From the NCBI GenBank assembly GCA_005882765.1, contig VBDV01000111.1, positions 49,545-113,544 on the forward strand: a DNA stretch of 64,000 nt. The letters are read 5' to 3'. This DNA is from Chloroflexota bacterium. Lineage in GTDB: Bacteria > Chloroflexota > Limnocylindria > P2-11E. This document shows positions 1 through 64,000 of the stretch, piece after piece. The notes below the pieces were generated by a model. That model was not told the origin of the DNA. It saw nothing but the letters and a program-made list of their open reading frames with translations, and ran no database searches. The translations under genes and the position numbers were made by a program. Every line of letters begins with the position of its first letter. The first letter of the stretch is position 1.

Positions 1-1
1 G

Positions 2-391
2 GAGCTGCTGGCGCGACTCGCCGATCGTCGCCTCGACGAGCTGGCCGAGATCGCCAAGCAGCGTCCGTCGTCGGCGCCGACCGCGACCCAGGAGTACGCC
101 GACGCGGTCGAGCGCTTCGCGAACGCACTCGACGACGTGCGCAACGCCGACAGCGAAGACAAGCGGAACGCCGCCCAGGCCCTCGCCGAGGCGGCCCAAG
201 AAAAGCACAAGGCGGTGCTCGACGCCGTCAAGGGCCAGCTACCCGAGGTCGATCAGAGCGAGGTCCAGAAAGTGATCGACCGGGAGCAGGAGCGCACCTT
301 GCCAGACGAAAACCACGGCCGCGGCGGGCAAGGCGGAACCGGCGGCGGACGGCCGTCGAACCTCCCACCGAAGCCAACACCCAAGAGATAG
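2..391 (+). CDS. 3' end of a gene that starts upstream of the window (hypothetical protein, acidic/Ala-rich, Gly/Pro-rich tail)
   Basis: Frame 2 is open from base 2 to the stop at 391. The listed ORF 137..391 is only its internal-Met fragment. No recognisable domain. Confidence 0.4.
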   Translation, partial: ELLARLADRRLDELAEIAKQRPSSAPTATQEYADAVERFANALDDVRNADSEDKRNAAQALAEAAQEKHKAVLDAVKGQLPEVDQSEVQKVIDREQERTLPDENHGRGGQGGTGGGRPSNLPPKPTPKR

Positions 392-413
392 CCCTGGCAC
401 GGCCGGTGCATGG

Positions 414-872
414 ATGCCCGGATATGTGCCGTTGCACGCTCCGCACGAGCGAGCGGATCTTCCTTCGAGTTCTCGCCCTTCTCGTCGTGGTGTGAAGCGC
501 GTCCTCGTCGCCGACGACGACTCCGACATTTCGGCGTTGATCAAGGCGATGCTTGAGGAGCGTCTCCCTGTCACTGTCGATCACGTCACGAACGGAGCGC
601 TCGTTCTCGACCAGATCACCGCAACTCGTCCCGATCTCCTGATCCTGGATGTCTCGATGCCCGGTCTCAATGGGATCGACGTGTTCGATCTTCTGAGGGG
701 CAGCGCCCCGTCAGTGGACGTTCCAGTGCTCTTCCTCACTGCGGTGCCCGAGCGTGCTGAGCAGGCGTTCGCGCGATTCGGGATCAGCGACGTGATGGCG
801 AAGCCGTTCGAAGGTGATGCTCTCGTACGCCGCGTCGAGGATCTCCTCGCGCGCGCCGCGAAGGTCGCCTAG
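414..872 (+). CDS. single-domain response regulator (CheY-like receiver)
   Basis: VLVADDD...LILDVSMPGLNG...MAKPF receiver motifs. True start may be an internal start near 480. Confidence 0.7.
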   Translation: MPGYVPLHAPHERADLPSSSRPSRRGVKRVLVADDDSDISALIKAMLEERLPVTVDHVTNGALVLDQITATRPDLLILDVSMPGLNGIDVFDLLRGSAPSVDVPVLFLTAVPERAEQAFARFGISDVMAKPFEGDALVRRVEDLLARAAKVA

Positions 873-911
873 CACCGCGCTCGCGCCCGCCACCCGCTCT
901 GCGCCGAAGCG

Positions 912-2813
912 CTAGCCGGCGCTCTCTTCGGTTTCGGTCTGAAGTGGTGCGAGTCGGGGCCAGCGGCGGCGGACCGCCGCGGCGATCCCCTCAGCGTCGA
1001 GACCGTAATGCTTGCGCCACAGCTTCTGCGCGCCGTGGTCGACATGCTCGTCTGGGATTCCCAGGATTTCGAGATCGACTCTGGCTCCACGCTCCGCGAG
1101 AAGTTCACCGACCGCGGACCCGAACCCGCCAGCGATCACGTGCTCTTCGACAGTTACGAAGCGAGGGATCCGCGCGGCCAGCGAGAGGATCCGCTCTTCA
1201 TCGAGCGGCTTCGCGAAGCGCGCATTGACGACCGTGGCTTCGAGACCGTCGCGCGCTAGGATCTCCGCGGCCTCGAGCGCGGCGGCAACGGGATGGCCGT
1301 ACGCGAGGATCGCGACGCCGTCGCCTTCGCGGAGCGTCTCTGACACCCCGATCGGGATCTCGGCAAGCGGCGCGTCGAGCGCCACGCCGACGCCGGTGCC
1401 GCGCGGAAAGCGCAGTCCGATTGGCCCGCGCTTTGCGGCGGCGTGCCGGTACGCCGTCCAGACCATCTGGCGCAGCTCGGCCTCGTCTTTCGGCGCCATG
1501 AGCGTCATCCCCGGGAGGATGCGTAGGTATGCGATGTCGTACAGACCCTGGTGGGTCCTCCCGTCGTCGCCGACGATCCCGCCACGGTCCATCGCGAACA
1601 CCACTGAAAGGTCCTGCACCGCGACGTCGTGGACGACCTGGTCGAAGCCGCGCTGCAGGAACGTCGAATACACCGCGACGATCGGAACGATCCCCTGCGT
1701 CGCGAGCCCGGCGGCGAACGTCACGGCGTGCTGCTCGCAGATGCCGACGTCGAAGAGGCGCTCGGGAAATTCTCTGAAGAGTGGGAGCAGGCCCGTGCCG
1801 CCCGGCATTGCGGCGGTGATCGCGACCGCGCGCTCGTCCGCTTTCAAGACCTCGCGAACGGAGTCGGCGAAGACCGCCGTGTACTGCGGGGCCGTCGCTT
1901 TGGCGGAGCCGGTGGCCGAGACACCGTGCCACTTCACGTTGTCGTCCTCGGCCGGTCCGTAGCCGTGCCCCTTCTGCGTCTGCACGTGGACGAAGACGGG
2001 GCCCTCGGCGAAATCGCGAGCCTTCTCGAGGACTCCCTCGACCGCGAAGAGATCGTGGCCGTCGACGGGACCGAAGTACGTGAAGCCGAACTGCTCGAAG
2101 AGGATGTTCGGAATGAAAAGCGCCTTCAGGCTGGTGAAAATTCTGCGGCGCGCTTCCTCCGCCAGCTCCCCGCCGGGCATGTGCTCCAGGACCTGGCGGC
2201 CGATGTGCTTCGCACCCCGATACGGCTGGGCGGTGCGCAGCGCTTCGAGCATGCGCGAGACGGCGCCGACGTTCGGCGCGATGCTCATCCCGTTGTCATT
2301 CAGCACGACGATCACCCGCGTGCGCATGTGGCCGATGCTGTTCATCGCCTCGAAGGCCATGCCCGCCGTGAGCGCGCCGTCGCCAATGATCGCGACGACG
2401 TGGTTGTCGTCGCCCTTCAGGTCGCGGGCGACAGCCATACCCTGCGCGGCGGAGATCGAGGTCCCAGCGTGCCCCGCTCCAAACTGATCGTGCTCCGACT
2501 CCGATCGCGCGAGGAAGCCTGAGATCCCGCCGAACTGGCGAAGAGTGTCGAACCGTCCGCGTCGGCCGGTCAGCATCTTGTGCACGTACGCTTGATGCCC
2601 CGTGTCCCACACGAGCTTGTCGCGCGGGGAGTCGAACACTCGGTGAAGCGCGACCGTGAGCTCGACCGTGCCTAGGCTCGATGAGATATGGCCGCCGGTC
2701 TTCTGCACGCTGTCGACGGTGAACTCCCGGATCTCGCGGCACAGCGCGAGTAATTCCTCGCGATGGAGCAGCCGAAGGTCGCGGGGTTGCTGTATGCGGT
2801 CGAGCACACCCAC
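912..2813 (-). CDS. dxs: 1-deoxy-D-xylulose-5-phosphate synthase
   Basis: 633 aa. N-terminus MGVLDRIQQPRDLRLL...GHISSSLG, a TPP-binding GDG...N motif and transketolase-like C-terminal domains. Confidence 0.95.
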   Translation of the reverse strand: MGVLDRIQQPRDLRLLHREELLALCREIREFTVDSVQKTGGHISSSLGTVELTVALHRVFDSPRDKLVWDTGHQAYVHKMLTGRRGRFDTLRQFGGISGFLARSESEHDQFGAGHAGTSISAAQGMAVARDLKGDDNHVVAIIGDGALTAGMAFEAMNSIGHMRTRVIVVLNDNGMSIAPNVGAVSRMLEALRTAQPYRGAKHIGRQVLEHMPGGELAEEARRRIFTSLKALFIPNILFEQFGFTYFGPVDGHDLFAVEGVLEKARDFAEGPVFVHVQTQKGHGYGPAEDDNVKWHGVSATGSAKATAPQYTAVFADSVREVLKADERAVAITAAMPGGTGLLPLFREFPERLFDVGICEQHAVTFAAGLATQGIVPIVAVYSTFLQRGFDQVVHDVAVQDLSVVFAMDRGGIVGDDGRTHQGLYDIAYLRILPGMTLMAPKDEAELRQMVWTAYRHAAAKRGPIGLRFPRGTGVGVALDAPLAEIPIGVSETLREGDGVAILAYGHPVAAALEAAEILARDGLEATVVNARFAKPLDEERILSLAARIPRFVTVEEHVIAGGFGSAVGELLAERGARVDLEILGIPDEHVDHGAQKLWRKHYGLDAEGIAAAVRRRWPRLAPLQTETEESAG

Positions 2814-2831
2814 GTCGCGATACTAGCCGCG

Positions 2832-3560
2832 ATGTTCGATCTCTCTAAGCGCGCCGTAGTACTTACGGGCGCGACCGGAAATGTCGGGCCCGCCGTACTC
2901 CGTGCGTACCTCGAGCTGGGCGCCCACGTGGCGATACCGGTCCGAGAGGAGGCCAAGGGCGCCGCCCTGCGGGACTCGCTTGGTGACCTGGCCGGTACGG
3001 CAGAAGATCCGCGGATCCTCATGCGCGCCAGCGATCCAGGCGACGCCGCGGCGATGGAGGGCTTTGTCGAAGAGGTCCTTCGCACGTGGGGCCGTCTAGA
3101 CGTCGTCGCGAATCTCATCGGGGGATACGCCGCGTCGGACGCGGCCACCGGCGACCTCGCCGCCTACCGTCGCTACTGGGATCAGAAGGTGGCGACGATC
3201 GTGACTGCGACGACGGGGTGCCTGCGGCCGATGCGTGCGCGTGGCTACGGCCGCGTCGTGAACGTCGCCTCCACGGCCGCTCTCGAGGGAGAGAAGGGCG
3301 CCGCCGGCTACGCGATGGCGAACGCAGCGCTGCTTCGCTGGACGGAGTCGCTCGCCGAAGAAGTGAAACGCGAGGGGATCACTGCGAACTGCGTGCTGCC
3401 GCGCATCATCGACACGCCTGAAAACCGAGCCGCTATGCCCAAAGCCGATCCATCGCGATGGGCGACCGCGGTCGAGATCGCCGCGCTCGTCGTGTTCTTG
3501 TCTACGGACGAAGCGAGCGGGATTACTGGCACGGCGACACCGATAGTGGCTCGAACGTGA
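2832..3560 (+). CDS. SDR family NAD(P)-dependent oxidoreductase
   Basis: VVLTGATGNVG Rossmann motif and SDR core. The track ORF starts at 2763 and would overlap the dxs start, so the internal Met at 2832 is preferred. Confidence 0.8.
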   Translation: MFDLSKRAVVLTGATGNVGPAVLRAYLELGAHVAIPVREEAKGAALRDSLGDLAGTAEDPRILMRASDPGDAAAMEGFVEEVLRTWGRLDVVANLIGGYAASDAATGDLAAYRRYWDQKVATIVTATTGCLRPMRARGYGRVVNVASTAALEGEKGAAGYAMANAALLRWTESLAEEVKREGITANCVLPRIIDTPENRAAMPKADPSRWATAVEIAALVVFLSTDEASGITGTATPIVART

Positions 3561-3574
3561 TTCACAAGCGGCCG

Positions 3575-3700
3575 TGCGGGTGGCACGGGGGGCGGGTGAG
3601 CAGCGTCGGGGTCTTCTGAGCGAGCGGCCCCTAGACGGCGGTCCATAGCGATCCCACCGGGGCCGAGCGAAGAGGACCCCGGCGCTGCTCACCGCAAGCC
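3575..3700. repeat. Hairpin-forming intergenic repeat element, copy A
   Basis: Imperfect inverted repeat GCGGGTGAGCAGCGTCGGGGTCTTC ... GAAGAGGACCCCGGCGCTGCTCACCGC with a ~60-nt loop. The same sequence family recurs at 62255-62460 and partly at 30390-30440. Confidence 0.6.
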
Positions 3701-3764
3701 GCTACGCCCTCAAGGCCCCTGCCCGCACGGCACGGGACGGGAGCGCGTCTAGACTCCGTCGCCG

Positions 3765-4226
3765 GTGTCGCTGTTTGTTCTTGTGAAGTTTCTCCACGTT
3801 CTGCTTGCAATCATTGCGGTCGGATTCAACGCGACGTACGGCGTGTGGCTCGCGCGGGTTGCCCGCGAGCCGGTGCCCACGCAGTCCTTCGTGCTTCATG
3901 GCATCAAGCGACTCGACGACTGGTTTGCCAATCCCGCCTACGTGCTGCTCGCCGTGACTGGGGTGACGATGGTGTTCGTCGGCGAGCTGAGATTCACGAC
4001 GTTCTGGATCGCCGGCGGGATCGTGCTCTGGGCGATCGCGGTCGCGCTCGGCTTCTTCGTGTACACGCCGATGCTTCGTAACCAAATTCACGCGCTCGAG
4101 ACGGCCGGACCCGAGAGCGAAGACTACAGGCGCTACTCCGCGAACGCGCGCTTCCTCGGCATCCTGCTCGCCCTGATCGTTGTCGTGATCGTTTTTCTCA
4201 TGGTGACGAAGCCAGCGCTGTCGTAG
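3765..4226 (+). CDS. small integral membrane protein (DUF2269-like, 4 TM)
   Basis: 153 aa with four hydrophobic segments. No catalytic motif. Confidence 0.55.
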   Translation: MSLFVLVKFLHVLLAIIAVGFNATYGVWLARVAREPVPTQSFVLHGIKRLDDWFANPAYVLLAVTGVTMVFVGELRFTTFWIAGGIVLWAIAVALGFFVYTPMLRNQIHALETAGPESEDYRRYSANARFLGILLALIVVVIVFLMVTKPALS

Positions 4227-4797
4227 CCAGCGCCCGGGCCCACTCCGCGTATGCCTCCGCGGACGGATGCAACCCATCCGGCGCGATCATCCTTTTCCGC
4301 GCTTGCTCTCGCATGAGTGGGAACAGATCGATCCACGACCCGCCGGCGCGCTCGGCCTCCTCGCGCGCGATCGCGTTAAAGCGCTGGATCGCGCGGGCGA
4401 TGACACTCCCGTCGCCGAAGCCGGATCCCGCCGGCGACGATGACCAGTCAGGCTGTGGCAAGGCGACCACACGCGCGTCGGGTGCGTCGCTGCGAATGCG
4501 TTCGTGTATTGAGCGGAGCTGGCGGCGATACCGATCGCCGCTGTCGCCACGGACGACGTCGTTCGCGCCGATGAGCACGGTGATGAGCGTCGGACCGAAC
4601 GATGCGACGAGCGGCAGCTCATCGCGGATCAGGTCGTCTGTCGTGTACCCGTTCACGGCAGGGTTCTCGAGAACGACCTTCAGGCCTCGCTCCGTCCAGA
4701 GCTGCGTGAGGACGGCCGGAAAAGAGCGATCAGGCGTGGTGCCGGTGCCGATGGTGAACGAATCACCAAGCGCGAGGAATCTTTTGGGAATGATCAA
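4198..4797 (-). CDS. SGNH/GDSL-family hydrolase
   Basis: GDSFT block I, GAND block III and DGLHP block V. Confidence 0.8.
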   Translation of the reverse strand: MIIPKRFLALGDSFTIGTGTTPDRSFPAVLTQLWTERGLKVVLENPAVNGYTTDDLIRDELPLVASFGPTLITVLIGANDVVRGDSGDRYRRQLRSIHERIRSDAPDARVVALPQPDWSSSPAGSGFGDGSVIARAIQRFNAIAREEAERAGGSWIDLFPLMREQARKRMIAPDGLHPSAEAYAEWARALATTALASSP

Positions 4798-4820
4798 TTG
4801 TTCTAGTCTGGGAGAGCCCT

Positions 4821-6155
4821 GTGAAGAATCCCTCTGACATGACCGATCTCGACCTCATCATCATCGGCGGCGGACCCGCCGGCCTCACTGCGGGGCTGTA
4901 CGCGGCGCGCGCCGACATGAAGGTTCTCCTTCTCGACTCGAAGGGAACCGGAGGCGAGATCCTCAACACCGACCTGATCGAGGACTATCCCGGCTTCGAG
5001 TCGGTCACCGGCGCGGACCTCGCCCAGAAGATGGCCGACCACGCGATCAAATTCGGTCTCAAGATCGAGACTCACAAGCCGGTGAAAGGCGTTCGCTCCG
5101 AGGGCGATCGCAAGATCGTGACCCTCGAGGATGGGACCGAGCTGTCGGCGTATGCCGTGATCGTCACCGTCGGCGGCGAGCCGACGAAGCTTGGGATCGT
5201 CGGCGAGGAGGAGTACCACGGCCGCGGCGTCTCGTACTGCGCGGTCTGCGACGGTGCGTTCTTCAAGGGGGCGGATCTCGCGGTCATCGGCGGCGGCGAC
5301 TCGGCGTTCCAGGAGGGCCTGTTCCTCACCCGTTTCGCAAAGAAGCTCTACGTCGTGCATCGCCGCAATGAGTTTCGCGCGCAGGCGATCCTCCAGGACC
5401 GCCTTCTGGGGATGGAGAAGGTCGAGCCGATCACGCCGGCCGAGGTCAAGGAAATCGGTGGCAACGGTGACGTGAAGTGGATCGATATCGACCGCGACGG
5501 CAAGACCGAGCGGGTCAAGGTCGAAGGTGTGTTCGTGTTCATCGGGTTCAAACCGGTGGGCCGGTATCTCTTCAAGGAGCACATCGAGCACGACAAGAAC
5601 GGCTACCTCATCACCGACCAGTACATGCGCACGAGCATCCCGGGTGTGTACGCGGCCGGCGACACCCGCGCGCAGCTCGCGAAGCAGATCACCACCGCCG
5701 TCGGCGATGCCACGACCGCGGTGCTCCATGCGGAGCGATACATCGAAGAGCTGAAGGACCTGGAGCGCGCGTTCCCCTCCGAGCCCCGGGACGTGGTCGC
5801 GCAAACGGCGAGCAAGGCCGAGCTCCAGGTGTACGCGCCCGGCGACATCGTGCTCAAAGAAGGCGAGGCGGCGGACCGCTTCTACATGATCATCAAAGGT
5901 GAGGCCGAGGCCACGCAGCGCGGACCCGATGGGTCACAGGTCGTCATCAATCGGTTCGGACCCGGCGATTATTTCGGCGAGGTCGGACTCCTGAACGATG
6001 CGCCGCGACTCGCGACGGTTCGCGCGAAGACGTCGCTCGAGGTGATGGCACTCGATCGCGACACCTTCGCCCGGCTCATGAAGAGCTCGCAGGCCACCGA
6101 GGACGAGGTCAGACGGGTCGCGGCCGGGCGGACGCGGGCGGCGAGCCCGAGTTAG
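4821..6155 (+). CDS. thioredoxin-disulfide reductase fused to a C-terminal cyclic-nucleotide-binding (CAP-like) domain
   Basis: IIGGGPAG FAD motif, CAVCDG redox-active disulfide and GGGDSA NADPH motif. A C-terminal ~120 aa segment carries FGEVGLL...RLATVRA, the cNMP-binding signature. Confidence 0.85.
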   Translation: MKNPSDMTDLDLIIIGGGPAGLTAGLYAARADMKVLLLDSKGTGGEILNTDLIEDYPGFESVTGADLAQKMADHAIKFGLKIETHKPVKGVRSEGDRKIVTLEDGTELSAYAVIVTVGGEPTKLGIVGEEEYHGRGVSYCAVCDGAFFKGADLAVIGGGDSAFQEGLFLTRFAKKLYVVHRRNEFRAQAILQDRLLGMEKVEPITPAEVKEIGGNGDVKWIDIDRDGKTERVKVEGVFVFIGFKPVGRYLFKEHIEHDKNGYLITDQYMRTSIPGVYAAGDTRAQLAKQITTAVGDATTAVLHAERYIEELKDLERAFPSEPRDVVAQTASKAELQVYAPGDIVLKEGEAADRFYMIIKGEAEATQRGPDGSQVVINRFGPGDYFGEVGLLNDAPRLATVRAKTSLEVMALDRDTFARLMKSSQATEDEVRRVAAGRTRAASPS

Positions 6156-6555
6156 GCGCGGTCGCCAGGCGTTTGACGTACTCGACGATCACGTTGAGGT
6201 CGAACGGTTTCTTCACATAGGTCGCGATTCCGCGCCGCCGGAACTCGCTCATGTCATCGCTCGCAGTGGCGGTCTCGAACAACACCGGGATCCGGCTGGT
6301 GCGCGGATCCTTCTTCAGGCGGTCGTAGAGCTCGAACCCCGACATCCCTGGCAGCCGAACGTCGACCACCATCACGTCGGCCGTGACGTGTTTTGTTGCC
6401 TCGAGCGCCGCCGCCGGCCCCGGGACGTGAATGGCGCAGTAGCCGGGCTCATCGGAGATCGCCTCGGCGATGAGCTCGCCGATCGCTGGCTCATCCTCAA
6501 CGACGATGACGACCTTACGAGCCCCTGTCTGTGCCTGCCCCTCACTGTTCTTCAC
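6109..6555 (-). CDS. single-domain response regulator (CheY-like receiver)
   Basis: VVIVVEDEP...VMVVDVRLPGMSG...KKPF motifs. Confidence 0.75.
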   Translation of the reverse strand: MKNSEGQAQTGARKVVIVVEDEPAIGELIAEAISDEPGYCAIHVPGPAAALEATKHVTADVMVVDVRLPGMSGFELYDRLKKDPRTSRIPVLFETATASDDMSEFRRRGIATYVKKPFDLNVIVEYVKRLATAPNSGSPPASARPRPV

Positions 6556-6695
6556 CGAGCCTCCAGCTCACAGGCGAGCAGCGCTGATGCCCCATTGCGA
6601 ATCGTCATCGATCTGTTGTCGCGCTGATGCCCCTTCGCCGCGTTCACACGAGGCGGCCTATCGCTATCCGTTCCGATGCCGCGCACCCTTGTCGT

Positions 6696-6932
6696 ATGCG
6701 ACGCGACGTCGAGCTTGGGCGCGCGAGCTTCATCGATGTGCTCGATCGAGTGCTCGACAAAGGGATCATCATCGACGGCTGGGGCCGCGTGGCCGTTGCC
6801 GGCATCGATCTCATCGGCATCGATGCCTGGGTGGTCGTCGCTTCGATCCAGACCTATTTGCAGTACGCGGACTCGCTCGGCTTGAGCCCTCGCGTTCCCA
6901 CGAGCGTCGAGACCGGCGCGAGCTCCTTCTAG
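6696..6932 (+). CDS. gvpA: gas vesicle structural protein GvpA/GvpJ family
   Basis: SFIDVLDRVLDKGIIIDGW.RVAVAGIDLIGIDAWVVVASIQTYLQYADSLGL matches the GvpA core. Start taken at the internal Met. The track ORF 6627.. has an improbable N-extension. Confidence 0.75.
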   Translation: MRRDVELGRASFIDVLDRVLDKGIIIDGWGRVAVAGIDLIGIDAWVVVASIQTYLQYADSLGLSPRVPTSVETGASSF

Positions 6933-6939
6933 CGCCCGC

Positions 6940-8076
6940 TCATTTCGCCGCGGCATCGGTGGCCGGGGTGAGATATCGCTCCGCGCGTCCCAGCGGACTC
7001 GCGACTCGAAAGATGAACGCGATCACGAATGTGGCGACGCCGATGATCGCGTAGATGAGGCGGACGTCGCCGGTGCGCTCGATGAGGATGCCCCCAGCGA
7101 GCGCGCCGATTGGGTTTGCCGACCATGCCAGCACCATCGCGATGCTGATCACGCGACCCAGCATGTGGTTCGGGACGATCGCTTGCCTCAGTGACCCGGT
7201 GTTGATGTTGAAGAGGATTCCGAGGCCCGAGCTCAGCGCCCACAGGACGACGGCGACGGGGAGCGAGGTCGTGTACGCGAGTCCGACGGTGAGGAGGCCG
7301 GACAGCATGAGCGCCCCCAGGGCAACGTTGCCGAAGGACCATCGCTTCCGCAGCGGACCTGCCGCGAGTGACAGCACCACCACGCCGGCCCCTCCGGCCG
7401 CGAAGAGAAGGCCGACCTCGCTGTCCTCCGCGCGCAGTGCCTGCTTCGCGAACAGCACGAGCTCGGCGAAGACGGTCGCGCCGACCATGTTGATGAGGGC
7501 CATCATCAGCGAAATGTTCCGCAGGACAGGGTGGGAGAGGACGTAGCGCAATCCCTCGACGATGTCCTGACGGATGCTCGTGGCGCGTTTGGTGATCGGC
7601 GCGTTGAAGGCGCGGGCGATCACCGAAAGCATCGCGGCCGATACGACGAACGACGCGGCGTCGAGCAGCAGGATGGTCTCGACGGAGGTGAAGACGAGCA
7701 GCGCTCCCGCGGCGAGGGGACCGAGGACCGCGGCGGCCGCGAAGCTGGCCTGGATCCGGCCGTTTGCGGTGACCAGCTCCTTCGAGTCGACGAGGCTCGG
7801 GATCGCCCCGAACTCGGCGGCCGCGAAGAAGATCGACAGTGTCGACGACACGAATGCGACCGCGTAGAGCCACCAAAGCGACAGAATCCCTGCGCTGTAT
7901 GCGAGGGGAACGGACGCGATCGTCGCCGCCGCTAAGAGGTCGACGACGATCATGAGCCGCTTGCGGTCGGTGCGATCGGTCCACGCGCCGATGGCAAGGC
8001 CGAAGAGGAGCTGCGGCGCCGTGTAGATCGCGAGCGTTGCGCCAAGTGCGAGCGCCGAGCCGGTGAGCTTGTACAC
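6940..8076 (-). CDS. MFS transporter
   Basis: 378 aa with ~11-12 TM segments. The TDRTDRKR motif between TM2 and TM3 is typical of MFS. Confidence 0.8.
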   Translation of the reverse strand: MYKLTGSALALGATLAIYTAPQLLFGLAIGAWTDRTDRKRLMIVVDLLAAATIASVPLAYSAGILSLWWLYAVAFVSSTLSIFFAAAEFGAIPSLVDSKELVTANGRIQASFAAAAVLGPLAAGALLVFTSVETILLLDAASFVVSAAMLSVIARAFNAPITKRATSIRQDIVEGLRYVLSHPVLRNISLMMALINMVGATVFAELVLFAKQALRAEDSEVGLLFAAGGAGVVVLSLAAGPLRKRWSFGNVALGALMLSGLLTVGLAYTTSLPVAVVLWALSSGLGILFNINTGSLRQAIVPNHMLGRVISIAMVLAWSANPIGALAGGILIERTGDVRLIYAIIGVATFVIAFIFRVASPLGRAERYLTPATDAAAK

Positions 8077-8159
8077 GATCAGAGGCAGCGCGAACTGCGT
8101 GACGGAATTGCCGAAGTTCGAGATGGTCTCGCCGGTCCAGTACTTCCAAAAGTCGCGGT

Positions 8160-9857
8160 TCAGTCGGCGGCCTCTCCCGTCGCGGCCTTCTTCGGTCCCT
8201 GAGCGCCACCACGCCGGCCGCGCCCGCCGCGCCGTCCGCGGCGCGTCCGCTTGCGCGGGACCGCTGTCGCCGGATCGCTGGACACGCCGACTGCGCTTGC
8301 GGCGGTCGGACTTGGTAGCGCCGGTGCCTCACCGGCCGGTAGCGCGGCTGGCATCGTGGCCGGCAGCGCAGCCACTGTGGGTCGGACCTCGCCGTTCAGC
8401 CGATCGAACTCGCCGAGGACCGTGCGCACCTCTTCATGCGCCTGATCGATGACGAACCCAGCCTTCTTCCCATGCTCCTCCGGGCGCATGACGCCTCGTT
8501 CGACCGCGCGTCGCATCGTCGACTCGAGCGCGTCACCCTCGACCCGCGACAAGAGCTCGGCGAAGAGGGCCTGGTTGACCCAGTCGATGCGCTCGCCCTT
8601 GGCGCGCGTCGATGCGACGAAGTTGAAGAGATGAACGATGGATGCAGCGGGCTGACGTGCGTACACGACGAGCGGGTGGCCTTCGGCGAGCCAGCACATC
8701 GTGATCTGCCGGCCTTCGCGTTCGACCTGCTCGGTCTGGATCGCGCCGCGCTCCTCGGCGATGTTAAAGAGGGTCTCGAGAAGGAGGCGCCGCTGCGAGC
8801 GTCCGCGGGCGAGACCACCGGGCTGATCGGCGCGCGACAACGGATCGAGGACGGCCTCGACCGCCGGGATGCGCCGGGTGTCCTTGCTCGTCACCGTGTC
8901 GATGCGGCGCAGCACCCGCACCAGGTGGAAGATCGTCTCGGCGACGAGGGGTGACGACATGTTCGGTGCGAGCATCTGCTTGGCCTTCGCGCGGGCGCGG
9001 CCCTCGAGCTTCGCGACGACCGTCCGCTGTTCGATGCCGGCGTCGATGCGCTGCTCGAGGACGCTCGATGCTTCCTTCTGCGAGAGGGGCACCACGCTCG
9101 TGACGAAGTCGCCGCGCGCCATGGCGCGGGCATGGAGCGCTACGAGCTGGTCTAGCAGGAGCACGGCGAGACGCCGCTGCTCCTTGTCGGACTCAGGAGA
9201 CGCTGTCGGCACGACGGCAGGAACGTGTGGCTCTGTTCTTACCCGCGCGGGGAGACGACCCCGTCGCTGTGGGGTCCGCCGCGCCAGCTCCGCGGTCGGT
9301 TGCGGCTTGTCCACCTGGGTGTCGTCGGCTCGCAGCGCCGCGCGGGTCCAGCGCGCCTGCGGAATGAGATCTTCAAGCAGGAAGACGTCGTCGCGGAGGT
9401 ATGGCGAGTCGCGGAGCTCGTTGGCGAGCGACTTGTCGCCGGCGATCAGGTAGACATGTTTGTCCTCGTCCTTGATCGCCTTGCAGAGAGCGTTCAGGTC
9501 GCGGTCGCCTGAGACGATGAACCAGTAGTCGATGTCCTGGCGTTCCTTGTAGAGGAGCTTCAGCGCTCGGGTGATCAAGACCGCGTCAGACCGGCCCTTG
9601 AGCAGCCGGCCGCTCATGCGCTGCGCGACGGCGATGGGTTCCATCCCCGTGAACTCGAGCGCCATCAGGAGCGTCTCGTCCTGGGTCGCGACCTCCTGAC
9701 CGAAGATCGCGAGCTTTACCCGGACGGGTCCGAACTCGGCGGCTTTTTGCAGGATCGCCTGCAGGATCGAGAGTGTTGACGGCAGCGGGCCCGTCGTGTG
9801 CTGGCGAAGTGTGTAGTAGACGTTCTCCCAGTCGATTAGGAGGGCAACGTCAGGCAA
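8160..9857 (-). CDS. NYN (LabA-like PIN-fold) domain protein with a long C-terminal extension and an RG-rich tail
   Basis: N-terminal LIDWENVYY...FIVSGDRD NYN motifs. The C-terminus is KRTRRGRRGGRGRRGG. Confidence 0.7.
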   Translation of the reverse strand: MPDVALLIDWENVYYTLRQHTTGPLPSTLSILQAILQKAAEFGPVRVKLAIFGQEVATQDETLLMALEFTGMEPIAVAQRMSGRLLKGRSDAVLITRALKLLYKERQDIDYWFIVSGDRDLNALCKAIKDEDKHVYLIAGDKSLANELRDSPYLRDDVFLLEDLIPQARWTRAALRADDTQVDKPQPTAELARRTPQRRGRLPARVRTEPHVPAVVPTASPESDKEQRRLAVLLLDQLVALHARAMARGDFVTSVVPLSQKEASSVLEQRIDAGIEQRTVVAKLEGRARAKAKQMLAPNMSSPLVAETIFHLVRVLRRIDTVTSKDTRRIPAVEAVLDPLSRADQPGGLARGRSQRRLLLETLFNIAEERGAIQTEQVEREGRQITMCWLAEGHPLVVYARQPAASIVHLFNFVASTRAKGERIDWVNQALFAELLSRVEGDALESTMRRAVERGVMRPEEHGKKAGFVIDQAHEEVRTVLGEFDRLNGEVRPTVAALPATMPAALPAGEAPALPSPTAASAVGVSSDPATAVPRKRTRRGRRGGRGRRGGAQGPKKAATGEAAD

Positions 9858-10040
9858 TGGCTTTCTCCGTATGGGCTTCGCACGCCGCCTGACTCGTCCG
9901 CGGATCGCGGAATTCCACCGCGGTCTCGCGCTTTTGCTCTCCCTCGTCCGCTACCCCGAAATTCGAGGCTCGGCCGTGAGCGCGTCCATCACGAACGCTT
10001 CAGTCGTCGCGCGCGCCGTTTCGTTCAACTGTAGCGTCTA

Positions 10041-11486
10041 ATGCGCGCCGTGACCATCACCCCTTCGGCATTGACCCATCTCGTTGAGGTCGCGTCTTCG
10101 CGAGGCGCAACGTACGCCGACGCGCGCACGGTCGAGCGCGAGCACGAGGCCGTCAGCGTCAAGGATGGCGCGGTCGAGTCCGTCACGCGCACCGCCGATC
10201 GCGGCCTTGGCTTTCGAGTGATCCACAAAGGCGCGTGGGGATTCGCGGCGACGGACCGCGCGGACGACGCCGCCCTACGCGGTCTCGTCGACGAGGCCTT
10301 CCGCCGCGCCGAAGCGTCCGCATCCGTGCAGCGGCGCACCGTGACGCTCGCGCCGATCGATCCGCAGCGCGGCGAGTACCGCACGCAGTTCGCGCGCGAC
10401 CCGTTCGCGGTACCGCTCGCCGAGCGCATCGACCATCTCCGCGCCGTCGACGCTGCCTCGGTCGGTCCGAACATCAAGACGCGCCGTTCATCCATCGCGG
10501 CGTATCGCACGCGCAAGCATCTCGTCACGAGCGAAGGCACCGACGTATCGCAGGAGATCGTCGAAGCCGGCGCCGGGCTCTCGGTCCTGGCGGTGAAAGC
10601 CGGGCGCAAGCCCGCCCCGCGATACGACTCGCGCCTCGTCCGGCAGGCGGGCTGGGAGTACGTCGAGCACCTTGACCTCGTCGCGCGCGCGAGACGCTAC
10701 CGCGATGACGCGGAGGCGACGCTCGACGCTCCGCTCGCGACGGAAAAGCCGACGACGCTGGTCTTTGCGCCAGAGTTCCTCGCGCTCCTCGTCCACGAGT
10801 CCTGCGGACATCCGACCGAGGCGGATCGGCTCCTCGAACATGAGGTCGCGTTCGCCGGAACGACCTTCATGTGGCCTGAAGACCGTGGAAAGCTGCGCTA
10901 CGGATCGCCGCACGTCTCGATGACCGCGGACGCGACGGTCCCTGGCGGTATGGGCACGTTCGGGTGGGATGACGACGGCGTCCCGGCGATGCGAACGAAG
11001 CTGATCGACAAAGGCACGTTCGTCGGATATCTGACGTCGCGTGAGACCGCAGGTGCGCTGGGCGTGCCGGTCGCGATCGGCTCGGCCAGGGCGGAGGGCT
11101 GGCAGCACTTTCCGATCGTGCGAATGGTGAACGTGAGTCTCGATCCCGGGACAACCCCCTATGCCGATCTTCTTCGCGGCGTCGACTCGGGCCTCCTGAT
11201 GGAAGCGCCGGCCTCCTACTCCCTTGACGACAAACGCCAGAACTTCCACTTCTCCACTCAATCTGCGCGCGTCATTCGCGATGGCCAGCTCGACGGCTAC
11301 CTGCGCGGAGTCGCGTTCCAGTCGCTCACCCCGGATTTCTGGGGCCGCTGCGATCTCGTCGCGGACGACTGGGAGCTTCACGGATTCCTCTCGTGCGCGA
11401 AGGGCGAGCCTCTGCAGCTGATGCGTGTCGGTCACGGCGCGGCCCACGCGCGCTTCCGCGACGTTCCCATCGAGGTCCGCGAGTGA
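10041..11486 (+). CDS. tldD: TldD family metalloprotease
   Basis: 481 aa with HESCGHPTE and the C-terminal conserved TldD/PmbA fold. Confidence 0.85.
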   Translation: MRAVTITPSALTHLVEVASSRGATYADARTVEREHEAVSVKDGAVESVTRTADRGLGFRVIHKGAWGFAATDRADDAALRGLVDEAFRRAEASASVQRRTVTLAPIDPQRGEYRTQFARDPFAVPLAERIDHLRAVDAASVGPNIKTRRSSIAAYRTRKHLVTSEGTDVSQEIVEAGAGLSVLAVKAGRKPAPRYDSRLVRQAGWEYVEHLDLVARARRYRDDAEATLDAPLATEKPTTLVFAPEFLALLVHESCGHPTEADRLLEHEVAFAGTTFMWPEDRGKLRYGSPHVSMTADATVPGGMGTFGWDDDGVPAMRTKLIDKGTFVGYLTSRETAGALGVPVAIGSARAEGWQHFPIVRMVNVSLDPGTTPYADLLRGVDSGLLMEAPASYSLDDKRQNFHFSTQSARVIRDGQLDGYLRGVAFQSLTPDFWGRCDLVADDWELHGFLSCAKGEPLQLMRVGHGAAHARFRDVPIEVRE

Positions 11487-12850
11487 CGCTCCTTGGCGCG
11501 GATCGACTGCTGGCGCCACTCCGCCAAGCGCTGCGCGACGTGCCTGCGGACGAAGCCGACATCCATGTGCACCGGCGCCGCGCCGCGATCACGCGGTACT
11601 CGCACAGCTCGATCCACCAGAACGCGCTCTCCGACGAGACCCACGCCACGGTCCGGGCGATCGTCGGCAGAGCGGTTGGCATCGTCACGACGAACTCGCT
11701 TGAGGCATCGGATCTGCGCCGCGCGCTCGGCGACGCGGCGTCTCTTGCGAACGCGAGCCGCCCGGACGACGAGTGGCCGGGCGTGGCCGATCCCGAGCCC
11801 ATCCCGGCGTTCTCGGCCTACCACGAGGAGACCGCCGCCACGACCGCCGAGGCGCAGGCGAAGTGGATCGGAGCCGTGTGCGCCGCCGTCCCGATGGGGA
11901 TGCGCGCTGCCGGCACGGCGCAGGTCGAGGTGACCGAGGACGCGGTCGCGACTACCCGCGGCGTCTCGGCCTACGCGCCGACGACGATGGCGTACCTCCG
12001 CGCGCTCGTTCTGAGCGAGACGTACGTCGGCTCGGGGTATGCCGAAGATCTGTCGATGCGCGTCGACGGGCTCCACCCCGACGCGATCGCGGCACGGGCC
12101 GCCGAGAAATGCGCGCTCGATCGCGATCGAGTGCAGCTCGCGCCCGGCGATTACGAGGCGGTGTTCGAAGAGCTCGCGGTCGCCGAGGTTCTCCGCATCC
12201 TGTCGCTGACCGGTCTGGGTGGCCAGGCGGTGCGGGAAGGCCGCTCGTTCATGACCGGCCGTATCGGTGAACGTGTCACCGGCGAGAGTTTCACCCTCCT
12301 CGATCACGCCATGGACGCGCGGACCATCGCCGTGCCCTTCGACGTCGAGGGGACGCCCAAGCAGAAGGTCACACTCGTCGAGCGAGGCGTCGCGCGTGGG
12401 CCGGTCTACGACCGCACGTCGGCGAAGGCGATGGGGACTCGGTCCACCGGTCACGCGGCCGACCCGTCGCGCTATGCCGCGGGTGGCCACGCCGGGCACC
12501 TGGCGATGGCCGGCGGCCCGGCGACGCGCGAGCAGCTGATCGCGTCGGTCCAGCGCGGCGTCCTGATCACACGCTTCCACTACACGAACACGCCCGACCC
12601 GCGCGCCGCCACGATGACGGGCACGACCCGCGACGGCACGTTTCTGATCGAGGACGGCAAGATCACGCGAGCGCTCGCGAACGTCCGCTACACGATGAGC
12701 GCGCTGGATCTGTTCGCGGGGATCGACCTGCTCGGGCCGCAGCGCCTCGCGCGGGATTGGTGGAGCTCAAACGGCATGGGTTCGATCCTGTGTCTCGTGC
12801 CGCCGATCAAAGTGCGTCGCGCGACCATCACGGGCTCCAGCCCGCTCTAG
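11483..12850 (+). CDS. pmbA: PmbA/TldE family protein (TldD partner)
   Basis: GTG start overlaps the tldD stop (GTGA). TldD/PmbA family sequence without the HExxxH motif. The track ORF from 11393 is an N-extension in the same frame. Confidence 0.8.
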   Translation: MTLLGADRLLAPLRQALRDVPADEADIHVHRRRAAITRYSHSSIHQNALSDETHATVRAIVGRAVGIVTTNSLEASDLRRALGDAASLANASRPDDEWPGVADPEPIPAFSAYHEETAATTAEAQAKWIGAVCAAVPMGMRAAGTAQVEVTEDAVATTRGVSAYAPTTMAYLRALVLSETYVGSGYAEDLSMRVDGLHPDAIAARAAEKCALDRDRVQLAPGDYEAVFEELAVAEVLRILSLTGLGGQAVREGRSFMTGRIGERVTGESFTLLDHAMDARTIAVPFDVEGTPKQKVTLVERGVARGPVYDRTSAKAMGTRSTGHAADPSRYAAGGHAGHLAMAGGPATREQLIASVQRGVLITRFHYTNTPDPRAATMTGTTRDGTFLIEDGKITRALANVRYTMSALDLFAGIDLLGPQRLARDWWSSNGMGSILCLVPPIKVRRATITGSSPL

Positions 12851-12863
12851 GGGACGTATCGGC

Positions 12864-13424
12864 TTAGCTTGCCGTCCCAGCCGCGAGCGCCTGGAGATAG
12901 CGGACGATCTCCCACCGCTCCGTTTCGGTCAGCTTCGGCTTGCCGGTGTCGGGATCGACGGCGCCCCACGCCGGCATGGCTGTGAACGGAATGCCGTTGT
13001 CGATCCAGTATTCGAGCTCGCCCGGCGCGTGCTGCGGTACGTGAACTTGAAGGTTGAACGGTCTCGGGTTGAGTGTCAGCGCGGCCGGGCCATCGCCGAG
13101 GCCCTTTGGCCCGTGACACACCGCGCAGTTCGCCTGATAGAGAGCCCGGCCCGCCGCGACGGTGGCGGGATTGTCCGGCGTAGGGTTCTGCGCGAAGCGC
13201 GCGGTGAGCGGCACCGGTGGCGTCGGGATGTTCGGCGCGATGGTGTACGCGATGCCGAGAGAGACAACGATCAGCGCGCCGAGAAATCCAGTGCTCTGCG
13301 CGAACCGCTGCCACTCGCCGCCGCGGCGCCACCGGACCAGCGCGAAGAGGCCGAAGACCGCGGCGCCAACGGCGAGAGCGATCGCGATCTGCTCGAGACC
13401 TTGGCGCGAGATGGGAAAGGTCAT
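12864..13424 (-). CDS. membrane-anchored class I c-type cytochrome
   Basis: N-terminal TM helix, a single CAVCHG haem-binding site, and a Met-containing distal region. Confidence 0.75.
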   Translation of the reverse strand: MTFPISRQGLEQIAIALAVGAAVFGLFALVRWRRGGEWQRFAQSTGFLGALIVVSLGIAYTIAPNIPTPPVPLTARFAQNPTPDNPATVAAGRALYQANCAVCHGPKGLGDGPAALTLNPRPFNLQVHVPQHAPGELEYWIDNGIPFTAMPAWGAVDPDTGKPKLTETERWEIVRYLQALAAGTAS

Positions 13425-13609
13425 TTCTTCGTGCCGGCCTCAGGGGTACGGGCCCCTGATGGGGTGGGGGCGGACTTGGCTTTCTTTTTTTTCTTCCGGG
13501 TCGACCACCACCAGAGCCCGATGAAGAGGACGAGCGGCACCCCGAGCTCGAGGATCTCGTCGAGCCAGGTGCCGGTCGCGCCATGCGCGGATACCGACGC
13601 GAAGATCAT
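13421..13609 (-). CDS. small hydrophobic protein (possible; translationally coupled to the cytochrome c gene)
   Basis: 62 aa with one TM (LVLFIGLWWW). Its stop overlaps the cytochrome start as ATGA. It contains a T9 homopolymer (poly-Lys), so it is uncertain. Confidence 0.3.
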   Translation of the reverse strand: MIFASVSAHGATGTWLDEILELGVPLVLFIGLWWWSTRKKKKKAKSAPTPSGARTPEAGTKK

Positions 13610-15579
13610 CGGGATACGACGAGGCTATACGTACCGGTGCCTTCGTTGCCGACCGCGAGCGTGACCTTCCAGGTGCCCGGATCGAGCCCGGCGATGTCGA
13701 ACTTGTACCGGCCCGGACCGAACGTCGCGGGGTCTTCGACCGCGTCGAGCGGCGACTGCGCCGACGGCCCAGAGAATGTCGCGTGCAGCTTCTTCCCGAT
13801 GACCGGGTTGCCGTCCGCGCCGCCCACCACGACAGCGAACAGGGTCAGCGGCGCACCGGCCTGCGCTGCGGCAGGGTCGGTGAAGACGATGACCGTATAG
13901 GGGCCGATCGTGAGAGGCGGTGCGGCGGTCGAGCCGCCTCCGCCGGGCGCGCTGACTGGAACGGTGAAGACCGTGCTCACGTCCTCTTTCGCTGCGAGCC
14001 GAACGATCGTCTGGACATGCCAGGTCCCGTACATGGCGGTGGGGCTGCCTTCGGCGACGTACTCGCCCGCCGCGCGCTCGGTCGCGACGAGCTCCTGCTG
14101 ACCCATGTCGTGCTCGACCATGGTGAACCGGAAAGCGACCTTCTCCGCGCCGGTGACCGGCGCCAGTCCCTGATGGACGCGCAGCACGTACGTGTTTCGG
14201 CCGGCGCCGCCACTCGCGACGAGCATCTCGAGCCGCAGACCGGACACGTGCTGCGTCGAGTCGTACGCCGACGCCGACGGTTGCGCCGGCGGCGCGAGCG
14301 CGGTGAGCACAGAGGCGGCGACGATGATCACGATGAAGATCCCGGTCTCGGCCATCGTGTCGCGGATCAGGGCGGTGCGCGCGCGAATCCCGGCCCGCAG
14401 TCGTGGACCCCAGCGCAGCAGGTTGAGCGCCCCGATCGCGAGCGCCACCAGGACGAGGACGATCTTCACCGCCAGCGCGACGCCGTAGGGGGTCTCGTAC
14501 AGATCGTTGATGAGCACGAGCCGGTTGAAGGCCTGCAGCACCCCGGCCGTGATGAGCAGCGCCGTCGCGATCATCGCGGTCACCGAGAAACGCCAGACCG
14601 TGGCGCCGAGGGCTCTTGCGTCTTCGGCCGTGTCGTCATGGCCGGCAAGGAGCACGCACCAGAGCAGCGCGACGACACCTCCAGTCCACACCGAGGCCGA
14701 GAGCACGTGGACGAAGTCGAGCGCCATAATCTCCAGGCTCCCGAGCGCGGTCGCGTGCGAGACGAGCGTCGCGGTCATCGCGGCGGCGATCCCCGCCGCG
14801 AGCGCGATCATCCGTCGCGGCCTGACGGTCGCGAGCGGACCGATCGTCATGACGCCGCCGCCCGCGATCGCGGCGACCGGTCGCATCATCGCGAGACGCG
14901 GCGTGATCGAGACCGCCGCGAGGACCAGGCCCGCGAACGCGCGCACGCCGAGCATGACGCCCAGCCGCGGAGGGAGCTTCGCCCCTTGATCGACGATGAG
15001 CGCGAGCGATCCCCCGACGACGAGCACACCAGCGATGCTCAGAAGCCACGACTCTCGACGCGGGTCGATCCCAACAGGCGCAACGAAGAGGACGAAGAAC
15101 GCAGTACCCAGTCCGAGCGCGATACCGGCGTACGACAGCGCGCGGCCGGCGATCTCGAGAAGGGACGGAGGCGGCGCCGCTTCCGCGACCTGGGGCACCG
15201 GCGGGAGCGGACCGTTGCCGATGACGAAGGCGAAGTTGCCTTTCGTCGTGTGGCCGTCTACCGCGCTCGTCGCAGTCCACGCCACCAGATACCCTCCGTC
15301 AGGGATCGGATCCACGGAGACACGGAGACCGTTCGGATCGCCCGACAGGGCGACGTCGTGCTTGTCGTGCCGTACGCCATTCGTGTCCAGCACCTCGATG
15401 TCGCTGCCTCTTGGATCAGGCGGCTCGCTGAACTGGATCCGGATCTCCGCCGGAGACTTCACCAAACGGGCGTCGGCTGCGGGATTCGAGCGCACGTAGT
15501 TCGCGTGCGCCTCCGCGGCGCCGCTCACCAGAACGGCACCGCCGAGGACGCACGCGACGATGACCGCGAGGCGTCGCAT
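13606..15579 (-). CDS. copper resistance/uptake protein CopC-CopD fusion with a C-terminal YtkA-like domain (YcnJ-like)
   Basis: Signal peptide then a CopC fold (HANYVRSNP...DGHTTKG), about 8 TM CopD segments, and a C-terminal β-rich ~200 aa domain. Confidence 0.85.
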   Translation of the reverse strand: MRRLAVIVACVLGGAVLVSGAAEAHANYVRSNPAADARLVKSPAEIRIQFSEPPDPRGSDIEVLDTNGVRHDKHDVALSGDPNGLRVSVDPIPDGGYLVAWTATSAVDGHTTKGNFAFVIGNGPLPPVPQVAEAAPPPSLLEIAGRALSYAGIALGLGTAFFVLFVAPVGIDPRRESWLLSIAGVLVVGGSLALIVDQGAKLPPRLGVMLGVRAFAGLVLAAVSITPRLAMMRPVAAIAGGGVMTIGPLATVRPRRMIALAAGIAAAMTATLVSHATALGSLEIMALDFVHVLSASVWTGGVVALLWCVLLAGHDDTAEDARALGATVWRFSVTAMIATALLITAGVLQAFNRLVLINDLYETPYGVALAVKIVLVLVALAIGALNLLRWGPRLRAGIRARTALIRDTMAETGIFIVIIVAASVLTALAPPAQPSASAYDSTQHVSGLRLEMLVASGGAGRNTYVLRVHQGLAPVTGAEKVAFRFTMVEHDMGQQELVATERAAGEYVAEGSPTAMYGTWHVQTIVRLAAKEDVSTVFTVPVSAPGGGGSTAAPPLTIGPYTVIVFTDPAAAQAGAPLTLFAVVVGGADGNPVIGKKLHATFSGPSAQSPLDAVEDPATFGPGRYKFDIAGLDPGTWKVTLAVGNEGTGTYSLVVSR

Positions 15580-16160
15580 CAGCGCCGCCGCATGGCCAGG
15601 CCGCCGACGGAGACGAGCAAGGCGAGCGCACCGATGACGATCGCCGCGATCACGAGCGTCTGCATCGAGTCGAGGCGTGCGGAAAGCTCCGCGTTCGCCG
15701 CGACCCGATCGGGAAACTGCAGCTGGTCGGTCGAGACCACCCCGTCGAACGTGTTCGGTCCGGACTCGAAGCGCTCATCGACCTTTGTTGAGCCGGCGTC
15801 GCCGAAGAGATGAAAGATGTAGTCACCGACCTTCGTGGGTATGAAGGCTCCGGCATAGTGGCCGGGGTTATCCTCGTCGGTCACGAGGTCGAGCGTCAGC
15901 TTCTTCGCGCCACCGCCCACGATGACTTCAGCGTGAAGGGTCGACGCAAGGCGCTCGACGGGCTTGGAGCTGTCCGTCTCGGTCACGTCGAGGCTCACGC
16001 CGTTCGCCGCGTTCACGTACGCAGGCTCGTTGATCCAGCCGACCACGAACGTATAGGGGCCCACACTGCGATGTTCGTGGCCGAGCGCGACGTTCGAGGT
16101 GAAAGCGAAGCTCGACGCGACGATGGCGAATGTCGCCAGCGCCGCGAGCACACGCGACAT
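15579..16160 (-). CDS. YcnI-like (DUF1775) copper-binding protein with a C-terminal TM anchor
   Basis: Signal peptide, HEH... N-terminal His motif, C-terminal TM. It sits immediately upstream of the CopCD gene, as ycnI does. Confidence 0.7.
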   Translation of the reverse strand: MSRVLAALATFAIVASSFAFTSNVALGHEHRSVGPYTFVVGWINEPAYVNAANGVSLDVTETDSSKPVERLASTLHAEVIVGGGAKKLTLDLVTDEDNPGHYAGAFIPTKVGDYIFHLFGDAGSTKVDERFESGPNTFDGVVSTDQLQFPDRVAANAELSARLDSMQTLVIAAIVIGALALLVSVGGLAMRRR

Positions 16161-16205
16161 AGGACCCTCCTAAGTCTTCCTTTTTGGGTCGCGGCGGAGG
16201 AGGGT

Positions 16206-16574
16206 CTAGCTGCGGGGTGGACCGAGTAGGAGGGGCGCGCTCCAGAGCGCGCGAGAGATCAGCGGGATCGGAACCTCGGCCGTCGGCCGCCGGGTCGGCC
16301 GCGGGAGCCGCGGCCAGGCGAAGATGAGAAGACCCATCGCGACCGCGGCGAGGCTTGCCGCGAGCGGCGTGGTCATCTGAAGCTTCGCGCCGCGGGCGTA
16401 GAGCTGCTGAAGGTGCATCAGGAAGATGGGGAAGCGGTAGGCCGCGAGGACGTGATCGTGGAACGCCGGCGTCCCCGGCGGGTCGATATGCGGCGCCACA
16501 ACCAGGCCGGCACCCGCGAGGGTCGAGCCGGTCGCCGCGAGCGAAAAGACCGCTATCGCGAGAAGGCGGCGCAC
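16206..16574 (-). CDS. hypothetical membrane protein (first gene of the putative copper operon)
   Basis: 122 aa with 2-3 hydrophobic segments. No domain. Confidence 0.35.
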   Translation of the reverse strand: MRRLLAIAVFSLAATGSTLAGAGLVVAPHIDPPGTPAFHDHVLAAYRFPIFLMHLQQLYARGAKLQMTTPLAASLAAVAMGLLIFAWPRLPRPTRRPTAEVPIPLISRALWSAPLLLGPPRS

Positions 16575-16620
16575 CCAATGAAAGGATACGGCTCGCGATT
16601 GCGTCCAGACGGTGTCAGGA

Positions 16621-17055
16621 CTAAGGCGCGCACTCGCGGCAGATCCCGACGATCGCAGAGTGGGCCAGGTCGGCGCGGAAGCCCTGCTCGCTCCGCAAGC
16701 GCCGTCCGAGCGGCTCGAGCGTGCGGAGCGGGATCTCCTGCTCCGAGCCGCAGCGACGGCACACCAGATGGCCGTGCCGCTCGACGTCGGCGCGATGCCA
16801 GCGCGTCACGCGGTCGTCAAGATGCGTGTGCGTCACGTAGCCGAGCTCCTCGAGCGCCTCGAGGTTGCGATAGACGGTCGACGGATCGATCTGCGGATGG
16901 CGCGCACGTATCTGGCGCGCGATCTCCTCCGCAGTCGTGTGGTGCCGCGCCCGTTGAAGCGCGTCGAGCACCAGACGACGCTGCACCGTCATGCGCCGTC
17001 CCTTTGAGCGGATCTCGTCCGCCACACTCACATCGCGAGAGTGCCGCAATCGCAA
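16621..17055 (-). CDS. Fur family transcriptional regulator
   Basis: TVQRRLVLDAL, a winged helix, HxHH and two CxxC pairs (CRRCGS, CRECAP). Confidence 0.8.
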   Translation of the reverse strand: MRLRHSRDVSVADEIRSKGRRMTVQRRLVLDALQRARHHTTAEEIARQIRARHPQIDPSTVYRNLEALEELGYVTHTHLDDRVTRWHRADVERHGHLVCRRCGSEQEIPLRTLEPLGRRLRSEQGFRADLAHSAIVGICRECAP

Positions 17056-17069
17056 GCCTCTTGCAAGAG
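17056..17069. promoter_or_regulatory. perfect 14-bp palindrome CCTCTTGCAAGAGG between divergent genes (candidate operator)
   Basis: Seen directly in the intergenic region between the Fur-family gene and the NicO-like gene. Confidence 0.4.
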
Positions 17070-17104
17070 GTCACTATTGCCACCACTTGCGATAACCTTC
17101 GGGG

Positions 17105-18025
17105 ATGGATCTCAGTCTCGTCGTCCTGCTTTTAGGAATGACCGCGCTCGGCTTCCGGCACGGATTCGACTGGGATCACATCGCGGCGATCACCGACATC
17201 ACGAGCACGACGAGCGCGAGCCACACCGAAGCGAATGTCCCGGCGGGCGCGCCGATGCCTTCTCACGGTCACGAGCGCGACGAGATGAGAGGTCACGAGC
17301 ACAAGCACGCGGCCGACGGACCCGGCGCCATGCACGTGCTTGCGGAATCCCGCTTCGCCCATGAGGAACGCCATGCCGTCGGACTCGCGACGCTCTACGC
17401 GCTCGGCCACGCCTTCGTCGTCCTGGTCCTTGGGATTGCCGCGCTCCTCCTCGGCGCGGTGCTGCCGGACTGGGTCGATCCGATCCTCGAAAAGGTCGTC
17501 GGCATAACCCTCGTCCTGCTCGGTATCTGGGTGCTCTTCTCCGTCTACCAGTACCTGCGCGGCAAGGGTGAGTTTCGGCTTCGGAGCCGATGGATGCTCG
17601 TCTTCGACTTCGTCCGCTACGGTTGGGGCGCCCTGCAGGCGCGCATCCACGGCCACGAGCACACGCCGTCGGTCCACGCGTCCCAGTACGGTCCGAAGAC
17701 CGCGTTCGGGGTGGGAATGATCCACGGCGTCGGCGCGGAGACCGGCTCGCAGGCGCTGCTCCTTGCCGGCATCGCCGGCGTCACCGGCGTCACCGGGATC
17801 GTGATCCTGCTCGCGTTCATCGTCGGACTGCTCGCCTCGAACACCCTCGTCGCGGTCGTCAGCGCCTCGGGTTTCATCGGGGCGCAGCGCCTGCGGACCG
17901 TCTACGTCATCGTCGGCTTCGTCGCGGGGCTTGGGAGCCTCCTCATCGGCATCCTCTTCATCGGCGGTCTCGGCACAGCCCTTCCGGACCTTCAGCAGGT
18001 GCTCTTCGGCCCTCGCACCGAATAG
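17105..18025 (+). CDS. NicO/RcnA-like Ni/Co transporter with a His-rich loop
   Basis: FRHGFDWDHIAAI motif and a His-rich cytoplasmic loop (HGHERDEMRGHEHKH), ~6 TM. Confidence 0.65.
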   Translation: MDLSLVVLLLGMTALGFRHGFDWDHIAAITDITSTTSASHTEANVPAGAPMPSHGHERDEMRGHEHKHAADGPGAMHVLAESRFAHEERHAVGLATLYALGHAFVVLVLGIAALLLGAVLPDWVDPILEKVVGITLVLLGIWVLFSVYQYLRGKGEFRLRSRWMLVFDFVRYGWGALQARIHGHEHTPSVHASQYGPKTAFGVGMIHGVGAETGSQALLLAGIAGVTGVTGIVILLAFIVGLLASNTLVAVVSASGFIGAQRLRTVYVIVGFVAGLGSLLIGILFIGGLGTALPDLQQVLFGPRTE

Positions 18026-18034
18026 CCTCAACAC

Positions 18035-18475
18035 GTGCGGCTTCTCGCGGCGCTCTTTGTCCTGCTCGCCGTCGCGTCATGCCAAGTCGCGCCGGTCCGC
18101 ACCGCCGCTCCGGTCGGCGAGCTCGTGCTCCCGACGACCGTTCCCAACGGGAAGGTCGAGGTCATCGTGAAGAGCACGTACGCCGTCGGCGAGGCGATCC
18201 GCGCGACCATTCGGCTCATCCCCACGAAGGGATCGCTGCGCGGTCCCATCGACCCCTACATCCAGGCGAGCGGTTTCCACGGCACGGCGACCGTGAAACA
18301 CCTTTCGGTCGACCCGATCAGCGTGTCGGCGGGAGCGGGGGAGGCAGTGGTCCTGTGGGATCTGCGCGACGACGGTGGGAAGGCCGTCGGGAGCGACGAC
18401 TACAGCCTGGTCTTCAGCGTGGTCGACGATTCCGGGCGGTCGACGAGCGTCGGCGCGACGCTGCAGGTCCGTTGA
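18035..18475 (+). CDS. putative lipoprotein
   Basis: GTG start and an LAVASC lipobox-like signal. No domain. Confidence 0.45.
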   Translation: MRLLAALFVLLAVASCQVAPVRTAAPVGELVLPTTVPNGKVEVIVKSTYAVGEAIRATIRLIPTKGSLRGPIDPYIQASGFHGTATVKHLSVDPISVSAGAGEAVVLWDLRDDGGKAVGSDDYSLVFSVVDDSGRSTSVGATLQVR

Positions 18476-18477
18476 GC

Positions 18478-19554
18478 GTGCGCCGTCTCGTCCTCGTCGT
18501 GGCCGTGGCCGCGGCGATCGTGGCGTGCGGCGATCCGAACACCGGCGTGGGCATCGAGGTCATCGACGCGCACGTCGTGAGGGTGATCGAGACGGGCGAT
18601 CACGAGGGCGCGAAGTTCCAGCGTCTCGCGGTGCAGCTCGACGGCTCGCTCTACCGCGGCGAGGTCGTGGAGCTCGAGTGGGATGGCCGCCGCGCGCTCA
18701 ACGAGAACGGTTTTCTCGCGCCGGGTGACCGCGTCCTTTTGACCCTCAGTCGGACCGGAAACACGCGCACCTACACCATCTCCGAGATCGTGCGGCTCCC
18801 GTCGCTCTGGCCGTTCGTCGTCATCCTCGCCGTCGCGCTCGTCGTGGTCGGTCGCTGGAAGGGCCTCGCGTCGCTCGCCGGGCTCGGCGCCAGCATCGCC
18901 GTGTTCCTTCTCGCGGTCCTCCCCGCCGTCCGAAACGGAGACGATCCACTACTCGCCACGCTCATCGGCTCGATCGGCGTGCTCGTCGTCGCGGTCTTCG
19001 TCGTACACGGTTTCAATCGGAAGAGCATCGCCGCGCTGGTCGGGACGCTGGGCACCCTCGTGCTCGTGGTGGCGCTCGCTGCCGCCGCGATCGGGATCGC
19101 TCGGATCACGGGACTCGGCACCGAGGATGCGATCTTCGTGTTCGTCGGGACCGCGGGAAAGGTGGATATGCCGAGGCTCGTGCTCGCGGGCGTCGTCGTC
19201 GCCTCGCTCGGAGCGCTCGTCGATATGGCGGTCGGTCAGGCCTCGACCGCGTTCGAGCTTTCGGCGGCGGGTGAGCTTCGCGGCCGGAGGCTCTACGTCT
19301 CGGCGCTAAACGTGGGTCGCGACCACATCGGGTCGCTCGTGAACACGCTCGCGCTCGCCTACTTCGGCGGCGCCCTGCCACTGATCGTCCTCGTGTCCCT
19401 CGGGTTTCAGCCGCTGTCGGTCTCGATCAACAGCGAGGAGATCACGCAATCGATCCTGGCCGTGCTCATCGCGAGCATCGGCCTCGTGCTCTGCGTCCCG
19501 CTGACGACCGCGGTGGCGACCTACCTCGCCGACCGCGCGCGCGTTCCCTCCTAG
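18478..19554 (+). CDS. YibE/F family membrane protein
   Basis: N-terminal extracytoplasmic domain followed by a polytopic C-terminal half. The GTG start is 2 bp after the upstream stop. The track ORF 17590..19554 is an artefactual extension. Confidence 0.7.
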   Translation: MRRLVLVVAVAAAIVACGDPNTGVGIEVIDAHVVRVIETGDHEGAKFQRLAVQLDGSLYRGEVVELEWDGRRALNENGFLAPGDRVLLTLSRTGNTRTYTISEIVRLPSLWPFVVILAVALVVVGRWKGLASLAGLGASIAVFLLAVLPAVRNGDDPLLATLIGSIGVLVVAVFVVHGFNRKSIAALVGTLGTLVLVVALAAAAIGIARITGLGTEDAIFVFVGTAGKVDMPRLVLAGVVVASLGALVDMAVGQASTAFELSAAGELRGRRLYVSALNVGRDHIGSLVNTLALAYFGGALPLIVLVSLGFQPLSVSINSEEITQSILAVLIASIGLVLCVPLTTAVATYLADRARVPS

Positions 19555-20417
19555 GTCGCGGGTACGTCGGGCACAGAGCCGCGGGCTGCGACGAGGCGCA
19601 GCTCCGGGCGGCGGGGCCCGATCGCGAACCGCGCCACCAGGTAGGAGGCGAAGCTCAGCGACGTCACGAAGACGCTCACCGGAGCATTCGTGATGAGCGA
19701 GAGCAGGATGCCGCCGAGCGTGCACAGGAGCGCGATCGCGACGCTGTACACGATCGCGAGACCGGGTCGCGGCGTGAGCCGTTCCGCGGCGGCGCCCGGG
19801 GTGATGAGCAGGGTGAGGATCAGCAGGACGCCGACGACCTGGATCGCCTCGGCGACGGCCGCCGCCATGATCAGGAGGAACGCGACGGCGATCGCGCCGA
19901 CGGGGACGCCACGCGCCTCAGCGACCTCCGGATCCACCGTCGCGAAGACGAGTGGCCGGTAGATCGCGGCGAGCGCCCCCAGCGTGACGAGCCCGATCGC
20001 GATGAGCAGGGCGACGTCAGCCCGGCTCACGCCGGTGATCGTGCCGAAGAGGATGGCGAAGGCCTGCGTCGCGTAGCCCTTGTAGAGCGTGATGAAGAGG
20101 ACGCCCAACCCGAGGCCGAACGCCATGACGACGCCCACCACGACGTCGCGGCCGCGCGCGCGAACGCCGAGGGTCCCGATGAACACCGCGGTAATGGCGC
20201 TGCCGAACAGCAGCCCGAGGACCGGCGACAAATGCACGAGGAGGAATCCAGCGGAGCCGGTGAAGCCAAGCTCCGCCAGCGCGTGAACGGCGAACGACAT
20301 GTTGCGCGCGACGACGAAACCACTGACGACGCCCGAGACGATCGCGATGACGAATCCCGCCGCTATGGCGTTCTGAACGAACTCGTAGCCGAGGAGCGTG
20401 ACGAGCTGCTCCATCAA
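19551..20417 (-). CDS. znuB: metal (Zn/Mn) ABC transporter permease
   Basis: ABC-3 family, 8 TM. 4-bp overlaps with its neighbours. Confidence 0.85.
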   Translation of the reverse strand: MMEQLVTLLGYEFVQNAIAAGFVIAIVSGVVSGFVVARNMSFAVHALAELGFTGSAGFLLVHLSPVLGLLFGSAITAVFIGTLGVRARGRDVVVGVVMAFGLGLGVLFITLYKGYATQAFAILFGTITGVSRADVALLIAIGLVTLGALAAIYRPLVFATVDPEVAEARGVPVGAIAVAFLLIMAAAVAEAIQVVGVLLILTLLITPGAAAERLTPRPGLAIVYSVAIALLCTLGGILLSLITNAPVSVFVTSLSFASYLVARFAIGPRRPELRLVAARGSVPDVPAT

Positions 20418-21250
20418 CTGGTGTCACCGTGATCGACGACCGCGGCCGGTGGGTGGTGCGGCTCCTCGATGTTGAAGCCGGACTCGGTCGATTCCCCGAC
20501 GACCAGGATCCGGCCGTGAACGCGAATGACGTCGACGTGCGATCCGTACAGCTCCGACATCCGGTCCGAGCGCAGCACCTCGTCGGGCGTCCCCGCCGCC
20601 CATCGGCCGTTCACTACGAACAGGACCTGGTCGACCACGCGGAGCACCGGGTTCACGTCGTGCGTCACGAAGAGCACCGTGCCGCCGGCGCGGTCGCGCC
20701 AACCCGCGATGAGATCAGTGATGGCCTGCTGGTAGCGGAGGTCGAGGTTCGCGAGCGGTTCGTCGCAGAGGAGGATCCGCGGGTCGCCGACGAGAGCTTG
20801 CGCGATACGCAAGCGCTGCTGCTCGCCCCCCGACAGGCGTCCGATCGGAGCGTCGGCGTACGCCTCGGCTTCGACGGCCGCGAGCGCAGTGGCGACGCGC
20901 GCGTTCGCCGCCGGGTCGCGCCAGGAGACGCCCCAGCGGTGTCCGTCGATCCCGAGGCGGACGAGGTCACGCCCGCGGAAGGGGAGCTCGGGGTCGAAGC
21001 TCGAGTGCTGCGGGACATAGCCAATGCCAGGGTCGCCCCGATGCGGCGCATGCCCCAGCACGTCGATCCGTCCGGCGGAGGGCTCGACCAGGCCGAGGAT
21101 GGCGCGCAGGAGCGAAGTCTTTCCGGACCCGTTCGGTCCGAGGATCGCGACGAAGGTGCCGGGCGCGATGTCGAGCGACAGGTCGCTCCAGATGCTGCGC
21201 GCGCCATAGCTCAGCGTTACCCGATCGAAGCGGACAGCGGGCTCGCTCAT
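20414..21250 (-). CDS. znuC: metal ABC transporter ATP-binding protein
   Basis: GPNGSGKTS Walker A, LSGGEQQR signature and Walker B. The internal Met (MSEPAVRFD) is taken as the start. Confidence 0.85.
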   Translation of the reverse strand: MSEPAVRFDRVTLSYGARSIWSDLSLDIAPGTFVAILGPNGSGKTSLLRAILGLVEPSAGRIDVLGHAPHRGDPGIGYVPQHSSFDPELPFRGRDLVRLGIDGHRWGVSWRDPAANARVATALAAVEAEAYADAPIGRLSGGEQQRLRIAQALVGDPRILLCDEPLANLDLRYQQAITDLIAGWRDRAGGTVLFVTHDVNPVLRVVDQVLFVVNGRWAAGTPDEVLRSDRMSELYGSHVDVIRVHGRILVVGESTESGFNIEEPHHPPAAVVDHGDTS

Positions 21251-21267
21251 CGCGACGCTCAGGCTAG

Positions 21268-22188
21268 CTATTTCGCGAGAGCCTTCTCCAGATCGTCGAG
21301 CTGCGCGAGCTGCCACTCCTGGAAGGTTTTGAACGCCGGCGGGATCGTCTCCGCGACGGGGACCACCGGCACGTTGTTGCTCACGGCGAGCTCGCGGATC
21401 TGTTCGGTGAGCGGCGACGTCACCTGTGAGTTGTAGAGGAGCGCCTTCACCTTGTGGCCGGTGATCAGGTCGCGCTCGGTGGCGACATCGGCGGGCGCGG
21501 GGTCGGTGCCCGACTCGATCGCCTCCATGAACGCAGGAGGAGTCAGCACCTTGAGGCCCATCGCGTCGGTGAGGTAGCCCGCGACGTTTTCGGTAAAGGC
21601 GATGGGCGCGCCCGTGTACTTCGCCTTGATCGAGGCGATCTTGTCGTTGAGAGGCTTGAGCGCGTCCAGGTACTTCGCCTTCTGAGCGGAGAAGTACGCC
21701 GCGTTCTGCGGGTCGAGCCTGGCGAGCGCGGCCGTGACCGCATCGGCGACCTTCGGCATCGTCGCCGGGTCGTACCAGACGTGGACGTTGACGTCGTCCT
21801 TTGCGCCGAGGATCTCCTGCACGTTGATGACGACGCGGTCGGGCTTCGTCGATGCGCCGAGCAGCTTCTCCATGAAGTCGTCGTAACCGATCCCGTTCAC
21901 GATGACGAGCTTCGAGTCCGCGACGACCTTGGCGGTCGCCGGGCTCGCCTCGTATTCGTGAGGGTCGGCCGCCGGATCGTTCAGGATGCTCGATGCGATC
22001 ACGCGGGTGCCGCCGATCTGGGCGAGGAGGTCGGCGTAGAAGTTCTCGGTCCCGAGCACCGCAATAGGTGCGTTAGCGGTGGATCCCGCCGGTGACGCCG
22101 TGGGGACGCACGCGCTGAGAGCGAGGAGAGCGATTGCGATCGCGACTCGCCCGAGGACGCGGGTCGCCAGCGCCGAAACCATGGCCAT
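21268..22188 (-). CDS. znuA: metal ABC transporter substrate-binding lipoprotein (ZnuA/TroA family)
   Basis: LALSAC lipobox and a cluster-9 SBP fold. Confidence 0.85.
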   Translation of the reverse strand: MAMVSALATRVLGRVAIAIALLALSACVPTASPAGSTANAPIAVLGTENFYADLLAQIGGTRVIASSILNDPAADPHEYEASPATAKVVADSKLVIVNGIGYDDFMEKLLGASTKPDRVVINVQEILGAKDDVNVHVWYDPATMPKVADAVTAALARLDPQNAAYFSAQKAKYLDALKPLNDKIASIKAKYTGAPIAFTENVAGYLTDAMGLKVLTPPAFMEAIESGTDPAPADVATERDLITGHKVKALLYNSQVTSPLTEQIRELAVSNNVPVVPVAETIPPAFKTFQEWQLAQLDDLEKALAK

Positions 22189-22199
22189 CTCCCCGGTAA

Positions 22200-22216
22200 T
22201 TGAGAATGGGTCTCAA
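22200..22216. promoter_or_regulatory. 17-bp palindrome TTGAGAATGGGTCTCAA (candidate Zur box) 12 bp upstream of the znuA start, in the zur-znuA divergent region
   Basis: Seen directly in the sequence. A/T-rich inverted repeat in the right position for the zur/znuA operators. Confidence 0.5.
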
Positions 22217-22273
22217 ACTATGGCAGATGAGACTGAGTGTCAAATACCGGCCGCGGGCCTTATCCTCGCTCAC

Positions 22274-22702
22274 ATGAGCACCTCATCCATCGACACGCGT
22301 CTCGCGGCGGGAGGCCGGCGACGCACCGCTCAGCGGGTGGTTGTGGCGGAGGCACTGGCGTCGGCGAAGCGGGCCCTTTCCGCCCAGGAGCTCTACGAGC
22401 GGATCCGGGAGACGCACCCGACGATCGGACGTGCCACCGTCTACCGGGCGCTCGAGCAGCAGGTCGAAGACCGGATGGCGAGCCGGTTCGAGCGCGAGGG
22501 GCACGTGTCGGCCTACATCGCCTGCGACGCCGAGCACCATCACCATCTCGTGTGCACGAACTGTCAGCGGGTTGACGACGTTGCCGAGGACGTCGTCGCG
22601 CCGATGCTTGCGGCTGTCGGCAGGCGTCACGACTTCGCGGTGGACCACGCTGCGCTCGACTTCTACGGCCTCTGCGCCAGATGTCGGAGCAGGCGGCGCT
22701 AG
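22274..22702 (+). CDS. zur: Fur family zinc uptake regulator
   Basis: RRTAQRVVVAEAL, HHHH and CTNC...C..C motifs. Divergent from znuACB. The track ORF from 22079 is an N-extension. Confidence 0.8.
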   Translation: MSTSSIDTRLAAGGRRRTAQRVVVAEALASAKRALSAQELYERIRETHPTIGRATVYRALEQQVEDRMASRFEREGHVSAYIACDAEHHHHLVCTNCQRVDDVAEDVVAPMLAAVGRRHDFAVDHAALDFYGLCARCRSRRR

Positions 22703-22712
22703 ACGCGCTCGT

Positions 22713-23609
22713 TCACGGGTGCGAGCCACTCTCCAGGCGCTTGCGATCTTCGGTCTCGAGCTGGAAGGTCGAGTGCTCGATGTCGAAGTCGCCGCGAAGG
22801 CAGGTCGCTAGGTCGTCGAGGACGCTGCTGGGATCCGCGCCGCGCTGCATGACCACGTGGGCTGAGATCACGTTGACGCCGCTCGTGATCGTCCAGACGT
22901 GGAGATCGTGGATGTCGAGGACACCGCTGCATGCGAGCACGTGCTCGCGTAACGTGTCGACGTTCACGTCGCGTGGCGTGGCTTCGAGGAGCACGTCGAT
23001 CGCCTCGCGGAGCAAGCTGACCGACCGCGGCACGATGAGCGCGACGATGAGGAATGCCGCGAACGTGTCGGCCAGCTGCCGGCCGGCGAGAATGTTCGCA
23101 AGCGCAGAGATGATCACGGCAACCGACGCCGCGACATCCGCAAGCACATCCAGATACGCGGCCCGCACCGCGAGCGCCGCATGCGGGTCGCGGAGCAGAT
23201 AGATCGACACGCCGTTACTCACGAGGCCGACCGCGGCCACGGCAAGCACGACGCCGCTCTGCACCTGCGACGGCTCGCTGAACCGCCGCAAGCCTTCCAC
23301 GAGCACCACGGCCGCGACGACGAGCAGGAGGACCGTGTTGAGCACGGTCGCCAGGATCTCGAGCCGGAGCAGCCCGAACGTGCGGCGGTCGGTGACCGGT
23401 CGGCTCCCCAGCCATAGCGCGACGAAGGCGATGCCGAGTGCGACCACATCGATGAGGACGTGGAACGCCTCGGCGAGGAGCGCCAGGCTGTTTGCAAAGA
23501 TCGACGCCGTCGCTTCGACCGCGAAGACGACGATGGCGAGCGCCAGCGCAATCAGGAGGCGCGTCCGCTGTCCGGCCCGTTGACGCACGGAACGAACGGT
23601 ACAATTCAT
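22713..23609 (-). CDS. cation diffusion facilitator (CDF) family metal exporter
   Basis: 298 aa with 6 TM plus a C-terminal cytoplasmic domain (HDLHVWTITSG). Start defined by ATG at 23609. Confidence 0.85.
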   Translation of the reverse strand: MNCTVRSVRQRAGQRTRLLIALALAIVVFAVEATASIFANSLALLAEAFHVLIDVVALGIAFVALWLGSRPVTDRRTFGLLRLEILATVLNTVLLLVVAAVVLVEGLRRFSEPSQVQSGVVLAVAAVGLVSNGVSIYLLRDPHAALAVRAAYLDVLADVAASVAVIISALANILAGRQLADTFAAFLIVALIVPRSVSLLREAIDVLLEATPRDVNVDTLREHVLACSGVLDIHDLHVWTITSGVNVISAHVVMQRGADPSSVLDDLATCLRGDFDIEHSTFQLETEDRKRLESGSHP

Positions 23610-23663
23610 GTGCGCGGTCCTCGCGGCTTGGAGGCTCCCCACTTGGCTCAGATCAGTCCCGAC

Positions 23664-24695
23664 ATGACCATCTCCAGCGTCGTCGAGCGTTGGCCCGACG
23701 CGGCGCGGATCTTCGCCCGTTACGGGCTCTCGTGCGCTTCGTGCTCGATCTCGAAGAGCGAGACGATCATGGCCGGCGCGACCGGGCACGGCGGCGGCCG
23801 CGTCAATGTCGGGGATCTCATGCGCGACCTGAACACCTACGCCGATAGCGGCAAGCTTCCGGACAACCTGCCGGCCGCGAACGCGACCGCCGGGTCGGCG
23901 GGCATGAAGATGCGCGGGATGGCCGAGCAGAAGGGCATCAAGCACGTCATCGCGGTCATGTCCGGCAAGGGCGGAGTGGGGAAGTCGCTCGTGGCCGGTC
24001 TGCTGGCCGTGGGGCTGAAGCGTCGCGGCTTTCGCGTCGGCGTGCTCGATGGCGACATCACGGGGCCATCGATCCCGCGGATGTTCGGCGTCCGGGAGAA
24101 GCCTGTGTCGTCCGACGGCAAGACGCTCAACCCGCCGAAATCGCGCGGGGGCATTCCGATCATGTCGATGAACCTGCTGCTGCCCGAGGAGGGCGAAGCG
24201 GTGATCTGGCGCGGTCCGATGGTGTCCGGCGCGATCCGCCAGTTCTTCAGCGACGTCAACTGGGGCGAGCTCGACTACCTCATCGTCGATCTTCCACCCG
24301 GGACGAGCGACGCGCCGCTCACCGTGATGCAGGCGCTGCCGGTCGATGGTGTGGTGCTCGTGACGACACCGCAGGCTCTGGCGGCGATGGTCGTGACCAA
24401 GGCGGTCAAGCTCGTGAAGCAGCTGGGCGGTGACATCCTCGGCATCGTCGAGAACATGGCCTACGTGCGCGTACCCGACGGCTCGACGATCGAGGTCTTC
24501 GGTCCGTCCCAGGGCCTCAAGCTCGTCATCGCCTCCAATGCACCACTCATCGCGAAGCTCCCGATCGATCCCGAGATCGCGAGGCTCGCGGACGCGGGTC
24601 TCATCGAGTCGTACGAATCGCCCGAATCCGAGGAGCTCATCGTGAACTTCCTCGAGCGCGCCCCGGAGAAGCACCCGCAGGTCCCAGTCGCATAA
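23664..24695 (+). CDS. Mrp/ApbC-type Fe-S cluster carrier ATPase with an N-terminal DUF1858 domain
   Basis: N-terminal MTISSVVERWPDAARIFARYGLSCASCSI is DUF1858-like. It is followed by GKGGVGKS Walker A and the CxxC carrier motif region. Confidence 0.85.
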   Translation: MTISSVVERWPDAARIFARYGLSCASCSISKSETIMAGATGHGGGRVNVGDLMRDLNTYADSGKLPDNLPAANATAGSAGMKMRGMAEQKGIKHVIAVMSGKGGVGKSLVAGLLAVGLKRRGFRVGVLDGDITGPSIPRMFGVREKPVSSDGKTLNPPKSRGGIPIMSMNLLLPEEGEAVIWRGPMVSGAIRQFFSDVNWGELDYLIVDLPPGTSDAPLTVMQALPVDGVVLVTTPQALAAMVVTKAVKLVKQLGGDILGIVENMAYVRVPDGSTIEVFGPSQGLKLVIASNAPLIAKLPIDPEIARLADAGLIESYESPESEELIVNFLERAPEKHPQVPVA

Positions 24696-24775
24696 AGCGT
24701 GAACTCCGCGTAGATCAGCTCACGCTCGCCGAGGCGCGCCGCCTCGCGGTACGCGCGCAGCTCCTCGACCGGACA

Positions 24776-25891
24776 GTGCGTCCCAGTGCCCGCTCGATCC
24801 TACAAACGGTCGAGCACCTCGGCTACCTCCAGCTCGATCCGACGAACGTGGTCGCGCGCAACCACTTATTGATCCTCTGGTCGCGGTTGGGCCGATACGA
24901 TCGCGCGGACCTCGATCGCCTGCTCTGGACCGACAAGGCACTGTACGAGACGATCTCGTTCATCCTGCCGACCTCGGATCGGCCGCTCCACGAAGTTCGG
25001 ACGCGGACGATCCGGCGGGGCTTCGATCCGGCCTCGCGAACGGGTCGGATGCATAAGTGGATCAAGAAGAACGATCTTCTGCGACGCGACATCATCGCGC
25101 GGCTTCGGAAGCACGGATCGCTGCCTCTTACCGCCTTCGAGGACCGCGCGACCGACTCGTGGACGAGCTCCGGGTGGACCTCCGACCGCAACGTGTCTCA
25201 GATGCTCATGTTCCTCCTCCGGCTGGGCGAGGTCGCCGTCGGGGGGCGCGCGGGCGGGAAGAAGATGTGGACGCTCGCGAAGGGGTGGCTCCCGAGCGTC
25301 CGGCCCATGACCGCGAAAGCGGCCGCGCGTGCCGCTACGGAGCGCGCACTCGGGGCGCTCGGTGTCGCGACGTTCAGAGAGCTGCAGCTCGCCTACGCGG
25401 TCGGCTACCACGTGACGGCGGATGCCCTGGCCTCGTTGGAGCACGACGGCATCGCGCGGCGCGTCACGATCGAGGGGCTACGCGGACCTCACTTCGCCCA
25501 CGTAAAGCTGCTGCGCAAGCGTGCCGCGGAGCCAGAGCGCACCACGCTGCTCTCTCCGTTCGACAGCTTGATCATCAACCGCCCGCGCACCGAGCTCCTG
25601 TTCGGGATGCGGTACCGGATGGAGATCTACGTGCCGAAGCATCTACGCGTTCGCGGCTTCTGGGCCATGCCCATCCTGCACGGCGAGCAGCTCATCGGCA
25701 CCGTCGATCCCAAGGTCGACCGCGAGCGCGGCCGACTCGACGTGATCACGTTCCGGCTCGAACGCGACGCGCCGCGGGATCGATCGACCCGCCGAGCCAT
25801 CGAGACCGCGGTCGAGGATCTCGCCGCGTTCGCGGGTGCGACCGAGGTGACCTGGCCAAAGGGGATCGCTTCGTCATACTCCCGGCGGTGA
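24776..25891 (+). CDS. winged-helix DNA glycosylase-like protein (YcaQ/AlkZ, DUF1006 family)
   Basis: Family similarity throughout. The GTG at 24776 is the first canonical start. In-frame upstream sequence (…RELRVDQLTLAEARRLAVRAQLL…) looks like the family's N-terminus, so the true start may lie upstream. Confidence 0.65.
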   Translation: MRPSARSILQTVEHLGYLQLDPTNVVARNHLLILWSRLGRYDRADLDRLLWTDKALYETISFILPTSDRPLHEVRTRTIRRGFDPASRTGRMHKWIKKNDLLRRDIIARLRKHGSLPLTAFEDRATDSWTSSGWTSDRNVSQMLMFLLRLGEVAVGGRAGGKKMWTLAKGWLPSVRPMTAKAAARAATERALGALGVATFRELQLAYAVGYHVTADALASLEHDGIARRVTIEGLRGPHFAHVKLLRKRAAEPERTTLLSPFDSLIINRPRTELLFGMRYRMEIYVPKHLRVRGFWAMPILHGEQLIGTVDPKVDRERGRLDVITFRLERDAPRDRSTRRAIETAVEDLAAFAGATEVTWPKGIASSYSRR

Positions 25892-27153
25892 TCGCCCGAG
25901 CCCGCGCGAATGCCGGCGCGCTGTGGCTCCTCGCCGCGACGACCGTCGCGAACGTGCTCGGATTCGGCTACCAGCTCGTAATGGCCCGGCTGCTCACCGC
26001 CGAGCAGTACGCGATCCTCATCGCGCTCTTCGGCGTGCTCATCCTCGAAGCCATCTCCAGCCAGGTGATCCAGTCGGCGACGGCGAAGCTCACAGCCCAA
26101 TACCGCGCGCGAAGCGACGAGGCTGCCTTGCATCAGTTCGTGCGACGCTGGTCGATCCGCGTCGCCATCGCCATGGCGGCCCTCGCGCTCGCGATTGTGG
26201 CGCTCTCCGGACCGATCTCGCGGGCCCTTGTGCTCCCTTCGCTCGCGGTGATCTTCCTCGGCGTCGGTCTCTTCTTCGCCGGCATGATGACCTTCGCCCT
26301 CGGTCTGCTTCAGGGCCTGGCTCGTTTCGGCTGGATGGGAAGCGTGCTCATCGTGCAGGCCGCCGCCCGCCTCGTGATCGGCGTCGCGCTTGTCCTGATC
26401 GGTCTCGGCGTGAACGGAGCATTTGCCGGCGCGACGGCGGCCATCGCTGTGAGCGTGCTCGTCGCGTCGGTCCCGCTGGCCCCGCTCCTCCGCGCGGCGC
26501 GCCGATCAACGGCGGTCGTCGAGCTCGCGGCGTCGGAGACGAGGTTCTTCGCCCTCGCCGCGGTGGTCCTGCTCGCATATGCGGCGCTGACCAACATCGA
26601 CGCGGTCCTCGCCCCCGCGGTCCTGAGCCCAGCCGACGCCGGCACCTATGCGGGCGCGGTGACGCTCGGCAAGATCGTGCTCTTCGCACCGATCGCTGTC
26701 GGATTCCTGCTTCTCGAGCGGACGGCTCGCGCGCACGCGCGCGGCGAGCCAACGGAGCGCGCTCTCTTCCTGTCGCTCGGCCTCGTTCTCGCCACCAGCG
26801 GTGTCGCGGCGCTCGCGTATGTCGCCGCGCCAGGTTTCTTCGTCGGCCTCATCGTCGGGAGCCAGTACCCCGCGACGGTTTCCGTCGCTCCGGTCTATGG
26901 CATCGCCGCCTTGTCGAATGCGCTCCTGAATCTCTGGATCAGCTACTTCGTCGGGCGCGGCGAGATGCGCGTGGGTGTCGTCCTCGCGCTCGCCGTCGTG
27001 GCGGAGGTGATCCTCCTGGTGAGCGCGGCGACCGACGCCCTGTCCGTCGCGCGGATCGTTCTTCTCGTCGCGCTTGCCACGCAGGCGGTCGCGATCGCGA
27101 CCTTCTTAATCGAGCGGAGCGGTCAGACCAAGGTCGCGCTGACGCCGCGCTGA
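25888..27153 (+). CDS. MOP-superfamily polysaccharide/oligosaccharide flippase (Wzx-like)
   Basis: 421 aa with 12-14 TM. GTG start overlaps the upstream stop (GTGA). Confidence 0.7.
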   Translation: MIARARANAGALWLLAATTVANVLGFGYQLVMARLLTAEQYAILIALFGVLILEAISSQVIQSATAKLTAQYRARSDEAALHQFVRRWSIRVAIAMAALALAIVALSGPISRALVLPSLAVIFLGVGLFFAGMMTFALGLLQGLARFGWMGSVLIVQAAARLVIGVALVLIGLGVNGAFAGATAAIAVSVLVASVPLAPLLRAARRSTAVVELAASETRFFALAAVVLLAYAALTNIDAVLAPAVLSPADAGTYAGAVTLGKIVLFAPIAVGFLLLERTARAHARGEPTERALFLSLGLVLATSGVAALAYVAAPGFFVGLIVGSQYPATVSVAPVYGIAALSNALLNLWISYFVGRGEMRVGVVLALAVVAEVILLVSAATDALSVARIVLLVALATQAVAIATFLIERSGQTKVALTPR

Positions 27154-27182
27154 CACGTCACGCCGCTACCCTCCGTGGTCGC

Positions 27183-28913
27183 ATGCCCCCTTCCAGCACG
27201 CTCCTCCGCGCAGCTCTCGCGCTGACGGCGACGGGGATCGTCTCCGCCGCGAGCATCCGGCACGTGCAAGAGGAGAGCGGTACCGATGTCATGTTCGCGA
27301 TTGCCTACGCGTTTTATCTCTCACTCATCCTGATCGCGACCCCGCGCCACCCGCCGCGATGGGCGCCCGTCCTCGGCTTCGCGTTCGCGGCGATCACGTA
27401 TGCCGTCGCGATCATGACGCTCAACGGGAACGTGTTTGCCGTCGGCCTCTACCTGGTCGTGACCGTTCTTGGGTACATCGCCACGCCGACGACGTTTCGA
27501 CCGTTGACCGTCGCTGCGTTCGCGCTCTGGACGCCGGCCATCCGGTTCTTCGGCCCCGATCCGCTCGCCGGCCAATTCCCGCCGCTTCTGGCCTTCGCGT
27601 CCGTCCTCTCGCTCATCAACCTCGTGGCCACGCTCCTCGATCGGACCGCGCGCGATCCGGACGAGCGGCTTCGCCGCATCGGCCTCGGGCTGCTCGCGGT
27701 CGCGACCGTGGCGACGGTCGTCGAGCGGCACCTGGCCGTGGAGTCGCTGGTCATCGCACCGGACGACGTGATGGCGCTCGTCGTCGTCAGCGTGCTCCCG
27801 CTTCTCGCCGTCGCGCGGCTACGGCCGTCGACGCGGGACGCGATCGCGACCGGTCTGGCGCTCGCGACCTTCGTGCTCGCGGCGATGGCGCTCATCCTGG
27901 GGAAGGGCTACCACGTGGACGCTGTCACGGTGCCGCACGTCGCGGCCCAGGAGCTTCTTGCGGGTCACGATCCCTACTCGACCTTCGATCTTCCGGCAGC
28001 GCTGGCCCAGTTCGGGATGAACCCCGATCTTGTGACGCACTACGAGGACGGAACCGTCGTGCGCTCGCTCAACTATCCCGCGCTGAACTTTCTTCTGGTC
28101 ACGCCGTTCATCGCCCTCGGCGCGACCGACATCCGCTGGATCTACCTCGTGGAGATCATCGCGCTCGTCCTCATCCTGCTTCGGAAGGTGCACATCCCCT
28201 GGCGTCCCCTCGTGTCGGCAGGCGTGGTCGGCAACACCGTCATCGTGCGCCAGAACATCCTCGCGGGCGTGGACCCCACCTGGTGGGCGCTCCTGACACT
28301 CGCCTGGATCTTCGTCGAGTCGCGCTGGCTTTCGGCGATCGCGGTCGGGCTCGCGGTCGCGTCGCGCCAGCCCGCCTGGTTCGCCGCTCCTTTCTATGTG
28401 GTCGCCATCTGGAAGCGGAGCGGCCGGGCCGAAGCGCTCCGTCGCACGGCCATCGTCGCGGTCGCCGCGCTCGCCCCGAACCTTCCGTTCATCGTCGCCA
28501 ACCCGGATGCATTCTTCGACGGCATCGCTCAACCGATGCTCGGCGCGTTCGCTCCGTACGGCGTCGGCTTCGTGCGACTTGGACTCGACGGTCCGTTCCC
28601 GCTTCTGCCGCGCGCCGCATACGGACTGCTCTCGGCGGTTTCGTTCCTCGGACTCATCGCCATCCTCTGGCGGTTCTGGCGCCGCGTGCCGATCGGCGCG
28701 GTCATCTTCCCGTTCGTTCCGCTCTATCTCGCGTGGCGCTCGCTACAGAACTACTTCGGCTCGGTACCTCTCCTCGCCATGGCGGGCGACGACGAACTCA
28801 TCGTCGGGACCGCCGCCGAGCGAGTGGAGCCGAGCGCCGTGAGTGCCTTCGCAGCGTCCACGACGCCCGCGCCGGCCACATCCGGGGCCAGCCCGAGGTC
28901 GTCCGCGCTCTGA
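27183..28913 (+). CDS. polytopic membrane protein (possible GT-C-like glycosyltransferase)
   Basis: 576 aa with many TM segments. The 3' 160 nt overlap the convergent S8 protease gene, so its C-terminus may be shorter. Confidence 0.5.
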   Translation: MPPSSTLLRAALALTATGIVSAASIRHVQEESGTDVMFAIAYAFYLSLILIATPRHPPRWAPVLGFAFAAITYAVAIMTLNGNVFAVGLYLVVTVLGYIATPTTFRPLTVAAFALWTPAIRFFGPDPLAGQFPPLLAFASVLSLINLVATLLDRTARDPDERLRRIGLGLLAVATVATVVERHLAVESLVIAPDDVMALVVVSVLPLLAVARLRPSTRDAIATGLALATFVLAAMALILGKGYHVDAVTVPHVAAQELLAGHDPYSTFDLPAALAQFGMNPDLVTHYEDGTVVRSLNYPALNFLLVTPFIALGATDIRWIYLVEIIALVLILLRKVHIPWRPLVSAGVVGNTVIVRQNILAGVDPTWWALLTLAWIFVESRWLSAIAVGLAVASRQPAWFAAPFYVVAIWKRSGRAEALRRTAIVAVAALAPNLPFIVANPDAFFDGIAQPMLGAFAPYGVGFVRLGLDGPFPLLPRAAYGLLSAVSFLGLIAILWRFWRRVPIGAVIFPFVPLYLAWRSLQNYFGSVPLLAMAGDDELIVGTAAERVEPSAVSAFAASTTPAPATSGASPRSSAL

Positions 28914-30052
28914 ATGAGCGCGCGCCGCACGGCACGTGCGCGCGCGACGCGGGATTCGGGCCGGCTCATCGATCGCGAGGCCTCGAGCAGCAACGCACAC
29001 ACCCCCGCCACATGCGGCGTGGCCATCGACGTTCCGCTCATCCGCACGTAACGGGATGCGACGGTGCAACGATCAGCATCCAGCGCCTGCGCACGCGCGC
29101 TGGCCACGCCGACGCCGTAGTGACAGGCGGCGGTCGGGGTCGTTCCGCCACCGACCGCGACGATGTCGGGCTTGTGCGCGCGCAAACCGGAAACCGGGCC
29201 GCGCGAGCTGTAATCCGTGACTCGGCGACGTTTGTCGATTGCGCCGACGGTGATCGCGCCCGCCGCGCAGCCCGGCGATCCGATGGTGCCTGCCGCCGGG
29301 CCAGAGTTGCCGGCGGCGACGCAGACGAGGATGCCGCCCCCGGTCAACGCGTCGACCTCGCGCGATAGTGGATCGCGCGGATCACCCGGGCCGCCGAGCG
29401 AAAGGTTGATGACGTCGACCTTCTGGCGGCTCAGCCACGAAAGCGCAGCGAGCACGGTGTCCTCGGTTCCGCCGTGGAGCGAGAGCGCCTTCGCGATCAC
29501 AAGCGACGCCCGCGGCGCGACGCCGCGATAGACCGGCCCCGCGCCGGCGACGATCCCCGCGACATGGGTTCCGTGGCCGACGTCGTCGACGGTCCCGGTC
29601 TCGGTGAAATCGCGATACGAGACGATGCGCTCGCTGAAGTCGGGATGGCGATCCGCACCGGTGTCGACGATCCCGACGCGGATGCCGCCACCCTCGACGC
29701 CGCTCCTCCACACCGGCTGGACCGCAAGTAGGGGCACGCTCTCGTTCAGGAGCGCGTAGACCGGCTTCGGCGGCCGCGCGACGAAGCCTGCCGCCTCGAG
29801 CTCACGCCGGAGCGTTGCCTGACGATCCTCCGGGACGTCGAGCACCACGATCCCGGCGCGACGGTGTGTCTGCCGGACGACCGCGTCGTTCCTGCGCAGG
29901 ACAGCCTCCGGTATCCCGGACTCGAGCGACACCTCTTGAGCGCGAGCCGGATCCTCGAGAGGCAACACCGACAGGCTGACTGGCCGGGCAGGCTCGACGA
30001 TCAGGCGTGTTCGCGTCCCGGCCGGAATCCCTGGATCGGTTGCCGCGAGCAT
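28751..30052 (-). CDS. S8 family (subtilisin-like) serine peptidase
   Basis: Catalytic triad motifs VGIVDTG, HGTHVAG and GTSMATPHVAG. Confidence 0.85.
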   Translation of the reverse strand: MLAATDPGIPAGTRTRLIVEPARPVSLSVLPLEDPARAQEVSLESGIPEAVLRRNDAVVRQTHRRAGIVVLDVPEDRQATLRRELEAAGFVARPPKPVYALLNESVPLLAVQPVWRSGVEGGGIRVGIVDTGADRHPDFSERIVSYRDFTETGTVDDVGHGTHVAGIVAGAGPVYRGVAPRASLVIAKALSLHGGTEDTVLAALSWLSRQKVDVINLSLGGPGDPRDPLSREVDALTGGGILVCVAAGNSGPAAGTIGSPGCAAGAITVGAIDKRRRVTDYSSRGPVSGLRAHKPDIVAVGGGTTPTAACHYGVGVASARAQALDADRCTVASRYVRMSGTSMATPHVAGVCALLLEASRSMSRPESRVARARAVRRALIQSADDLGLAPDVAGAGVVDAAKALTALGSTRSAAVPTMSSSSPAMARRGTEPK

Positions 30053-30088
30053 GTCAATCGCATATTGACACGGCTGTCAAGACCGACA

Positions 30089-30268
30089 ATGCCGGAGGTG
30101 CCCATAGATCGTCAGCTGCTCGAGCTCCTGGCCTGCCCCGATGAACACCATGCTCCATTGCGTGAGGTGGGGGACTTCCTGGTCTGCACGCAATGCCGCC
30201 GTCGCTTCCCGGTCAAGGACGGAATTCCAGTGATGCTCCTAGACGAGGCGCTGCCGCCCGCCGACTGA
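30089..30268 (+). CDS. Trm112-family small zinc-ribbon protein
   Basis: 59 aa. LLELLACP...C..C...FPV.DGIP is the Trm112/DUF343 pattern. Confidence 0.65.
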   Translation: MPEVPIDRQLLELLACPDEHHAPLREVGDFLVCTQCRRRFPVKDGIPVMLLDEALPPAD

Positions 30269-30389
30269 GCGCCTACGTATCGCAAAACTCGTAGCGCAGC
30301 GGGTCCTGTCCCGGGGTCGGGGTCGCGCGCTCGCCTACCGGTCCGCTTCCCACCACTTGGGACCGCGCGCCTGCGACGCGGCCGGTCAG

Positions 30390-30440
30390 CGGCTCGCGCG
30401 CAACCCGCTCCCCCGTGCCACCCGCTGCGCCTAACGGGTG
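30390..30440. repeat. partial copy of the intergenic repeat family (ACCCGCTCCCCCGTGCCACCCGC motif)
   Basis: Shares a 23-nt motif with 62414-62436 and, in reverse complement, with 3573-3590. Confidence 0.35.
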
Positions 30441-30443
30441 CGG

Positions 30444-31511
30444 CTAGCGCAGACGCTCGCGCGGGACGACGATGCGCACCGTCGTTCCCTCCCCGGGTTT
30501 GCTTTGCACTTTGCACAGCCCTCCCAGAAAGGCCACTCGCTCTCGCATCCCAAGAAGTCCGAAGTGTCCTGGGCGCACGCCTGCTTCGCCCCACTGTTCT
30601 GTCTCGAAACCATGTCCGTCATCGCCTACGTCTATCTCGAGGGTCTCTTCATTTTTCAGCAGAGCCAACCGCACTTCGTGCGCCGCGGCGTGCTTCTTCA
30701 CGTTGTTCAGGGCTTCAACGGCCACGCGATAGAGCGTCGACTCCGCCTCTCGCGAGAGGGGACCGGGATCGTCGAGCGCTTCCTCGAGCGTCCAGCCGGC
30801 CTCGTCGGCCATCTCGCGTGCCGCAGCCGACAGCGCGGCCACCAGACCAAGGTCGTCGAGGGTGGCTGGTCGGACAGTTCCGAGGATCTCGCGCGTCTCG
30901 CGGATCGCGCGGCGGAGCAGCTCGGTCGCCTTTCCGACCTGGACGTTCTCCACGCCGGCGCTCTGGAGCTGTGCGTGGGCGGACACGAGGATCGGAGCGA
31001 GTCCGTCGTGCAGATCGCGCGCAAGGCGGCGCCGATTTTCTTCCTCTTGTGAGAGAAGCTGTCCGGTGAAGTGCTGAAGGTCTCCGTACAGCTCCATGCG
31101 TTCGATGGCGAACGCCGCCTGGTCGCCGAGGATGCGGAGAAAGGCGATCGCATCGTTGCCGGGGTGGCTCTGGCGGTTGACATTGAGGACGCCCTGCGTT
31201 TTTGCGGCGACGAGCAGCGGTATGCAGATCGCAAAGGGAACATCCTTTGTGTAGGGCGTTCCAAGCTCTGTCGACGCCGCACCTTCGATGATCAGCGGCT
31301 CGCGTCGTTCGAGCGCCTGCCACGAGATGGACGGCCCGACCGCGACACGCGTTCCGACGAGACGCCCGGGACGCGACGCGCGGACGATGAGCGCATCGCC
31401 CGCGGCGTCGACGGTCATGAGGGATGCCGACTCATAGGTGACCGCCTCGTGAGCCGCCTCGAGTACGAGGTCAAACAGCTCGTCGGGACTCGCGGCGTTC
31501 CCGATGCGCAC
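30444..31511 (-). CDS. cytoplasmic sensor histidine kinase (GAF + HisKA_3 + HATPase)
   Basis: GAF domain, then the LHDGLAP H-box and C-terminal N/G boxes. No TM. Confidence 0.85.
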   Translation of the reverse strand: MRIGNAASPDELFDLVLEAAHEAVTYESASLMTVDAAGDALIVRASRPGRLVGTRVAVGPSISWQALERREPLIIEGAASTELGTPYTKDVPFAICIPLLVAAKTQGVLNVNRQSHPGNDAIAFLRILGDQAAFAIERMELYGDLQHFTGQLLSQEEENRRRLARDLHDGLAPILVSAHAQLQSAGVENVQVGKATELLRRAIRETREILGTVRPATLDDLGLVAALSAAAREMADEAGWTLEEALDDPGPLSREAESTLYRVAVEALNNVKKHAAAHEVRLALLKNEETLEIDVGDDGHGFETEQWGEAGVRPGHFGLLGMRERVAFLGGLCKVQSKPGEGTTVRIVVPRERLR

Positions 31512-31549
31512 TGTCGCGCGCTCGAGCGAGCGGAGCAGCGTGGAGGGGG

Positions 31550-32203
31550 TCAGGTCGCTGTCGACGACTCGACGAGGCCGTTGCGCACCGCGTAGATCGC
31601 AGCCTGCGTGCGATCCGAGACGTTCAGCTTTTCGAGGATCGCCGCGACGTGACTCTTCACAGTCTCCGGCGATAGAACGAGCTTGTCCGCGATCTCGCGG
31701 TTGCTGAGGCCTTCGGCGACGAGTGCAAGGATCTCGCGTTCGCGCTTGGTGAGGCTGCGCGCCGCGGGCGAGGTCGTGGAGCCGGGCTTCATCTCGGAGA
31801 GCATTCCCTTGAGCATCTGCGATTCGATGAAGGCGCCGCCTGTCGCCACCTGGCGGATCGCGTCGATGAGGTCGTCCTTCGAAACGTCTTTAAGAAGGTA
31901 TCCCGCAGCGCCGGCCCGCACGGCCTCGCGCAGGTATGCCGGGTTGTCGTGCATCGTCACCATGATGACCGCGGTCCGCGACCGCTCTTCCTTGATACGC
32001 CGCGTCGCCTCGAGTCCATCCATGTCGGGCATGCGCACGTCCATAAGCACGACATCGGGCAGCTCCTTGCGAGCCGTCTCGATCGCCTCGCGCCCGGTCT
32101 TGGCCTCGCCCACGACGGTGAGGTCTTCGGCCTTGGCGAGCATGGACGCGACACCCTGCCGCACGAGCTCGTGGTCGTCGACGAGAAGCACACGGATCGT
32201 CAT
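31550..32203 (-). CDS. NarL/LuxR family response regulator
   Basis: VLLVDDH...VLMDVRMPDMDG receiver and an LTKREREIL...SPETVKSH HTH. Confidence 0.9.
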   Translation of the reverse strand: MTIRVLLVDDHELVRQGVASMLAKAEDLTVVGEAKTGREAIETARKELPDVVLMDVRMPDMDGLEATRRIKEERSRTAVIMVTMHDNPAYLREAVRAGAAGYLLKDVSKDDLIDAIRQVATGGAFIESQMLKGMLSEMKPGSTTSPAARSLTKREREILALVAEGLSNREIADKLVLSPETVKSHVAAILEKLNVSDRTQAAIYAVRNGLVESSTAT

Positions 32204-32224
32204 CGCCGTGATTCTAGGGGTCGA

Positions 32225-32686
32225 TCAGACGACGGCGGTCCAGATGAGATAGAGAAGCAGGCCCGCGAGCACAAGGAGGAGCACGCCGATCCCCCACAGA
32301 GCCAACGTGCCAGCCTCGGTCTGCACCGATCCTGTCAACAAGCGTTCTACAGCACGCACCAGGTCGTCCGACGGCGCGTCCTTTGCGACCCATCCCTGCG
32401 GCTTGTCGACAGACCGCTCCGCCGCGGCCGCCTCGGCCGCTCCGCCAGCGAGTATCAATGAGGAGACGCCAAGCTCGGCACGCCCATCCCGGCGAAGGAC
32501 CAGAGCATCGACCAGAGCGAGGTCTGCCGGCCAACTTCGGGCGAGGCTCACAGCCTCAGTGAGCTTGGCGGCGCGGCGAACCTCGTAGCGCCGTTCGAGC
32601 CGCAGGATCGTCTCGATCCCCGCTCCGACGCTCGGATGTGAGACGACCAGGAGGACCCTCGGTCGGTTGATGGCCGGACGATACAC
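32225..32686 (-). CDS. tail-anchored pseudo-receiver protein (degenerate REC domain + C-terminal TM helix)
   Basis: VLLVVSHP replaces the DD acidic pocket. LALVD, S and K positions are kept. C-terminal LALWGIGVLLLVLAGLLLYLIW is a TM helix. It has a paralog at 56593..57105. Confidence 0.6.
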   Translation of the reverse strand: MYRPAINRPRVLLVVSHPSVGAGIETILRLERRYEVRRAAKLTEAVSLARSWPADLALVDALVLRRDGRAELGVSSLILAGGAAEAAAAERSVDKPQGWVAKDAPSDDLVRAVERLLTGSVQTEAGTLALWGIGVLLLVLAGLLLYLIWTAVV

Positions 32687-32774
32687 CGTTGTTCGGTTCC
32701 GCTACATCGGGCATACGCCGTTCCTCCCCCTCCTGTCTGATGCCTTGTAACAGCCAAAAACCGACTCTTTCCTC

Positions 32775-35700
32775 GTGCCAAAGCGAATCCTCATCGCGGA
32801 CGACCATCTCGCGGTACGCGAGGGCCTCCGCTCGCTCATCGATCCCGACCCTGACTTCAAAGTCGTGGGCGAGGCGTCGGACGGGAACGAGGCCGCCCGC
32901 AAGGCGCTTGAGCTCCGCCCGGACCTGATCGTCCTCGACAACTCGATGCCGGGCATGACCGGTCTCGAGGTCGCGCGGATGCTCCGCGACAACCTCCCGC
33001 AGACCAAGATCGTCTTCCTCACGCTCGACCCCGGCATCCGCGACCTTGCCCTCGCGACAGGCGCGGCTGCGCACGTCTCAAAGGACCAGCCCCCGCAGGA
33101 AATCATGCGGGTGGTCCGTGCCGCGGTCGGCATAACGACCCCGAAGGCTCAAGCCACCCAGCCATCGAGCGCGCAGGCCAAGCTCGCGGAGCTTCTCATC
33201 TCGGAGAAGCTCCTCACCTCGCGCCAGATCCAGGACCTCGACCGCTTGCGCACCGGGCGGCAAACCCTTTCGAACGCGATCCTGCGCTCGGGCCTCGTCG
33301 ACGAGGAGTCGTTCGCGAACGCGGTCGCTCGTGTGAGCGGCCATCCGGTCACCTCGCTTCGCGTCGCGCCCGAGGCAGCGGTCATCCGTCAGCTGCCGCG
33401 TCGCTTCTGCGAGCTTCGCGCCGTTGCGCTCGTTGAGTTCGGACGCACGAGCGCGACCCTCGCCATGGCCGACCCGCTCGATGAAGCGGCGGAGCGCGAA
33501 GCCAAGGACATGCTCGGCGAGATTGGCCTCACGGTCGTCACCGCGACGCTCACCGAAGTTCGTGATGCGATCCACCGCGCGCATGCGCCTGCTCTCGTGC
33601 CGCTTGTCGCGGTACCGACGCTTCCGCAGAAGCGGACACGACGTCGGCTCGCGCTCGTCGCTGTGCTCGCTGCGGCGCTCCTGTTGATCGCGACCAGCAC
33701 GGGGGTTCTCTTGAACCAGACCACCGTCGTCGCGGCGCGGGCGAATCTCACGATCTTCCAGGGCACGGTCGACGTCCGACACGGATCTGCGAATTTTGTC
33801 GCGGCCTCGACGAACGACCTCGTCGAGCAGGGCGACACGATTCGCACCGCCTCGGGCGGGCACGCCGCGCTCACCTTCTTCGACCGGTCACTCATAGTCC
33901 TCGAGCCCGACACGCAGGTCGTTCTCGAAACGCTCCGCACGGTTGCGGGCGGGCGCGACATTGACCTCGTCCTCCGTCAGGTGACTGGCAAGACGTGGCA
34001 CGTCGTCGCGCACAGCATCGGCGATGGCGGGCGCTACGAGGTGCTCACCCCGACGTCGACGAACACCGTCCAGGGCACCGCGTTCCAGGTGCGCATCGAC
34101 ACGGTAGGTCGGACTGTCGTCAGCACCACCGACGGCACGGTGCGGACGTTCGGCACCGACACCGCGGTTCCGCCGGTCCTCGTCGCCGCAGGTATGCAGA
34201 GCACGGTCTCGCAGACCGGGCCGTCCGCAGCCTCGCCGATCACCGACCCGACGCTGACCTTCACGTTCGAGGACGCGACTCAGGCTTTCGTCGTGAACGC
34301 GGCCGGGCAAGCTGCCGGAACGAAGGAAGGAGCGACTCTTCGCTACATCCCCGGGTCCGAGATCGCGCAGGACAACGGCCGCGTCGTCGTGACGATCCCG
34401 GGTTCGGACGCGGGACGATTCAGCTCGATCGTTGCACCGAAGGGCGATGTCGCGCAGGTACGCATCGCGACCGTGCTGAATCAGGGCGGAAACGCAACCA
34501 CCGTCACCGAGACAAGGCCGGTCGAAAACGGCGCTGCTAAGGGCGGCGTCACCGTCACCGGCACAACGATCGTGATGCTGAGCGACTCGGCAGCTAAGGC
34601 CGCGACTGCACCGATCGTCGCCAGCGCGCCGCCGTCTCCGACTCCTTTCAACCCGCTCACCCTCATCTCGCAGGGTCCGCAGGGCAATCTCGGACCTGCC
34701 GGTCCGGTTGGTCTGAATGGCGAGCCGGGCGCGCAGGGTCCTCCCGGCCCGGCGGGTCCGACCGGCGCGACCGGCGCTCCCGGCACAGCGGGAGCTCGCG
34801 GCGTTGCCGGATCTGCGGGCGCGGCCGGGGCTGCGGGCGCCGACGGCGTTGCCGGTGCGAACGGAGCTCCTGGCTCTCAGGGTGCGGCAGGCGCTGCGGG
34901 TCCCGCGGGCCTCGCTGGGGCGGCTGGTCCTGCGGGCGCGACCGGTCCAAGTGGTGCTGTTGGCGCGACCGGAGCGACCGGCCCGACCGGGGCGAATGGG
35001 TTGGACGGCGCCACAGGTGCGTCGGGTGCCAATGGACTCGACGGGGCAACCGGTGCGACCGGTGTTACCGGTGCGACCGGTAACAATGGTGTTGACGGGG
35101 CTACTGGCGCGACGGGTGCCACCGGACTCGATGGTGCCACCGGTGCTGTCGGTGCGACTGGCGCGATCGGCGCAGTCGGGCCGACCGGTCCACAAGGTCC
35201 GACGGGTGCGACGGGTGCGACGGGCGCGGCCGGTAACAATGGTGTTGACGGCGCGACCGGCGCGACTGGCGCGACCGGTGCAACGGGCGCGGTTGGCGCG
35301 ACCGGTGCGCAGGGCCTGACGGGAGTTACCGGTGCAACGGGTGCCACCGGTAACAATGGTGTTGACGGGGCGACCGGAACAACCGGTGCGACCGGAGCGA
35401 CTGGATCTGTCGGCGCGATTGGACCAACTGGTCCCCAAGGCCCAACCGGAGCAACTGGTGCGACTGGCCCCACCGGGGCAGCCGGCGCTAACGGAACAAA
35501 CGGCGCGACGGGGGCGACCGGTGCAACTGGTGCAGCAGGCGCCAACGGAGCCAACGGGGCGACCGGTGCAACAGGCGCAACCGGCGCGGCCGGCGCAAAC
35601 GGAACAAATGGTGCGACTGGTGCGATTGGTGCGACTGGCGCCACCGGGGCAGCCGGCGCCAACGGCGCAAACGGCGCGACGGGCGCGACCGGTGCAACCG

Positions 35701-38700
35701 GAGCTGCCGGTGCAGCCGGTGCCGTTGGACCAACAGGTCCTCAGGGTCCGACCGGCGCAACGGGCGCGACCGGTGCAGCAGGCGCGAACGGCACAAACGG
35801 CGCGACGGGCGCGACAGGTGCAACTGGCGCTGCTGGTGCCGTCGGCGCGGTAGGGCCGACGGGTCCGCAAGGTCCCACCGGCGCGACCGGAGCTCCGGGC
35901 GCAAACGGTAGCAACGGCGCCACCGGTGCTACGGGCGCAACCGGTGCGACCGGTGCAGCTGGCGCGAATGGGACGAACGGCGCTACCGGCGCCACCGGTG
36001 CGACAGGCGCCGCAGGCGCAAACGGATCTAACGGTGCGACCGGCGCAATCGGCGCCACCGGCGCAACTGGTGCGGCGGGCACGAACGGCGCCACAGGGGC
36101 TACTGGTGCGACGGGTGCTACCGGTGCCGCCGGCGCAAACGGATCGAATGGTGCGACCGGCGCCACGGGTGCAACTGGTGCCGCCGGAGCAGCTGGCGCT
36201 GTCGGTCCGACAGGTCCGCAGGGTCCGACCGGCGCGACGGGCGCGACTGGAGCGACCGGTGCTGCGGGTGCCAACGGATCTAACGGTGCCACCGGTGCGA
36301 CGGGCGCCACCGGCGCGACCGGTGCCGCCGGTGCGAATGGCTCGAACGGCGCAACGGGCGCCACCGGTGCAACTGGTGCAGCAGGGGCGAATGGTTCGAA
36401 CGGCGCGACCGGTGCGACGGGGGCAACCGGAGCTGCCGGTGCAGCCGGTGCCGTTGGACCAACAGGTCCTCAGGGTCCGACCGGCGCGACTGGCGCTACC
36501 GGCGCGACGGGTGCGCCTGGGGCGAACGGGACGAACGGCGCCACGGGTGCAACTGGTGCAACGGGTGCGACAGGCGCCGCAGGCACAAACGGATCGAACG
36601 GCGCGACCGGTGCCACTGGTGCGACCGGCGCAACTGGCACCGCGGGGGCGGCGGGTGCCGTTGGCCCAACTGGTCCTCAGGGTCCGACCGGTGCAACTGG
36701 GGCGACTGGCGCGACTGGTGCCGCAGGTGCAAACGGATCCAACGGTGCGACGGGTGCGACGGGCGCAACCGGTGCAACTGGCGCCGCTGGCGCGAACGGG
36801 ACGAACGGCGCGACCGGTGCGACTGGCGCCGCCGGCGCAAACGGATCGAACGGTGCGACCGGCGCCACGGGCGCAACCGGTGCCGCCGGAGCAGCTGGTG
36901 CTGTCGGTCCGACCGGTCCGCAGGGTCCGACCGGCGCGACGGGCGCGACTGGAGCGACCGGTGCCGCGGGTGCGAACGGATCTAACGGCGCGACCGGTGC
37001 GACAGGCGCAACTGGTGCCGCCGGAGCCGCAGGCGCTGTCGGTCCGACAGGTCCTCAGGGTCCGACCGGTGCGACGGGCGCGACCGGTGCGACGGGTGCT
37101 GCAGGATCGAACGGCGCCGTCGGTGCGACGGGCGCGACCGGTGCGACGGGTGCGGCGGGCTCAAACGGCGCCGTCGGTGCGACCGGCGCGACCGGTGCGA
37201 CGGGTGCTGCAGGATCGAACGGCGCCGTCGGCGCGACGGGCGCAACTGGCGCGACGGGTGCTGCAGGATCGAACGGCGCCGTCGGCGCTACGGGCGCAAC
37301 TGGCGCGACGGGTGCTGCAGGATCGAACGGCGCCGTCGGCGCGACAGGGGCTACTGGCGCGACCGGTGCCGCGGGCGCCAATGGATCGAACGGCGCGACG
37401 GGCGCCACCGGCGCGACTGGTGCTGCTGGCGCCGCTGGTGCGGTCGGCCCAACAGGTCCTCAGGGTCCGACTGGAGCGACCGGCGCAACTGGTGCAACTG
37501 GTGCGGCTGGCGCAAACGGGTCAAACGGTGCGACTGGTGCAACGGGAGCCACCGGCGCAGCAGGTGCCGCCGGTGCGGCCGGAGCGGTCGGCCCCACCGG
37601 TCCTCAGGGTCCAACGGGTGCAACCGGGGCCACGGGCGCGGCCGGCGCAAACGGATCGAACGGTGCCACGGGCGCAACTGGCGCGACCGGCGCTGCAGGT
37701 GCCGCAGGCGCTGTTGGTCCAACAGGTCCTCAGGGTCCGACCGGTGCGACAGGCGCGACCGGTGCAACGGGTGCTGCCGGAGCGAACGGAGCGGTCGGCG
37801 CGACTGGTGCAACAGGTGCTACCGGTGCGACAGGCGCAGCGGGCTCAAACGGGGCGGTCGGCGCCACCGGCGCGACGGGTGCGACGGGTGCAGCAGGATC
37901 GAATGGAGCCGTCGGTGCAACAGGTGCTACCGGCGCGACAGGTGCGGCGGGCTCAAACGGCGCGGTCGGCGCCACCGGCGCGACCGGCGCAACTGGTGCG
38001 ACCGGTGCAACTGGTGCAACTGGTGTGACGGGTGCGACGGGTGCTGGGCTGAGTGATGTTCAGCAGGACGGCGTCTCGAAGGGCACGCAGAACACGCTGA
38101 ACTTCACGAATGGCTTTACTGTCACGAACACCGGCTCGAAGATCCAGATCGACGGATCCGGTTTCGTCCACACGACGGGCACCGAGTCAATTGCCGGCGA
38201 CAAGACGCTGAGCGGTAACACGACGTTCACAGGCACGACGACCGTGAACAACGCGACCACGACCGGAACGGCCTCTTCGATCAGCACCGGCAACGGCCTC
38301 ACCACCGGTCAAGCGCTCAACGTGAGCACCGGCAGCTCGACATTCACGAACGGGAACACCCAAGACAACACCAACGCGACGCGAGGTTTCTTCTACGGCG
38401 GCGCGTCGAACTCGTACGCAGGCGCAAACACGTTCTCGAGCACCGGCAACTTCACCGGAACCCTCGTCGCGCTCACCGCGGACCAGACCACCGCCGGAAC
38501 GGTCCTCGGCATCAGCGCGCAGAACCTCACCACTGGCAAGGCCCTCGACGTCTCGCTCGGCACCCTCTACTCAGGACAGACCGATACGGTCGGCGGATAC
38601 ACGATCGGCGCGGTCAACGTGCGCGCGCAGTCCTTCACCGGGAACGTCTTCAACGTCTCGGCGTCCGGTGCCGCCTCCTCGACGGGCAACCTCGCAAACC

Positions 38701-40232
38701 TGTCAAGCACTCAGCTCGCAGGAAATGTGCTGAAGGTGACCGGCAACAGCCTCACGACCGGCACGGCGATCAACGTCTCGGCGACCGGGCTCGCGGCGGC
38801 CGGCAAGGCCGTCAGCGTCGTGGTCGGGACGGCTGGCACGCCGATCTTCGTGAACACCGCGAACCTGTACTCGGGCAACCTCGTCGACCTGCAGGTGAAC
38901 TCAGTCTCCAAGTTCAGTGTCGACCAGACCGGTCAGCTCACGCTCGCGGGGAATCTCCTCGTTCGAGGCGGGACGATCACCGGGCCAACGAGCGGCACCT
39001 TCACGATCGACAACGGCAGCGCGCAGCCGATCGCCATCGGCACGACGACCGCGACAACCATCAACATCGGCCAGTCGGGCCAGGCGCAGAACCTGCTCGG
39101 CAACGCGACCGTCTCCGGTACCCTCGGCGTGACCGGAAACTTCTCGGTGAACACCAACAAGTTCAACGTGACCGCGGCGAGCGGTAACACGACCGTCGCC
39201 GGCACCCTCGGCGTGACCAGCGACCTCACGGTGAACACGAACAAGTTCATCGTCACGGCACTGACCGGAAACACGACGGTGGGCGGCACCCTCTCGGTGC
39301 TCGGCGCGACCATCACGGGCCCGACGAGCGGCACGTTCAGCATCGACGGTGGCTTCGCCGGCGGCGCGCTCAACGTCGGTACCACCGCGAACACGGGCAC
39401 CGTCACGATCGGCCGCAGCGGTCAGACGCAGGCGCTCGCCGGTAACGCCACGGTCGTAGGCACGATCGCAGCGGGCGGCAACATCAGCACGACTGCCGGC
39501 GGCATCACGATCACCGGCAACAGCACGATTGCCGGCCTCACTTCGAACGGCGCCGGCAATGCGCCGACGTTCCAGGCCGCGGCGGGCACGGCGTCGAACG
39601 TGGTCGTGCTCACGACCGGCGCTACGAGCTACACCCCGAGCGCGGGCACGCTCGCGATCCTCATCGAGTGCGTGGGCGGCGGCGGTGGTGGCGGCGGTGC
39701 GCAGGGCAACGCCACGCCGAGCGCCTCGGCTGCCGGCGGCGGCGGCTCGGGCGCCTACTCCGTGGCGTACCTCGCGTCGCCCAGCGGCTCGTACACCGTG
39801 GCGATCGGTGCTGCGGGCGCAGGCGGCAACGGCACCAGCGGCGGCGCCGGCGGCACGACGACGTTCGGCACCTCGCCGAACTTCAAGTGCAATGCCAACG
39901 GTGGCTCAGGCGGGCTCAATATGGCTCTCGGCACGACAGTGACGTACCAGGCGGGCGGCGCGGGCGGGACCGTGACGGCCTGCACGCCGGCGTGCCTCAT
40001 GCAGTCGACCGGTGGCCCGGGCGAGTACGCGGTGCGTGCCTCGGGGAGCATCTCAGTGGCCGGGAGCGGTGGCAACAGCCACCTTGGCGGCGGCGGTTAT
40101 CTCGCCGGCACGGGCGCAGGAGGCGCGGGCACCTTCGGCGGCGGCGGCGGCGGCGCGAACTCGAACACCACGGCCAACAACGTCGGCGGCGCCGGCGGCG
40201 CCGGGGTGATCCGCATCACCGAGTACAAGTAA
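32775..40232 (+). CDS. giant 2485-aa membrane protein: REC – T2SSE_N-like – TM – FecR – collagen-like (~375 G-X-X triplets) – T/G/N-rich fibre-like region – C-terminal poly-Gly domain
   Basis: A single uninterrupted ORF. N-terminal IADDH...[13 protein letters not shown] NarL-type receiver (aa 1-120). A GspE-N-like domain (aa ~135-265). TM at aa ~291-313. FecR-like domain (TIFQGTVDV...GDTIRT). G-X-X from aa ~634 to ~1760. Then a β-rich repetitive region, and a C-terminal GGGGGGGG...[15 protein letters not shown]. Confidence 0.85.
34674..38050 (+). repeat. ~3.4 kb of coding tandem repeat DNA (GGN-GCN-ACN/GGN... encoding G-X-X triplets) with higher-order ~45-aa periodicity
   Basis: Periodicity visible directly, e.g. 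recurring ...[45 protein letters not shown]... blocks. Confidence 0.85.
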
Positions 40233-40259
40233 GCTGCCGCGTCTCGTAGGCTCCGCGCG

Positions 40260-40775
40260 TTGAAGGACGCCATCGTCATCCCAGTCAGTGCGCTCCGCCG
40301 CATCTTCGTGACGCTTCTCGTACTGATCGTCCTGATCCTGCTCGTGCTCGTTATCCGCACGCAGCTCTTCCGCGCGGGCGTGGCCTCGCTCTTCGCGCCC
40401 AGCGCCGCCGAGGTGATCGATCGGAACGCCTATCAGGCCGTCTTCCTCACGAACGGTGCGACGTATTTCGGAAAACTCCAGCCACAGGGCGACGACTGGT
40501 TTCTCCTCACCGACGTTTTTTACCTCTCCGCGTCCGATCAGACCAGTACCCAGCTCATCAAGCGGGGCAGCGAGGCGCAGGGTCCAAAAGAGCCGATGAT
40601 CATCTCGAAGGAGCAGGTCCTCTTCATCGAGAACCTGCGCGACGATGGTGACATCGTCACGCTGATCAAGAAATTCAAGTCCGGCCAGGTCCCTTCGGCC
40701 AGCCCGCCGCCGGCGACTGCCGCGCCGACGACCTCACGACCTAGCGCGACCCCGAGCGCGAGTGCGTCCCGCTGA
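40260..40775 (+). CDS. small N-terminally membrane-anchored protein, paralog 1 of a 3-gene tandem family
   Basis: TTG start. TM (LLVLIVLILLVLVI). Conserved core YQAVFLTNGATYFGKL...VFYL...IKRGSEAQGPKEPMIISKEQVLFIENL. Confidence 0.55.
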   Translation: MKDAIVIPVSALRRIFVTLLVLIVLILLVLVIRTQLFRAGVASLFAPSAAEVIDRNAYQAVFLTNGATYFGKLQPQGDDWFLLTDVFYLSASDQTSTQLIKRGSEAQGPKEPMIISKEQVLFIENLRDDGDIVTLIKKFKSGQVPSASPPPATAAPTTSRPSATPSASASR

Positions 40776-40861
40776 GCAGGCTTCGTTTCGCGTACCGCCG
40801 CCCAGTCCGTTGGCTCCTCGAACATCGCCGGCGCCTTCGCGACGTCGCGCTCGCGCTCGTT

Positions 40862-41203
40862 GTGTTCGCCGCCGCACTGTTCTTCACGCAGTGGTGGGAC
40901 TTCACCGTCCCGGCGCTCGGCCGCGCGCAATACCAGGCGGTGTTCCTCACGAACGGTCAGACGTACTTCGGTCGCTACTACGACCGGTTCGGGGCGTACG
41001 CGAAGATCGAGGACGTCTACTACCTGCAGCAAGGACAGGCCACCGACTCGGGTGGCACGACGGACACACGAATCATCCGGCGCGGCCACGAGCTGCACGA
41101 GCCGAGCTCGCGGATGCTGATCCCGAAGTCGGCGATCCTCTTCGTCGAGGATTTGACTGACTCGTCGCCGATCGCGCAGTTCATGCAGCGAGACGCGCGA
41201 TGA
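40862..41203 (+). CDS. paralog 2 of the tandem family
   Basis: YQAVFLTNGQTYFGRY...VYYL...IRRGHELHEPSSRMLIPKSAILFVEDL. The first canonical start is GTG 40862, and the N-terminus may begin upstream at a non-canonical start. Confidence 0.5.
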   Translation: MFAAALFFTQWWDFTVPALGRAQYQAVFLTNGQTYFGRYYDRFGAYAKIEDVYYLQQGQATDSGGTTDTRIIRRGHELHEPSSRMLIPKSAILFVEDLTDSSPIAQFMQRDAR

Positions 41204-42102
41204 GCCTCTATGACCCCGAGCGCGATCGAGTACGGATCGCCGGCCGATGGCTCCGATGGGGACTCGCCTGGGTCGGCATCCCTCTCGTGCTCGGTGTTTT
41301 TGTATCCGCAAACGTCGACGTTCGGTCCCTCCCGCTCTTCGGGCCTGAGCGAATGTCCGCGGTCCTGTTCCTCGACGGTCAGGCCTACTTCGGCCATCTT
41401 GATGACTCGGGTGAGAACGGCACGCTCGTGCTGAGGGATGTCTACTATTTCAAGAACAGCGAGGGCGGGGTGACTGGCGTGCCGGTGGGCCTGGTTCGTC
41501 GCGGAACGGAAGCCCATGAGCCCGCCGACGGTATGCGCATCAACCGCGATCGCATCCTCGCGATCGAGCGCGTGGGTCCTATATCGGCCGTGGCGCAAGC
41601 GATCCAGGTGGAACGCGAGCTCATTCACGCTCCGCCGGGAAACGTGTCGCTCAACCGGACTGCGGTCGCGGGCGCTCCGGCATTGGCGGCCCAGCGGGTC
41701 GCCGCGGAGCACGACATCGCGCGGGCGTGGACCGCGGCGGTCGACCAGCTGCGCAAGCTCAACGATCTCGTTCTTCCAGTGACGAAAGCGGAGGCGGACC
41801 AGATCACCGCAAAGGCGATCGCGGACCTGCGAACCGTCCGCCAAAACGCGCTCGCTGCGCTTGCCGCGCAGGTCGGGATGTCCGCCGCGGAAGCGGATGC
41901 CTACGTCCGCGCGACCGATCCCCTCCTTGAGGGACAAAGCTTTTCCACTGACGCGGGGGTCCTCCTCGCCCCAGATGTCGACGCGATCGTCACACGGGCG
42001 ACGCAGCTCTATACGCAGGTCGGTGATGCGGCCGCGAAGCAGCTCACACAGGCGAAGACCGTCTCGCCGACGCCGACACCCACACCTTCGCCAAAGCCCT
42101 GA
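41200..42102 (+). CDS. paralog 3 of the tandem family (longer, with a C-terminal extension)
   Basis: ATGA overlap with paralog 2. TM, then AVLFLDGQAYFGHL...VYYF...VRRGTEAHEPADGMRINRDRILAIERV, plus a ~180 aa Ala-rich tail. Confidence 0.6.
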   Translation: MSLYDPERDRVRIAGRWLRWGLAWVGIPLVLGVFVSANVDVRSLPLFGPERMSAVLFLDGQAYFGHLDDSGENGTLVLRDVYYFKNSEGGVTGVPVGLVRRGTEAHEPADGMRINRDRILAIERVGPISAVAQAIQVERELIHAPPGNVSLNRTAVAGAPALAAQRVAAEHDIARAWTAAVDQLRKLNDLVLPVTKAEADQITAKAIADLRTVRQNALAALAAQVGMSAAEADAYVRATDPLLEGQSFSTDAGVLLAPDVDAIVTRATQLYTQVGDAAAKQLTQAKTVSPTPTPTPSPKP

Positions 42103-42123
42103 CGCCGAGCCAGGCCGGGCGAC

Positions 42124-42789
42124 CTAGCTGGCGGCGTTTTCTGATGCCGCGCCAGTGAGATCGATGAGCCTCGGGGCCGCGTCGATGTCGCTTTGGAACG
42201 CGAGCGCGATGGCCTGCGCGCGGCTGTGCACGCCGAGCTTGAGAAGGATGTGCTCGATGTGCTTCTCGACTGTCTTCGGCGTGATCACCAGATCACGCGC
42301 GATCTCCGCAGGATCGAGACCGCACGCGAGTAGCCGCAGGATCTCCAGCTCGCGCCGGGTGAGCCCGGCGACGACCGTCCGCGGGAGCGGGCGCGCGCGT
42401 CGCGCGAGGCGTTGTACGCGGGCGAGGAGCTCGTCCAGCACGAATGGCTTGATCATGTAGTCGTCGGCACCAAGCAACATGCCGGCAACCCGATCCATCG
42501 ACTCCTTGCGCTCGCCTGAAATCAAGATGATCCCAATGCTGTCGCCGTAGTCATCGCGTAGCCGCCGGCAGAGCTGATATCCCGAGATGTCCGGGAGATG
42601 CACGTCGAGCAGCACGACATCGGAGCTTTCACGCTGGATGAGGTACAGCGTCTCGCGCGCATCGGACGCGCGTCGCGTCATGAAGCCGTGCTCGGCGAGT
42701 GTCGTCGCGATGAGCTCGCAGATAACGGGGTCGTCGTCAACGACGAGCACTCGACCACGCGGCCGCCTGAGCGCTGACATAACGAGAAG
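42124..42789 (-). CDS. LuxR-type response regulator
   Basis: VLVVDDDP...VLLDVHLPDISG receiver and an LTRRELEILRLLACGL HTH. The start is taken at an internal Met, but the track ORF extends to 42903. Confidence 0.75.
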   Translation of the reverse strand, partial: LLVMSALRRPRGRVLVVDDDPVICELIATTLAEHGFMTRRASDARETLYLIQRESSDVVLLDVHLPDISGYQLCRRLRDDYGDSIGIILISGERKESMDRVAGMLLGADDYMIKPFVLDELLARVQRLARRARPLPRTVVAGLTRRELEILRLLACGLDPAEIARDLVITPKTVEKHIEHILLKLGVHSRAQAIALAFQSDIDAAPRLIDLTGAASENAAS

Positions 42790-43022
42790 GGCCACGCTTG
42801 CAAGAACCGCACCCAGGCGTGCTTCACAAGAAATATTGAGCGCAAGGACCGTATTTGATCGCATCGCTTGCCTTCGGCGTGCCCCGTACGACGTGTTCCC
42901 CATGAGGTCGTGCGGTGAAAAGCCGGTCGACGCCGCTCACTGCCTCGTGCGCGCGTTCGTAGCGTCCACGCGGTCGGCCCGCTAGGCCGACGAATTCTCT
43001 GCAAGGAGGCAGATCGGACGCA

Positions 43023-43727
43023 ATGCGAAACGCACTCACGCAGCGCATCACGCGATCGCGCCCGCGCGGATGGATCGCACCCGTCGTCGCCGTCATGGCT
43101 CTCGGCGTGGCGCTGCCCGCGAGCGTCGTCCTAGGTCGGGTCGAACCACTGTCCGCGCAGCCGGCCGCCGCGGCGATGAGCCCGGACACGGTTGCCATCG
43201 TCACTGGAGGCGGCACGGTGATCGTCACTGAGGGCACGATGAACGTCGTCGCGAGCTTCGGGCTGAACGCCCGGCGCCCTGACGGCTTCACCGGCGGCGG
43301 CATCGCATCAGGGCGGGTCAACTACGACGAGCACGCGAACGTGGCCAGCCGCCATGTGAACGCTCCGGTAGCGCTCATGCAGGCGGCTATGTCTGGGTCG
43401 CCGACGCCGAACGGCACCGGCGGCAGCGCGGCGATGTCGGCGGACTGCACGCCCCCGGCGGAATGCCCCTCGGGCTTCAACTCGGTGATCGTCTACGTCG
43501 AAGACAACGCCGACTCAGGTGCGACCTTCGATGTCTTCAAGATCTTCTTCTGCACATTTGGTCCGTTCCTCCCCGGGCCAACGTTCAACGGCAGCACCGC
43601 CCCGGCGAGCTGCATCGGGCCTGAGGGCAACACACTGCGCACCGGGAACATCCAGGTGCGGCAAACCATCACCGGCAGCAGCGCGAGCGTACCGACGGCC
43701 GCTCGTGCGCCGTTGCGTCTGCCATGA
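43023..43727 (+). CDS. secreted hypothetical protein
   Basis: Signal peptide, Gly/Thr-rich, no domain. Confidence 0.45.
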   Translation: MRNALTQRITRSRPRGWIAPVVAVMALGVALPASVVLGRVEPLSAQPAAAAMSPDTVAIVTGGGTVIVTEGTMNVVASFGLNARRPDGFTGGGIASGRVNYDEHANVASRHVNAPVALMQAAMSGSPTPNGTGGSAAMSADCTPPAECPSGFNSVIVYVEDNADSGATFDVFKIFFCTFGPFLPGPTFNGSTAPASCIGPEGNTLRTGNIQVRQTITGSSASVPTAARAPLRLP

Positions 43728-44239
43728 GGCCGAAAGGAGGAAATGACGTGATCAAACGAATCATCTCGACGATCCTCGCAGCGGCGGTCATTGCCAGCGT
43801 CGCTGTTGGATCCTCACGGGAGCGGGCAGCGGCCACCATCGGCGGCACAACGGTCGCGACCGCGGCGGGCGCTGGTGTCTTCCCGGCCGGGGCGAGCTTC
43901 AACGGCATCGAGCTCGCCGGCGGCACGTTTGGGGTTGGCACGAATAGCACCAGCACCGGAACCGCGAATGGCGATCTCGAGCTACAGCTCAACGGCAACA
44001 GCATCATCGGTTTAAGCCAGTGGATCACCGTCAGCGGCTGGATCACGCAGGCGACTCTCAACGCCGACGGCACGATCACCATGAATGGAACGGGCACCCT
44101 CGACATGGGCGATGGCACAGCGCCCACCGGGGGCCTGGCACTCGTAGCGAACCTAAGCGTGAGCGGCATCCAGGTCACCATCGGTGGGACAGCCCTGCCC
44201 ATGCTGCCCAGATCGGACGGATACATCTCGATCGAGTGA
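43724..44239 (+). CDS. secreted hypothetical protein (coupled to the previous gene by ATGA overlap)
   Basis: Signal peptide. Gly/Thr-rich β-type repeats. Confidence 0.45.
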   Translation: MRPKGGNDVIKRIISTILAAAVIASVAVGSSRERAAATIGGTTVATAAGAGVFPAGASFNGIELAGGTFGVGTNSTSTGTANGDLELQLNGNSIIGLSQWITVSGWITQATLNADGTITMNGTGTLDMGDGTAPTGGLALVANLSVSGIQVTIGGTALPMLPRSDGYISIE

Positions 44240-44260
44240 GCCCTGACCCTGCCTAACGAG

Positions 44261-44290
44261 CGATGCCGTGGGCCAGCGCCCACGGCATCG
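44261..44290. terminator. bidirectional terminator hairpin between convergent genes
   Basis: Perfect 13-bp inverted repeat CGATGCCGTGGGC-cagc-GCCCACGGCATCG. Confidence 0.55.
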
Positions 44291-44303
44291 TCGTTTCGCC
44301 AGC

Positions 44304-46940
44304 CTATTTCGTGGTGAAGGTGTAGTCCCCAGAGACTGCAAGCGTTCCGGCCGAGTTGCGGCTCAAGACCCGGTAGTGATAAGTCGTGAGTCGGGTCAGC
44401 CCGCTCAGCCTCACCGAATGGCTCGTCACGAGCGTCGAGTTGAGCGCGCTGCTGCTGCCGTATGCGGTCGTTGTCCCGTACTGGACCTGACTGTCCGTCG
44501 GCACGTCAGTCGTCCAGGTGACGGTCGCCGTGGTCGGATTCGGGGTCGTGTGCACATTGCTGATGACCGGCACGACGAGGTACTGGTACGTGCACGCGCA
44601 GGTCGTTGACTGCGTGTCAGGGTTGGTGACCACGATGCTCGCGACGCCCGCGGCATGCGGGCTGGTCGTTCCACTGATGGTCGTGCTTGTGACCGTCACG
44701 CCGGTCAAGGCGACGCCGCCTACGGTAGCGGTCGCGCCCATCTGGAAGTCGGAGCCACCGATGGTCACCGCAGCTCCGCCGGTGGTCGGTCCGCTCGTCG
44801 GCGAGATGGAGCTGACGGTGGACGCGTTCGACGGGTCATAGCTGTAGGTGCAGGTGCATGTCCCTGACTGCGTGTCAGGATTCGCTACGACGACGGTATT
44901 CGTCGCGTTCGGGGCGTGCGGTGCCGTAGTGCCGGTGATCGCGGTGGCCGTGACGGATTGGGTGCTGAGCGCTACCCCGCCGATGGTCGCGCTTGCGCCG
45001 GCTTGGAAGTCGGTGCCGGTGATGGTCACCGCCGTGCCGCCCGCCGACGGGCCGTTTACCGGCGAGATGCTTGTCACGGTGGGCGCCGGCGCGGGATCGT
45101 ACGTGTAGGTGCATGCGCACGTCGCGGATTGCGAATCAGGGTTGATCACGACGACCGCGTTGCCGGTGCTCGGCGCGTGCGCACCAGTCGTCCCGATCAA
45201 TGTGGTGCCCGCGGTCACGCCCACCCCGCTCAGCGCCACACCGCCGATCGTGGCCGTCGCGCCAGGCTGGAACGCGGTCCCGCTGATGGTGACCTGCGTG
45301 CCGCCTGATGACGGACCGTTCAGCGGGGTGATAGCTACGACCGTCGGCGGCGGCAGGCTCGAGCAGTTCGCGAACTTGAAGGTCCCGACGCGGGTGTGCC
45401 AGTTGAACGTGCCGCTTGCCGTGAGGTACTCGGTCGTGTACCAGAAGGTGCAGTCATCCACCGGATCGATCGCCATCGAGCTGTAGTCGCCCCAACGCTT
45501 GAGACCGGAGAGCTGCGATCCGGTGCCATTGATCAGGATCGTCTCGGCCATGAGGGTGCCGAGCGGGTCCGTTGGCGTCCGGCCGGTGTACACGATCGCC
45601 GGGTTCATCGTGGCGCTCGAGAGGCTGTAGCCGACCGCAATATCACCGACGCGGTCCATCGCCGCGCTGCCCATCCAGCGGTAGCGCGTGTCGGGCGCGT
45701 ACGTGCTCTGTTGGTAGGCCGTCGGCGTTCCGCCGGGGCTGCGGATCTCGTACCAGCGGACACCGCCGCCGCCCGCGGTCGGGGCGACGCTGTGGTTCAC
45801 GACGAGAGCTTCGTGGTCGCCGAAGTTGCGATAGGCGAGCCGGTACATGACCCGGTCGGCCAGCGAGTCGAGCTGCTGCGTCGTGCCGGCCTGCGGCACG
45901 CACGTGCCGCCGTTGCAGAGCTCGGTGTAGCCGGCGACCGGGATCGTGATCGGGCCGGTGAGGGTCGAGTTCGCGGAGTTCGCGAAGTCGACCTGGAACT
46001 TCCAGAGCGCGAGGCTCGACGAGTCATTGAGCGCAAGGAAGTAGTTCGGCGCTCCCGCGGGCGGCAACGTTTTTCCGTCGAGCGTCGAAGGGAGGAGTCC
46101 GCCGTACAGGAGGGAGAGGTGGAAGAGCTGAGCGGTGGCGGCCGCCCCGGCGAGCATCTTCGCGCGGTCGAATGCCCAAGTCGTCGCCCCGGCGAAGCTA
46201 TTCCCGCTGAAGTCGTTCGTAGACATGTAGTACGCATCCGGCCAGAGCCCGAGCTTTGGATAGTCGGGGAAGTAGCTTCGCGGGAACGAGTAGCGGTAGT
46301 AGGTACCGGTGGGATCGCCGGAGGTCGAGATCGCGATGCATTCGAGGTAGGGGACCGAGCTGCCGTTCGCGCCGGAGACCGCGAACTGGGTGATGAGCCA
46401 TCGATCGGCGAGCTGGTCGTAGACCACGCTCGGGTCGCCGTCGTTGTCCGTCTCGCAGAGCCCGCCGAAGCCTGTGAAAAGAGTGTTGATCTTGGCGGGC
46501 CCGTATAGCAGCGACCCCGTTTTGCCGAAGACCGCGAACGCCACGTTGACCGTTTGCACGAAGTTGTTCGGTCCGACCGCGCCGTTCGTATCGGGCGGCG
46601 CGTACTGAACGGTGAAGCCGGCAAAGCCTTGTCCGATGCCCTCGAACGAGGAGGACGCCGCGGGTGCCGCGGTGCTCACCGTCGATTGCACCGCGGTATC
46701 CGGCGCGCCCATCGTGGCCCCAGGGAAGCCATGCAGCGGACGCTCCTTCTTCGGCTGCGCGGCGTCCTCGGTCTTCGGGGGAATCGTCGCGAGGCGCGGC
46801 GAGACGTCGTTCTTCGAGGACTGAATGACTGTGACCCCATCGGGATCCTTTGCGACCGCAGGATCGGGAACCGCGAGCGTGAGCGCGAGCGCGAGCGCAA
46901 AGACGGTCGTGGACTTGAGCATTCCCCTCTTCTCCCTCAC
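44304..46940 (-). CDS. large secreted protein: unknown ~500-aa N-terminal domain + 3 IPT/TIG repeats + C-terminal fibronectin type III domain
   Basis: Signal peptide. Three near-identical ~85-aa repeats (...ISP.NGP..GGT.VTI.G..FQ.GA.ATIGGVAL...), also repeated at DNA level. C-terminal FN3 (...YHYRV...). Confidence 0.75.
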   Translation of the reverse strand: MREKRGMLKSTTVFALALALTLAVPDPAVAKDPDGVTVIQSSKNDVSPRLATIPPKTEDAAQPKKERPLHGFPGATMGAPDTAVQSTVSTAAPAASSSFEGIGQGFAGFTVQYAPPDTNGAVGPNNFVQTVNVAFAVFGKTGSLLYGPAKINTLFTGFGGLCETDNDGDPSVVYDQLADRWLITQFAVSGANGSSVPYLECIAISTSGDPTGTYYRYSFPRSYFPDYPKLGLWPDAYYMSTNDFSGNSFAGATTWAFDRAKMLAGAAATAQLFHLSLLYGGLLPSTLDGKTLPPAGAPNYFLALNDSSSLALWKFQVDFANSANSTLTGPITIPVAGYTELCNGGTCVPQAGTTQQLDSLADRVMYRLAYRNFGDHEALVVNHSVAPTAGGGGVRWYEIRSPGGTPTAYQQSTYAPDTRYRWMGSAAMDRVGDIAVGYSLSSATMNPAIVYTGRTPTDPLGTLMAETILINGTGSQLSGLKRWGDYSSMAIDPVDDCTFWYTTEYLTASGTFNWHTRVGTFKFANCSSLPPPTVVAITPLNGPSSGGTQVTISGTAFQPGATATIGGVALSGVGVTAGTTLIGTTGAHAPSTGNAVVVINPDSQSATCACTYTYDPAPAPTVTSISPVNGPSAGGTAVTITGTDFQAGASATIGGVALSTQSVTATAITGTTAPHAPNATNTVVVANPDTQSGTCTCTYSYDPSNASTVSSISPTSGPTTGGAAVTIGGSDFQMGATATVGGVALTGVTVTSTTISGTTSPHAAGVASIVVTNPDTQSTTCACTYQYLVVPVISNVHTTPNPTTATVTWTTDVPTDSQVQYGTTTAYGSSSALNSTLVTSHSVRLSGLTRLTTYHYRVLSRNSAGTLAVSGDYTFTTK

Positions 46941-47272
46941 CGACGACGCGTGTTGGCTGCGTGGGAGAGAACGGTATGGCGCGATGGCTGTCCTGTCATC
47001 AAGCGACGCCCCGATTGCCCGGCGACGCGACGGGCCGCCTCACCCCGGGACCGGCGGCGGGCGTCAGGCGAGGAAAGCCGAACCGACGGCCGGTTTCGCT
47101 CTCGTCGCAACTCTGACCAGCGCCGCCCGGGAAGCTCACGACGGGCCTCTCATCGCGCAGGTGCTCCGCGTGCTCCGGCGCGACCGCGGGGTTTGTCCGC
47201 GACGTTGGCGCTCGCATCTCCCCCGAAAGTCCGACGTTGGACGCACGAGCCCCCGGTTAACATCGCCGCGGA

Positions 47273-47830
47273 GTGAAGGGTCGACTGCTCGCGGGCGTTC
47301 TCCTTTGTGGTCTCGCGCTGTCCGCGTGCGGCGGCCCGGCGTCGGGCGGCGGGAATGAGACCGCCGCCGACGCGCTCAACCGCGGCCTCGCGGCGCACGC
47401 GGCCGGCAAGCTCGACGAAGCCGTCGCCGCGTACTTCACGACGCTTTCGAAAGACCCGAAGAACCAGTTCGCGTACTACAACCTCGGCGAGATCGCGCAG
47501 CGCCAGAGTCGCTTCGTCGCGGCCGAGTCCTATTACCGACTCGCGCTCGACCTCGACCCGAAGATGGAGAGCGCGCTCTTCAACCTCGCGATTGTGAGGA
47601 CGAACGCGGGGGCGACGGCCGACGCTGTCGCTCTCTACAAGCAGGTGATCGCCGTCAATGCGAACAACGCGGCCGCGCACTTCAACCTCGGGCTGTTGTA
47701 CCGCCAGCTCGGGCAGACCGCGGATGCGCAGACCGAGCTAGCGACCGCGCAGCGCCTCGACCCCAAGCTCGTAGCGCCGAGTCCCTCCGCGAGCCCGGCG
47801 CGACAGGTAACTCCGTCACCGACCAGGTGA
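47273..47830 (+). CDS. TPR-repeat lipoprotein
   Basis: LALSAC lipobox and 3-4 TPR units (YYNLG, LFNLA, HFNLGLLY). Confidence 0.75.
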   Translation: MKGRLLAGVLLCGLALSACGGPASGGGNETAADALNRGLAAHAAGKLDEAVAAYFTTLSKDPKNQFAYYNLGEIAQRQSRFVAAESYYRLALDLDPKMESALFNLAIVRTNAGATADAVALYKQVIAVNANNAAAHFNLGLLYRQLGQTADAQTELATAQRLDPKLVAPSPSASPARQVTPSPTR

Positions 47831-47900
47831 TCCGGTCCCGCCCGATCTAGCGCTCCCGCGTTTCCGGCGACTCGCGCTGATCGCGCTGGTCGCGATCCCG

Positions 47901-50900
47901 ATGGCCTTCAACGCCATCGCTCTGCTCCCCGAAGTGACCGGCGCGGTCCCGAATGTGAACGACGACGCCGAACATGCGCTGTTCATCCAGCAGGCATCCG
48001 ATGCGTGGGCGAGCGGACAGGACCCGCTCGACTTCTGGGTCCCGCAGGTGGAGCTCGGCTTTCCGCAGTTCCTCTACTACCAGAACCTTCCACATCTGGT
48101 CGTCGTCGTCCTCGGCAAGCTGACCTTCGGTCTCATCTCACTGCGGACCCTTTTCGATCTCGTCCGGTACGTGCTGCTCGTCGGTTTCCCGCTGACCGTG
48201 TTCTGGTCGATGCGGCGCCTGGGCTTCTCCGATGTTGCCGCGGCCATCGGTGCCGCGGCGGGATCCCTGCTAGGGGGGAACCACCGTTACGGCTTCGAGT
48301 ACGACAGCTACGTTTGGCGCGGTCTCGGTGTCTACACGCAGATCTTCGGCATGCATCTCTCGTTTCTCGCGCTCGCGGCGCTGCATCGTGTGGCGACGCG
48401 AGGCACCGGCATCGTCGTCGCCGCGCTGGTCTGCGGCGCGCTCGCCCTGTCGCACCTGATCTACGCGTACATGGCCGCGATCACGGCGGTCGTACTCCTG
48501 CTATTCGGTCTCACGCGCGCGAACATCGCCGGCCGAGTGCTGCGCTTCGGCGCGGTCGGCGCCCTCGCCGGCGTGATCAGCGCGTTCATGTGGGTCCCGT
48601 TCTTCGCGCAGGCCGGGTACCTGGATGTGAGCCCGTACCTCGATCGGACGAAATACGATTCCTTCGGCGCCCCGACGATCCTGGGCTGGCTCGCCTCAGG
48701 CGACCTCCTCGATCACGGACGCCTTCCGGTGCTCACGGCGTTGCTCGGGGTGGGGATCGTCGCCGCGCTCGTGACGCGCGCGCGGCTTCTTCTCCTCACG
48801 CTCGTCCTCTTCGTCCTGTGGCTCGTCCTCTACTTCGGACGGCCGACCCTTGGCCCGCTCGCCGATCTTCTGCCGCTGCACGAGGGACTGCTCTTCCACC
48901 GCTTCATTGGAGGCGTCGATCTCTTCGCGATATTGCTCATCGGCGCGGGCGGGGCGTACCTGTGGGAAATTGCTCGTTTCGAGGTGTCACCACGGCGCCT
49001 CGCAGCCGTGGCGGCGGCGACCGCGATCGTGTTCGTGCCGGTTCTTGCCGAGCGCTGGTCCTACTACAGCGACAACGCGACGTGGATGCGCATCACCCAG
49101 GCCGCCATCGCCGCCGATACGGATCTGCGGAGCGTGATGAGCGCGCTCGCGGGACAGTCGGCGGGCCGCGCGTACGCGGGACTCCGCAGCAATTGGGGAG
49201 ACACCCTCGACTTCGGGATTCCGTTCCGCTCGGTCCGCGTCTACAACGTGCTCACGTTCGATCGCGTCGATGCCGTCGCGCCGCCGTACCGTGGCGCGTC
49301 CCTGAACTCGGACCTGCTCTTCGATTTCAACGATCAAGACCCGGCCCAGTACCGTCTCTTCGACGTGGCGTACGTCATCGCGCCACCTTCGGCAACGCTC
49401 GCCTCGGGTCTCGTGCCAGTCCTTTCGACGCCGAAATACGTCCTCTACCGCGCGCCCGGCGGCGGGTATGCGGAGTACGCGGCGATCTCGCGGAGCGAGG
49501 CGCCCAAGAGTCAGCCGGAATGGTTCGAGAGCGCTCGAGCATGGCTTCGGGGCGGTTCGGCGACGAGCTGGGAGTTCGTGCGATACGCCTATCGCGACTC
49601 TCGCCCGATCGACGTCCCCGTTCCGATCGCCGAGTGCCCGCGCCCGGCCATCTCGTACCAGCGCGCCCAGCCGGGCCGGTACGACGTCCTCGCGACCTGC
49701 GCGACCGACTCGGCCATGGTGCTGAAAGTGACTTATCACCCGAACTGGCACGTGACCGTCGACGGCCATGAGGTTGCGACCTTCATGGTCTCGCCGAGCT
49801 ACCTCGCGTTCGCTCTCCCGGCGGGGCAGCACTTCATCACGGCGGAGTACCGATCGGCGCCAGTCAAAGATTCGCTGTTCTTTCTCGGCGCCGCGGTGGC
49901 GCTCGGCGCCATCGGCTCCCGGATCCGCCTGCGGGTGCCGCGACCCCGCGGCTGGCGCACCAGCATTCCATCCCTCCGCGAGCCGATCCTTCGCGCGCGC
50001 GACCTCGTCCTGATGAACGAGTCCGTCGCCGGGCCCGCGCTCGCCGTGGCAATCGCGGCGGTCGCGTTCCTCGTACTTGCGCCGTTCACGCCGCGCATCG
50101 CGTTCAACGATGGGCTTGGATTCGACGGTCGGGTCTACGCGTGGCTCACGCAGGCCCTGCGAGGTGACCACAGCGTCGCGGTCGTGCCACCGTGGTCGTT
50201 CCGCCTCGTCCCGAGCGCGATCGTCGCCCTATCCGGTCTTGAGGTGAAGCTCGGTTTCCTCCTCCTCGACCTCTTGGCGGCCCTCGGAAGCGCGTGGCTC
50301 CTTTACCGCCTGCTCCGGCACTACGCCGTCTCGCCGGCGCTCTCGCTCCTCGCCGTGGGCTGGTGGGCGGTGCTGCCACTCGGCCTGCGGTGGGCGCTCT
50401 ACTACCCGGTCCTTCCGGACACGCTCGGCTTCTTCCTTCTTCTCGCGCTCATGGTGTGCGCGCTCGAGGGTCGGTTCGTTGTGTTCGGCGGCATCCTGGT
50501 CGTCGCGGCGCTCACGCGCGAGAATCTCATCGCGCTCGGCCCGTTCCTCTGGCTCCTCCACGTTCGGCGTGATCCCGTTGGCGTGACCCTTCGGAGCCTC
50601 GGCGTGGGCGCCCCCGCCGTCCTCGTCTACCTTGCGGTGCGTTTCTTCCCGGTCGTGCCGCCGCCACCGGATTTTGCGAACTGGGCGGAGCGCTACCAGA
50701 TCGATGTCAACCTTCGCTTCGTCTTCGAGAACATCGACGCGCATGCGTGGCGCTATGTACTCGCGGCGCCGCTCACCCTCGGGATGTTCTTCGCTCTGCC
50801 GTTCGCATGGCCGCGACGTCTCGCCGGGTTCCTCCGCCGGGAGCTCCACTGGGCGTACTACGTCGCCATGTCCTTCGTCGTCGCGCTGGTCGGCGGCCGC

Positions 50901-51221
50901 GACGACGATCGTTACCTCTACGTTCTCGTGCCCGCGCTCGCGGTCTTCGTTTTCCATATCGCGCCTTCGTCGCTATGGCGGTCCGCCTGGCGCGTCGTGG
51001 CGCTGACGGCGCTCCACCTCGCGGCCGTGCGCTTCTTATGGCCGGTCGGCACGAGCGAGGCCGAATATCTCCAGTACACCGTGTCGGCGATGAGCGTCGA
51101 TCGCATGGTCGCGCTCGTCTACTTTTGCGGCGCCCTCGCGCTTGGGGGGATCGCGATCGCTCGGCTGGATCTCGGCGCGCTCAGTCCCGCACGCCGAGCC
51201 AAAGCAGAAGCGTCGGCTTGA
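47901..51221 (+). CDS. 1106-aa polytopic membrane protein (YfhO-like N-terminal ~800 aa plus a second polytopic C-terminal module; glycosylation-associated)
   Basis: One uninterrupted ORF with >20 hydrophobic segments. A GT2 gene is adjacent and convergent. The family assignment is tentative. Confidence 0.55.
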   Translation: MAFNAIALLPEVTGAVPNVNDDAEHALFIQQASDAWASGQDPLDFWVPQVELGFPQFLYYQNLPHLVVVVLGKLTFGLISLRTLFDLVRYVLLVGFPLTVFWSMRRLGFSDVAAAIGAAAGSLLGGNHRYGFEYDSYVWRGLGVYTQIFGMHLSFLALAALHRVATRGTGIVVAALVCGALALSHLIYAYMAAITAVVLLLFGLTRANIAGRVLRFGAVGALAGVISAFMWVPFFAQAGYLDVSPYLDRTKYDSFGAPTILGWLASGDLLDHGRLPVLTALLGVGIVAALVTRARLLLLTLVLFVLWLVLYFGRPTLGPLADLLPLHEGLLFHRFIGGVDLFAILLIGAGGAYLWEIARFEVSPRRLAAVAAATAIVFVPVLAERWSYYSDNATWMRITQAAIAADTDLRSVMSALAGQSAGRAYAGLRSNWGDTLDFGIPFRSVRVYNVLTFDRVDAVAPPYRGASLNSDLLFDFNDQDPAQYRLFDVAYVIAPPSATLASGLVPVLSTPKYVLYRAPGGGYAEYAAISRSEAPKSQPEWFESARAWLRGGSATSWEFVRYAYRDSRPIDVPVPIAECPRPAISYQRAQPGRYDVLATCATDSAMVLKVTYHPNWHVTVDGHEVATFMVSPSYLAFALPAGQHFITAEYRSAPVKDSLFFLGAAVALGAIGSRIRLRVPRPRGWRTSIPSLREPILRARDLVLMNESVAGPALAVAIAAVAFLVLAPFTPRIAFNDGLGFDGRVYAWLTQALRGDHSVAVVPPWSFRLVPSAIVALSGLEVKLGFLLLDLLAALGSAWLLYRLLRHYAVSPALSLLAVGWWAVLPLGLRWALYYPVLPDTLGFFLLLALMVCALEGRFVVFGGILVVAALTRENLIALGPFLWLLHVRRDPVGVTLRSLGVGAPAVLVYLAVRFFPVVPPPPDFANWAERYQIDVNLRFVFENIDAHAWRYVLAAPLTLGMFFALPFAWPRRLAGFLRRELHWAYYVAMSFVVALVGGRDDDRYLYVLVPALAVFVFHIAPSSLWRSAWRVVALTALHLAAVRFLWPVGTSEAEYLQYTVSAMSVDRMVALVYFCGALALGGIAIARLDLGALSPARRAKAEASA

Positions 51222-51897
51222 CGATGCTCCACCAATCGCGGACCCGTCGGATCTTCGAGTAGTTGCCGCCGCCCTTGGGGTAGGTCTTCGAGACCCCGAC
51301 CTCGATGACGCGATACCCGAGCTTGATCGCTTTCCAGTGCACGTAGTACTCGAGCTCGTACCGGTCGAGCCACGACTGATCGATGCGGATCCGCGGATCG
51401 TCGAGCAACGACAGCCGGTACGCGCGGTACCCGTTTGTCACGTCGGTCCCGGCAAAGCCGGAAAGCAGGTGGAAGAGGATCGTGTATCCGCGGATCATGA
51501 GACCGCGACCGCGTGGCAGATAGACGCTTGAGCCGCCCTCGGCCAGGAACCGGGATCCCTGGACGTAGTCGTACCCGGCTCGGAGCTTATCGATGAGCCG
51601 CGAGGCCTCGGCCGGATCGTCTTTCCCGTTCGCCGCGAGCACGACGACCGCGCCGTGACCGCTCGCACGAGCCGCCTCGATACCCGTTCGGATGGCGGCG
51701 CCGACGCCCCGGCGCCGGTCCTGGGAGATCACCCGAGCGCCGGCCTCGCGCGCGAGGTCGGGCCCGCCATCGTCGGAACCGTCGTCAACAACGATCGTCT
51801 CCGAGATGATCGGCGGGACGCGACGGACGAGCCCGGCGATCGCGTGACGCTCGTTGAACAGCGGAAAGATCATCGCGACGGTCCCGATGTCGGCCAC
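51181..51897 (-). CDS. family 2 glycosyltransferase (polyprenol-phosphate sugar transferase, Dpm1-like)
   Basis: VVDDGSDDG DxD-type motif and a GT-A fold. Confidence 0.85.
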   Translation of the reverse strand: MADIGTVAMIFPLFNERHAIAGLVRRVPPIISETIVVDDGSDDGGPDLAREAGARVISQDRRRGVGAAIRTGIEAARASGHGAVVVLAANGKDDPAEASRLIDKLRAGYDYVQGSRFLAEGGSSVYLPRGRGLMIRGYTILFHLLSGFAGTDVTNGYRAYRLSLLDDPRIRIDQSWLDRYELEYYVHWKAIKLGYRVIEVGVSKTYPKGGGNYSKIRRVRDWWSIVKPTLLLWLGVRD

Positions 51898-51922
51898 GAC
51901 GGCACTCTACCCGGAGCGCGTG

Positions 51923-52606
51923 TTAGCGGATCGGATCCTTCTCGAGCAGACCGCGGTTGTGCACGTAGAGGGCAGCCTGCGTGCGGTCGGTGAGCTCGAG
52001 CTTGCTGAAGATGTTCGAGATATGCGTTTTTACGGTGCGCTCGCTGATCCCGAGCGTCGCCGCGATCTCCTTGTTGGCTCTGCCGCTCGCCACGAGCTTC
52101 AACACCTCGCGCTCGCGTGCGGTGAGATCGCTGTAACCCTCGTCGTCGCCGGTGGGGCGGTCGCCGGCGCGCAACCGACCGAACTCATCGAGCACGCGCT
52201 TGGCGACCGACGGGTAGATGAGTGAGAAACCGTCGGCCACGGTGCGGATCGCGTTGGTGAGCTGGCTGCCGGTGACCTCCTTCAGGAGGTATCCCGACGC
52301 GCCCGCGCGAATCGAGCTGAACACCAGCTCGTCCTCGTCGTAGTTCGTGAGGACGATCACGCGCGACGACGGTACGGAGTTGCGCACGCGCCGCGTGGCC
52401 GTGACCCCGTCCCAGTCGCCCATCTTTATGTCCATGAGGATCACGTCGGGCAGAAGCTCCTGCGCCACGGCGAGCGCCTCGTGTCCGTCGCCGGCCTCGC
52501 CGACGACCTCTATCTCGGGCTCGGTCTCGAGTATTGACCGCAGGCCGCTGCGGACGAGGGCGTGATCGTCGGCGATGAGGACGCGGATCTTCCGAATCTC
52601 GCTCAT
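51923..52606 (-). CDS. NarL/LuxR family response regulator
   Basis: VLIADDH...ILMDIKMGDWDG receiver and an LTAREREVL...SERTVKTH HTH. Confidence 0.9.
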   Translation of the reverse strand: MSEIRKIRVLIADDHALVRSGLRSILETEPEIEVVGEAGDGHEALAVAQELLPDVILMDIKMGDWDGVTATRRVRNSVPSSRVIVLTNYDEDELVFSSIRAGASGYLLKEVTGSQLTNAIRTVADGFSLIYPSVAKRVLDEFGRLRAGDRPTGDDEGYSDLTAREREVLKLVASGRANKEIAATLGISERTVKTHISNIFSKLELTDRTQAALYVHNRGLLEKDPIR

Positions 52607-54756
52607 CGCCCGAAGAGCCTTCCGAGGAAGCTTGCCTTTTCGGTCCGCTCGAGATCCTCGATCGCGCCGCGCTGATCGGTGTCCTCGACGGTGTCGGTCC
52701 AGCCGGGCGGGGCGCCGTCGACGGTGATCCGGTAGGGGATGGTCGCGCGGACGATCGTGCCTCGGCCGGGCTCGCTGCGGACGACGAGCTGTCCGCCCAC
52801 ACCTTCGGCCCGCTCGCGCATTCCGACGATGCCGTAATGGCCCCGCTCTTCGGCGGTGTTGAGCTCGTTCGACTCGAATCCCTTGCCATCGTCCTCGATC
52901 GTCGCGACGACCTGCTCGTCGTCGTATCTCAAAATCACCTTGGCGTTAGACGCGCCCGAGTGCTGCCCGACGTTGCGCAGACCCTCGCCGATGATCCGAA
53001 TGACGGCGCGCTCGACGAAGGGCTCGAGCGGACGCTCCACGCCGGTCTCCTCGAAGTCCACCGCGACTCCGCTCTGCCGGCGGAGGTCGTCCGCGAGGCG
53101 CGCGACGGTCACCGGCAGGTTCAGGCCGCCGGCCTCTTCGGTCTGCCGCAATGCCGCCATGTACTGCCGCACATCGGAGAGCGTCGCCCGCGCGTCCCGC
53201 GCGGCTTTCGCGAGCTGGGGCCCGAGCGCCGCTGGATCGCGATCGAGCGCGCGCTGGCAGCCCTCGAGCGCAAGGACGACGCCGGTGAGCTCCTGGGCGA
53301 CACCGTCATGCAGCTCCTGTGAGATGCGCCGCCGTTCGTTCGACGCGGTGCGCTGCACGAGGTCGGTCGATGCCGATTTCTGCAGCATGCCGGAGAGATA
53401 CTCGCCGAGCGTCGAGACGAAGTCGGCCTCCGCCGACGTATAGGGGGTGGTTGCGCGACCCAGGACGAGGACGCCGAGGACCACGCCGTTCTGCGATCCG
53501 CCGATCGGCGCCAGCAGGAAGTGCGTCGATGACGGCGCGGCCCAGTCCGGACGGTCTTCGGCCATGCCGTACTGCGCCGTCGCGGTGCGGCGCTCGCGAA
53601 GCACCTGCGCGAGCACCGTGTCCGTGCCCGACGTGGAAATGTCCGCGGGGGTGATGTCGCCGTAGCCGGTCGCGGCACGGAGATGGAGGTGATGCTCCTC
53701 CGCGGCCCATACGCCGACCGCATCGTGACGCAGGTTGTCGGCGAGCATCGCGACGGCGCTCTCGAGATCGTTGTGCGGGTCGATGCCGAGTGTCGCGAAG
53801 CGTGAGAGCTCGTAGAGCACGAGCGCCTGCCGGCGATCCTCCTCGGCTCGCTGGAACTCTTCGGCTGTCAGGAGGGCGGAGGCGATCTCCGCCGCGGCCT
53901 GCGTGAGCGAGTCGACCTGTACCTGGCTGTAGCGCTCTTGCTGGGCGCGGTGCTTCACGCTGACGACGCCGAGCGTGCGGCCGTTCGAGCGAAGCGGAGC
54001 GATCATGGCCTCGCTCGCGGTCGGGTCGGACCCGCCCTGCACCTGGCCGGAGAGCAGCATCGACCGGCCGGTCTGGGCGACCGTTCCGGAGATGCCTTCA
54101 CCGATCCGCTTCCGGTCGAGCTTCGCGGCATCCGGGAGTCCGCGCGAGCTTCGCACCGAGAGCTCGCCCTGCGCGTCCGCGAGCATGATCGAGACGCCAT
54201 CCGCGCCGAAGACGTCCGCGAGCTGTGCCGTCGCGCGCTCGAGCAATTGGTCGGGATCGCGCTCCTTGCGGATGATCGCCTGGAGGTCACGCGATGCTTT
54301 GAGCTTCGCTTCGGCGTCCTGCCCCTGCCTCTGCGCGCGCCAGAGCGCGTTCGCCTCCGCGAGCTCGAGGCCGATGAGATCGCCGACACGACCGAGACTC
54401 GCGAGATCCTCGGCCGAGAAGGCCCGACCGGCGAGCATCGCGGCGAGACCCCCGACGACCTGATCCTTCCAGATGACCGGAGACACCGCGAGGGTGTCGG
54501 CGAGGCGGCCGTCTGAGAGCGGGAGCGCCACCCCACTCGTCGCCTGTTCAGTGGAGCGTTCGCTCATCGCCTTCGCGAGCATCGCCGCGGGCATTCCCTG
54601 GCTCCACTTTGTCTCGGTGGGGAGGTTGTGGGCGACGTAGGTCGCGTAGCCCTCACCTTTCAGGTTCAGAATTACGGCGATCGCGTCCGCCCGCGCGAGC
54701 TTCGCGAGGTACGCCATGCGCGCGTTCCAGAAGTCGGCGTCGAGTCGGAGGGTCAC
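52603..54756 (-). CDS. cytoplasmic multi-GAF sensor histidine kinase (HisKA_3/HATPase)
   Basis: 717 aa. Three GAF-like regions, an LHDGVAQ H-box and a HATPase C-terminus. ATGA overlap with the downstream RR. Confidence 0.85.
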   Translation of the reverse strand: MTLRLDADFWNARMAYLAKLARADAIAVILNLKGEGYATYVAHNLPTETKWSQGMPAAMLAKAMSERSTEQATSGVALPLSDGRLADTLAVSPVIWKDQVVGGLAAMLAGRAFSAEDLASLGRVGDLIGLELAEANALWRAQRQGQDAEAKLKASRDLQAIIRKERDPDQLLERATAQLADVFGADGVSIMLADAQGELSVRSSRGLPDAAKLDRKRIGEGISGTVAQTGRSMLLSGQVQGGSDPTASEAMIAPLRSNGRTLGVVSVKHRAQQERYSQVQVDSLTQAAAEIASALLTAEEFQRAEEDRRQALVLYELSRFATLGIDPHNDLESAVAMLADNLRHDAVGVWAAEEHHLHLRAATGYGDITPADISTSGTDTVLAQVLRERRTATAQYGMAEDRPDWAAPSSTHFLLAPIGGSQNGVVLGVLVLGRATTPYTSAEADFVSTLGEYLSGMLQKSASTDLVQRTASNERRRISQELHDGVAQELTGVVLALEGCQRALDRDPAALGPQLAKAARDARATLSDVRQYMAALRQTEEAGGLNLPVTVARLADDLRRQSGVAVDFEETGVERPLEPFVERAVIRIIGEGLRNVGQHSGASNAKVILRYDDEQVVATIEDDGKGFESNELNTAEERGHYGIVGMRERAEGVGGQLVVRSEPGRGTIVRATIPYRITVDGAPPGWTDTVEDTDQRGAIEDLERTEKASFLGRLFGR

Positions 54757-54765
54757 GGAGAGGCC

Positions 54766-56706
54766 CTACGCCACGCCGGCGCCGGCCTCGCCCTCGATGC
54801 GGAGCTCCAGGGAGGTGCCGCCACTGCGCTGTAAGGCGAAGCGCGGCTGTTCTAGGGTCGCGATCGCGGACCAGAGCTCGTCCACCAGCATGGGTACACG
54901 GAGTCCGACCGCGAGCGTCGCGACGCCTCCCCTGAAGTCACGCACGTAGAGCGTACGGACCTGCGCCAGCGACTGAATGCGCCGCTCGATGTCCACGAGC
55001 CGGGCGAACGACGGTACGGGCGAGAGCATGAGCACAATGTTGCTGGTCGGAGCCGCCGGCTCCTCCCTCTCGAGAGTGACTTGCTCCGGTTCCGTTACCC
55101 CTTGGGCCGGTTCGCGCTCCACCACGGTCAATTCGGGGGGCGCCGGAGAGGTCTCGACGGCCTTTTCTGTCGGTCTGGAGAAGACCTCATCCTCCTCCAC
55201 GACTGGCGGCGGCTGCGTCGCTCTGGACGCCAGAGCGGCCCGCGCCGCCTCCTGGGCAGCACGCGCGGCCGTCTCGGCGACGCGCGCGGCCTCGGCGATA
55301 CGGAGGGCCTCGACGGTGGCGGCGCGCCGCACCTCCTCGGCCGCAAGCCGGGCCCCCTCGGCGCGGCGCGCCTCTTCCTCGCGGCGCTGCTGGTCGCGAC
55401 GCTCCTCTTCTTGCCTCCACTGGGTCGCGCGCCGCTGCTCCTCCTCGCGCCATCTCGCGGCTCGCTGTTCCTCGTCCTCACGCCGTTGCTGCTCGAGACG
55501 CACCGCGTCCGCGACGCGGGCTTCGTCGGCGGCTCGGCGCGCTTCCTCGGCCGCACGCGCCGCGGTCGTGGCGCGCTCCACCTCCTGAGCCGCGCGCTCC
55601 GCGTCGGCGGCGCGGTCGGCCCCGGCCGCGCGGGCGGCCTCCTGTGCGGCGCGCATCGCCTCTTCTGCGGCGCGCACGGCCTCCGCGGCCCGCTGCGTCT
55701 CGCCGGCGCGATCGGCCTCCGCGGCGCGGGCCGCCTCCTGTGCGGCGCGCATCGCTTCCTGCGCGGCACGAGCGGCCTCAGCCGCGCGCTGGGCTTCGAC
55801 CGACCGATCCGCTTCGGCCTGCTGGTGCGCGAGTCGCTGCGCTTCCGCGAGCTTCCGCGCCTCGTCGGCGGCGCGAGCCGCCTCTTCGGTCGCGCGCTGC
55901 GCCTGCTCCGCGACGCGAGCCGCTTCTGCGGCGCGCTCCGCCTCCGCGGCGCGCTGCGCCTCGAGAGCGCGACGCGCTTCCTCCTGGGCCGAGCGCGCCT
56001 CGTCCTGTGCAACGCGCGCCTGCTCCTGCGCGGTCTTCGCCTGCGCCGCGGCGGCGTTGGCCTCGCGGGCCGCGTCCGCGACCGTTCCCGCTTGACGACG
56101 GATGTCCTCGAGGAGCTCGGTGAAGACACCGCGCAGCGCGTCGGCCGCGAGCGCGCGCGACTCGGCGGTGGTCTCCTCGGGCGCCTTCTCAGGCGCGGCA
56201 GCCGATTCGCGGCGTGGTCCGCGGAGCGCGGAAAAGCCGCTCCGCCGGTTCGACGCGATCTCGTCGACGAGGCCGTCGCGCTCTTCACGGAGCCGCTCGA
56301 TCTCTTTGATCAGCATCTTCCGCTCATCTCGGGCCTGCTCGAGGATCTGCTGCGCAGCGTTCTCGGCTCGGGCGCGGATCTCGTGAGCGGCTCGCAGCGC
56401 ACCGGACAAGGCGTCGCGCACGGTGGCGTCGAATTCTTCGTACACCGCGACACGCTTGCGCGCCGCATCAAGCTCCGATTCGAGCGAGCCGACGCGCTTG
56501 GTGAGCTCGCTGACACGATCGGAGAGCGCGCCGATGATGTCTCCGGACGCGCCTAGACCTCTGGGCCCCTCGGACACGCGGTCGCCCTCCAAATGCTCGC
56601 TTCTCTGCCCACTTCCCCGCGTGTGGCGCAGAGCGTATACGACTGCGGCCGGGAAGGGCATCATCCGCGCATCACGCGGCCAAAGGTCTTGCTCGTCGTG
56701 GGGCAC
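54766..56706 (-). CDS. DivIVA-domain protein with a ~300-aa Ala/Glu/Arg coiled-coil and a C-terminal ~85-aa globular domain
   Basis: N-terminal DivIVA-like segment (IIGALSDRVSELTKRVGSLESELD...). Long AEAARAAQEA repeats. Start ambiguous, as the first Met overlaps the divergent gene. Confidence 0.6.
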   Translation of the reverse strand: MPHDEQDLWPRDARMMPFPAAVVYALRHTRGSGQRSEHLEGDRVSEGPRGLGASGDIIGALSDRVSELTKRVGSLESELDAARKRVAVYEEFDATVRDALSGALRAAHEIRARAENAAQQILEQARDERKMLIKEIERLREERDGLVDEIASNRRSGFSALRGPRRESAAAPEKAPEETTAESRALAADALRGVFTELLEDIRRQAGTVADAAREANAAAAQAKTAQEQARVAQDEARSAQEEARRALEAQRAAEAERAAEAARVAEQAQRATEEAARAADEARKLAEAQRLAHQQAEADRSVEAQRAAEAARAAQEAMRAAQEAARAAEADRAGETQRAAEAVRAAEEAMRAAQEAARAAGADRAADAERAAQEVERATTAARAAEEARRAADEARVADAVRLEQQRREDEEQRAARWREEEQRRATQWRQEEERRDQQRREEEARRAEGARLAAEEVRRAATVEALRIAEAARVAETAARAAQEAARAALASRATQPPPVVEEDEVFSRPTEKAVETSPAPPELTVVEREPAQGVTEPEQVTLEREEPAAPTSNIVLMLSPVPSFARLVDIERRIQSLAQVRTLYVRDFRGGVATLAVGLRVPMLVDELWSAIATLEQPRFALQRSGGTSLELRIEGEAGAGVA

Positions 56707-57105
56707 CCGACCATCGGCGCAGCGCTCGAGGCGCTGCTCCGGATAGAGGATCGATACGAGGTGAGGCGCGCACAGTCGTTAGAACAGGTCACATCCAGCT
56801 TGGACGGCTGGGTCGCCGACCTCGCTCTCGTCGATGGCGTGCTGGTTCAGAGGGGAAGGACAGAGGTTCTACCAATGCCAACCATCGTGCTTTCGGGCAA
56901 TCCGCGCGACGGCCGCAGACTGTCCGGACACTTCGTCCGGGGTCAGGGCTGGCTCCGGAAGGACGCGACCGCCGAGGAGATCCGGGTCGCGATCGATCGG
57001 GCGCTCGTACCTGCAGCGCGCCGGTGGTCGGTGCTCGTCGTCATGGCGCTCCTCGTGCTGGTGGTGATCGTGATCGTGATCGCCCGGTACCTGCTACAGG
57101 TCTAG
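56593..57105 (+). CDS. tail-anchored pseudo-receiver protein, paralog of 32225..32686
   Basis: VLLVVGHPTIGAALEALLRIEDRYEVRRA versus VLLVVSHPSVGAGIETILRLERRYEVRRA. C-terminal TM (VLVVMALLVLVVIVIVIARYLL). Start uncertain. Confidence 0.55.
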   Translation: MLASLPTSPRVAQSVYDCGREGHHPRITRPKVLLVVGHPTIGAALEALLRIEDRYEVRRAQSLEQVTSSLDGWVADLALVDGVLVQRGRTEVLPMPTIVLSGNPRDGRRLSGHFVRGQGWLRKDATAEEIRVAIDRALVPAARRWSVLVVMALLVLVVIVIVIARYLLQV

Positions 57106-57113
57106 GGGTCGAC

Positions 57114-57686
57114 ATGGCCAAGGACGACAAGAAGAAAAAGAAACCGAGTGAGGACGTCGTCGATCTGGCGGCGCGGATCGGCGCGCGTCAGTCGTCGCCC
57201 AACACGACCCCTCCCGACGTCGCACCACCGCAGGCACCGCCACCGCCTCCGCCCACACGCCTCGACGGACCTATCCCTTCGGCTCCGAAGCCGCGCCTCG
57301 TACCGGCCAAAGAGGATCGGCTCCAGGGCGCGATGATCCAGAAGGCCCTGGTCGAGGAGGATCAAAAGCCCGAGCCCGCGATCCCATCCCCGCGCGCGGC
57401 GCCCGGACCGGGCGAGATCGATCTCGTCGTCACGCCGCTCCCCACACCGGACGACTGGCACCGCTTCGAGCTCGCGCTCCGCAAGGTGCGCGGGGTGGGG
57501 CAGCTTCGGACCGAGTACTACCGGCACGGCGTCCTGAAGGTGAGAGTGAGCTACCAGGGAGCGGACCGCCTTGCCGCCGTGCTCCGCGCCGGCGTTCCCG
57601 GATATCGCGTCCGGGTCATCGGCGAGGACCGCGCGACGTTGCAGATCCTGGTCACATCCGAGGGTGACGAGCGCCGGCCCGGCTGA
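57114..57686 (+). CDS. Lys-rich/Pro-rich hypothetical protein with a C-terminal domain shared with the DivIVA-like protein
   Basis: N-terminal MAKDDKKKKKP and PPQAPPPPPP. C-terminus IDLVVTPLPTPDDWHRFELALRKVRGVGQLRTEYY...VRVSY aligns with the DivIVA-like protein's C-terminus. Confidence 0.5.
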   Translation: MAKDDKKKKKPSEDVVDLAARIGARQSSPNTTPPDVAPPQAPPPPPPTRLDGPIPSAPKPRLVPAKEDRLQGAMIQKALVEEDQKPEPAIPSPRAAPGPGEIDLVVTPLPTPDDWHRFELALRKVRGVGQLRTEYYRHGVLKVRVSYQGADRLAAVLRAGVPGYRVRVIGEDRATLQILVTSEGDERRPG

Positions 57687-57718
57687 AACGAAGCGCAGAG
57701 GACGACGTAGCCGATAGA

Positions 57719-59008
57719 GTGGACGCGATGTCCGACTTCGAGACGCGCGCTCGCAAGGTCCTCCCGCCCGTGCTTGGCCACTACACGTGGCTTTCGATCG
57801 AGCGCGGGGAGGGGAGCTGGCTCGTCACGACCGACGGACGGCGCCTGCTCGATCTGACCTGCGGCATCGCTGTCACCGCGGTGGGTCATTCGCATCCGCG
57901 CGTCGTGAAGGCGGTCGTCGACCAGGCCCAGCGACTCATGCACATCTCGACCGGTGTCGCAAAGTACGAATCGAGCATCGCTCTCGCCGAACAGCTCGCG
58001 ACGATCACGCCGCGCGGCCTCGATACGGTCTTCTTTGGCAACAGCGGCGCCGAAGCGGTCGAGGCGGCGATCAAGCTGTCGCGCCAGACGACCGGTCGCG
58101 AGGCGATCATCGCGTTCCGCGGCGGATTCCACGGCCGCACCGTGGGTGCGGCCAGCCTCACGACGTCGAAGTCTCAGTACCGCCGCGGCTACGGTGCGCT
58201 GCTCCCCGAGGTGTACGTCGCCCCGTATCCGTACCCGCTCGCGTGCGCGCTGCCCGAGCCGCACGACGCCGAATCGTGCGCGGCGCATTGCCTCGCCGAG
58301 CTCGACGCGATGCTCGAGCACGAGGTCCCGCCGGAGCACGTCGCTGCGATCGTGATCGAGCCGGTGCTCGGCGAGGGCGGCTACGTTGCGGCCCCCGCGT
58401 CCTTCATCCGTGCGGTCCGCGAGCTCGCAACGAAGATCGGCGCTCTGCTCGTGTTCGACGAGATCCAGACGGGCATGGGCCGCACGGGTGCGTGGTTCGC
58501 CGCGCAGAAGTTCGGCGTGACGCCGGACGTCATCACTGCCGCAAAGGCGCTCGGTGGCGGAATGCCACTCGGTGCGGTGATCTCGACGCGCGAGCGTATG
58601 GAGAAGTGGCGCACCGGCACGCACGGCTCGACCTTCGGGGGCAACCCGGTCTCCTGCGCAGCGGGGCTCGCCACCCTTCAGGTCATACGCGACGAGAACC
58701 TCGTGGCCCGGGCTGAGACCATCGGCGAGATCATGGTCGAGGAGCTCGCTCCCCTGCGCTCGCATCCGCGTCTCCGCGAGGTCCGCCGCTTCGGCGCCAT
58801 GGTGGCGGCAGAATTCGACGAGAAGTCCGTCGCGAAGGCTGCGATCGCGGCGTCGCTGGAGCGCGATGTCCTTCTGATCACCTGCGGGTTCCACGATCAG
58901 GTGGTTCGCTTCATACCCGCGCTGAATATCGGTGAGAACGACCTTCGCAAGGGCATGCGTTCGTTCGTCGAGGCCGCTCGTTCGGCCCAGGTGGCTTCGC
59001 CCGCCTAA
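57719..59008 (+). CDS. class-III (aspartate aminotransferase family) PLP-dependent aminotransferase
   Basis: GNSGAEAVEAAIK, VFDEIQTGMGRTG and AKALGGGMPLGAV motifs. Confidence 0.85.
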   Translation: MDAMSDFETRARKVLPPVLGHYTWLSIERGEGSWLVTTDGRRLLDLTCGIAVTAVGHSHPRVVKAVVDQAQRLMHISTGVAKYESSIALAEQLATITPRGLDTVFFGNSGAEAVEAAIKLSRQTTGREAIIAFRGGFHGRTVGAASLTTSKSQYRRGYGALLPEVYVAPYPYPLACALPEPHDAESCAAHCLAELDAMLEHEVPPEHVAAIVIEPVLGEGGYVAAPASFIRAVRELATKIGALLVFDEIQTGMGRTGAWFAAQKFGVTPDVITAAKALGGGMPLGAVISTRERMEKWRTGTHGSTFGGNPVSCAAGLATLQVIRDENLVARAETIGEIMVEELAPLRSHPRLREVRRFGAMVAAEFDEKSVAKAAIAASLERDVLLITCGFHDQVVRFIPALNIGENDLRKGMRSFVEAARSAQVASPA

Positions 59009-59102
59009 TGTCTCTTGCGGCCCTTTTTGGTCGCATTCAGCGGCAGCGCCAAAACGATCTGCTACCAGATTTTGTGCCGGCAATCTTGATGACCCCTAGC
59101 GC

Positions 59103-59131
59103 TTGACATCGCCTTTTCTCGGGTCTACGGT
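59103..59131 (+). promoter_or_regulatory. promoter-like element (TTGACA -17 nt- TACGGT) in the 333-bp nrdJ leader
   Basis: Hexamers seen directly in the sequence. No experimental support. Confidence 0.25.
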
Positions 59132-59341
59132 TCGCCTCCTGCACCCGCTAGATGTTGGGTCTGACCGGGCGGCTGGGCCCAGATGTAGTGGCAAGGCCTG
59201 AGCATCAGGGAAGGTAGAAGGAGGGTCCAAATGACCCGTTGGCCGTTCGCTTTCGCGTCCGCAGGCGAGAGGCTCCTTCTCCTTCTTTTAAGGGCTCTGG
59301 CGAGCGGCTCGAACATCGCGGCTTTCTAGGGGGACACGCAC

Positions 59342-62140
59342 ATGGCAATCGCTGACATCGCGGAAGTCTCTGTTGAGCGCGCGGAGCCGAAAGGCCTTCG
59401 GATCGACCGCCGTTTCACTCGCGAGGGCACCCACCCGTACGACGAGATCGAGTGGGAGCGCCGCGACTCGGCAATCCCGGGTGAGACCGGCAACGTCTTC
59501 GAGCAGAAGGCCGTCGAGGTCCCGAAGTTCTGGTCGCAGACGGCCACGAACGTCGTCGCGTCGAAATACTTCCGCGGCAAGCTCGGCTCGCCCGAGCGTG
59601 AGTCAAGCGTTAAGCAGATGGTCGATCGCGTCGTCGACACCATCGCCCGCGCCGGTTTCGAGGGCGGCTATTTCGCGAGCGCTTCAGATCGCGACGCCTT
59701 CGCCGACGAGCTCAAGTACCTCATGGTCCACCAGTACGCCTCGTTCAACTCGCCGGTGTGGTTCAACATCGGAGTGGAGGGAGTTCCCCAACAGGCGAGC
59801 GCGTGCTTCATCCTCTCGGTCGAGGACGACATGCACTCCATCCTCGACTGGTTCCGTGACGAGGGGATCATTTTCAAGGGCGGGTCCGGCTCGGGCGTGA
59901 ACGTCTCACGGATCCGGTCGCAGAAGGAGAACCTCTCCGGCGGCGGCTTCGCCTCCGGTCCGGTGTCGTTCATGCGCGGTGCCGACTCGGTCGCCGGCTC
60001 GATCAAGTCGGGGGGCACCACGAGGCGCGCCGCGAAGATGGTCATCCTCGACGCCGACCACCCTGATCTCCACGAGTTCATCTGGTGCAAGGCCAAAGAA
60101 GAAAAGAAGGCGTGGGCGCTCGGCGAGGCGGGCTACGACATGAGCCTGAACGGGGAAGCCTGGCAGTCGATCCAGTTCCAGAACGCGAACAACTCCGTGC
60201 GCGTGACCGACGAGTTCATGAAGAAAGCTCAGACCGACGAGGACTGGAGTCTCACCGCGCGGATCGGCGGGAACGTCCTCGAGACGCTGAAGGCGCGTGC
60301 GCTTTTGAGGGAGATCGCGGAAGCCGCATGGCAATGCGGGGATCCGGGCATGCAGTTCGACACGACGATCAACGACTGGCACACCTCTCCGGCGAGTGGA
60401 CGGATCAACGGATCGAACCCGTGCAGCGAGTACATGAGCATCGACGACTCGGCGTGCAATCTCGCGTCGCTCAATCTGCTTCGCTTCGTGCACAGCGACG
60501 GCGAGTTCGACGTCGAACGCTTCCGGGCCGCCGTCGAGATCGTCTTCACGGCGCAGGAGATCCTCGTCGGCCACTCCGACTACCCGACCGCGAAGATCGC
60601 CGAGAACGCGCGCTCCCACCGTCAGCTCGGTCTGGGGTACGCAAACCTCGGCGCGCTCCTCATGCAGCGCGGGTTGCCGTACGACTCGAACCAGGGCCGT
60701 GCCTATGCCGCCGCGGTGACCGCACTCATGACCGGTGCGGCGTACTCGCAGTCCGGTCGGATCGCGGAAGCAGTGGGGCCGTACGAGGCGTACCCGAAGA
60801 ACAAGGACGCGCACGACCGGGTCATCCAGATGCACCGACTGCACGCATACCGCATCCGGGACGAGCTCCTCCCCGCGAGTCTTCTTTCGGCGGCGCGTCA
60901 GGCCTGGGACGACGCGGTCGCGTTCGGGCGGCCCGCGGGATATCGCAACGCGCAGGCATCGGTCCTCGCGCCGACGGGAACGATCAGCTTCATGATGGAT
61001 TGCGACACGACCGGCGTTGAGCCGGACATCGCGCTCGTGAAGTACAAGAAGCTCGTCGGTGGCGGGATGCTGAAGCTCGTCAACGGGAGCGTCCCCACGG
61101 CGCTACGGCGCCTTGGGTACAGCGACACCGAGTCCGGCGCCATCACCACCTACATCGAGCAGTACGGCACCATCGAAGGTGCCCCCGGCATCAAGGACGA
61201 GGATCTCCCGGTCTTCGACTGCGCGTTCAAGCCGCAGAACGGCGAGCGCACGATCCACCACATGGGCCACATCAAGATGATGGGTGCGGTCCAGCCATTC
61301 ATCTCCGGTGCGATCTCGAAGACCGTGAACCTTCCCGAGACCGCGACCATCGACGATGTCACCGAGGCGTACGTCGAGGCGTGGAAGCACGGGCTCAAGG
61401 CCATCGCCGTCTATCGCGACGGAAGCAAGAAGGTCCAGCCCGTCAACACGACCAACAAAGAGAGCAACGCCAAGGCCGTCGAAACGGTCGTCGAGCGCAT
61501 CGTCGAGGTCACGCGGCCGCAGCGTCGCCGCCTCGCCGACACGCGGGCGTCGCTCACGCACAAGTTCTCGATCGAGGGTCACGAGGGATACATCACCGTC
61601 GGGCTGTTCGAGGACAACACTCCGGGTGAGCTCTTCGTCACCATGGCGAAGGAAGGTTCGACCCTGTCGGGCATGATGGACGCGTTCGCGACGAGCGTGT
61701 CGCTGCTCTTCCAGTACGGCGTTCCGCTCTCGCACCTCGTCGAGAAGTTCGGGCATATGCGTTTCGAGCCCGCCGGTTGGACCGGCAATCCCGAGATCGG
61801 TTTCGCGAAGTCGATCGTCGACTACGTCTTCCGCTGGTTGGGGAACCGTTTCCTATCCGAGCCCGACCGCGCGGCGCTCGGGCTTGTCCGCACGACCGAG
61901 GTCGCCGACGCGACGTCACAGCTCGAGCTTCTGAATCGCGTTGTACAGCTCGCGACACCCGAAGTGCCGGCCGCGAACGGCAACGGGCACGCCGTCGCCC
62001 CCGTCCCCGACGCCCCCGGCTACCGACGACTCAATTCCACACCCGACGCGCCCCCCTGCCCGCGCTGCGGCTGGCTCACCGTTCGAAGCGGCACCTGCCA
62101 CAAGTGCGAGAACTGTGGAGAGACGACCGGGTGTAGCTGA
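59342..62140 (+). CDS. nrdJ: class II adenosylcobalamin-dependent ribonucleotide reductase
   Basis: 932 aa. NPCSEY active-site Cys loop, a B12-dependent RNR core and a C-terminal CxxC...CxxC zinc ribbon. Confidence 0.95.
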   Translation: MAIADIAEVSVERAEPKGLRIDRRFTREGTHPYDEIEWERRDSAIPGETGNVFEQKAVEVPKFWSQTATNVVASKYFRGKLGSPERESSVKQMVDRVVDTIARAGFEGGYFASASDRDAFADELKYLMVHQYASFNSPVWFNIGVEGVPQQASACFILSVEDDMHSILDWFRDEGIIFKGGSGSGVNVSRIRSQKENLSGGGFASGPVSFMRGADSVAGSIKSGGTTRRAAKMVILDADHPDLHEFIWCKAKEEKKAWALGEAGYDMSLNGEAWQSIQFQNANNSVRVTDEFMKKAQTDEDWSLTARIGGNVLETLKARALLREIAEAAWQCGDPGMQFDTTINDWHTSPASGRINGSNPCSEYMSIDDSACNLASLNLLRFVHSDGEFDVERFRAAVEIVFTAQEILVGHSDYPTAKIAENARSHRQLGLGYANLGALLMQRGLPYDSNQGRAYAAAVTALMTGAAYSQSGRIAEAVGPYEAYPKNKDAHDRVIQMHRLHAYRIRDELLPASLLSAARQAWDDAVAFGRPAGYRNAQASVLAPTGTISFMMDCDTTGVEPDIALVKYKKLVGGGMLKLVNGSVPTALRRLGYSDTESGAITTYIEQYGTIEGAPGIKDEDLPVFDCAFKPQNGERTIHHMGHIKMMGAVQPFISGAISKTVNLPETATIDDVTEAYVEAWKHGLKAIAVYRDGSKKVQPVNTTNKESNAKAVETVVERIVEVTRPQRRRLADTRASLTHKFSIEGHEGYITVGLFEDNTPGELFVTMAKEGSTLSGMMDAFATSVSLLFQYGVPLSHLVEKFGHMRFEPAGWTGNPEIGFAKSIVDYVFRWLGNRFLSEPDRAALGLVRTTEVADATSQLELLNRVVQLATPEVPAANGNGHAVAPVPDAPGYRRLNSTPDAPPCPRCGWLTVRSGTCHKCENCGETTGCS

Positions 62141-62191
62141 TTTCCTCCGTCAGGCCCTGGCCGGCCCGCCCGTCGGCCAGTTCTGCCTACT

Positions 62192-62234
62192 GCCCGGGCA
62201 CTCCCTGCTCCCCTGGGGTGCCCGGGCTTTTTTT
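62192..62234 (+). terminator. rho-independent terminator downstream of nrdJ
   Basis: GCCCGGGCAC-(17-nt loop)-GTGCCCGGGC followed by T7. Confidence 0.75.
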
Positions 62235-62254
62235 GTCTGAATCGCGGAACGCCT

Positions 62255-62460
62255 GAGCGGTGTGCGTGGGTCCTCCGTCGGGCGGTGAGCAGCGCCGGGG
62301 TCCTCCGTCGGGCGGTGAGCAGCGCCGGGGCCGAGCGAAGAAGACCCCGGCGCTGCCCTCGGTGCAGACCGCGATCCCACGAGGGCCGCCCGGTCCGCTC
62401 GCTCAGAAGACCCGACGCTGCTCACCCGCTCCTCCGTGCCACCCGCACACACCCCGCGAA
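62255..62460. repeat. intergenic repeat element copy B, including an exact 2 x 30-bp tandem direct repeat (62271..62330)
   Basis: TCCTCCGTCGGGCGGTGAGCAGCGCCGGGG occurs twice in tandem. The flanks match copy A in both orientations (GGGGCCGAGCGAAGAAGACCCCGGCGCTGC; CGCTCGCTCAGAAGACCCGACGCTGCTCACCCGC). Confidence 0.6.
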
Positions 62461-62730
62461 TGTTCCTTCTGCGATCCTTGGCTCGCCGCATTTACGCATT
62501 GCTAACTAGTCGGAATGAAATAGCTCGGCTGTTAGGAGTGTCGCGTAGGAGACAGACGTAGTAGTTGGTAACGTCTCAAATCAGTCGCCCACTGACCGGA
62601 ACGTGGCTGACACTTCGTTCGTCTAGGTATGTGAAGAGTTCGTACCGAGCAAGCGTGCGAATGCTCCACGGCACAACCCTTGCTCGAACAGTCGACGCGC
62701 CAATTGGTGGGCGCAGGGGAGGCGGACAGC

Positions 62731-64000
62731 ATGGCGGTTTTCGCGCGAAGCGGCGATCAGGCTCGGACATCACGCCGCGGCCTGTGGATGCTTGCCGTCG
62801 CGCCCATCGCCGCGATCGCTCTGGCGATCGGCGCCGCGTTCGCCGCCGACGCGGTCTACGCGCACCGTGCTCTCCCCGGCATGTCCGTCGGCAGCGTCGA
62901 GATAGGTTCGCTCGAGGCCAGCGCGATCCGCGAACGGCTTGCGACCGGGCTCGCCGCGCCCTGGGCGACGTCGACGGTGGCCCTCGTCGACGGATCGCGA
63001 ACCTGGCAGACCACGAACGCCGAGCTGGGGATCGCGCCAGATATCGATGCAGCCATCGCTGAGGCTTTGAGCTATGGAAAATCCGGAGGCATGTTCGACC
63101 GGCTCGGTGCCTGGATCGACGCCGTTCGCGGCCAGGCGAACGTTCCGTTCGCAATGCACGCCAAGGGCGACGCCCTCGACAAATGGGTGGCGGCCGCGGC
63201 TCGCGACACCGATCGCGCGTCGGTCTCCGGCGAGCTTCGTCTCGGGTCGACGGGTCTTGCGGTGACCCAACCGGCGCTCGGTCGTGAAGTTGATCGCATC
63301 AGCACGGTCGCGGCACTTCTCTCAGCCGACTCGCTCGGCGACCGCGAGGTCGCGCTCCGTGTTCGCACGTCGTATCCCGCCGTCGACGCGTCCGGATTCG
63401 ACGAGGCCTACGCGCGCGCCGCCGCGGTCGTCACACCCGTGACCGTGCATGTCGAGGATCGGACCTTCGTCGAGAACGCCACGTATCTTTCGAGTCTCCT
63501 CGCGATCGAGCGCGTCGCCGCGAAGCCGGGCGAGCTTCCCGCGATCCCGCAAGACGCGATCGCTCCTGCGATCAGGTATCGCTACCAGGTCTCGCTCGTG
63601 AACGAGCGCGTCGCGAGCTGGGCCGCGGCTCTCGCGTTGGTGCTCGATCATCCGGGCAAGAGCGCGAAGTTCACGCTGAGCGCCGAGCACGTGCCGTCGA
63701 TCGTTCCCTCCGAGAGCGGGGTCAAGGTCGATCAGGAGAAGCTCCGCGCGATGGTGCTCGACGATCTCGTGCGTCCGATTACCGGAGCGACGCGCGACCT
63801 CGCGGCACCGGCGGTGGTCGATGCGTCGGCGTTTACCACCGAGCAGGCGAAGGCGCTTCTTCCGAATCTGGTTCGGACGTCGACGTTCACCACGTACTAC
63901 CCGCCGAGCGCGTCGCGTCACGCGAACATCTCGACGGGCGCGTCGCAATTCGACGGGGTCGTCATCCTCCCGGGACAGACGTTCTCGTTCTGGGAGCTCC
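62731..64000 (+). CDS. VanW family protein, 5' partial (runs off the window end)
   Basis: Not in the ORF track because no stop is reached. ATG at 62731 with a GGGGAGG RBS. N-terminal TM, then a VanW-type C-terminus (...ILPGQTFSFWEL). Confidence 0.7.
   Translation, partial: MAVFARSGDQARTSRRGLWMLAVAPIAAIALAIGAAFAADAVYAHRALPGMSVGSVEIGSLEASAIRERLATGLAAPWATSTVALVDGSRTWQTTNAELGIAPDIDAAIAEALSYGKSGGMFDRLGAWIDAVRGQANVPFAMHAKGDALDKWVAAAARDTDRASVSGELRLGSTGLAVTQPALGREVDRISTVAALLSADSLGDREVALRVRTSYPAVDASGFDEAYARAAAVVTPVTVHVEDRTFVENATYLSSLLAIERVAAKPGELPAIPQDAIAPAIRYRYQVSLVNERVASWAAALALVLDHPGKSAKFTLSAEHVPSIVPSESGVKVDQEKLRAMVLDDLVRPITGATRDLAAPAVVDASAFTTEQAKALLPNLVRTSTFTTYYPPSASRHANISTGASQFDGVVILPGQTFSFWEL

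Follow-up and report, generated by a model that had tools for sequence, protein, structure and literature searches.

A predicted tail-anchored pseudo-receiver family in NarL-type two-component loci of Limnocylindria

DivK of Caulobacter is a true, phosphorylated, soluble single-domain receiver that regulates by binding, and tail-anchored membrane proteins have been described in bacteria such as Streptomyces coelicolor. Several percent of bacterial receiver domains are pseudo-receivers (PsRs), and a 2025 review describes their mechanisms as 'a mystery' (PMC12632262). True receivers are 100% acidic at both positions of the DD pair, of which the second (DD2) contacts the metal directly (Bourret et al. 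2025, PMC12632262). In aspartate-less receivers (ALRs), the defining feature is instead that the phospho-acceptor Asp is missing (Maule et al. 2015, PMC4395418). WhiI, a pseudo-receiver, acts as a heterodimer with the NarL-family protein BldM (PMC4125116), and CmrT, from the cmrRST system of Clostridioides difficile, is a PsR regulator whose gene shares an operon with those for a normal histidine kinase (HK) and response regulator (RR) (PMC12632262, PMC12548384). Our search of the literature, including full text and reviews of degenerate receivers, found no description of tail-anchored or membrane-anchored receivers.

The window, which is the entire 64,000-nucleotide stretch of Chloroflexota DNA that was analyzed, carries two genes whose products combine these features (Table 1). 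An earlier note on this DNA had proposed that the two open reading frames, herein called A and B, are paralogs that lie at either end of a region of about 24 kb. Both reading frames are present and positioned in this manner, and their paralogy is established by a BLASTP alignment with 43% identity over 117 amino acids (E 9e-29). An alternative GTG start for B at position 56623 would yield a protein of 160 amino acids. No further copies were detected in the window by tblastn with both proteins. The reading frame at 3765..4226, which also encodes 153 amino acids, was considered as a third paralog and rejected, as its product is an unrelated polytopic membrane protein.

Pairwise Nei-Gojobori comparisons among 12 orthologs of A give a median dN/dS of 0.21, with the receiver part at 0.19 and the tail at 0.28. 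Both parts of the protein are under purifying selection, and a ratio near 0.2 indicates that A is a real gene. The possibility that A is a pseudogene or a chance reading frame can be dismissed on the basis of this ratio and the existence of hundreds of full-length orthologs.

Table 1. Coordinates of the two pseudo-receiver genes, their parts, and neighboring features in the window.
Feature	Coordinates	Strand	Description
RR_A	31550..32203	-	Canonical NarL/FixJ-type response regulator, REC + GerE HTH; 21 bp downstream of A
HK_A	30444..31511	-	Soluble GAF-HisKA_3-HATPase histidine kinase; third gene of the operon, 38 bp after RR_A
Pseudo-receiver A	32225..32686	-	153 aa, GTG start; degenerate REC + C-terminal TM helix
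C-terminal hydrophobic helix of A	32228..32314	-	Residues 125-153; predicted tail anchor
REC-like (beta-alpha)5 domain of A	32333..32662	-	Residues 9-118
A/giant divergent intergenic region	32687..32774		88 bp; well conserved in near relatives
Giant protein	32775..40232	+	2485 aa, membrane; canonical cytoplasmic REC, MshEN, one TM (290-314), FecR, collagen-like repeats (~1100 residues)
RR_B	51923..52606	-	NarL-type response regulator
HK_B	52603..54756	-	Soluble multi-GAF HisKA_3 histidine kinase
DivIVA-like coiled-coil protein	54766..56577	-	Divergent from B; heads the HK_B/RR_B operon
Pseudo-receiver B	56593..57105	+	170 aa from ATG 56593; degenerate pocket as in A
TM tail of B	57025..57102	+	
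189-aa protein	57117..57686	+	Predicted to be co-transcribed with B; disordered Lys/Pro-rich N-terminal half, ferredoxin-like C-terminal domain

The A/B family consists of divergent members of the CheY-like receiver (REC) superfamily, a conclusion that is supported by both fold and sequence homology and that agrees with the receiver-like fold proposed previously. Alignment by hhalign of a 20-sequence family alignment with 12 canonical receivers gives a probability of 99% (E 3e-18). When the family profile is compared with the PDB, the matches are receivers, including PrrA, a LuxR-family receiver, Mycobacterium tuberculosis NarL, DevR, and DesR, with E values down to 1e-7. The AF2 model of A has a mean pLDDT of 80 and includes five beta-alpha units, from beta1-alpha1 to beta5-alpha5, followed by a low-confidence linker (residues 120-127) and a helix (residues 125-152) with pLDDT values of 90-94. 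The top PDB matches to this model in Foldseek are likewise receiver domains (E ~1e-6, target-normalized TM-score 0.62-0.76), among them DesR and M. tuberculosis NarL, both from the NarL family, and a LuxR-family receiver.

Curated families in Pfam and NCBIfam give nothing above threshold for either protein. The Pfam Response_reg model (PF00072) scores 16.0 bits with A and 13.9 bits with B versus a gathering cut-off of 30.2, and in both proteins the match covers only the first half of the model. The minor PsR families in Pfam also have no match in the A/B family, and so censuses based on such models would miss it. No GerE/HTH output domain was matched in A, where only a short linker and the TM helix follow residue 118. 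Many members are labeled in JGI annotation as 'DNA-binding NarL/FixJ', 'OmpR family', or 'AcrR family' regulators, but these labels are wrong because the family lacks a DNA-binding domain. Public metagenome annotation mislabels the family as a DNA-binding regulator, and current domain models do not recognize its members. The presence of 'HP' after the DD position and 'KD' after the Lys, which corresponds to the NarL-family 'DDHP...KD' pattern, together with 28% identity between A and the receiver of RR_A, indicates that the family descends from a NarL-type receiver.

Key residues of the receiver pocket were located in A by the hhalign alignment. Residues V15 and S16 align with CheY D12 and D13 (the metal-binding DD pair), D60 with D57 (the phospho-acceptor), A80 (S in B) with T87 (the beta4 Thr/Ser), W99 with Y106 (the aromatic switch), and K102 with K109 (the beta5 Lys). 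In the 49 genomic members of the family, DD1 is occupied by V or I and DD2 by G, A, S, or F. An acidic residue is thus found at neither position in any of them (0/49), nor in any of 20 distant representatives. The earlier note was therefore correct that the DD acidic pocket has been replaced and that an LALVD sequence has been retained, since D60, at the phospho-acceptor position, is present in 49/49 genomic sequences. The note had also asked whether an intact acidic pocket might exist at a shifted position. This is ruled out by the tabulated positions 14-18 around the pocket, which are non-acidic in every member.

Other pocket positions differ in their degree of conservation. H17-P18, D60, W99, and D103 are invariant in the 49 genomic sequences, and K102 is present in all but one (48/49). 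Among the 20 distant representatives, five lack K102 and two carry Glu in place of D60. The T position is occupied by S in 33 of the genomic sequences, by A in 15 (the A-type members), and by T in one, with S being characteristic of B-type and single-copy members. Two basic positions at the end of beta2 are also uniformly occupied, by R38 in 49/49 and by R or K at position 37 in 49/49. R37, R38, and K102 are missing from the most divergent members of the family.

As judged by the scheme of Bourret et al. 2025 (PMC12632262), the loss of both DD residues makes this a pseudo-receiver family, and A-type members lack the T residue as well. It is not an ALR family, because A, B, and all 49 genomic relatives keep the phospho-acceptor Asp. 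With a DD pair that now consists of V plus S, G, or A, the two proteins are predicted to no longer bind the catalytic Mg2+, and they are probably not phosphorylated. Some residual phospho-chemistry may persist in the family given the retained equivalents of D57 and K109.

The single C-terminal TM helix proposed by the earlier note is well supported. The highest Kyte-Doolittle (KD) average over 19 residues reaches 2.74 for A and 3.53 for B, and the only segment with a KD value of 1.8 or more corresponds to residues 124-153 in A and to the last 33 residues in B. In both proteins this strongly hydrophobic segment is in frame and at the extreme C-terminus, which answers the concern that it might be out of frame or unlike a TM helix. 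A hydrophobic C-terminal helix is present in 49/49 relatives, and the dN/dS value for the tail of A given above adds to this support. A conserved Y-L-x-W aromatic belt is evident in the tail of A. B-type tails end in basic residues ('LRLRG'), and A-type tails are without a basic cluster.

No N-terminal signal sequence was found, and the N-terminus of A leads directly into beta1. With one extreme C-terminal helix and no signal sequence, the predicted architecture of both proteins matches the way in which tail-anchored membrane proteins are formally defined. Because a signal peptide is absent and REC is a cytoplasmic fold, the REC domain of A most likely resides in the cytoplasm, with an N-in, C-out topology.

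Gene A is the first in an operon with RR_A, to which HK_A belongs in the near subclade only. No terminator-like site was found between A, RR_A, and HK_A on their strand. A and RR_A occupy the same reading frame. In agreement with the earlier note, A is divergent from the giant fiber gene. No sigma-70-like promoter or inverted repeat was found in the 88-bp intergenic region, and no clear operator is evident in an alignment of near relatives. When the proteins of the window were used in tblastn searches of 54 loci, the order in which the pseudo-receiver gene is divergent from the giant gene and upstream of RR_A was observed in 29/29 loci that extend far enough. In 13 genomes of the near clade, RR_A is followed by HK_A and then by a Trm112-like gene. 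In 14 genomes of the distant clade, the pseudo-receiver gene again resides between those for the giant protein (~45% identical) and RR_A (82-85%), and no histidine kinase gene was detected within ~8 kb in these 14 Limnocylindria genomes. At one locus (L047), the place of the kinase gene is taken by genes for a flippase-like protein and an Mrp/ParA-type ATPase.

Each copy had also been described as residing beside a NarL-type HK/RR pair. This is accurate for A, which is directly upstream of and co-oriented with the pair across a 21-bp gap. It does not hold for B, which is on the opposite strand and is separated from its HK/RR pair by the 1.8-kb DivIVA-like gene. The related proposal that the GAF kinases are cytoplasmic is consistent with the fact that neither HK_A nor HK_B has a segment at or above 1.8 KD.

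The DivIVA-like gene is divergent from B, and its start was set at GTG 56577 because the listed reading frame, which extends to 56706, would overlap B. Its operon with HK_B and RR_B also includes a GT2 glycosyltransferase gene. A promoter/terminator scan and an inverted-repeat search of the B/DivIVA-like intergenic region found nothing usable. The gene for the 189-aa protein downstream of B is followed by genes for a class-III aminotransferase and then ribonucleotide reductase. The ferredoxin-like C-terminal domain of the 189-aa protein is modeled confidently by AF2, and Foldseek gave no significant PDB match for this model. The protein has marginal similarity (E 0.007) to the C-terminus of the DivIVA-like protein.

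Parts of this arrangement recur in distant lineages. A DivIVA-like/GAF-kinase arrangement is found beside the B-type copy at a distant locus (L058), and the gene for a distant member (P0280) is divergent from genes for a DivIVA-like and a GAF protein. Another distant member (P0269) is followed by a small ORF and then a class-III aminotransferase gene. The most divergent members (P0282 and P0294) are located between genes for a methyltransferase and a 1061-aa protein that has weak similarity (E 0.001) to a YfhO-like membrane protein encoded in the window, and no two-component genes are in view near either of them. Since B has no regulator in its own operon and these divergent members show no two-component genes in view, one partner model may not suit the whole family.

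The family is small and confined to Ca. Limnocylindria and relatives. Searches of a 5.8-billion-protein collection recovered 293 relatives with A (mostly 153 aa) and 235 with B. The best 120 matches from each of these searches derive almost entirely from soil metagenomes and Chloroflexota MAGs. Most of them span the full length of the protein, and no precomputed Pfam domain is assigned to any. An HMM search of 1.84 billion cluster representatives with the family profile gave 100 matches at E <= 1e-3, of which ~60 are family members, many of them fragments, and ordinary receivers begin to appear at ~E 1e-5. A survey of a single genome for each GTDB species recovered 47 loci, nearly all of which carry the label Ca. 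Limnocylindria or Chloroflexota. A few occur in MAGs designated Bathyarchaeia, Udaeobacter, or Acidiferrales, and these are presumably mis-binned contigs. All family sequences are derived from metagenomes and come from an uncultured class.

Both A and B are present in 13 genomes, and the distant clade has a single copy in the context of A. A neighbor-joining tree resolves three clades that correspond to the A copies of genomes with both genes, the B-type copies, and the distant single copies. Compared with the window, the REC of the pseudo-receiver is 77-93% identical in near relatives and ~42% identical in distant ones. The corresponding values are 98-100% and 80-84% for the receiver of RR_A, and 93-99% and 68-71% for the receiver of the giant protein. 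Thus, the pseudo-receiver is evolving much faster than the two canonical RECs encoded beside it, as expected after release from catalytic constraint.

Conservation within the domain is unevenly distributed. Weighted column entropy is low (0.45-0.86 bits) for alpha1, beta2, beta5, and the beta5-alpha5 loop, with values of 0.45 bits for the loop, 0.66 bits for beta5, and 0.83 bits each for alpha1 and beta2. Values are 1.75 bits for alpha5 and reach the variable range (1.8-2.0) for alpha4 (1.80 bits), alpha3 (1.94 bits), and alpha2 (2.03 bits). Four exposed positions in alpha1, P18, G21, E25, and R29, form a conserved stripe. The alpha1 helix and the beta5-alpha5 loop constitute the classical surface for docking to the DHp domain of kinases, as in the Spo0F-Spo0B, HK853-RR468, and DesK-DesR complexes. 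Receivers of the NarL/FixJ family dimerize through alpha1-alpha5 (PMC12632262). Because alpha5 is only moderately conserved, the surface suits kinase docking at least as well as alpha1-alpha5 dimerization.

We tentatively favor, as a possible function, that A and B are tail-anchored pseudo-receivers that serve as non-phosphorylated membrane adaptors, with the receiver of RR_A as the likeliest partner. A cytoplasmic REC of NarL-type descent would be held at the inner face of the membrane by its single C-terminal TM helix, and A would act there as a membrane-localized protein-protein adaptor without being phosphorylated itself. Contact might be made through the conserved alpha1 and beta5-alpha5 surface, which NarL-type receivers use both for dimerization (alpha1-alpha5) and for kinase docking. 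The partner, most plausibly the receiver of RR_A and possibly also the cytoplasmic REC of the giant protein, would be tethered or sequestered at the membrane, beside the envelope structure that the locus builds. Pairing of the REC of A with that of RR_A, and possibly with that of the giant protein, is favored because both are invariant neighbors of the pseudo-receiver and the kinase is not. Precedents are provided by WhiI, which pairs with BldM, and by CmrT, which is encoded in the cmrRST operon. The partner named here and the way in which binding would affect it are inferences.

It is somewhat unlikely, yet still a serious possibility, that the kinase is the true partner, as envisaged in the earlier note, since HK_A and HK_B are both soluble and the conserved surface is suited to docking on a kinase. 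The pseudo-receiver might serve as a decoy or scaffold that docks on the DHp helices of these GAF kinases, which are of the HisKA_3 type, and that thereby competes with the true regulator or recruits the kinase to the membrane, for example to favor phosphotransfer to the membrane-bound REC of the giant protein. HK_A and HK_B are predicted to lack TM segments, HK_A is in the operon of A in 13 genomes, and alpha1 and the beta5-alpha5 loop are the best-conserved exposed elements of the fold. The B-type copies, moreover, are tied to the DivIVA-like/GAF-kinase operon even in a distant lineage. In alpha1, A has V, G, and T at DD2+4, +7, and +10, and the corresponding residues are V, G, and S in RR_A, RR_B, and the REC of the giant protein, although this likeness may only reflect NarL-type ancestry. 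The 14 distant-clade genomes somewhat dampen our enthusiasm for this model, as no kinase gene was detected in them within ~8 kb even though those for the regulator and the giant protein are present.

The unusual composition of the pocket raises the prospect of a sensor role, which we regard as very unlikely, wherein the altered pocket is a ligand or lipid site and a basic patch formed by R37 and R38 with H17 and K102 binds an anionic ligand. Such a ligand might be a partner in its phosphorylated form, a nucleotide (c-di-GMP, for example), or the head groups of phospholipids. All four positions are nearly or entirely invariant in the genomic sequences (R38, R/K37, and H17 in 49/49; K102 in 48/49), and the REC sheet order 2-1-3-4-5 would be expected from the fold to place the C-terminal end of beta2 by the former DD loop. 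The giant neighbor carries an MshEN domain, which is a domain type that binds c-di-GMP. The degenerate receivers VpsT and BcsE REC* also bind c-di-GMP (PMC7840130). However, we recognized no known c-di-GMP motif in the family, and R37, R38, and K102 are lost in its most divergent members.

Persistence of D60 (49/49) and K102 (48/49), together with the Ser that B-type and single-copy members have at the T position, could be explained if these proteins were still phosphorylatable receivers that serve, for example, as a membrane-bound phosphate sink. We consider this extremely unlikely. Every member lacks both metal-binding acidic residues, at positions that are 100% acidic in true receivers, and A-type members carry Ala in place of the Thr/Ser. 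The Asp is replaced by Glu in two representatives, five are without the Lys, and the high evolutionary rate is consistent with lost catalysis. Even less credence is given to the notion that the hydrophobic tail is a cleavable sorting signal of the exosortase/PEP-CTERM-like type, or an oligomerization helix, rather than a permanent anchor. The 'LRLRG' ending of B-type tails and a weak exosortase match near one distant member could be taken to favor a sorting signal, but that match was not reproduced at E <= 0.01. The characteristics of PEP-CTERM/exosortase substrates are lacking, as these proteins have neither a signal peptide nor a conserved motif ahead of the helix, and A-type tails have no basic cluster. 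REC, moreover, is a cytoplasmic fold.

A more elaborate and decidedly unlikely reading is that the former Mg2+ pocket of these membrane-tethered proteins has been rebuilt as a basic site (H17, R37, R38, and K102) that senses whether a partner receiver is phosphorylated, or that detects an anionic second messenger or lipid. Such a site could couple the soluble NarL-type pathway to the collagen-like fiber of the giant REC/MshEN protein and to DivIVA-linked organization of the envelope. If true, the family would represent an unrecognized class of two-component accessory in Limnocylindria.

Whichever partner is involved, the predicted membrane anchor is the sole 'output' of these proteins, and thus any function must run through the receiver fold itself. 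The likely partners, which are a NarL regulator, a soluble GAF kinase, and a REC membrane protein, are encoded alongside the pseudo-receiver, and so the question of kinase or regulator is directly testable. The family also marks a conserved envelope/surface-fiber locus in an abundant, uncultured class of soil bacteria.

Among characterized proteins, WhiI resembles the A/B family in having a REC fold with catalytic residues missing, in its NarL-type ancestry, and in the REC-REC contact with a NarL-family partner that we propose for A. However, WhiI and most of the PsRs that have been studied are soluble and have a DNA-binding output, whereas the A/B family has a TM helix instead of an output domain. 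CmrT offers a parallel in gene organization, with a pseudo-receiver in one operon with an ordinary kinase/regulator pair. It is nonetheless an OmpR-family DNA-binding protein, in contrast to A, which is encoded first in the operon of a NarL/HisKA_3 system, is predicted to be membrane-anchored, and has no DNA-binding domain.

DivK shares with the family a stand-alone REC, an output based on protein-protein contact, and a link to envelope or polarity genes (here the DivIVA-like neighbor), but A and B differ in lacking a metal site and in their predicted tether to the membrane. ALRs are degenerate RECs as well (PMC4395418), although A and B keep the Asp and lose the DD pair. In the arrangement of their anchors, A and B resemble the bacterial tail-anchored proteins, with no signal sequence, one extreme C-terminal TM helix, and 0-4 residues beyond it. 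Compared with these systems, A and B constitute a lineage-specific, output-less pseudo-receiver family with a predicted membrane tether that resides in the NarL-type two-component loci of Limnocylindria.

The giant protein encoded divergently from A, the pseudo-receiver with a C-terminal TM tail, is an unusual 'membrane response regulator' in its own right. It pairs a canonical cytoplasmic REC domain, which is 93-99% conserved among near relatives, with MshEN, a domain type known for c-di-GMP binding. Besides a single TM helix, the protein also has an extracytoplasmic FecR domain, a collagen-like region in which G-X-Y repeats extend over approximately 1100 aa, and a C-terminus that is beta-rich and Gly-rich.

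Features in the vicinity of the two pseudo-receiver genes
Feature	Coordinates	Strand	Description
Giant 2485-aa protein	32775..40232	+	Cytoplasmic canonical REC, MshEN, one TM helix, FecR, collagen-like repeats
Small ORF	40260..40775	+	First of three consecutive ORFs directly 3' of the giant gene
Small ORF	40862..41203	+	Second of the three
Small ORF	41200..42102	+	Third of the three
Third regulator inside the cluster	42124..42903	-	Receiver and LuxR/NarL-type HTH
DivIVA-like ORF	54766..56706 (as listed)	-	Long repetitive middle rich in Ala, Glu and Arg
Operon partner of B	57117..57686	+	189 aa; disordered Lys/Pro-rich N-terminal half, ferredoxin-like C-terminal domain
Class II-like ribonucleotide reductase	59342..62140	+	932 aa, uninterrupted in the window

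The three small ORFs share the motif FLTNGxTYFG(K/R/H), two of them carry an N-terminal hydrophobic segment, and from their sequences they look like paralogs. The receiver of the third regulator scores best with OmpR/PhoB-type models, and its HTH domain is of the LuxR/NarL type. Its long ORF opens with a hydrophobic stretch, but translation may just begin at a start site further downstream.

On the other side of the giant gene, A and the NarL-type response regulator downstream of it, RR_A, are in the same frame (32203..32686, minus strand), separated by one TGA and seven codons. Translational read-through of this TGA would yield a fusion of the two proteins, but the shared frame is probably a coincidence.

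The operon partner of B, the paralog of A, has a C-terminal domain that is confidently predicted to adopt a ferredoxin-like fold (beta-alpha-beta-beta-alpha-beta-beta), and a Foldseek search of PDB with the protein model returned no significant match. Between the partner and the C-terminal end of the DivIVA-like protein, encoded across the divergent promoter, sequence similarity is marginal (E 0.007). As listed, the DivIVA-like ORF would overlap B at its 5' end on the opposite strand. Its translation more likely begins at a GTG at 56577, and the two divergent genes are then only 15-45 bp apart.

The nearby ribonucleotide reductase reaches approximately 1330 aa in several relatives, and a LAGLIDADG intein lies within it in homologous loci L005 and L007. 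In L032, L037, L039, L041 and L046, the tblastn match is in two pieces approximately 1.2 kb apart.

In the case of loci L008, L033, L036 and L053 and protein P0136, the contigs with this Limnocylindria-specific locus were placed in MAGs named as Bathyarchaeia, Udaeobacter, Acidiferrales and Verrucomicrobiae. Binning contamination most likely accounts for these cases. The representative search recovered P0303, a soluble protein of 154 aa that carries VLLVEGPPHVGALIEAVLREDERYEVRRAQ and is devoid of the TM tail. It keeps a single acidic residue, at DD1, one of the two metal-binding acidic positions of canonical receivers. This protein may represent a transitional stage in the evolution of the pseudo-receiver family of A and B from NarL-type receivers.

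Follow-up and report, generated by a model that had tools for sequence, protein, structure and literature searches.

A large family of membrane-anchored proteins with a predicted Sm-like core, present as three tandem paralogues downstream of a giant collagen-repeat gene in Limnocylindria

Three tandem genes in the 64,000-nucleotide stretch of DNA analysed here (the window) are real coding paralogues, ancient and non-redundant, and they belong to a family that is conserved and uncurated. They lie directly downstream of a gene for a 2485-aa collagen-repeat protein, and the genomic association of the family with genes for very large surface proteins is reproducible. The function of the proteins is putative. 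Their shared core is predicted to be a small β-barrel of the Sm/Hfq type, held outside the cell by a single transmembrane (TM) helix. The features are as follows.

32775..40232, + strand: giant fibre gene, genetically linked (2485 aa; Pfam domains; upstream of the triplet)
40260..40775, + strand: paralogue 1 (P1; 171 aa, TTG start)
40407..40688, + strand: P1 core domain (HMM envelope)
40772..41203, + strand: paralogue 2 (P2), revised (143 codons counting the putative CTG start)
40907..41200, + strand: P2 core domain (HMM envelope, E 1.6e-37)
41200..42102, + strand: paralogue 3 (P3; 300 aa, ATG within the ATGA overlap with the P2 stop)
41329..41625, + strand: P3 core domain (HMM envelope, E 2e-29)
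41674..42048, + strand: P3-specific C-terminal helical region (residues ~159-283, predicted to form four long helices)

The three + strand ORFs of the preliminary description (40260..40775, 40862..41203, and 41200..42102) are all present in tandem in the window, and their paralogy is supported by BLASTP comparisons of P1 with P2 (E=8e-20, 39 % identity), P1 with P3 (5e-12), and P2 with P3 (6e-14). Aligning all three proteins leaves 18 invariant columns and recovers the consensus that had been proposed, YQAVFLTNGxTYFG...DVYY...RGxE..EP...M.I...LF.E. The common domain had been put at ~70 aa; based on the spans of the HMM envelopes in P1, P2, and P3, it is ~95 aa. The family HMM finds exactly three copies of this core in the 64-kb window. 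The cores of all three proteins and the C-terminal region of P3 are under purifying selection, with dN/dS of ~0.05-0.37, in estimates for which dS is near saturation.

The limits given previously for P1 and P3 stand, but the GTG start at 40862 proposed for P2 is wrong, as it leaves only half of a TM segment. From this GTG, the protein begins MFAAALFFTQWW and its best 19-aa window has a mean KD of 1.07. The in-frame codons upstream of it read ...LSRLRFAYRRPVRWLLEHRRRLRDVALALV, which supplies an Arg-rich segment and the rest of the TM helix, and no ATG, GTG, or TTG is present in this in-frame stretch before 40862. The extension has a dN/dS of 0.13-0.46 when compared with 14 loci and is therefore coding. 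Across the related loci, the stop of P1 overlaps the frame of P2 as NTGA at the same position in 29 out of 31 (six ATGA, one GTGA, two TTGA, and 20 CTGA). The window has CTGA at 40772-40775, and several of the loci with CTGA contain no canonical start anywhere ahead of the P2 TM helix. Full-length P2 orthologues, of 139-144 aa, have an Arg-rich N-terminus. GTG 40862 was rejected as the start in favour of the conserved overlap position, since it would cut off the Arg-rich N-terminus and half of the TM helix. Based on the conserved NTGA, the long orthologues, and the coding extension, it is most likely that P2 starts at CTG 40772 by termination-reinitiation. This corrects the gene model to one in which a conserved CTG start would be used through a stop/start overlap. 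The ATGA overlap of P2 and P3 at 41200-41203, as first described, is borne out, and this junction is ATGA or GTGA in 31/31 related loci. These 4-nt stop/start overlaps indicate that P1, P2, and P3 are translationally coupled.

The gene upstream of the triplet encodes a giant protein in which Response_reg and MshEN come first, then a TM segment and FecR, then collagen repeats over ~1370 aa; a post-collagen region leads on to a Gly-rich tip. In tblastn searches, parts of this protein map immediately ahead of the triplet at each Chloroflexota locus whose upstream DNA is long enough; its REC/MshEN, TM/FecR, collagen, and post-collagen regions are all detected there where the length of the contig permits. 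The C-terminal Gly-rich tip is found in only five loci, the tip module being swapped elsewhere. The order P1-P2-P3 is fixed in 31/31 Chloroflexota loci by six-frame HMM counting, with a fourth copy in one of them (L028). At three of these loci (L001, L003, and L004), a histidine kinase (HK), a response regulator (RR), and a 153-aa gene form a unit on one strand, and the opposite strand carries the giant gene followed by genes of 171, 114-142, and ~295 aa. The operon is flanked by pairs of GAF-histidine kinase and LuxR-type response regulator genes and by an orphan RR.

From the end of the giant ORF at 40232 it is 27 nt to the start of P1, which lies in the same frame; the intergenic gap is 12-41 nt in the window, L001, L003, and L004. 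The common frame, to which attention had been drawn, is true of the window and L003, but it is different in L001 and L004 and so is not conserved. The shared frame is therefore a coincidence, and readthrough from the giant ORF into P1 was dropped as a candidate. No + strand terminator-like site was found within 32000-43200, so there is none between the giant gene and the triplet. The strict linkage, the coupling, the lack of such a site, and a core outside the curated families fit dedicated accessory subunits. The earlier suggestion of a dedicated accessory factor for the giant protein thus agrees with the linkage and coupling, but it fails with regard to specificity for collagen/FecR proteins, as the wider family makes clear.

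P1 has a short N-terminus, a TM helix (residues ~14-32), the Sm-like core, and a tail rich in Pro, Ala, Ser, and Thr. In P3, the TM helix and core are followed by the helical C-terminal region, which is kept in all Chloroflexota loci, and by a PT-rich tail. Tails of these kinds are typical of extracytoplasmic linkers. P2 (from its CTG start), P3, and the Saccharibacteria protein have Arg/Lys-rich N-termini ahead of the hydrophobic helix, which predicts an N-in/C-out orientation by the positive-inside rule. The charges of P1 are ambiguous for topology, and its orientation was assigned by homology. All three are predicted to be single-pass N-in/C-out proteins in which the core would face outward, and there is almost no cytoplasmic portion.

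Residues 46-143 of P1 were modelled with AlphaFold2 using a 54-sequence alignment (pLDDT 85.2, pTM 0.78). By DSSP, the model contains six β-strands and, after them, a C-terminal helix at 86-97; its barrel is of the strongly bent five-stranded antiparallel kind that defines the Sm fold. There is no N-terminal α-helix before β-1 in this model, DSSP assigning none ahead of the strand at 14-18. In the model of P3 (pLDDT 62 overall), a TM helix at 10-36 precedes the core at 52-124; a further helix follows at 130-143, and residues 159-283 form four long ones (pLDDT 70-89). The core is confidently predicted to be a small β-barrel of the Sm/Hfq type with an added C-terminal helix. Its fold matches are mostly RNA-binding Sm/LSm/Hfq proteins, and the top 50 matches in BFVD are only uncharacterised Sm-like viral proteins. 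The nearest structural match is PDB 3by7, which we take to be the five-fold unit of TIP60 and which matched alongside the designed TIP60 cage. The five-fold building block of TIP60 has been described as a putative Sm-like protein (PMC12389965).

In sequence, FLTNGxTYFGKL of the core, which contains the motif NGxxYFGxL, aligns in register with the Sm1 motif of Hfq. In hhalign, the probabilities for the core against an Hfq alignment and against SmAP1 (0.7 % and 0.1 %) are not significant, and there is no Pfam LSM or Hfq match to the core at E<=10. The hhalign result limits the kinship with Sm proteins to the level of the fold. The uncharacterised metagenomic Sm/LSm-like protein 3by7 likewise has 13-18 % identity to the core without a sequence-level match, and it is soluble and lacks a TM anchor, whereas the paralogues are TM-anchored. 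Sm, LSm, and Hfq proteins are ring-forming RNA chaperones; the core described here differs in its predicted extracytoplasmic, membrane-anchored position, in lacking the N-terminal helix, and in having an extra hairpin and a C-terminal helix. The predicted position would place a familiar fold class in a cellular setting that is new for it.

That the core could not be assigned to a known family, as first noted, holds for Pfam-A, NCBIfam, PHROGs, PADLOC, and PDB sequences: searches of these with P1, P2, P3, and a Saccharibacteria homologue gave only sub-threshold TM or low-complexity noise. The profile of the family, run against PDB sequences, likewise gave only noise. The family itself is very large. 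Exhaustive HMMER searching of 1.84 billion representatives identified 3304 clusters at 50 % identity with E <= 1e-3, 2517 of which reach E <= 1e-10. At 90 % identity, 1275 clusters match the profile of the three cores; 515 relatives match P3 and 2874 match a Saccharibacteria member. All of the source names encountered were 'hypothetical protein'. Literature searches on Limnocylindria collagen, Saccharibacteria Sm-like proteins, periplasmic Sm-like folds, and collagen/FecR/response-regulator combinations found no publication on the family or the operon.

Scanning one genome for each GTDB species yielded 340 relatives, and the best 80 of these form two groups: Ca. Limnocylindria/Chloroflexota at 55-86 % identity and many Saccharibacteria (TM7) at 44-50 %. 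P3 is 100 % identical to a protein (P0121) of a soil 'Chloroflexi bacterium' MAG. In another relative (P0471), two core domains occur naturally fused. Six-frame HMM counting found a single core copy in 52/53 Saccharibacteria loci. In a neighbour-joining tree, P1, P2, and P3 are each monophyletic, and P1 is sister to the Saccharibacteria form, with 46 % identity to it compared with 30-35 % between the paralogues. It follows that the triplication is old and has become fixed; the tree identifies P1 as the ancestral-like copy, common with Saccharibacteria, and P2 and P3 as divergent duplicates. The synteny of the family gene with the ATP synthase operon differs in S. epibionticum.

The proposed specificity for collagen/FecR proteins is not supported by the family as a whole, most members of which are single-copy Saccharibacteria genes at loci without a detectable part of the giant protein. 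At these loci, neighbour clustering identified a conserved, convergent gene for a TM protein of ~232 aa, to which Pfam has no match, following the family gene in 42 of 54; with contig ends corrected, it is within the next three genes in 38/47. Beyond it lies the gene for a large protein, which is of the Gly-rich/CBM type with ~990 aa at 30 loci and of the Kelch/poly-Gly type with ~1880 aa at 14 loci. With the same correction for contig ends, ORFs of at least 700 aa, on either strand, are present within four genes downstream at 34/40 loci, as against 4/36 in the upstream control (Fisher p = 7e-11, for loci that are phylogenetically non-independent). Convergent (- strand) ORFs alone provide such a neighbour at 32/40 loci. 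Given this non-independence, much of the adjacency could be synteny passed on by descent.

Among the large neighbours there are at least three unrelated types, and each carries a signal or anchor segment at the N-terminus. No module common to them and the giant protein, such as could serve for docking, was detected by BLASTP or tblastn with the parts of the giant and the other window proteins. Most Saccharibacteria have the family gene and the large gene in convergent orientation rather than in one operon. One MAG has two family copies (L051 and L084), each adjoining one of a pair of paralogous N-anchored proteins of 1.3-1.9 kaa; at L051, the family gene and the large gene are co-directional.

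Taking the fold, the coupling, and the synteny together, there is close to an even chance that P1-P3 are membrane-anchored subunits made in stoichiometric amounts, probably arranged in a ring, and that they provide giant N-anchored surface proteins with a base or a partner in assembly. Oligomerisation and contact with the giant protein are suggested by the precedent of the fold, by translational coupling, and by synteny. The three single-pass proteins would hold their extracytoplasmic Sm-like domains, of ~95 aa, at 10-20 residues above the membrane, and coupling through the stop/start overlaps, at the tail of the giant-fibre operon, would set a fixed proportion of P1:P2:P3. Sm-fold proteins typically assemble side by side. 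Packed in this way on the outer side of the cytoplasmic membrane, P1, P2, and P3 could form a ring-like hetero-oligomeric platform, to which P3 would contribute its helical extension. Indirect hints of a ring, which in Sm proteins has five to eight members, are the tie between the nearest structural match and the five-fold unit of TIP60 and the fused cores of P0471. The platform may serve to dock, assemble, or stabilise the giant protein at its N-terminally anchored base, close to the membrane. In Saccharibacteria, the product of the single gene may play the equivalent part as a homo-oligomer, for giant N-anchored surface proteins of other kinds.

It is also possible, if rather unlikely, that the family does general housekeeping in the cell envelope of monoderm Chloroflexota and Patescibacteria, with an SH3b-like wall-binding or a Sec-proximal role, for instance, and that the adjacency reflects inherited synteny or a hot spot for surface proteins. 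The huge size of the family, the one copy widely retained in the reduced genomes of Saccharibacteria, the convergent orientation in most of these, and the non-homology of the large neighbours are all in keeping with such a role. However, wherever there is enough DNA in Limnocylindria, the giant-gene operon closes at its 3′ end with the coupled triplet, and the adjacency to a large gene outlasts both a swap in the type of large gene and duplication of the family gene. The low count in the upstream control, only 4/36, is also against it. Nor is there evidence for SH3b: Pfam gives no SH3b or other wall-binding match, including SH3_3/SH3_4/SH3_5-type profiles, and the best fold matches are not to SH3b.

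A signalling partnership, in which the paralogues are extracytoplasmic ligands or modulators of the giant FecR domain and relay a surface signal to REC/MshEN or to the flanking HK/RR pairs, is improbable. The giant protein does have REC and MshEN inside the cell and FecR just outside the membrane, and HK/RR pairs and an orphan RR border the operon. FecR domains of anti-sigma factors, as in the Fec system, act by binding small partner domains at the membrane. Yet the Saccharibacteria homologues lack FecR, REC, or MshEN partners, the paralogues have next to nothing on the cytoplasmic side through which to transfer a signal, and the Pfam scan shows no likeness to a known FecR partner domain. Finally, that the topology is reversed and these are cytoplasmic Sm/Hfq-like RNA-binding proteins tethered to the membrane is very improbable, despite the mostly RNA-binding fold matches and the NGxxYFGxL motif in register with Sm1 of Hfq, because the N-termini of P2, P3, and the Saccharibacteria form predict the core to be outside, where RNA binding is implausible, the profile likeness to Hfq and SmAP is not significant, and the tails of P1 and P3 resemble extracytoplasmic linkers.

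The preferred reading of P1-P3 as membrane-anchored partners of giant surface proteins can be compared with known fibre systems. In Bacillus, BclA is a Thr-rich collagen-like surface fibre with small basal-layer partner genes. Systems of the BclA type and the giant locus both combine a gene for a Thr-rich collagen-like fibre with small partner genes, but no relation in sequence or fold was found between their partners and P1-P3. The giant fibre also differs from BclA in having its own N-terminal TM anchor and cytoplasmic REC/MshEN, with TM-anchored Sm-like partners. Phage tail-fibre chaperones are likewise encoded by small genes directly downstream of a long fibre gene. In contrast to these, P1-P3 are membrane-anchored and encoded at chromosomal loci of free-living and epibiotic bacteria; no likeness to phage tail-fibre chaperones was found, with no match in PHROGs and no annotated chaperone in the BFVD top 50. 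The chaperone role suggested previously therefore lacks structural support, the fold being Sm-like and no fibre chaperone being present among the PDB and viral fold matches.

More speculatively, and unlikely as it stands, an extracellular membrane-anchored Sm-like ring might be an unrecognised envelope module that forms a collar at the base of giant N-anchored fibres and adhesins. In Saccharibacteria (CPR), it would be widespread and a homo-oligomer; in Limnocylindria, it would have diversified into a 1:1:1 hetero-ring of the three paralogues matching a trimeric collagen fibre, whose cytoplasmic REC/MshEN head could couple phosphorylation or c-di-GMP to display.

A very large unannotated family (the 3304 clusters at 50 % identity) thus gains a name, a predicted fold, and a testable role. 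It is a fixed three-gene cassette in soil Limnocylindria and is widely kept as a single copy in the genome-reduced Saccharibacteria, whose envelope biology is mostly uncharted. If the partnership with giant surface proteins is true, the family would be a missing component of how monoderm 'dark-matter' bacteria mount very long adhesins and fibres on a bare cytoplasmic membrane, and it would be a rare case of the Sm fold acting outside the cell.

The giant protein (window 32775-40232) contains receiver and MshEN domains, the latter a c-di-GMP-binding type of domain. These precede a TM helix and a FecR domain, after which come approximately 1370 aa of Thr-rich collagen repeats. The receiver and MshEN domains are cytoplasmic, and the predicted product is a surface fibre bearing its own cytoplasmic signalling head. 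Literature searches found no description of such a fibre with a receiver/MshEN head. The features of this region, with one example from a related Saccharibacteria locus, are as follows.

Features of the fibre operon, its surroundings, and a related locus
30444-32203, 42124-42903, and 51923-54756: regulator genes surrounding the operon
32225-32686, - strand: gene for a 153-aa protein, divergent from the giant gene
39643-40229: Gly-rich C-terminal tip of the giant protein (aa ~2290-2485)
47901-51897: 1106-aa YfhO-like membrane protein and family-2 glycosyltransferase, downstream
L061 10356-11072, - strand: example of the ~232-aa TM-anchored protein gene

The Gly-rich tip is present in only five related loci, with 95-96 % identity in L007 and L008 and approximately 50 % in L011, L022, and L038, whereas upstream of the triplet the remainder of the protein is conserved. 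Strains appear to exchange this fibre tip, which resembles a variable adhesin or receptor-binding head in that respect.

In Limnocylindria loci, the divergent 153-aa gene is kept beside the giant gene, at 38-80 % identity; its product has a C-terminal TM helix and no Pfam assignment, and shows a weak resemblance to receiver domains that falls below threshold. Flanking the operon are two pairs, each of a GAF-HisKA_3 histidine kinase and a LuxR-type response regulator, plus an orphan LuxR-type response regulator. The orphan gene converges on paralog 3 across a gap of just 21 nt. These pairs and the orphan regulator are arranged likewise in related loci L003 and L004.

Within the triplet, the stop of paralog 1 and the start of paralog 2 share a conserved 4-nt overlap, NTGA, at 40772-40775 and at the equivalent position in L003-L038. 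CTG occupies the start position in the window and in 20 out of 31 related loci, and several related loci have no canonical paralog 2 start ahead of the TM helix. This suggests that paralog 2 routinely starts at CTG via termination-reinitiation.

In the Saccharibacteria loci (among L030-L084), a TM-anchored protein of approximately 232 aa that belongs to no Pfam or NCBIfam family is encoded between the family gene and the gene for the large surface protein. This holds for 38 of 47 loci, and the intervening gene is probably co-operonic with the large one. Single copies of the Saccharibacteria type occur in L069 (Dongiaceae) and L081 (Methylomirabilota), and L005 is labelled Saccharimonadales, yet has a Limnocylindria-type triplet at 85 % identity. 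These three contigs are probably mis-binned.

A fourth family copy lies downstream of the triplet in one groundwater Chloroflexi locus (L028 2998-3303), roughly equidistant from all other family groups (31-37 % identity). Among the database proteins, P0042 combines the N-terminus of paralog 2 with the core of paralog 1, and P0386 combines paralogs 2 and 3; both probably represent assembly chimeras or frameshifts across tandem paralogs rather than real fusions. Unlike these, P0471 looks like a genuine two-domain protein.

The downstream YfhO-like protein and family-2 glycosyltransferase genes are also found in L004, and L001 has GT2, DUF2304, and PTPS_related genes. These genes form a candidate extracytoplasmic glycosylation system, for which the Thr-rich collagen fibre is a possible substrate.

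Follow-up and report, generated by a model that had tools for sequence, protein, structure and literature searches.

The locus studied here raises the question of what joins a DivIVA-like coiled-coil protein to a small Lys/Pro-rich protein encoded divergently beside it. Both genes lie in a stretch of 64,000 nucleotides from a Chloroflexota bacterium of the Limnocylindria, referred to here as the window. Limnocylindria (formerly Ellin6529) are abundant uncultured Chloroflexota of soil and freshwater. We know of no work on their cell biology, and a literature search for Limnocylindria and DivIVA returned nothing.

Protein A (603 aa, 54766..56577, minus strand) begins with a DivIVA-type coiled coil that lacks the head; a variable helical spacer and a Pro/Glu linker connect it to a C-terminal domain. 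Protein B (190 aa, 57114..57686, plus strand) has a Lys-rich N-terminus, followed by short motifs between Pro-rich spacers and a C-terminal domain of similar size. The initial annotation proposed that the last ~85 residues of the two proteins form a common domain. The sequence contains both ORFs and the peptides cited for them. Our analysis bears this out: A and B are paralogous over this region.

An uncatalogued domain at the C-termini of A and B

Pairwise comparison of the two C-termini gives a marginal result. BLASTP aligns 65 aa with 28% identity and E=0.004 in a single comparison, while the Smith-Waterman score (z=3.9) is reached by 8 of 2000 shuffles. Profile-profile comparison is decisive. 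Using trimmed family alignments of 52 and 72 sequences, both of low diversity (Neff about 2), hhalign aligns the A-family with the B-family over 80 columns with a probability of 86%, P=4.7e-6 and a score of 35.1. The maximum among 400 permuted profiles is 22.3 (20.2 for 200 column-permuted and 22.3 for 200 block-permuted profiles), and the reversed profile scores 11.7, so the proposed homology holds against shuffled controls.

Resemblance by chance, or convergence of two unrelated small α/β domains, could be suspected from the weak pairwise scores, the low diversity of both alignments and the frequency with which ferredoxin-like folds originate. Besides the margin over the permuted profiles, several observations speak against it. 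The B-family HMM directly matches A-type domains of relatives (E ~1e-3, HMM positions 2-85), and bridging sequences score significantly and nearly equally on both family HMMs (P0218, 35 and 40 bits; P0216, 40 and 32 bits). The hhalign register is recovered by MAFFT on a mixed A/B set, and a single mixed profile finds A-type and B-type domains at E 1e-25 to 1e-31. The order of strands and helices and the positions of indels also agree between the AlphaFold2 models of the two domains. Chance or convergence is thus very improbable, and we regard it as effectively refuted. The correspondence is looser than the position-by-position alignment first described, as the register requires three 3-residue indels and one 1-residue indel. 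The N-terminal motifs DIIGALSDRV of A and VVDLAARIG of B were also considered as homologous and rejected (hhalign probability 0.8%; score 9.4, with permutations reaching up to 9.0). A six-frame HMM search found no third copy of the domain in the window.

The A-type copy (54769..55044, minus strand) and the B-type copy (57408..57683, plus strand) each comprise 92 aa. Their AlphaFold2 models, obtained from independent alignments, have one topology, β-α-β-β-α-β-β (pLDDT 92.1 and 90.6, respectively), which predicts a ferredoxin-like α/β sandwich. Foldseek returns the same weak, generic ferredoxin-like matches for both models (HMA, MerP, ACT and S6; E 0.07-0.6, TM<0.5). The domain is uncatalogued and absent from curated libraries: Pfam, NCBIfam and PDB sequences contain no match to it, and its relatives are all annotated as hypothetical, none with a Pfam domain.

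In their predicted fold, the two copies resemble the general β-α-β-β-α-β sandwich of ACT, RAM and HMA domains, which are their best, yet weak, structural matches; the models differ from these by an extra C-terminal strand, and no sequence profile matches. Membership in known families was rejected in each case. For ACT, a Pfam search of ten diverse members gave no ACT-type match up to E=10, nor did one of the window proteins up to E=1. For HMA, the CxxC motif is missing, the β1-α1 loop contains no cysteine, and the one stray HMA match has E=0.14. SPOR membership is without profile support in Pfam and PDB sequence searches.

Clustering at 50% identity places the domain in about 129 clusters. It is nearly always found at the extreme C-terminus, across several scaffolds, and in other phyla it is also borne by lipoproteins and by exported or membrane-anchored proteins. 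One secreted protein bears 5-7 tandem copies. Many database entries of 85-170 aa in the family are fragments or mis-started calls, which result from scaffold gaps within the repeat region of A. At 90% identity there are about 850 clusters, all hypothetical, which define a new domain family with a confidently predicted structure. It is a clear candidate family for Pfam/InterPro and, being small and predicted to fold well, a suitable experimental target.

Sites conserved across the superfamily are chiefly core hydrophobics and a turn glycine. Because conserved polar sites are few (S8-P9, S12, E/Q20, R38 and E/Q80), no interface can be pinpointed. Outside the core, conservation is highest for the motif [ST]-P-x-x-[ST]-F of the β1-α1 loop; A has SPVPSF in this loop, and B has TPLPTPDDW. 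ACT domains bind their ligand at this loop. The domain might conceivably sense small molecules in the manner of ACT/RAM domains, with binding of a metabolite or nucleotide making A and B ligand-responsive regulators of the neighbouring kinase. The β-α-β-β-α-β core with its extra strand, the ACT, RAM and regulatory domains among the Foldseek matches and the abundance of signalling genes nearby would fit such a role. However, the serine of the loop may equally be a helix N-cap, the structural matches are weak, related Pfam families are as absent as ACT itself from the search of ten diverse members, and the 5-7 copies in tandem that one secreted protein bears would be unusual for a metabolite sensor. 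We consider a sensor function unlikely.

Different scaffolds carry the domain in A and B

The coding sequence of A begins with GTG 56577, which lies 43 codons into the ORF opening at 56706. This start is indicated by a GGAGG 8 nt upstream and by the conserved N-terminus of the orthologs, VSE[ED]PKGLGASGDIIG. Residues 1-115 (56233..56577, minus strand) form a DivIVA-like, CC1/CC2-like coiled coil. In DivIVA, targeting is defined by a membrane-binding N-terminal head (about residues 1-22, with crossed loops, before CC1) (PMC12585849). The segment had been described as a DivIVA membrane-curvature module, which overstates the likeness to DivIVA, Wag31 and GpsB. It matches the coiled-coil region of Pfam DivIVA (PF05103) just over the threshold (29.1 bits, a small margin over the cut-off of 28; E=1.1e-6) at profile positions 29-108, with only ~15 residues ahead of the match. 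An NCBIfam search at E<=1 gave no DivIVA-domain match, and a PDB sequence search gave no DivIVA or GpsB chain. Together, these results indicate that A lacks the DivIVA head. A DivIVA-type N-terminal segment is present in 28 of 97 family representatives (best E 1.6e-7), and the match of these relatives likewise begins at about profile position 29. That the longer ORF from 56706 might conceal a lipid-binding head was considered and rejected: orthologues do not conserve the N-terminal extension, and GTG 56577 has a good Shine-Dalgarno sequence in front of it.

Residues 191-470 (55168..56007, minus strand) constitute a repeat-derived helical spacer rich in Ala, Glu, Arg and Gln. The initial reading of this region as a long AEAARAA coiled coil does not hold: large hydrophobics make up 8.9% of it, and occupancy of the heptad a/d positions is 0.18, compared with 0.56 in the N-terminal segment. 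The underlying DNA consists of imperfect tandem repeats with periods of 18, 21, 42 and 96 nt. Among orthologues the spacer measures anywhere between about 120 and about 650 aa, or a Pro-rich sequence stands in its place. This variability argues for functional modules at the two ends of A only. At two loci (L001 and L004) the A orthologue appears split into two genes, an artefact of N runs (scaffold gaps) inside the repeat region.

In its order of parts, from conserved coiled coil through variable middle to C-terminal region, A resembles actinobacterial DivIVA (PMC12585849). The C-terminal domain of Kitasatospora viridifaciens DivIVA is unstructured in AlphaFold3 models (PMC12585849), whereas the C-terminus of A is predicted to be a folded ferredoxin-like domain. 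A further difference is that the A gene resides in a two-component operon and not in the dcw cluster.

Protein B starts at ATG 57114, 9 nt past the stop codon of a pseudo-receiver gene, with AGGGG upstream. The short motifs between its Pro-rich spacers, VVDLAARIG, RLDGPIP and IPSPRxxPGPG, are conserved. Full-length relatives are 184-224 aa long, and B has no Pfam match at E<=1. As had been noted initially, one domain is thus carried by two very different N-terminal scaffolds. The layout of B, with a basic N-terminal segment, a Pro-rich linker and a small α/β C-domain, is reminiscent of SepF. Membership in the SepF family was rejected, since B has no Pfam match and the top 50 Foldseek matches in the PDB include no SepF chain.

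The pseudo-receiver (56593..57105, plus strand) lies upstream of B and is tightly coupled to it. The protein resembles a receiver, has a hydrophobic helix at its C-terminus and an uncertain start codon, and matches Pfam Response_reg weakly and only in part (E=0.063, profile positions 1-51). Its placement between A and B is not a fixed feature, as it is found at 23 of 35 loci.

A conserved two-component gene module

The A stop codon is followed after 9 nt by the gene of a cytoplasmic histidine kinase (52603..54756, minus strand) with GAF-GAF-GAF/HisKA_3/HATPase_c architecture. The kinase gene overlaps by 4 nt with that of a NarL/LuxR-type response regulator (51923..52606, minus strand). All Pfam domains of the pair (HisKA_3 and HATPase_c; REC and GerE) score above their cut-offs, the kinase retains the H-box His (ELHDG), and the two proteins qualify as a canonical two-component system. 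Their nearest models are DesK, NarX, LiaS and NarL.

This arrangement is almost invariant in Limnocylindria. B, preceded by the putatively membrane-anchored pseudo-receiver where present, diverges from A, which is followed by the GAF/HisKA_3 kinase and the NarL-type regulator. The kinase is directly downstream of A at 43 of 43 loci, and the regulator is present at 35 of 35. The suggested functional link between A and B is supported: of 35 species-level genomes that could be evaluated, 33 have the two genes side by side and divergent. An analogous pair occurs at a distant Chloroflexi locus (L052), where the genes of two adjacent domain-bearing proteins precede those of a GAF kinase and a NarL regulator. 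Exceptions to the pairing are L028 and L030, which are without B, and L002 and L003, which have B but no A nearby. The strongest association of the domain pair is with signalling genes.

For a DivIVA scaffold with a kinase-like partner there is a precedent in the Streptomyces polarisome, where PsmA, a protein of the histidine-kinase family, is physically and functionally coupled to DivIVA (PMC12963549). The kinase described here is likewise invariably encoded in an operon with the DivIVA-like A, a coupling at the level of gene order. Unlike PsmA, a hybrid pseudokinase without the catalytic His, it has a HisKA_3 H-box and a cognate NarL-type regulator.

Envelope-glycosylation genes often adjoin the module. 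A small GT2 glycosyltransferase resembling polyprenyl-phosphate sugar synthases (51181..51897, minus strand) is encoded 25 nt downstream of the regulator and probably closes the A operon; we found no terminator-like site on this strand. Convergent on the operon are genes for a TPR protein (47273-47830, plus strand) and an 1106-aa membrane protein of the YfhO family (47901-51221, plus strand). These neighbours are partly conserved: the small GT2 is present at 12 of 46 loci and YfhO at 17 of 46. At L002 and L003 it is B that adjoins TPR-YfhO-GT2. In B. subtilis, a pair of a small GT2 and YfhO is required for lipoteichoic-acid glycosylation (PMC5836110). The domain-bearing genes thus adjoin a CsbB/YfhO-type system; they are neighbours of its components, not homologues, and the linkage is partial.

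Following the initial annotation, the domain could be read as a targeting signal, sending A and B to poles or septa within a DivIVA-like localisation system. In Actinomycetota, enzymes of envelope synthesis are recruited by DivIVA scaffolds (PMC12585849, PMC12963549), and here envelope-glycosylation genes lie nearby; A contains a DivIVA-type coiled-coil segment, and the Lys-rich N-terminus of B and the C-terminal helix of the pseudo-receiver could touch the membrane. Yet A has no membrane-binding head, its invariant partner is a soluble kinase and no division or elongation gene, and the loci examined contain no dcw, min or par genes. The presence of the domain on secreted, lipoprotein and membrane-anchored proteins in other phyla also speaks against a dedicated cytoplasmic signal for pole targeting. 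Localisation of this kind therefore appears distinctly unlikely.

Possible role of the domain in assembling the module

Of the functions considered, we tentatively favour a protein-protein docking or oligomerisation module that ties the scaffold A and the adaptor B to the two-component module, and give it a chance just short of even. A would act as a headless DivIVA-type coiled-coil scaffold whose spacer is free to vary in length, and B as a mostly disordered adaptor with short linear motifs. Through the shared domain, the two proteins might bind each other or a common partner, for which the co-translated soluble GAF kinase would be the likeliest candidate. The resulting complex could assemble or position the two-component system, which would control envelope-glycan genes. 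As its head is absent, A itself could not bind the membrane in the manner of DivIVA; any tether would have to come from the C-terminal helix of the pseudo-receiver or the basic N-terminus of B.

The conserved gene linkage and the tight spacing, with 9 nt between A and the kinase, a 4-nt overlap of kinase and regulator and 9 nt between the pseudo-receiver and B, are consistent with docking, as are the analogous pair at L052 and the receiver and GT2-type genes beside other copies of the domain. Counted against it are the scarcity of conserved polar sites that could mark an interface, an A-B pairing that is not universal, the single copies of the domain at loci of clade 2 and a partial linkage to GT2 and YfhO (12 and 17 of 46 loci). 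Ferredoxin-like domains are, moreover, equally often ligand-binding.

Whatever the role of the domain, the locus represents a highly conserved module of four to six genes in which scaffolds derived from DivIVA are coupled to a two-component system, and often to envelope-glycan genes as well. Should the domain be an assembly module, the locus would illustrate the re-purposing of DivIVA-type coiled coils after loss of the head, and the addition of an accessory layer to HisKA_3/NarL signalling. A more far-reaching version, to which we assign a low probability, is that the domain is a dedicated hetero- or homo-oligomerisation clasp that joins the headless DivIVA derivative A, its helical spacer tunable in length, the disordered adaptor B with its motifs and the soluble GAF kinase. 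These would form an unrecognised class of multi-component scaffold for signalling in Chloroflexota that places or gates a two-component system over envelope glycosylation or exopolysaccharide synthases. The clasp would be reused elsewhere on Cys-rich, receiver, membrane and secreted multi-repeat scaffolds.

Other domain-bearing genes adjoin giant (REC-)MshEN-GT2 proteins that resemble the c-di-GMP-controlled synthase NfrB (PMC8669469, PMC5013675). The cited literature on the CsbB/YfhO and NfrB systems describes no accessory protein of this kind. Loci of clade 2 contain a single copy of the domain each, with a receiver-domain gene about 200 bp downstream in 38 of 38 evaluable cases. At L068 this downstream gene encodes a REC-MshEN-GT2 protein, and a domain-bearing Cys-rich protein is likewise encoded ahead of an MshEN-GT2 synthase gene.

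A C-terminal domain common to two divergent genes

The initial annotation proposed that the last ~85 residues of the DivIVA-like protein (A) and of the Lys/Pro-rich protein (B) align position by position. Compared as a pair, the two C-termini are only marginally similar: 28% identical over 65 residues by BLASTP (E=0.004), and z=3.9 by Smith-Waterman alignment, with 8/2000 shuffles equally good. By itself, this would be compatible with chance or convergence. Separate searches with each C-terminus returned well-conserved families of 55 and 81 hits, with no overlap between the lists. Profiles of the two families align in hhalign over 80 of about 90 columns (probability 86%, P=4.7e-6) with a score of 35.1, while permuted B profiles reached at most 20.2 (200 column-permuted) and 22.3 (200 block-permuted) and a reversed profile scored 11.7. 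As none of the 400 permuted profiles approached the observed score, we consider chance or convergence very improbable. The B-family HMM matches the A-type domains of relatives over almost the whole length of the model (E about 1e-3), and a MAFFT alignment of the mixed set has the same register and indels as hhalign. An exhaustive merged-profile search found intermediates with near-equal scores on both family HMMs, such as P0218 (35 and 40 bits) and P0216 (40 and 32 bits). A broader profile recovers both A-type and B-type domains among 5.8 billion proteins (E 1e-25 to 1e-31). These comparisons confirm the common domain; the alignment requires short indels and is therefore not strictly position by position.

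AlphaFold2 models built from two independent family alignments are of high confidence (pLDDT 92.1 and 90.6, pTM 0.82 and 0.80 for A-type and B-type) and have the identical element order b1-a1-b2-b3-a2-b4-b5, a predicted ferredoxin-like sandwich with one extra strand. Foldseek found no PDB match below E=0.01 or with a TM above 0.5 for either model, and both drew a generic set of HMA/MerP, ACT, RAM and S6 folds. The predicted fold class is a common one. An ACT-like ligand sensor, suggested by one member of this generic set, is in our view unlikely. The HMA CxxC motif is not present in either window copy. Conserved positions across the superfamily (L5, V6, S8, P9, S12, F13, L16, E/Q20, V29, F37, G40, A42, V46, L57, L61 and E/Q80) are mainly core residues, together with the hairpin glycine, the [ST]-P-x-x-[ST]-F b1-a1 loop and a few polar sites. 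In Pfam, neither the window copies (E<=1) nor ten diverse members searched with the looser limit of E<=10 matched any model. NCBIfam gave no match to the domain, and the merged profile had no hit among PDB sequences. Every relative is annotated as 'hypothetical protein', and none has a precomputed Pfam domain. The two proteins do share a domain, and it is uncatalogued.

Distribution and scaffolds

At 50% identity, a search of 1.84 billion representatives with the merged profile yielded 129 clusters; the broader search gave 852 at 90% identity. The domain nearly always constitutes the final ~85 residues of the protein. An N-terminal DivIVA coiled-coil match is present in 28/97 scanned representatives. 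Other scaffolds include the B-type Lys/Pro-rich proteins, Cys-rich CxxC...CCxxC heads (P0235, P0242, P0243, P0247), a receiver domain (P0219), membrane anchors (P0237, P0240), an LpoB-annotated lipoprotein (P0249) and secreted proteins with 2-7 tandem copies (P0232, P0229, P0153). Since P0153 is secreted and the lipoprotein P0249 ends in the domain, it is not confined to the cytoplasm. P0153 (L054 7001-9481), from a low-GC organism, has about seven tandem copies, and its gene immediately precedes that of a 945-aa CsgG/LpoB-domain protein. The four Cys-rich N-termini share the head CxxC...(F)CCxxCxxGGPCxC, which we take to be reminiscent of TRASH/YHS-type metal-binding motifs.

Organisation of the locus and N-terminal regions

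The locus belongs to an uncultured Chloroflexota from soil (class 'Candidatus Limnocylindria') and consists of two divergent transcription units. The A ORF spans 54766..56706 on the minus strand. Its true start is GTG 56577 (603 aa), as indicated by a GGAGG at 8 nt upstream and by the N-terminus VSE[ED]PKGLGASGDIIGALS common to orthologues in ~40 genomes. A 717-aa kinase, identified by Pfam as GAF-GAF-GAF/HisKA_3/HATPase_c (52603..54756, minus), starts at a GTG 9 nt beyond the stop of A. A NarL/LuxR-type regulator, also assigned by Pfam (51923..52606, minus), overlaps the kinase gene by 4 nt, and a small GT2 glycosyltransferase (51181..51897, minus) lies 25 nt past it. On the plus strand, the pseudo-receiver (about 56593..57105; Pfam Response_reg only at E=0.063) is followed 9 nt past its stop by B (57114..57686, 190 aa). 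The pseudo-receiver retains the Asp at the LVD position and the receiver Ser and Lys, while GHP replaces the usual acidic Mg-binding pair. Its strongly hydrophobic C-terminal helix, WSVLVVMALLVLVVIVIVIARYLL, suggests a receiver-like protein anchored by its tail.

Pfam DivIVA matches A at 29.1 bits (cut-off 28) over profile positions 29-108, and ~15 residues precede the match. DivIVA has a membrane-binding structure in its first ~21-23 residues, before CC1 (PMC12585849), whereas A is without that element. Of the DivIVA membrane-curvature module assigned initially, the coiled coil is thus retained and the membrane-binding head is not; judged from sequence, the likeness is limited to the coiled coil. 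NCBIfam returned no DivIVA-domain model for A, and a search against PDB sequences returned keratin-type coiled coils and no DivIVA or GpsB. We regard the earlier proposal that the domain is a pole or septum targeting signal as rather improbable.

The 'AEAARAA' region (A residues ~191-470), previously described as a long coiled coil, does not behave as a conserved one. It contains 34% Ala, 19% Glu, 18% Arg and 8.9% large hydrophobics, with a heptad a/d occupancy of at best 0.18, compared with 0.56 in residues 1-100. The underlying DNA consists of imperfect tandem repeats of 18, 21, 42 and 96 nt. Orthologues range from 328 to 866 aa, with a middle rich in Ala/Glu/Arg/Gln in the window's clade versus 20-34% proline in others. 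The region behaves like a spacer that is free to evolve, and may be a single alpha-helix or an Ala-zipper. The N-terminal half of B contains a Lys-rich patch and the motifs [VP][VI]DLA[AS]RIG, RLDGP[IL]P and IPSPRxxPGPG, set apart by variable Pro-rich linkers; in one lineage (L004, L026, L027) B is the bare domain. A tempting likeness between the first N-terminal motifs of A and B was unsupported on comparison.

Conserved neighbourhood and putative role

The module around the domain is strikingly conserved. Among 46 species-representative genomes recovered with A-family patterns, the kinase directly follows A in 43/43 evaluable loci, the NarL-type regulator is present in 35/35, B lies divergently upstream of A in 33/35, and the pseudo-receiver lies between them in 23/35. 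L052, from a distant Chloroflexi MAG, encodes two neighbouring proteins that both end in the domain, and after them come a GAF/HisKA_3 kinase and a NarL regulator. This locus contains two paralogous kinase-regulator pairs of that type within 11 kb (1-2794 and 8587-11403), with a PAS-GGDEF-EAL protein between them.

While homology, predicted fold, C-terminal position and gene linkage of the domain are established, its function we infer. The best-supported reading, though a tentative one, is a protein-protein docking or oligomerisation domain through which A and B would organise the two-component module. This is suggested by the attachment of one compact C-terminal unit to many scaffolds that are otherwise unrelated, its occurrence as tandem repeats, the adjacent paralogue pair in two distant lineages, the translational coupling of a domain gene to a soluble kinase, and the conservation of A only at both ends of a drifting spacer. 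A and B would bind one another or a common partner, the kinase being the leading candidate, and the assembly would organise a two-component module that probably regulates envelope-glycan genes. Any membrane contact would be made by the pseudo-receiver C-terminal helix or the basic N-terminus of B, not by A. The module is best placed among DivIVA-derived scaffolds and two-component-system accessory proteins. Streptomyces PsmA, a kinase-family partner of a DivIVA scaffold (PMC12963549), is a precedent for such pairing, although not homologous in detail.

A TPR gene and a gene for a 1106-aa YfhO-family membrane protein converge on the operon in the window. Together with the small GT2 they make up a gene set of the CsbB/YfhO type for envelope glycosylation beside the operon (47273-51897). 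In B. subtilis, lipoteichoic acid is glycosylated by means of a GT2 (CsbB) and YfhO, both of which are required (PMC5836110). The window GT2 comes closest to polyprenyl-phosphate sugar synthases, with scores under the family cut-offs. A GT2 follows the regulator in 12/46 loci, and a YfhO-family protein occurs in the flank in 17/46. A more distant lineage that has B (L002, L003) shows no A-type gene within the 8-9 kb flanks fetched, yet B there still adjoins TPR-YfhO(-GT2), with the full trio in L003.

In a second soil clade (43 loci), a receiver-domain gene lies ~200 bp after the DivIVA-like domain-bearing protein in all 38 loci that could be evaluated. In L068 (7464-12155) it encodes a 1563-aa REC-MshEN-GT2 protein, whose architecture resembles the c-di-GMP-controlled synthase NfrB (PMC8669469; MshEN, PMC5013675). 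The Cys-rich P0242 likewise precedes an MshEN-GT2 giant (L053 8612-12601), so that such genes lie directly downstream of the domain on two scaffolds.

Tad/TadE pilus-assembly genes lie between B and aminotransferase/RNR genes in L002, L003 and L005, with an OmpR-type two-component pair also inserted in L002 and L005; the window has neither insertion. In relatives, the class II ribonucleotide reductase encoded beyond the cluster on its downstream side contains a LAGLIDADG-endonuclease intein (1341-1771 aa; L003 13263-15164, L005 11984-13785), and the window copy (59342-62140, 932 aa) appears intein-free. The window domain is 100% identical to copies on MAG contigs such as VBIZ01000179.1. Near-identical copies of the Limnocylindria locus in MAGs labelled Candidatus Udaeobacter, Bathyarchaeia, Dormiibacterota, Acidiferrales and Gemmatimonadaceae (L007, L012, L027, L031, L047) suggest binning contamination in those assemblies. 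Elsewhere in the window, a second NarL/LuxR-type response regulator (42124-42903, minus) lies about 9 kb from the module, and positions 34001-38000 have a GC content of 0.71-0.74, against about 0.66-0.69 elsewhere, with positive GC and AT skew.

Follow-up and report, generated by a model that had tools for sequence, protein, structure and literature searches.

Nested-palindrome repeats with a shared frame and exchangeable cores in Candidatus Limnocylindria (Chloroflexota)

The window analyzed here, a 64,000-nucleotide stretch of a Chloroflexota contig, contains three intergenic loci that share hairpin-forming sequence. Copy A begins 16 nucleotides past the stop codon of an SDR gene (2763-3560, plus strand) and is followed by a gene for a DUF2269 membrane protein (3765-4226, plus strand). 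Copy C lies between the ends of a Trm112-like gene (ending at 30268, plus strand) and a histidine-kinase gene (ending at 30444, minus strand). Copy B lies downstream of nrdJ (59342-62140, plus strand), from which it is separated by an intrinsic terminator, and is followed by the conserved leader of a VanW/PG_binding_4 gene. This terminator, a hairpin with a run of seven T residues (62193..62236, plus strand), is separate from the element and is kept in all relatives, whether the element is present or absent.

A preliminary description of the window had placed all copies in intergenic spacers downstream of genes and treated them as one family. Both points stand for A, B, and C, and every sequence quoted in that description was found again at its position. 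The arm 19-mer GGTGAGCAGCGYCGGGGTC has six matches in the window with up to three mismatches, all of them in A and B and in both orientations; shuffled sequence leads one to expect 0.18. The sequence CCGTGCCACCCGC occurs exactly in A (minus strand), C (plus strand), and B (plus strand), with 0.42 expected even if one mismatch is allowed. Local alignment matches the reverse complement of A to B over 58 nucleotides of near identity, and matches C to each of the other two over 23 nucleotides. The three loci are genuine copies of one dispersed repeat family, far beyond chance.

Copy A (3571..3731, plus strand) is a canonical element of what is here called type 1, and extends beyond the span originally delimited (3575-3700). 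It scores 92.6 bits on the plus strand in an nhmmer search with the family core profile. Read inward from its complementary flanks (GCCGT/ACGGC), it consists on the plus strand of a 5′ frame (3576-3597); the type-1 core (3598-3690); and a long 3′ module (3691-3726) that terminates in a remnant of the 3′ frame, CCCTGCCCGC. The core in turn contains four subelements: the P1 helix, GAGCAGCG/CGCTGCTC (3598-3605 and 3683-3690); the 5′ arm, TCGGGGTCTTCTGAGCGAGCGGCCCC (3606-3631); a variable apical region (3632-3658); and the 3′ arm, GGGGCCGAGCGAAGAGGACCCCGG (3659-3682). Folded as RNA, copy A forms one long rod-like hairpin of −118.3 kcal/mol (z = −7.7), a stability that no shuffle out of 200 reached. 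Folded as DNA, it reaches −58.6 kcal/mol (z = −4.9). Orthologous copies are present on five related contigs (L132, L224, L169, L223, and L203).

Copy C had been taken for a partial copy, and this does not hold. It is a full-length element (30294..30430, minus strand) with both halves of the frame placed around a different inner hairpin. On the minus strand, its layout is GCGCA, GCGGGTGGCACGGGGGAGCGGGTTG, 78 nucleotides, ACCCCGACCCCGGGACAGGACCCGC, and TGCGC: complementary flanks (GCGCA/TGCGC) that enclose a 5′ frame (30402-30425), an inner hairpin unrelated to that of type 1 (30324-30401), and a 3′ frame (30299-30323). Its RNA fold reaches −92 kcal/mol (z = −4.7), so that the hairpins expected from the inverted repeats are borne out for C as for A. 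The inner hairpin of C defines a second core type, found also on contigs L169 (4658-4784) and L246. (Window positions 872-912 were considered as an empty site relative to L169; the extra DNA there consists of a gene together with a type-2 element and is not a clean insertion.)

Copy B (62264..62446, minus strand) is a rearranged type-1 element that gives only partial matches of about 23 bits to the family profile. Read along the plus strand, it opens with a diverged, reverse-complemented 3′ frame (62264-62273). An exact tandem of two 30-nucleotide units follows, TCCTCCGTCGGGCGGTGAGCAGCGCCGGGG (62271..62330; units 62271-62300 and 62301-62330 in the register first proposed), which Tandem Repeats Finder (TRF) confirms as 2.1 copies of period 30 with 100% matches (62268-62330). 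This tandem duplicates the outer part of the 3′ arm, and occurs also on contigs L001, L002, and L003. Next come the 3′ arm (62331-62356) and the apical region (62367-62387), both in forward orientation, and finally the reverse-complemented 5′ arm (62395-62425) and 5′ frame (62426-62446). Comparison with canonical orthologues shows which parts have moved. The 5′ frame and 5′ arm are kept (62395-62446, minus strand), and the apical region together with the inner 3′ arm is inverted (62331-62387). Forward-oriented arm and apex sequence thus stands amid a reverse-complemented frame, and so the center of B is inverted relative to its frame.

Beyond the frame of B, the palindrome continues as a locus-specific outer inverted repeat, GAATCGCGGAAC.../...GTTCCTTCTGCGATCC (62239..62477), and the stretch 62239-62477 as a whole folds to −156 kcal/mol. 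Outer arms of this kind, GGATCGCGGA.../...TCCGCGATCC, also surround the element in relatives with a filled site (L244, L246, L227, L241, and L130). A co-evolution test of the two outer arms at the nrdJ locus, within a lineage, gave a mixed signal.

Across the family, an element is a rod-like hairpin of 140-190 bp with two parts: an outer frame and an inner core hairpin. The frame reads 5′ GCGGGTGGCACGGGGAGCGGGTT ... 3′ CCCG.AGCCGGGACAGGACCCGC and is often lengthened by a few locus-specific complementary bases. Type-1 copies, when oriented like A, have the consensus GCGGGTGGCACGGGGAGCGGGTTGAGCAGCGTCGGGGTCTTCTGAGCGAGCGGCCCCTGGCCGGCGGTCCATCGCGATCCCACGAGGGGCCGAGCGAAGAAGACCCCGGCGCTGCTCACCGCCCG.AGCCGGGACAGGACCCGC. 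Some type-1 copies, A included, carry the additional 3′ module AGCCGCTACGCGGTCAGGGGCCCCTGCCCCTTGGACAGGACCCGC. The core, about 95 nucleotides long, is almost invariant, and the outer stems decay fast. Within the core, conservation in the arms CGTCGGGGTCTTCTGAGCGAGCGGCCCC and GGGGCCGAGCGAAGAAGACCCCGGCG is complete or reaches at least 90% across the 102 listed copies; the exact 21-mer by which copies were collected inflates apparent conservation near the search site, and the 5′ arm lies outside that search pattern. The apical 28 nucleotides vary. Orientation is well defined, as the core profile gives 90-100 bits on the forward strand and about 20 bits on the opposite one.

Complementarity between the arms is imperfect, with GAGCGAG opposite AGCGAA. 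At least three core types share the one frame: type 1, in A and B; type 2, in C; and type 3, seen only in relatives (L176, L208, L227, L241, and L244). A GCGAGC-like motif on both arms, on the same strand, is common to all three. To judge from the sequences, these facing motifs would pair as tandem G.A, with C-G pairs on either side. By-eye comparison of the internal loop with hammerhead, K-turn, and hairpin-ribozyme cores found no fit, in agreement with Rfam.

The preliminary description had supposed a dispersed family and proposed that further copies be counted. Soil metagenomes scanned with the exact core 21-mer GCCGAGCGAAGARGACCCCGG yielded at least 120 matching contigs. After removal of duplicates and rearranged forms, at least 102 distinct canonical copies remained, which group by flank similarity into at least 38 locus clusters (about 38 loci). 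The element thus occupies many different loci and, among related populations, has stayed at the same one. A scan of genome contigs with the 19-mer arm returned 117 stretches, of which five are real and the rest chance matches in GC-rich genomes. Full-length copies (88-96% identity over about 120 nucleotides) are present in the Chloroflexota metagenome-assembled genomes (MAGs) BPF3-00-01_bin_2 and CF_143, as well as in a MAG labeled "Udaeobacter". About 0.9 Mb of flanking contig sequence contains no second independent type-1 copy, adjacent multimers aside, which puts the likely density at some tens of copies per genome. Viral contigs gave no match to the 21-mer or to two other family patterns, and a plasmid collection gave none to copy A.

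The host is indicated by NrdJ, which was found on JGI and ENA soil-metagenome contigs. Its close homologues are labeled Chloroflexi/Chloroflexota or Candidatus Limnocylindria; one relative with 95% NrdJ identity is BPF3-00-01_bin_2 (GCA_038040345.1). The Limnocylindria, once called Ellin6529, are uncultured Chloroflexota that abound in soil. Some labels disagree: a few nearly identical proteins and contigs with the repeat are assigned to Verrucomicrobiae, Ca. Udaeobacter, or Bathyarchaeia, which are read as binning errors. The data show a superfamily of hairpin repeats specific to this Chloroflexota lineage and built modularly from frame and core.

The history of one site can be followed in the nrdJ-vanW spacer of relatives found through NrdJ. 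Three of these (L130, L227, and L244) have a canonical type-1 element, antisense like B. In L246 (93% NrdJ identity), a type-2 element occupies the same frame, and the GGTGT/ACAC flanks and the outer GGATC... arms are unchanged. In L241 (91%), it is a type-3 element that fills this frame, again between GGTGT/ACAC flanks. An additional type-3 element lies about 100 nucleotides downstream in both L227 and L244. The spacer is without an element in L245 (89%), L242 (88%), and L243 (79%), which are too diverged for insertion boundaries to be drawn; close relatives yielded no clean empty site. Moreover, the type-2 arms of L246 recur in window copy C, which occupies another locus; this implies replacement of the core and not divergence in place.

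The same locus is also rearranged repeatedly. L181, a 96% identical relative, has at least four tandem copies of the other arm along with a partial duplication of the 3′ half, and contig L003 breaks inside the repeat to continue into a different copy. Together with the inversion and tandem in B, these arrays and this break mark the locus as a hot spot at which a long palindrome undergoes slippage and inversion. The first suggestion of recent slippage at B is thereby strengthened: one arm is duplicated in the window, and the other has been multiplied in L181.

Family-wide comparisons lead in the same direction. Core identity is 93% between orthologous copies (within clusters) and 92% between paralogous ones (between clusters). 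It is independent of flank identity, which over 300 nucleotides of mostly coding flank ranges from 64% to 98% (mean 75-79%). The outer frame is only 57-65% identical, and so evolves faster than the flanks. Two type-1 core haplotypes are distinguished by three markers over about 45 nucleotides: A / CC / G and G / CGA / A. The markers are strongly linked: the first pair in 47 plus 25 copies, with 13 recombinants, and the second pair as well (Fisher p = 8e-4). Nevertheless, the core haplotype varies within 12 of 22 orthologous locus clusters. L145 and L187, like window copy B, have a core that runs opposite to its frame.

Linked haplotypes that switch within loci, and different cores within one frame, imply that cores are exchanged or homogenized between copies and not simply inherited. 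Elements persist at orthologous sites across species-level divergence and are absent there in more distant relatives, and their cores are exchanged, inverted, and homogenized while frame and flanks diverge along with the locus. About 1 Mb of sequence contained no unoccupied frame, although the observed density of elements makes that absence uninformative.

Placement was examined with a codon-usage gene caller built for this analysis, a crude tool that misses the SDR gene and a subtilase. It allowed classification of 28 of the 38 listed clusters, 7 of 38 being left unclassified because a gene was called over the element. The spacers are convergent at 13 loci, tandem with the element in sense at 6, tandem with the element antisense at 5, and divergent at 4. 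Elements are enriched at gene 3′ ends, without preference for orientation, which extends to the family the position first noted for the window copies. The suggestion that they might act as terminators fares less well. No T runs follow A or stand in the 3′ flanks of about 100 copies, and B and its orthologous elements lie past the T-tract terminator of nrdJ, antisense to both neighboring genes, which argues against a simple terminator role at that locus.

These results are best read as a REPIN/BIME-like non-autonomous palindromic repeat that evolves in concert, and this is probably what the family is. Presumably, the conserved arms would then be the recognition site of an enzyme that acts in trans on one folded strand. 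A candidate is a RAYT/HUH-type single-strand nuclease or another structure-specific recombinase; frame-guided gene conversion may offer an alternative route of copying. Copy B would be a decaying member, its center inverted between its own arms and one arm duplicated through slippage. Any benefit to the host, such as 3′-end protection of read-through transcripts, would be secondary.

The conservation of the core is stronger than selfish DNA predicts. A near-invariant stretch of 95 nucleotides, between flanks only 65-80% identical across lineages, would fit a functional RNA or protein-binding site too. The main rival therefore holds that the core is a functional structured RNA, either a multi-copy small RNA or a cis-acting module of untranslated regions, which host selection keeps invariant (for example, as a rod-like RNA with K-turn-like internal loops of tandem G.A to which a protein binds). 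On this view, the repeats would be copies of a gene and not selfish DNA. This explanation is unlikely, but it would account for both the extreme conservation of the core and its strand asymmetry. The arms are nearly invariant in the 102 listed copies, beside flanks at 75-79% and outer stems at 57-65%, and GCGAGC recurs on both arms in all three core types.

The strand asymmetry emerges from folding. RNAalifold predicts 26 core pairs, among which one-sided changes are nearly all to G.U on the strand in A orientation. In each of the 38 listed clusters, its predicted fold is more stable than that of its complement by 8-10 kcal/mol, although the core barely varies and these clusters come close to a single observation. 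In the P1 helix, 39 cells are G.U and 19 are A.C. The predicted asymmetry points to a single-stranded form of one strand, be it RNA or DNA. P1 also has about 17 compensatory cells against more than 80 mismatches, a pattern of decay and not of maintained pairing.

Other observations speak against a functional RNA. Tandem contexts show no bias in orientation, with sense and antisense almost equal. Copy A has neither a sigma-70-like promoter nor a T-tract terminator, and the element at the nrdJ locus lies antisense beyond a terminator. Three unrelated cores swap at one site, a site that is empty in some relatives. Finally, Rfam 15 gave no matches at its gathering scores in the window, L227, L244, L246, or L241, and none to any core type; copy A drew only chance matches to microRNA and CRISPR-DR families (E > 0.3).

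A bolder proposal treats the frame as a docking site for hairpins and the cores as exchangeable non-coding hairpin cassettes, moved and flipped by a structure-specific single-strand recombinase or nuclease that recognizes the tandem-G.A arms. In a variant, the cores would be a new class of rod-like protein-binding RNAs. Such a system must be considered speculative and rather improbable.

Much less probable is a classical MITE: a deletion derivative of an insertion sequence with a DDE transposase, mobilized through terminal inverted repeats and making target-site duplications. The inverted-repeat build and the length of 140-190 bp would fit. So would the frame ends GCGGGTGGCACGG ... CCGTGCCACCCGC, which in some copies (L137) are perfect 13-bp inverted repeats, and the polymorphism for presence and absence at the nrdJ spacer. 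However, conservation runs the wrong way, with the ends most variable (57-65%) and the center least so (92-93%), the reverse of the MITE pattern. The bases that abut the frame are locus-specific inverted complements and not direct repeats: the two flanks of the same element pair over 2.5 contiguous bases on average, and non-self flanks over 0.9. At five loci of the CGCGTTGCGGGT...ACCCGCAACGCG subfamily, the flanks contain no target-site duplication or direct repeats. Nor was a recurrent transposase found nearby. The 72 neighboring proteins are diverse housekeeping products; three is the highest count for any Pfam family, and the recurrent families include no transposase. None of ten small open reading frames in the window encodes a transposase. 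Thus, of the REP/MITE-like character first suggested, the REP-like placement is upheld, and the MITE hallmarks are missing.

That the elements are look-alike ordinary gene-end hairpins, such as the terminators without U tracts of high-GC bacteria, or an artefact of metagenome assembly, agrees with their enrichment at gene 3′ ends and with the switch of copy in L003 (assemblers struggle at such sites), but is scarcely credible and already contradicted by a near-identical core of about 95 nucleotides at some 38 or more unrelated loci, which is beyond convergence, by the same arrangement in independent JGI, ENA, and NCBI MAG assemblies, and by the separate, conserved T-tract terminator in front of B.

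The family has several uses. It is a sequence marker that breaks metagenome assemblies in Limnocylindria and can expose mis-binned contigs. Its roughly 40 loci, in many lineages, form a natural data set for the turnover, inversion, and slippage of long palindromes. It also offers a test case for the long-term homogeneity of REP-like elements, in which the contrast between conserved core and decaying frame tells copied sequence apart from inherited sequence. Should a dedicated enzyme indeed recognize the tandem-G.A arms, it would represent a new single-strand DNA-processing activity, and hairpin cassette exchange, if real, would be a system without a described counterpart.

The closest kin, by type, are REPINs, BIMEs, and those REP dimers that are nested in larger palindromes. 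REPINs are REP doublets that form hairpins and go with RAYT transposases (Bertels & Rainey 2011, PMC3116915); their persistence at orthologous positions is documented in the literature. The shared features are several: two conserved inverted arms of about 30 nucleotides around a less conserved spacer; intergenic location in tens to hundreds of copies, without target-site duplication; and long persistence at orthologous positions, in a population that behaves as a homogeneous "master sequence". There are also differences. The Limnocylindria arms do not take the form of short palindromes that leave a GTAG tag unpaired, and the 72 neighbors and ten small window reading frames revealed no RAYT. 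A second conserved palindrome, the frame, surrounds the core, and this one frame accommodates at least three unrelated cores that replace one another at a single site.

REP dimers inside longer palindromes are known from Thermomicrobium roseum (Chloroflexi), Anabaena variabilis, and Halothiobacillus neapolitanus (Di Nocera, De Gregorio & Rocco 2013, PMC3733652). REPs also favor sites downstream of open reading frames and between convergent genes, and some CGTC families are without a dedicated transposase (PMC3733652). The Limnocylindria 5′ arm likewise contains CGTC, but the units are much longer, with arms of about 34 nucleotides in place of the 8-9-bp stems and 4-5-nucleotide loops of those REPs. 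A REP unit is a stem-loop of 20-40 nucleotides whose terminal GTAG or CGTC tag stays unpaired (PMC3733652); the Limnocylindria arms do not themselves form short stem-loops (8-13 bp). Nor is the CGTC a terminal unpaired tag: it occurs only in the 5′ arm, base-paired within the stem through a conserved T.G wobble (94 of 100 copies), and the second arm has CGCC. The consensus is devoid of GTAG. Since its arms do not consist of short stem-loops with a tag, the family falls outside the classical REPs; its poorly conserved ends and lack of target duplication place it outside the classical MITEs as well.

BIMEs of enterobacteria and RIMEs of rhizobia are modular mosaics of palindromic units, intergenic and arranged differently in different strains. 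The Limnocylindria repeats share all of these features, but their modules are concentric and not side by side. To our knowledge, there is no sequence relationship with either group. ERIC (or IRU) and Correia (or NEMIS) elements are imperfect palindromes of 100-170 bp that yield long RNA hairpins when transcribed. Here too there is likeness, with a center strikingly conserved across species, occurrence in either orientation, and a long RNA hairpin if transcribed. Correia elements have defined terminal inverted repeats and a TA duplication, and ERIC elements are not known to have frame-and-core modularity. We know of no sequence similarity to ERIC or Correia elements, and the host phylum differs.

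Integron attC sites are imperfect palindromes that are recognized in folded single-stranded form, are located downstream of genes, and take part in exchange at a fixed site. An imperfect palindrome, position downstream of genes, and exchange at a fixed site are found in Limnocylindria as well. In contrast to attC, the center is conserved and the ends are variable. The family is not one of attC sites, for its copies are dispersed singly across about 0.9 Mb of flanking sequence, without cassette arrays or a nearby integrase, and the consensus ends have no GTTRRRY and no R or L boxes.

Literature searches retrieved no description of this family, nor of any repeat families in Limnocylindria; sub-sequences of the core retrieved only chance matches in papers on animals. 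The repeats are an uncharted superfamily of non-coding, nested-palindrome intergenic repeats of Candidatus Limnocylindria, an uncultured soil lineage of the Chloroflexota. What is new relative to the systems above is that copies have the outer frame in common and can differ, by exchange, in the hairpin inside it.

Multimeric forms of the hairpin repeat occur elsewhere among the type-1 elements: some are dimers of adjoining elements, and others are arrays built of partial units, with a single arm repeated in tandem. Examples lie on four contigs (L228:3748-3941; L181:649-1014; L190; and L186), and multimerization is therefore not peculiar to copy B, the rearranged type-1 element with an exact 2 x 30-nt tandem in the window. 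At one cluster of loci (contigs L032, L142, L161, and L199), the 3' flank of the element carries a conserved motif, ACATACGACAC(T/C)GGCGTAGTATGTG, which may form a separate small hairpin or serve as an operator.

The spacer between the response-regulator gene and dxs differs in length between the window and the related contig L169. In the window it spans only 40 nt (872-912), whereas L169 contains about 550 nt of additional DNA (4250-4800), made up of a small minus-strand gene and a type-2 element (4658-4784).

Some contigs and proteins that are 97-98% identical to those of the window's Chloroflexota lineage, or that bear the repeat of this lineage, have been assigned to unrelated phyla: contigs L005 and L086, in the MAG 'Candidatus Udaeobacter sp.' SMAG_U13855; protein P0011, as 'Verrucomicrobiae'; and protein P0012, as 'Bathyarchaeia'. 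These labels probably reflect mis-binning. As a lineage marker, the hairpin repeat could reveal mis-binned contigs.

Two open reading frames in the window are themselves repetitive. The first, very large by our own gene calls (32775-40232, plus strand; 2485 aa), is full of GGN-NNN-NNN repeats with a 9-nt period, and is the main contributor to the repeat and tandem-repeat output for the window; judged by this pattern, it appears to encode a collagen-like protein of Gly-X-Y repeats. The second (54766-56592, minus strand) contains internal repeats of 21, 42, and 96 nt rich in GCG and GCC codons, a composition that suggests an Ala/Arg-rich repetitive protein. Its orthologue on contig L001 has no Pfam entry on record.

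In several close relatives, NrdJ is interrupted by a LAGLIDADG intein of about 400 aa (homologues P0041, P0043, P0044, P0053, P0069, P0073, P0080, and P0086; contigs L242 and L244). The window NrdJ (932 aa) is without this intein.

Finally, a conserved leader of about 200 nt (62500-62730, plus strand; ...GACAGACGTAGTAGTTG.TAACGTCTCAAATCAGTCGCC...GACCGGAACG...GACACTTCGTTCGTCTAG...) lies 5' of the VanW/PG_binding_4 gene. It is found also upstream of the VanW gene in seven related contigs (L227, L241, L242, L243, L244, L245, and L246), and is kept even where NrdJ identity is only 79% and the repeat element is absent. The leader looks like a cis-regulatory RNA, but a search of Rfam returned zero matches to it, even at E <= 1.
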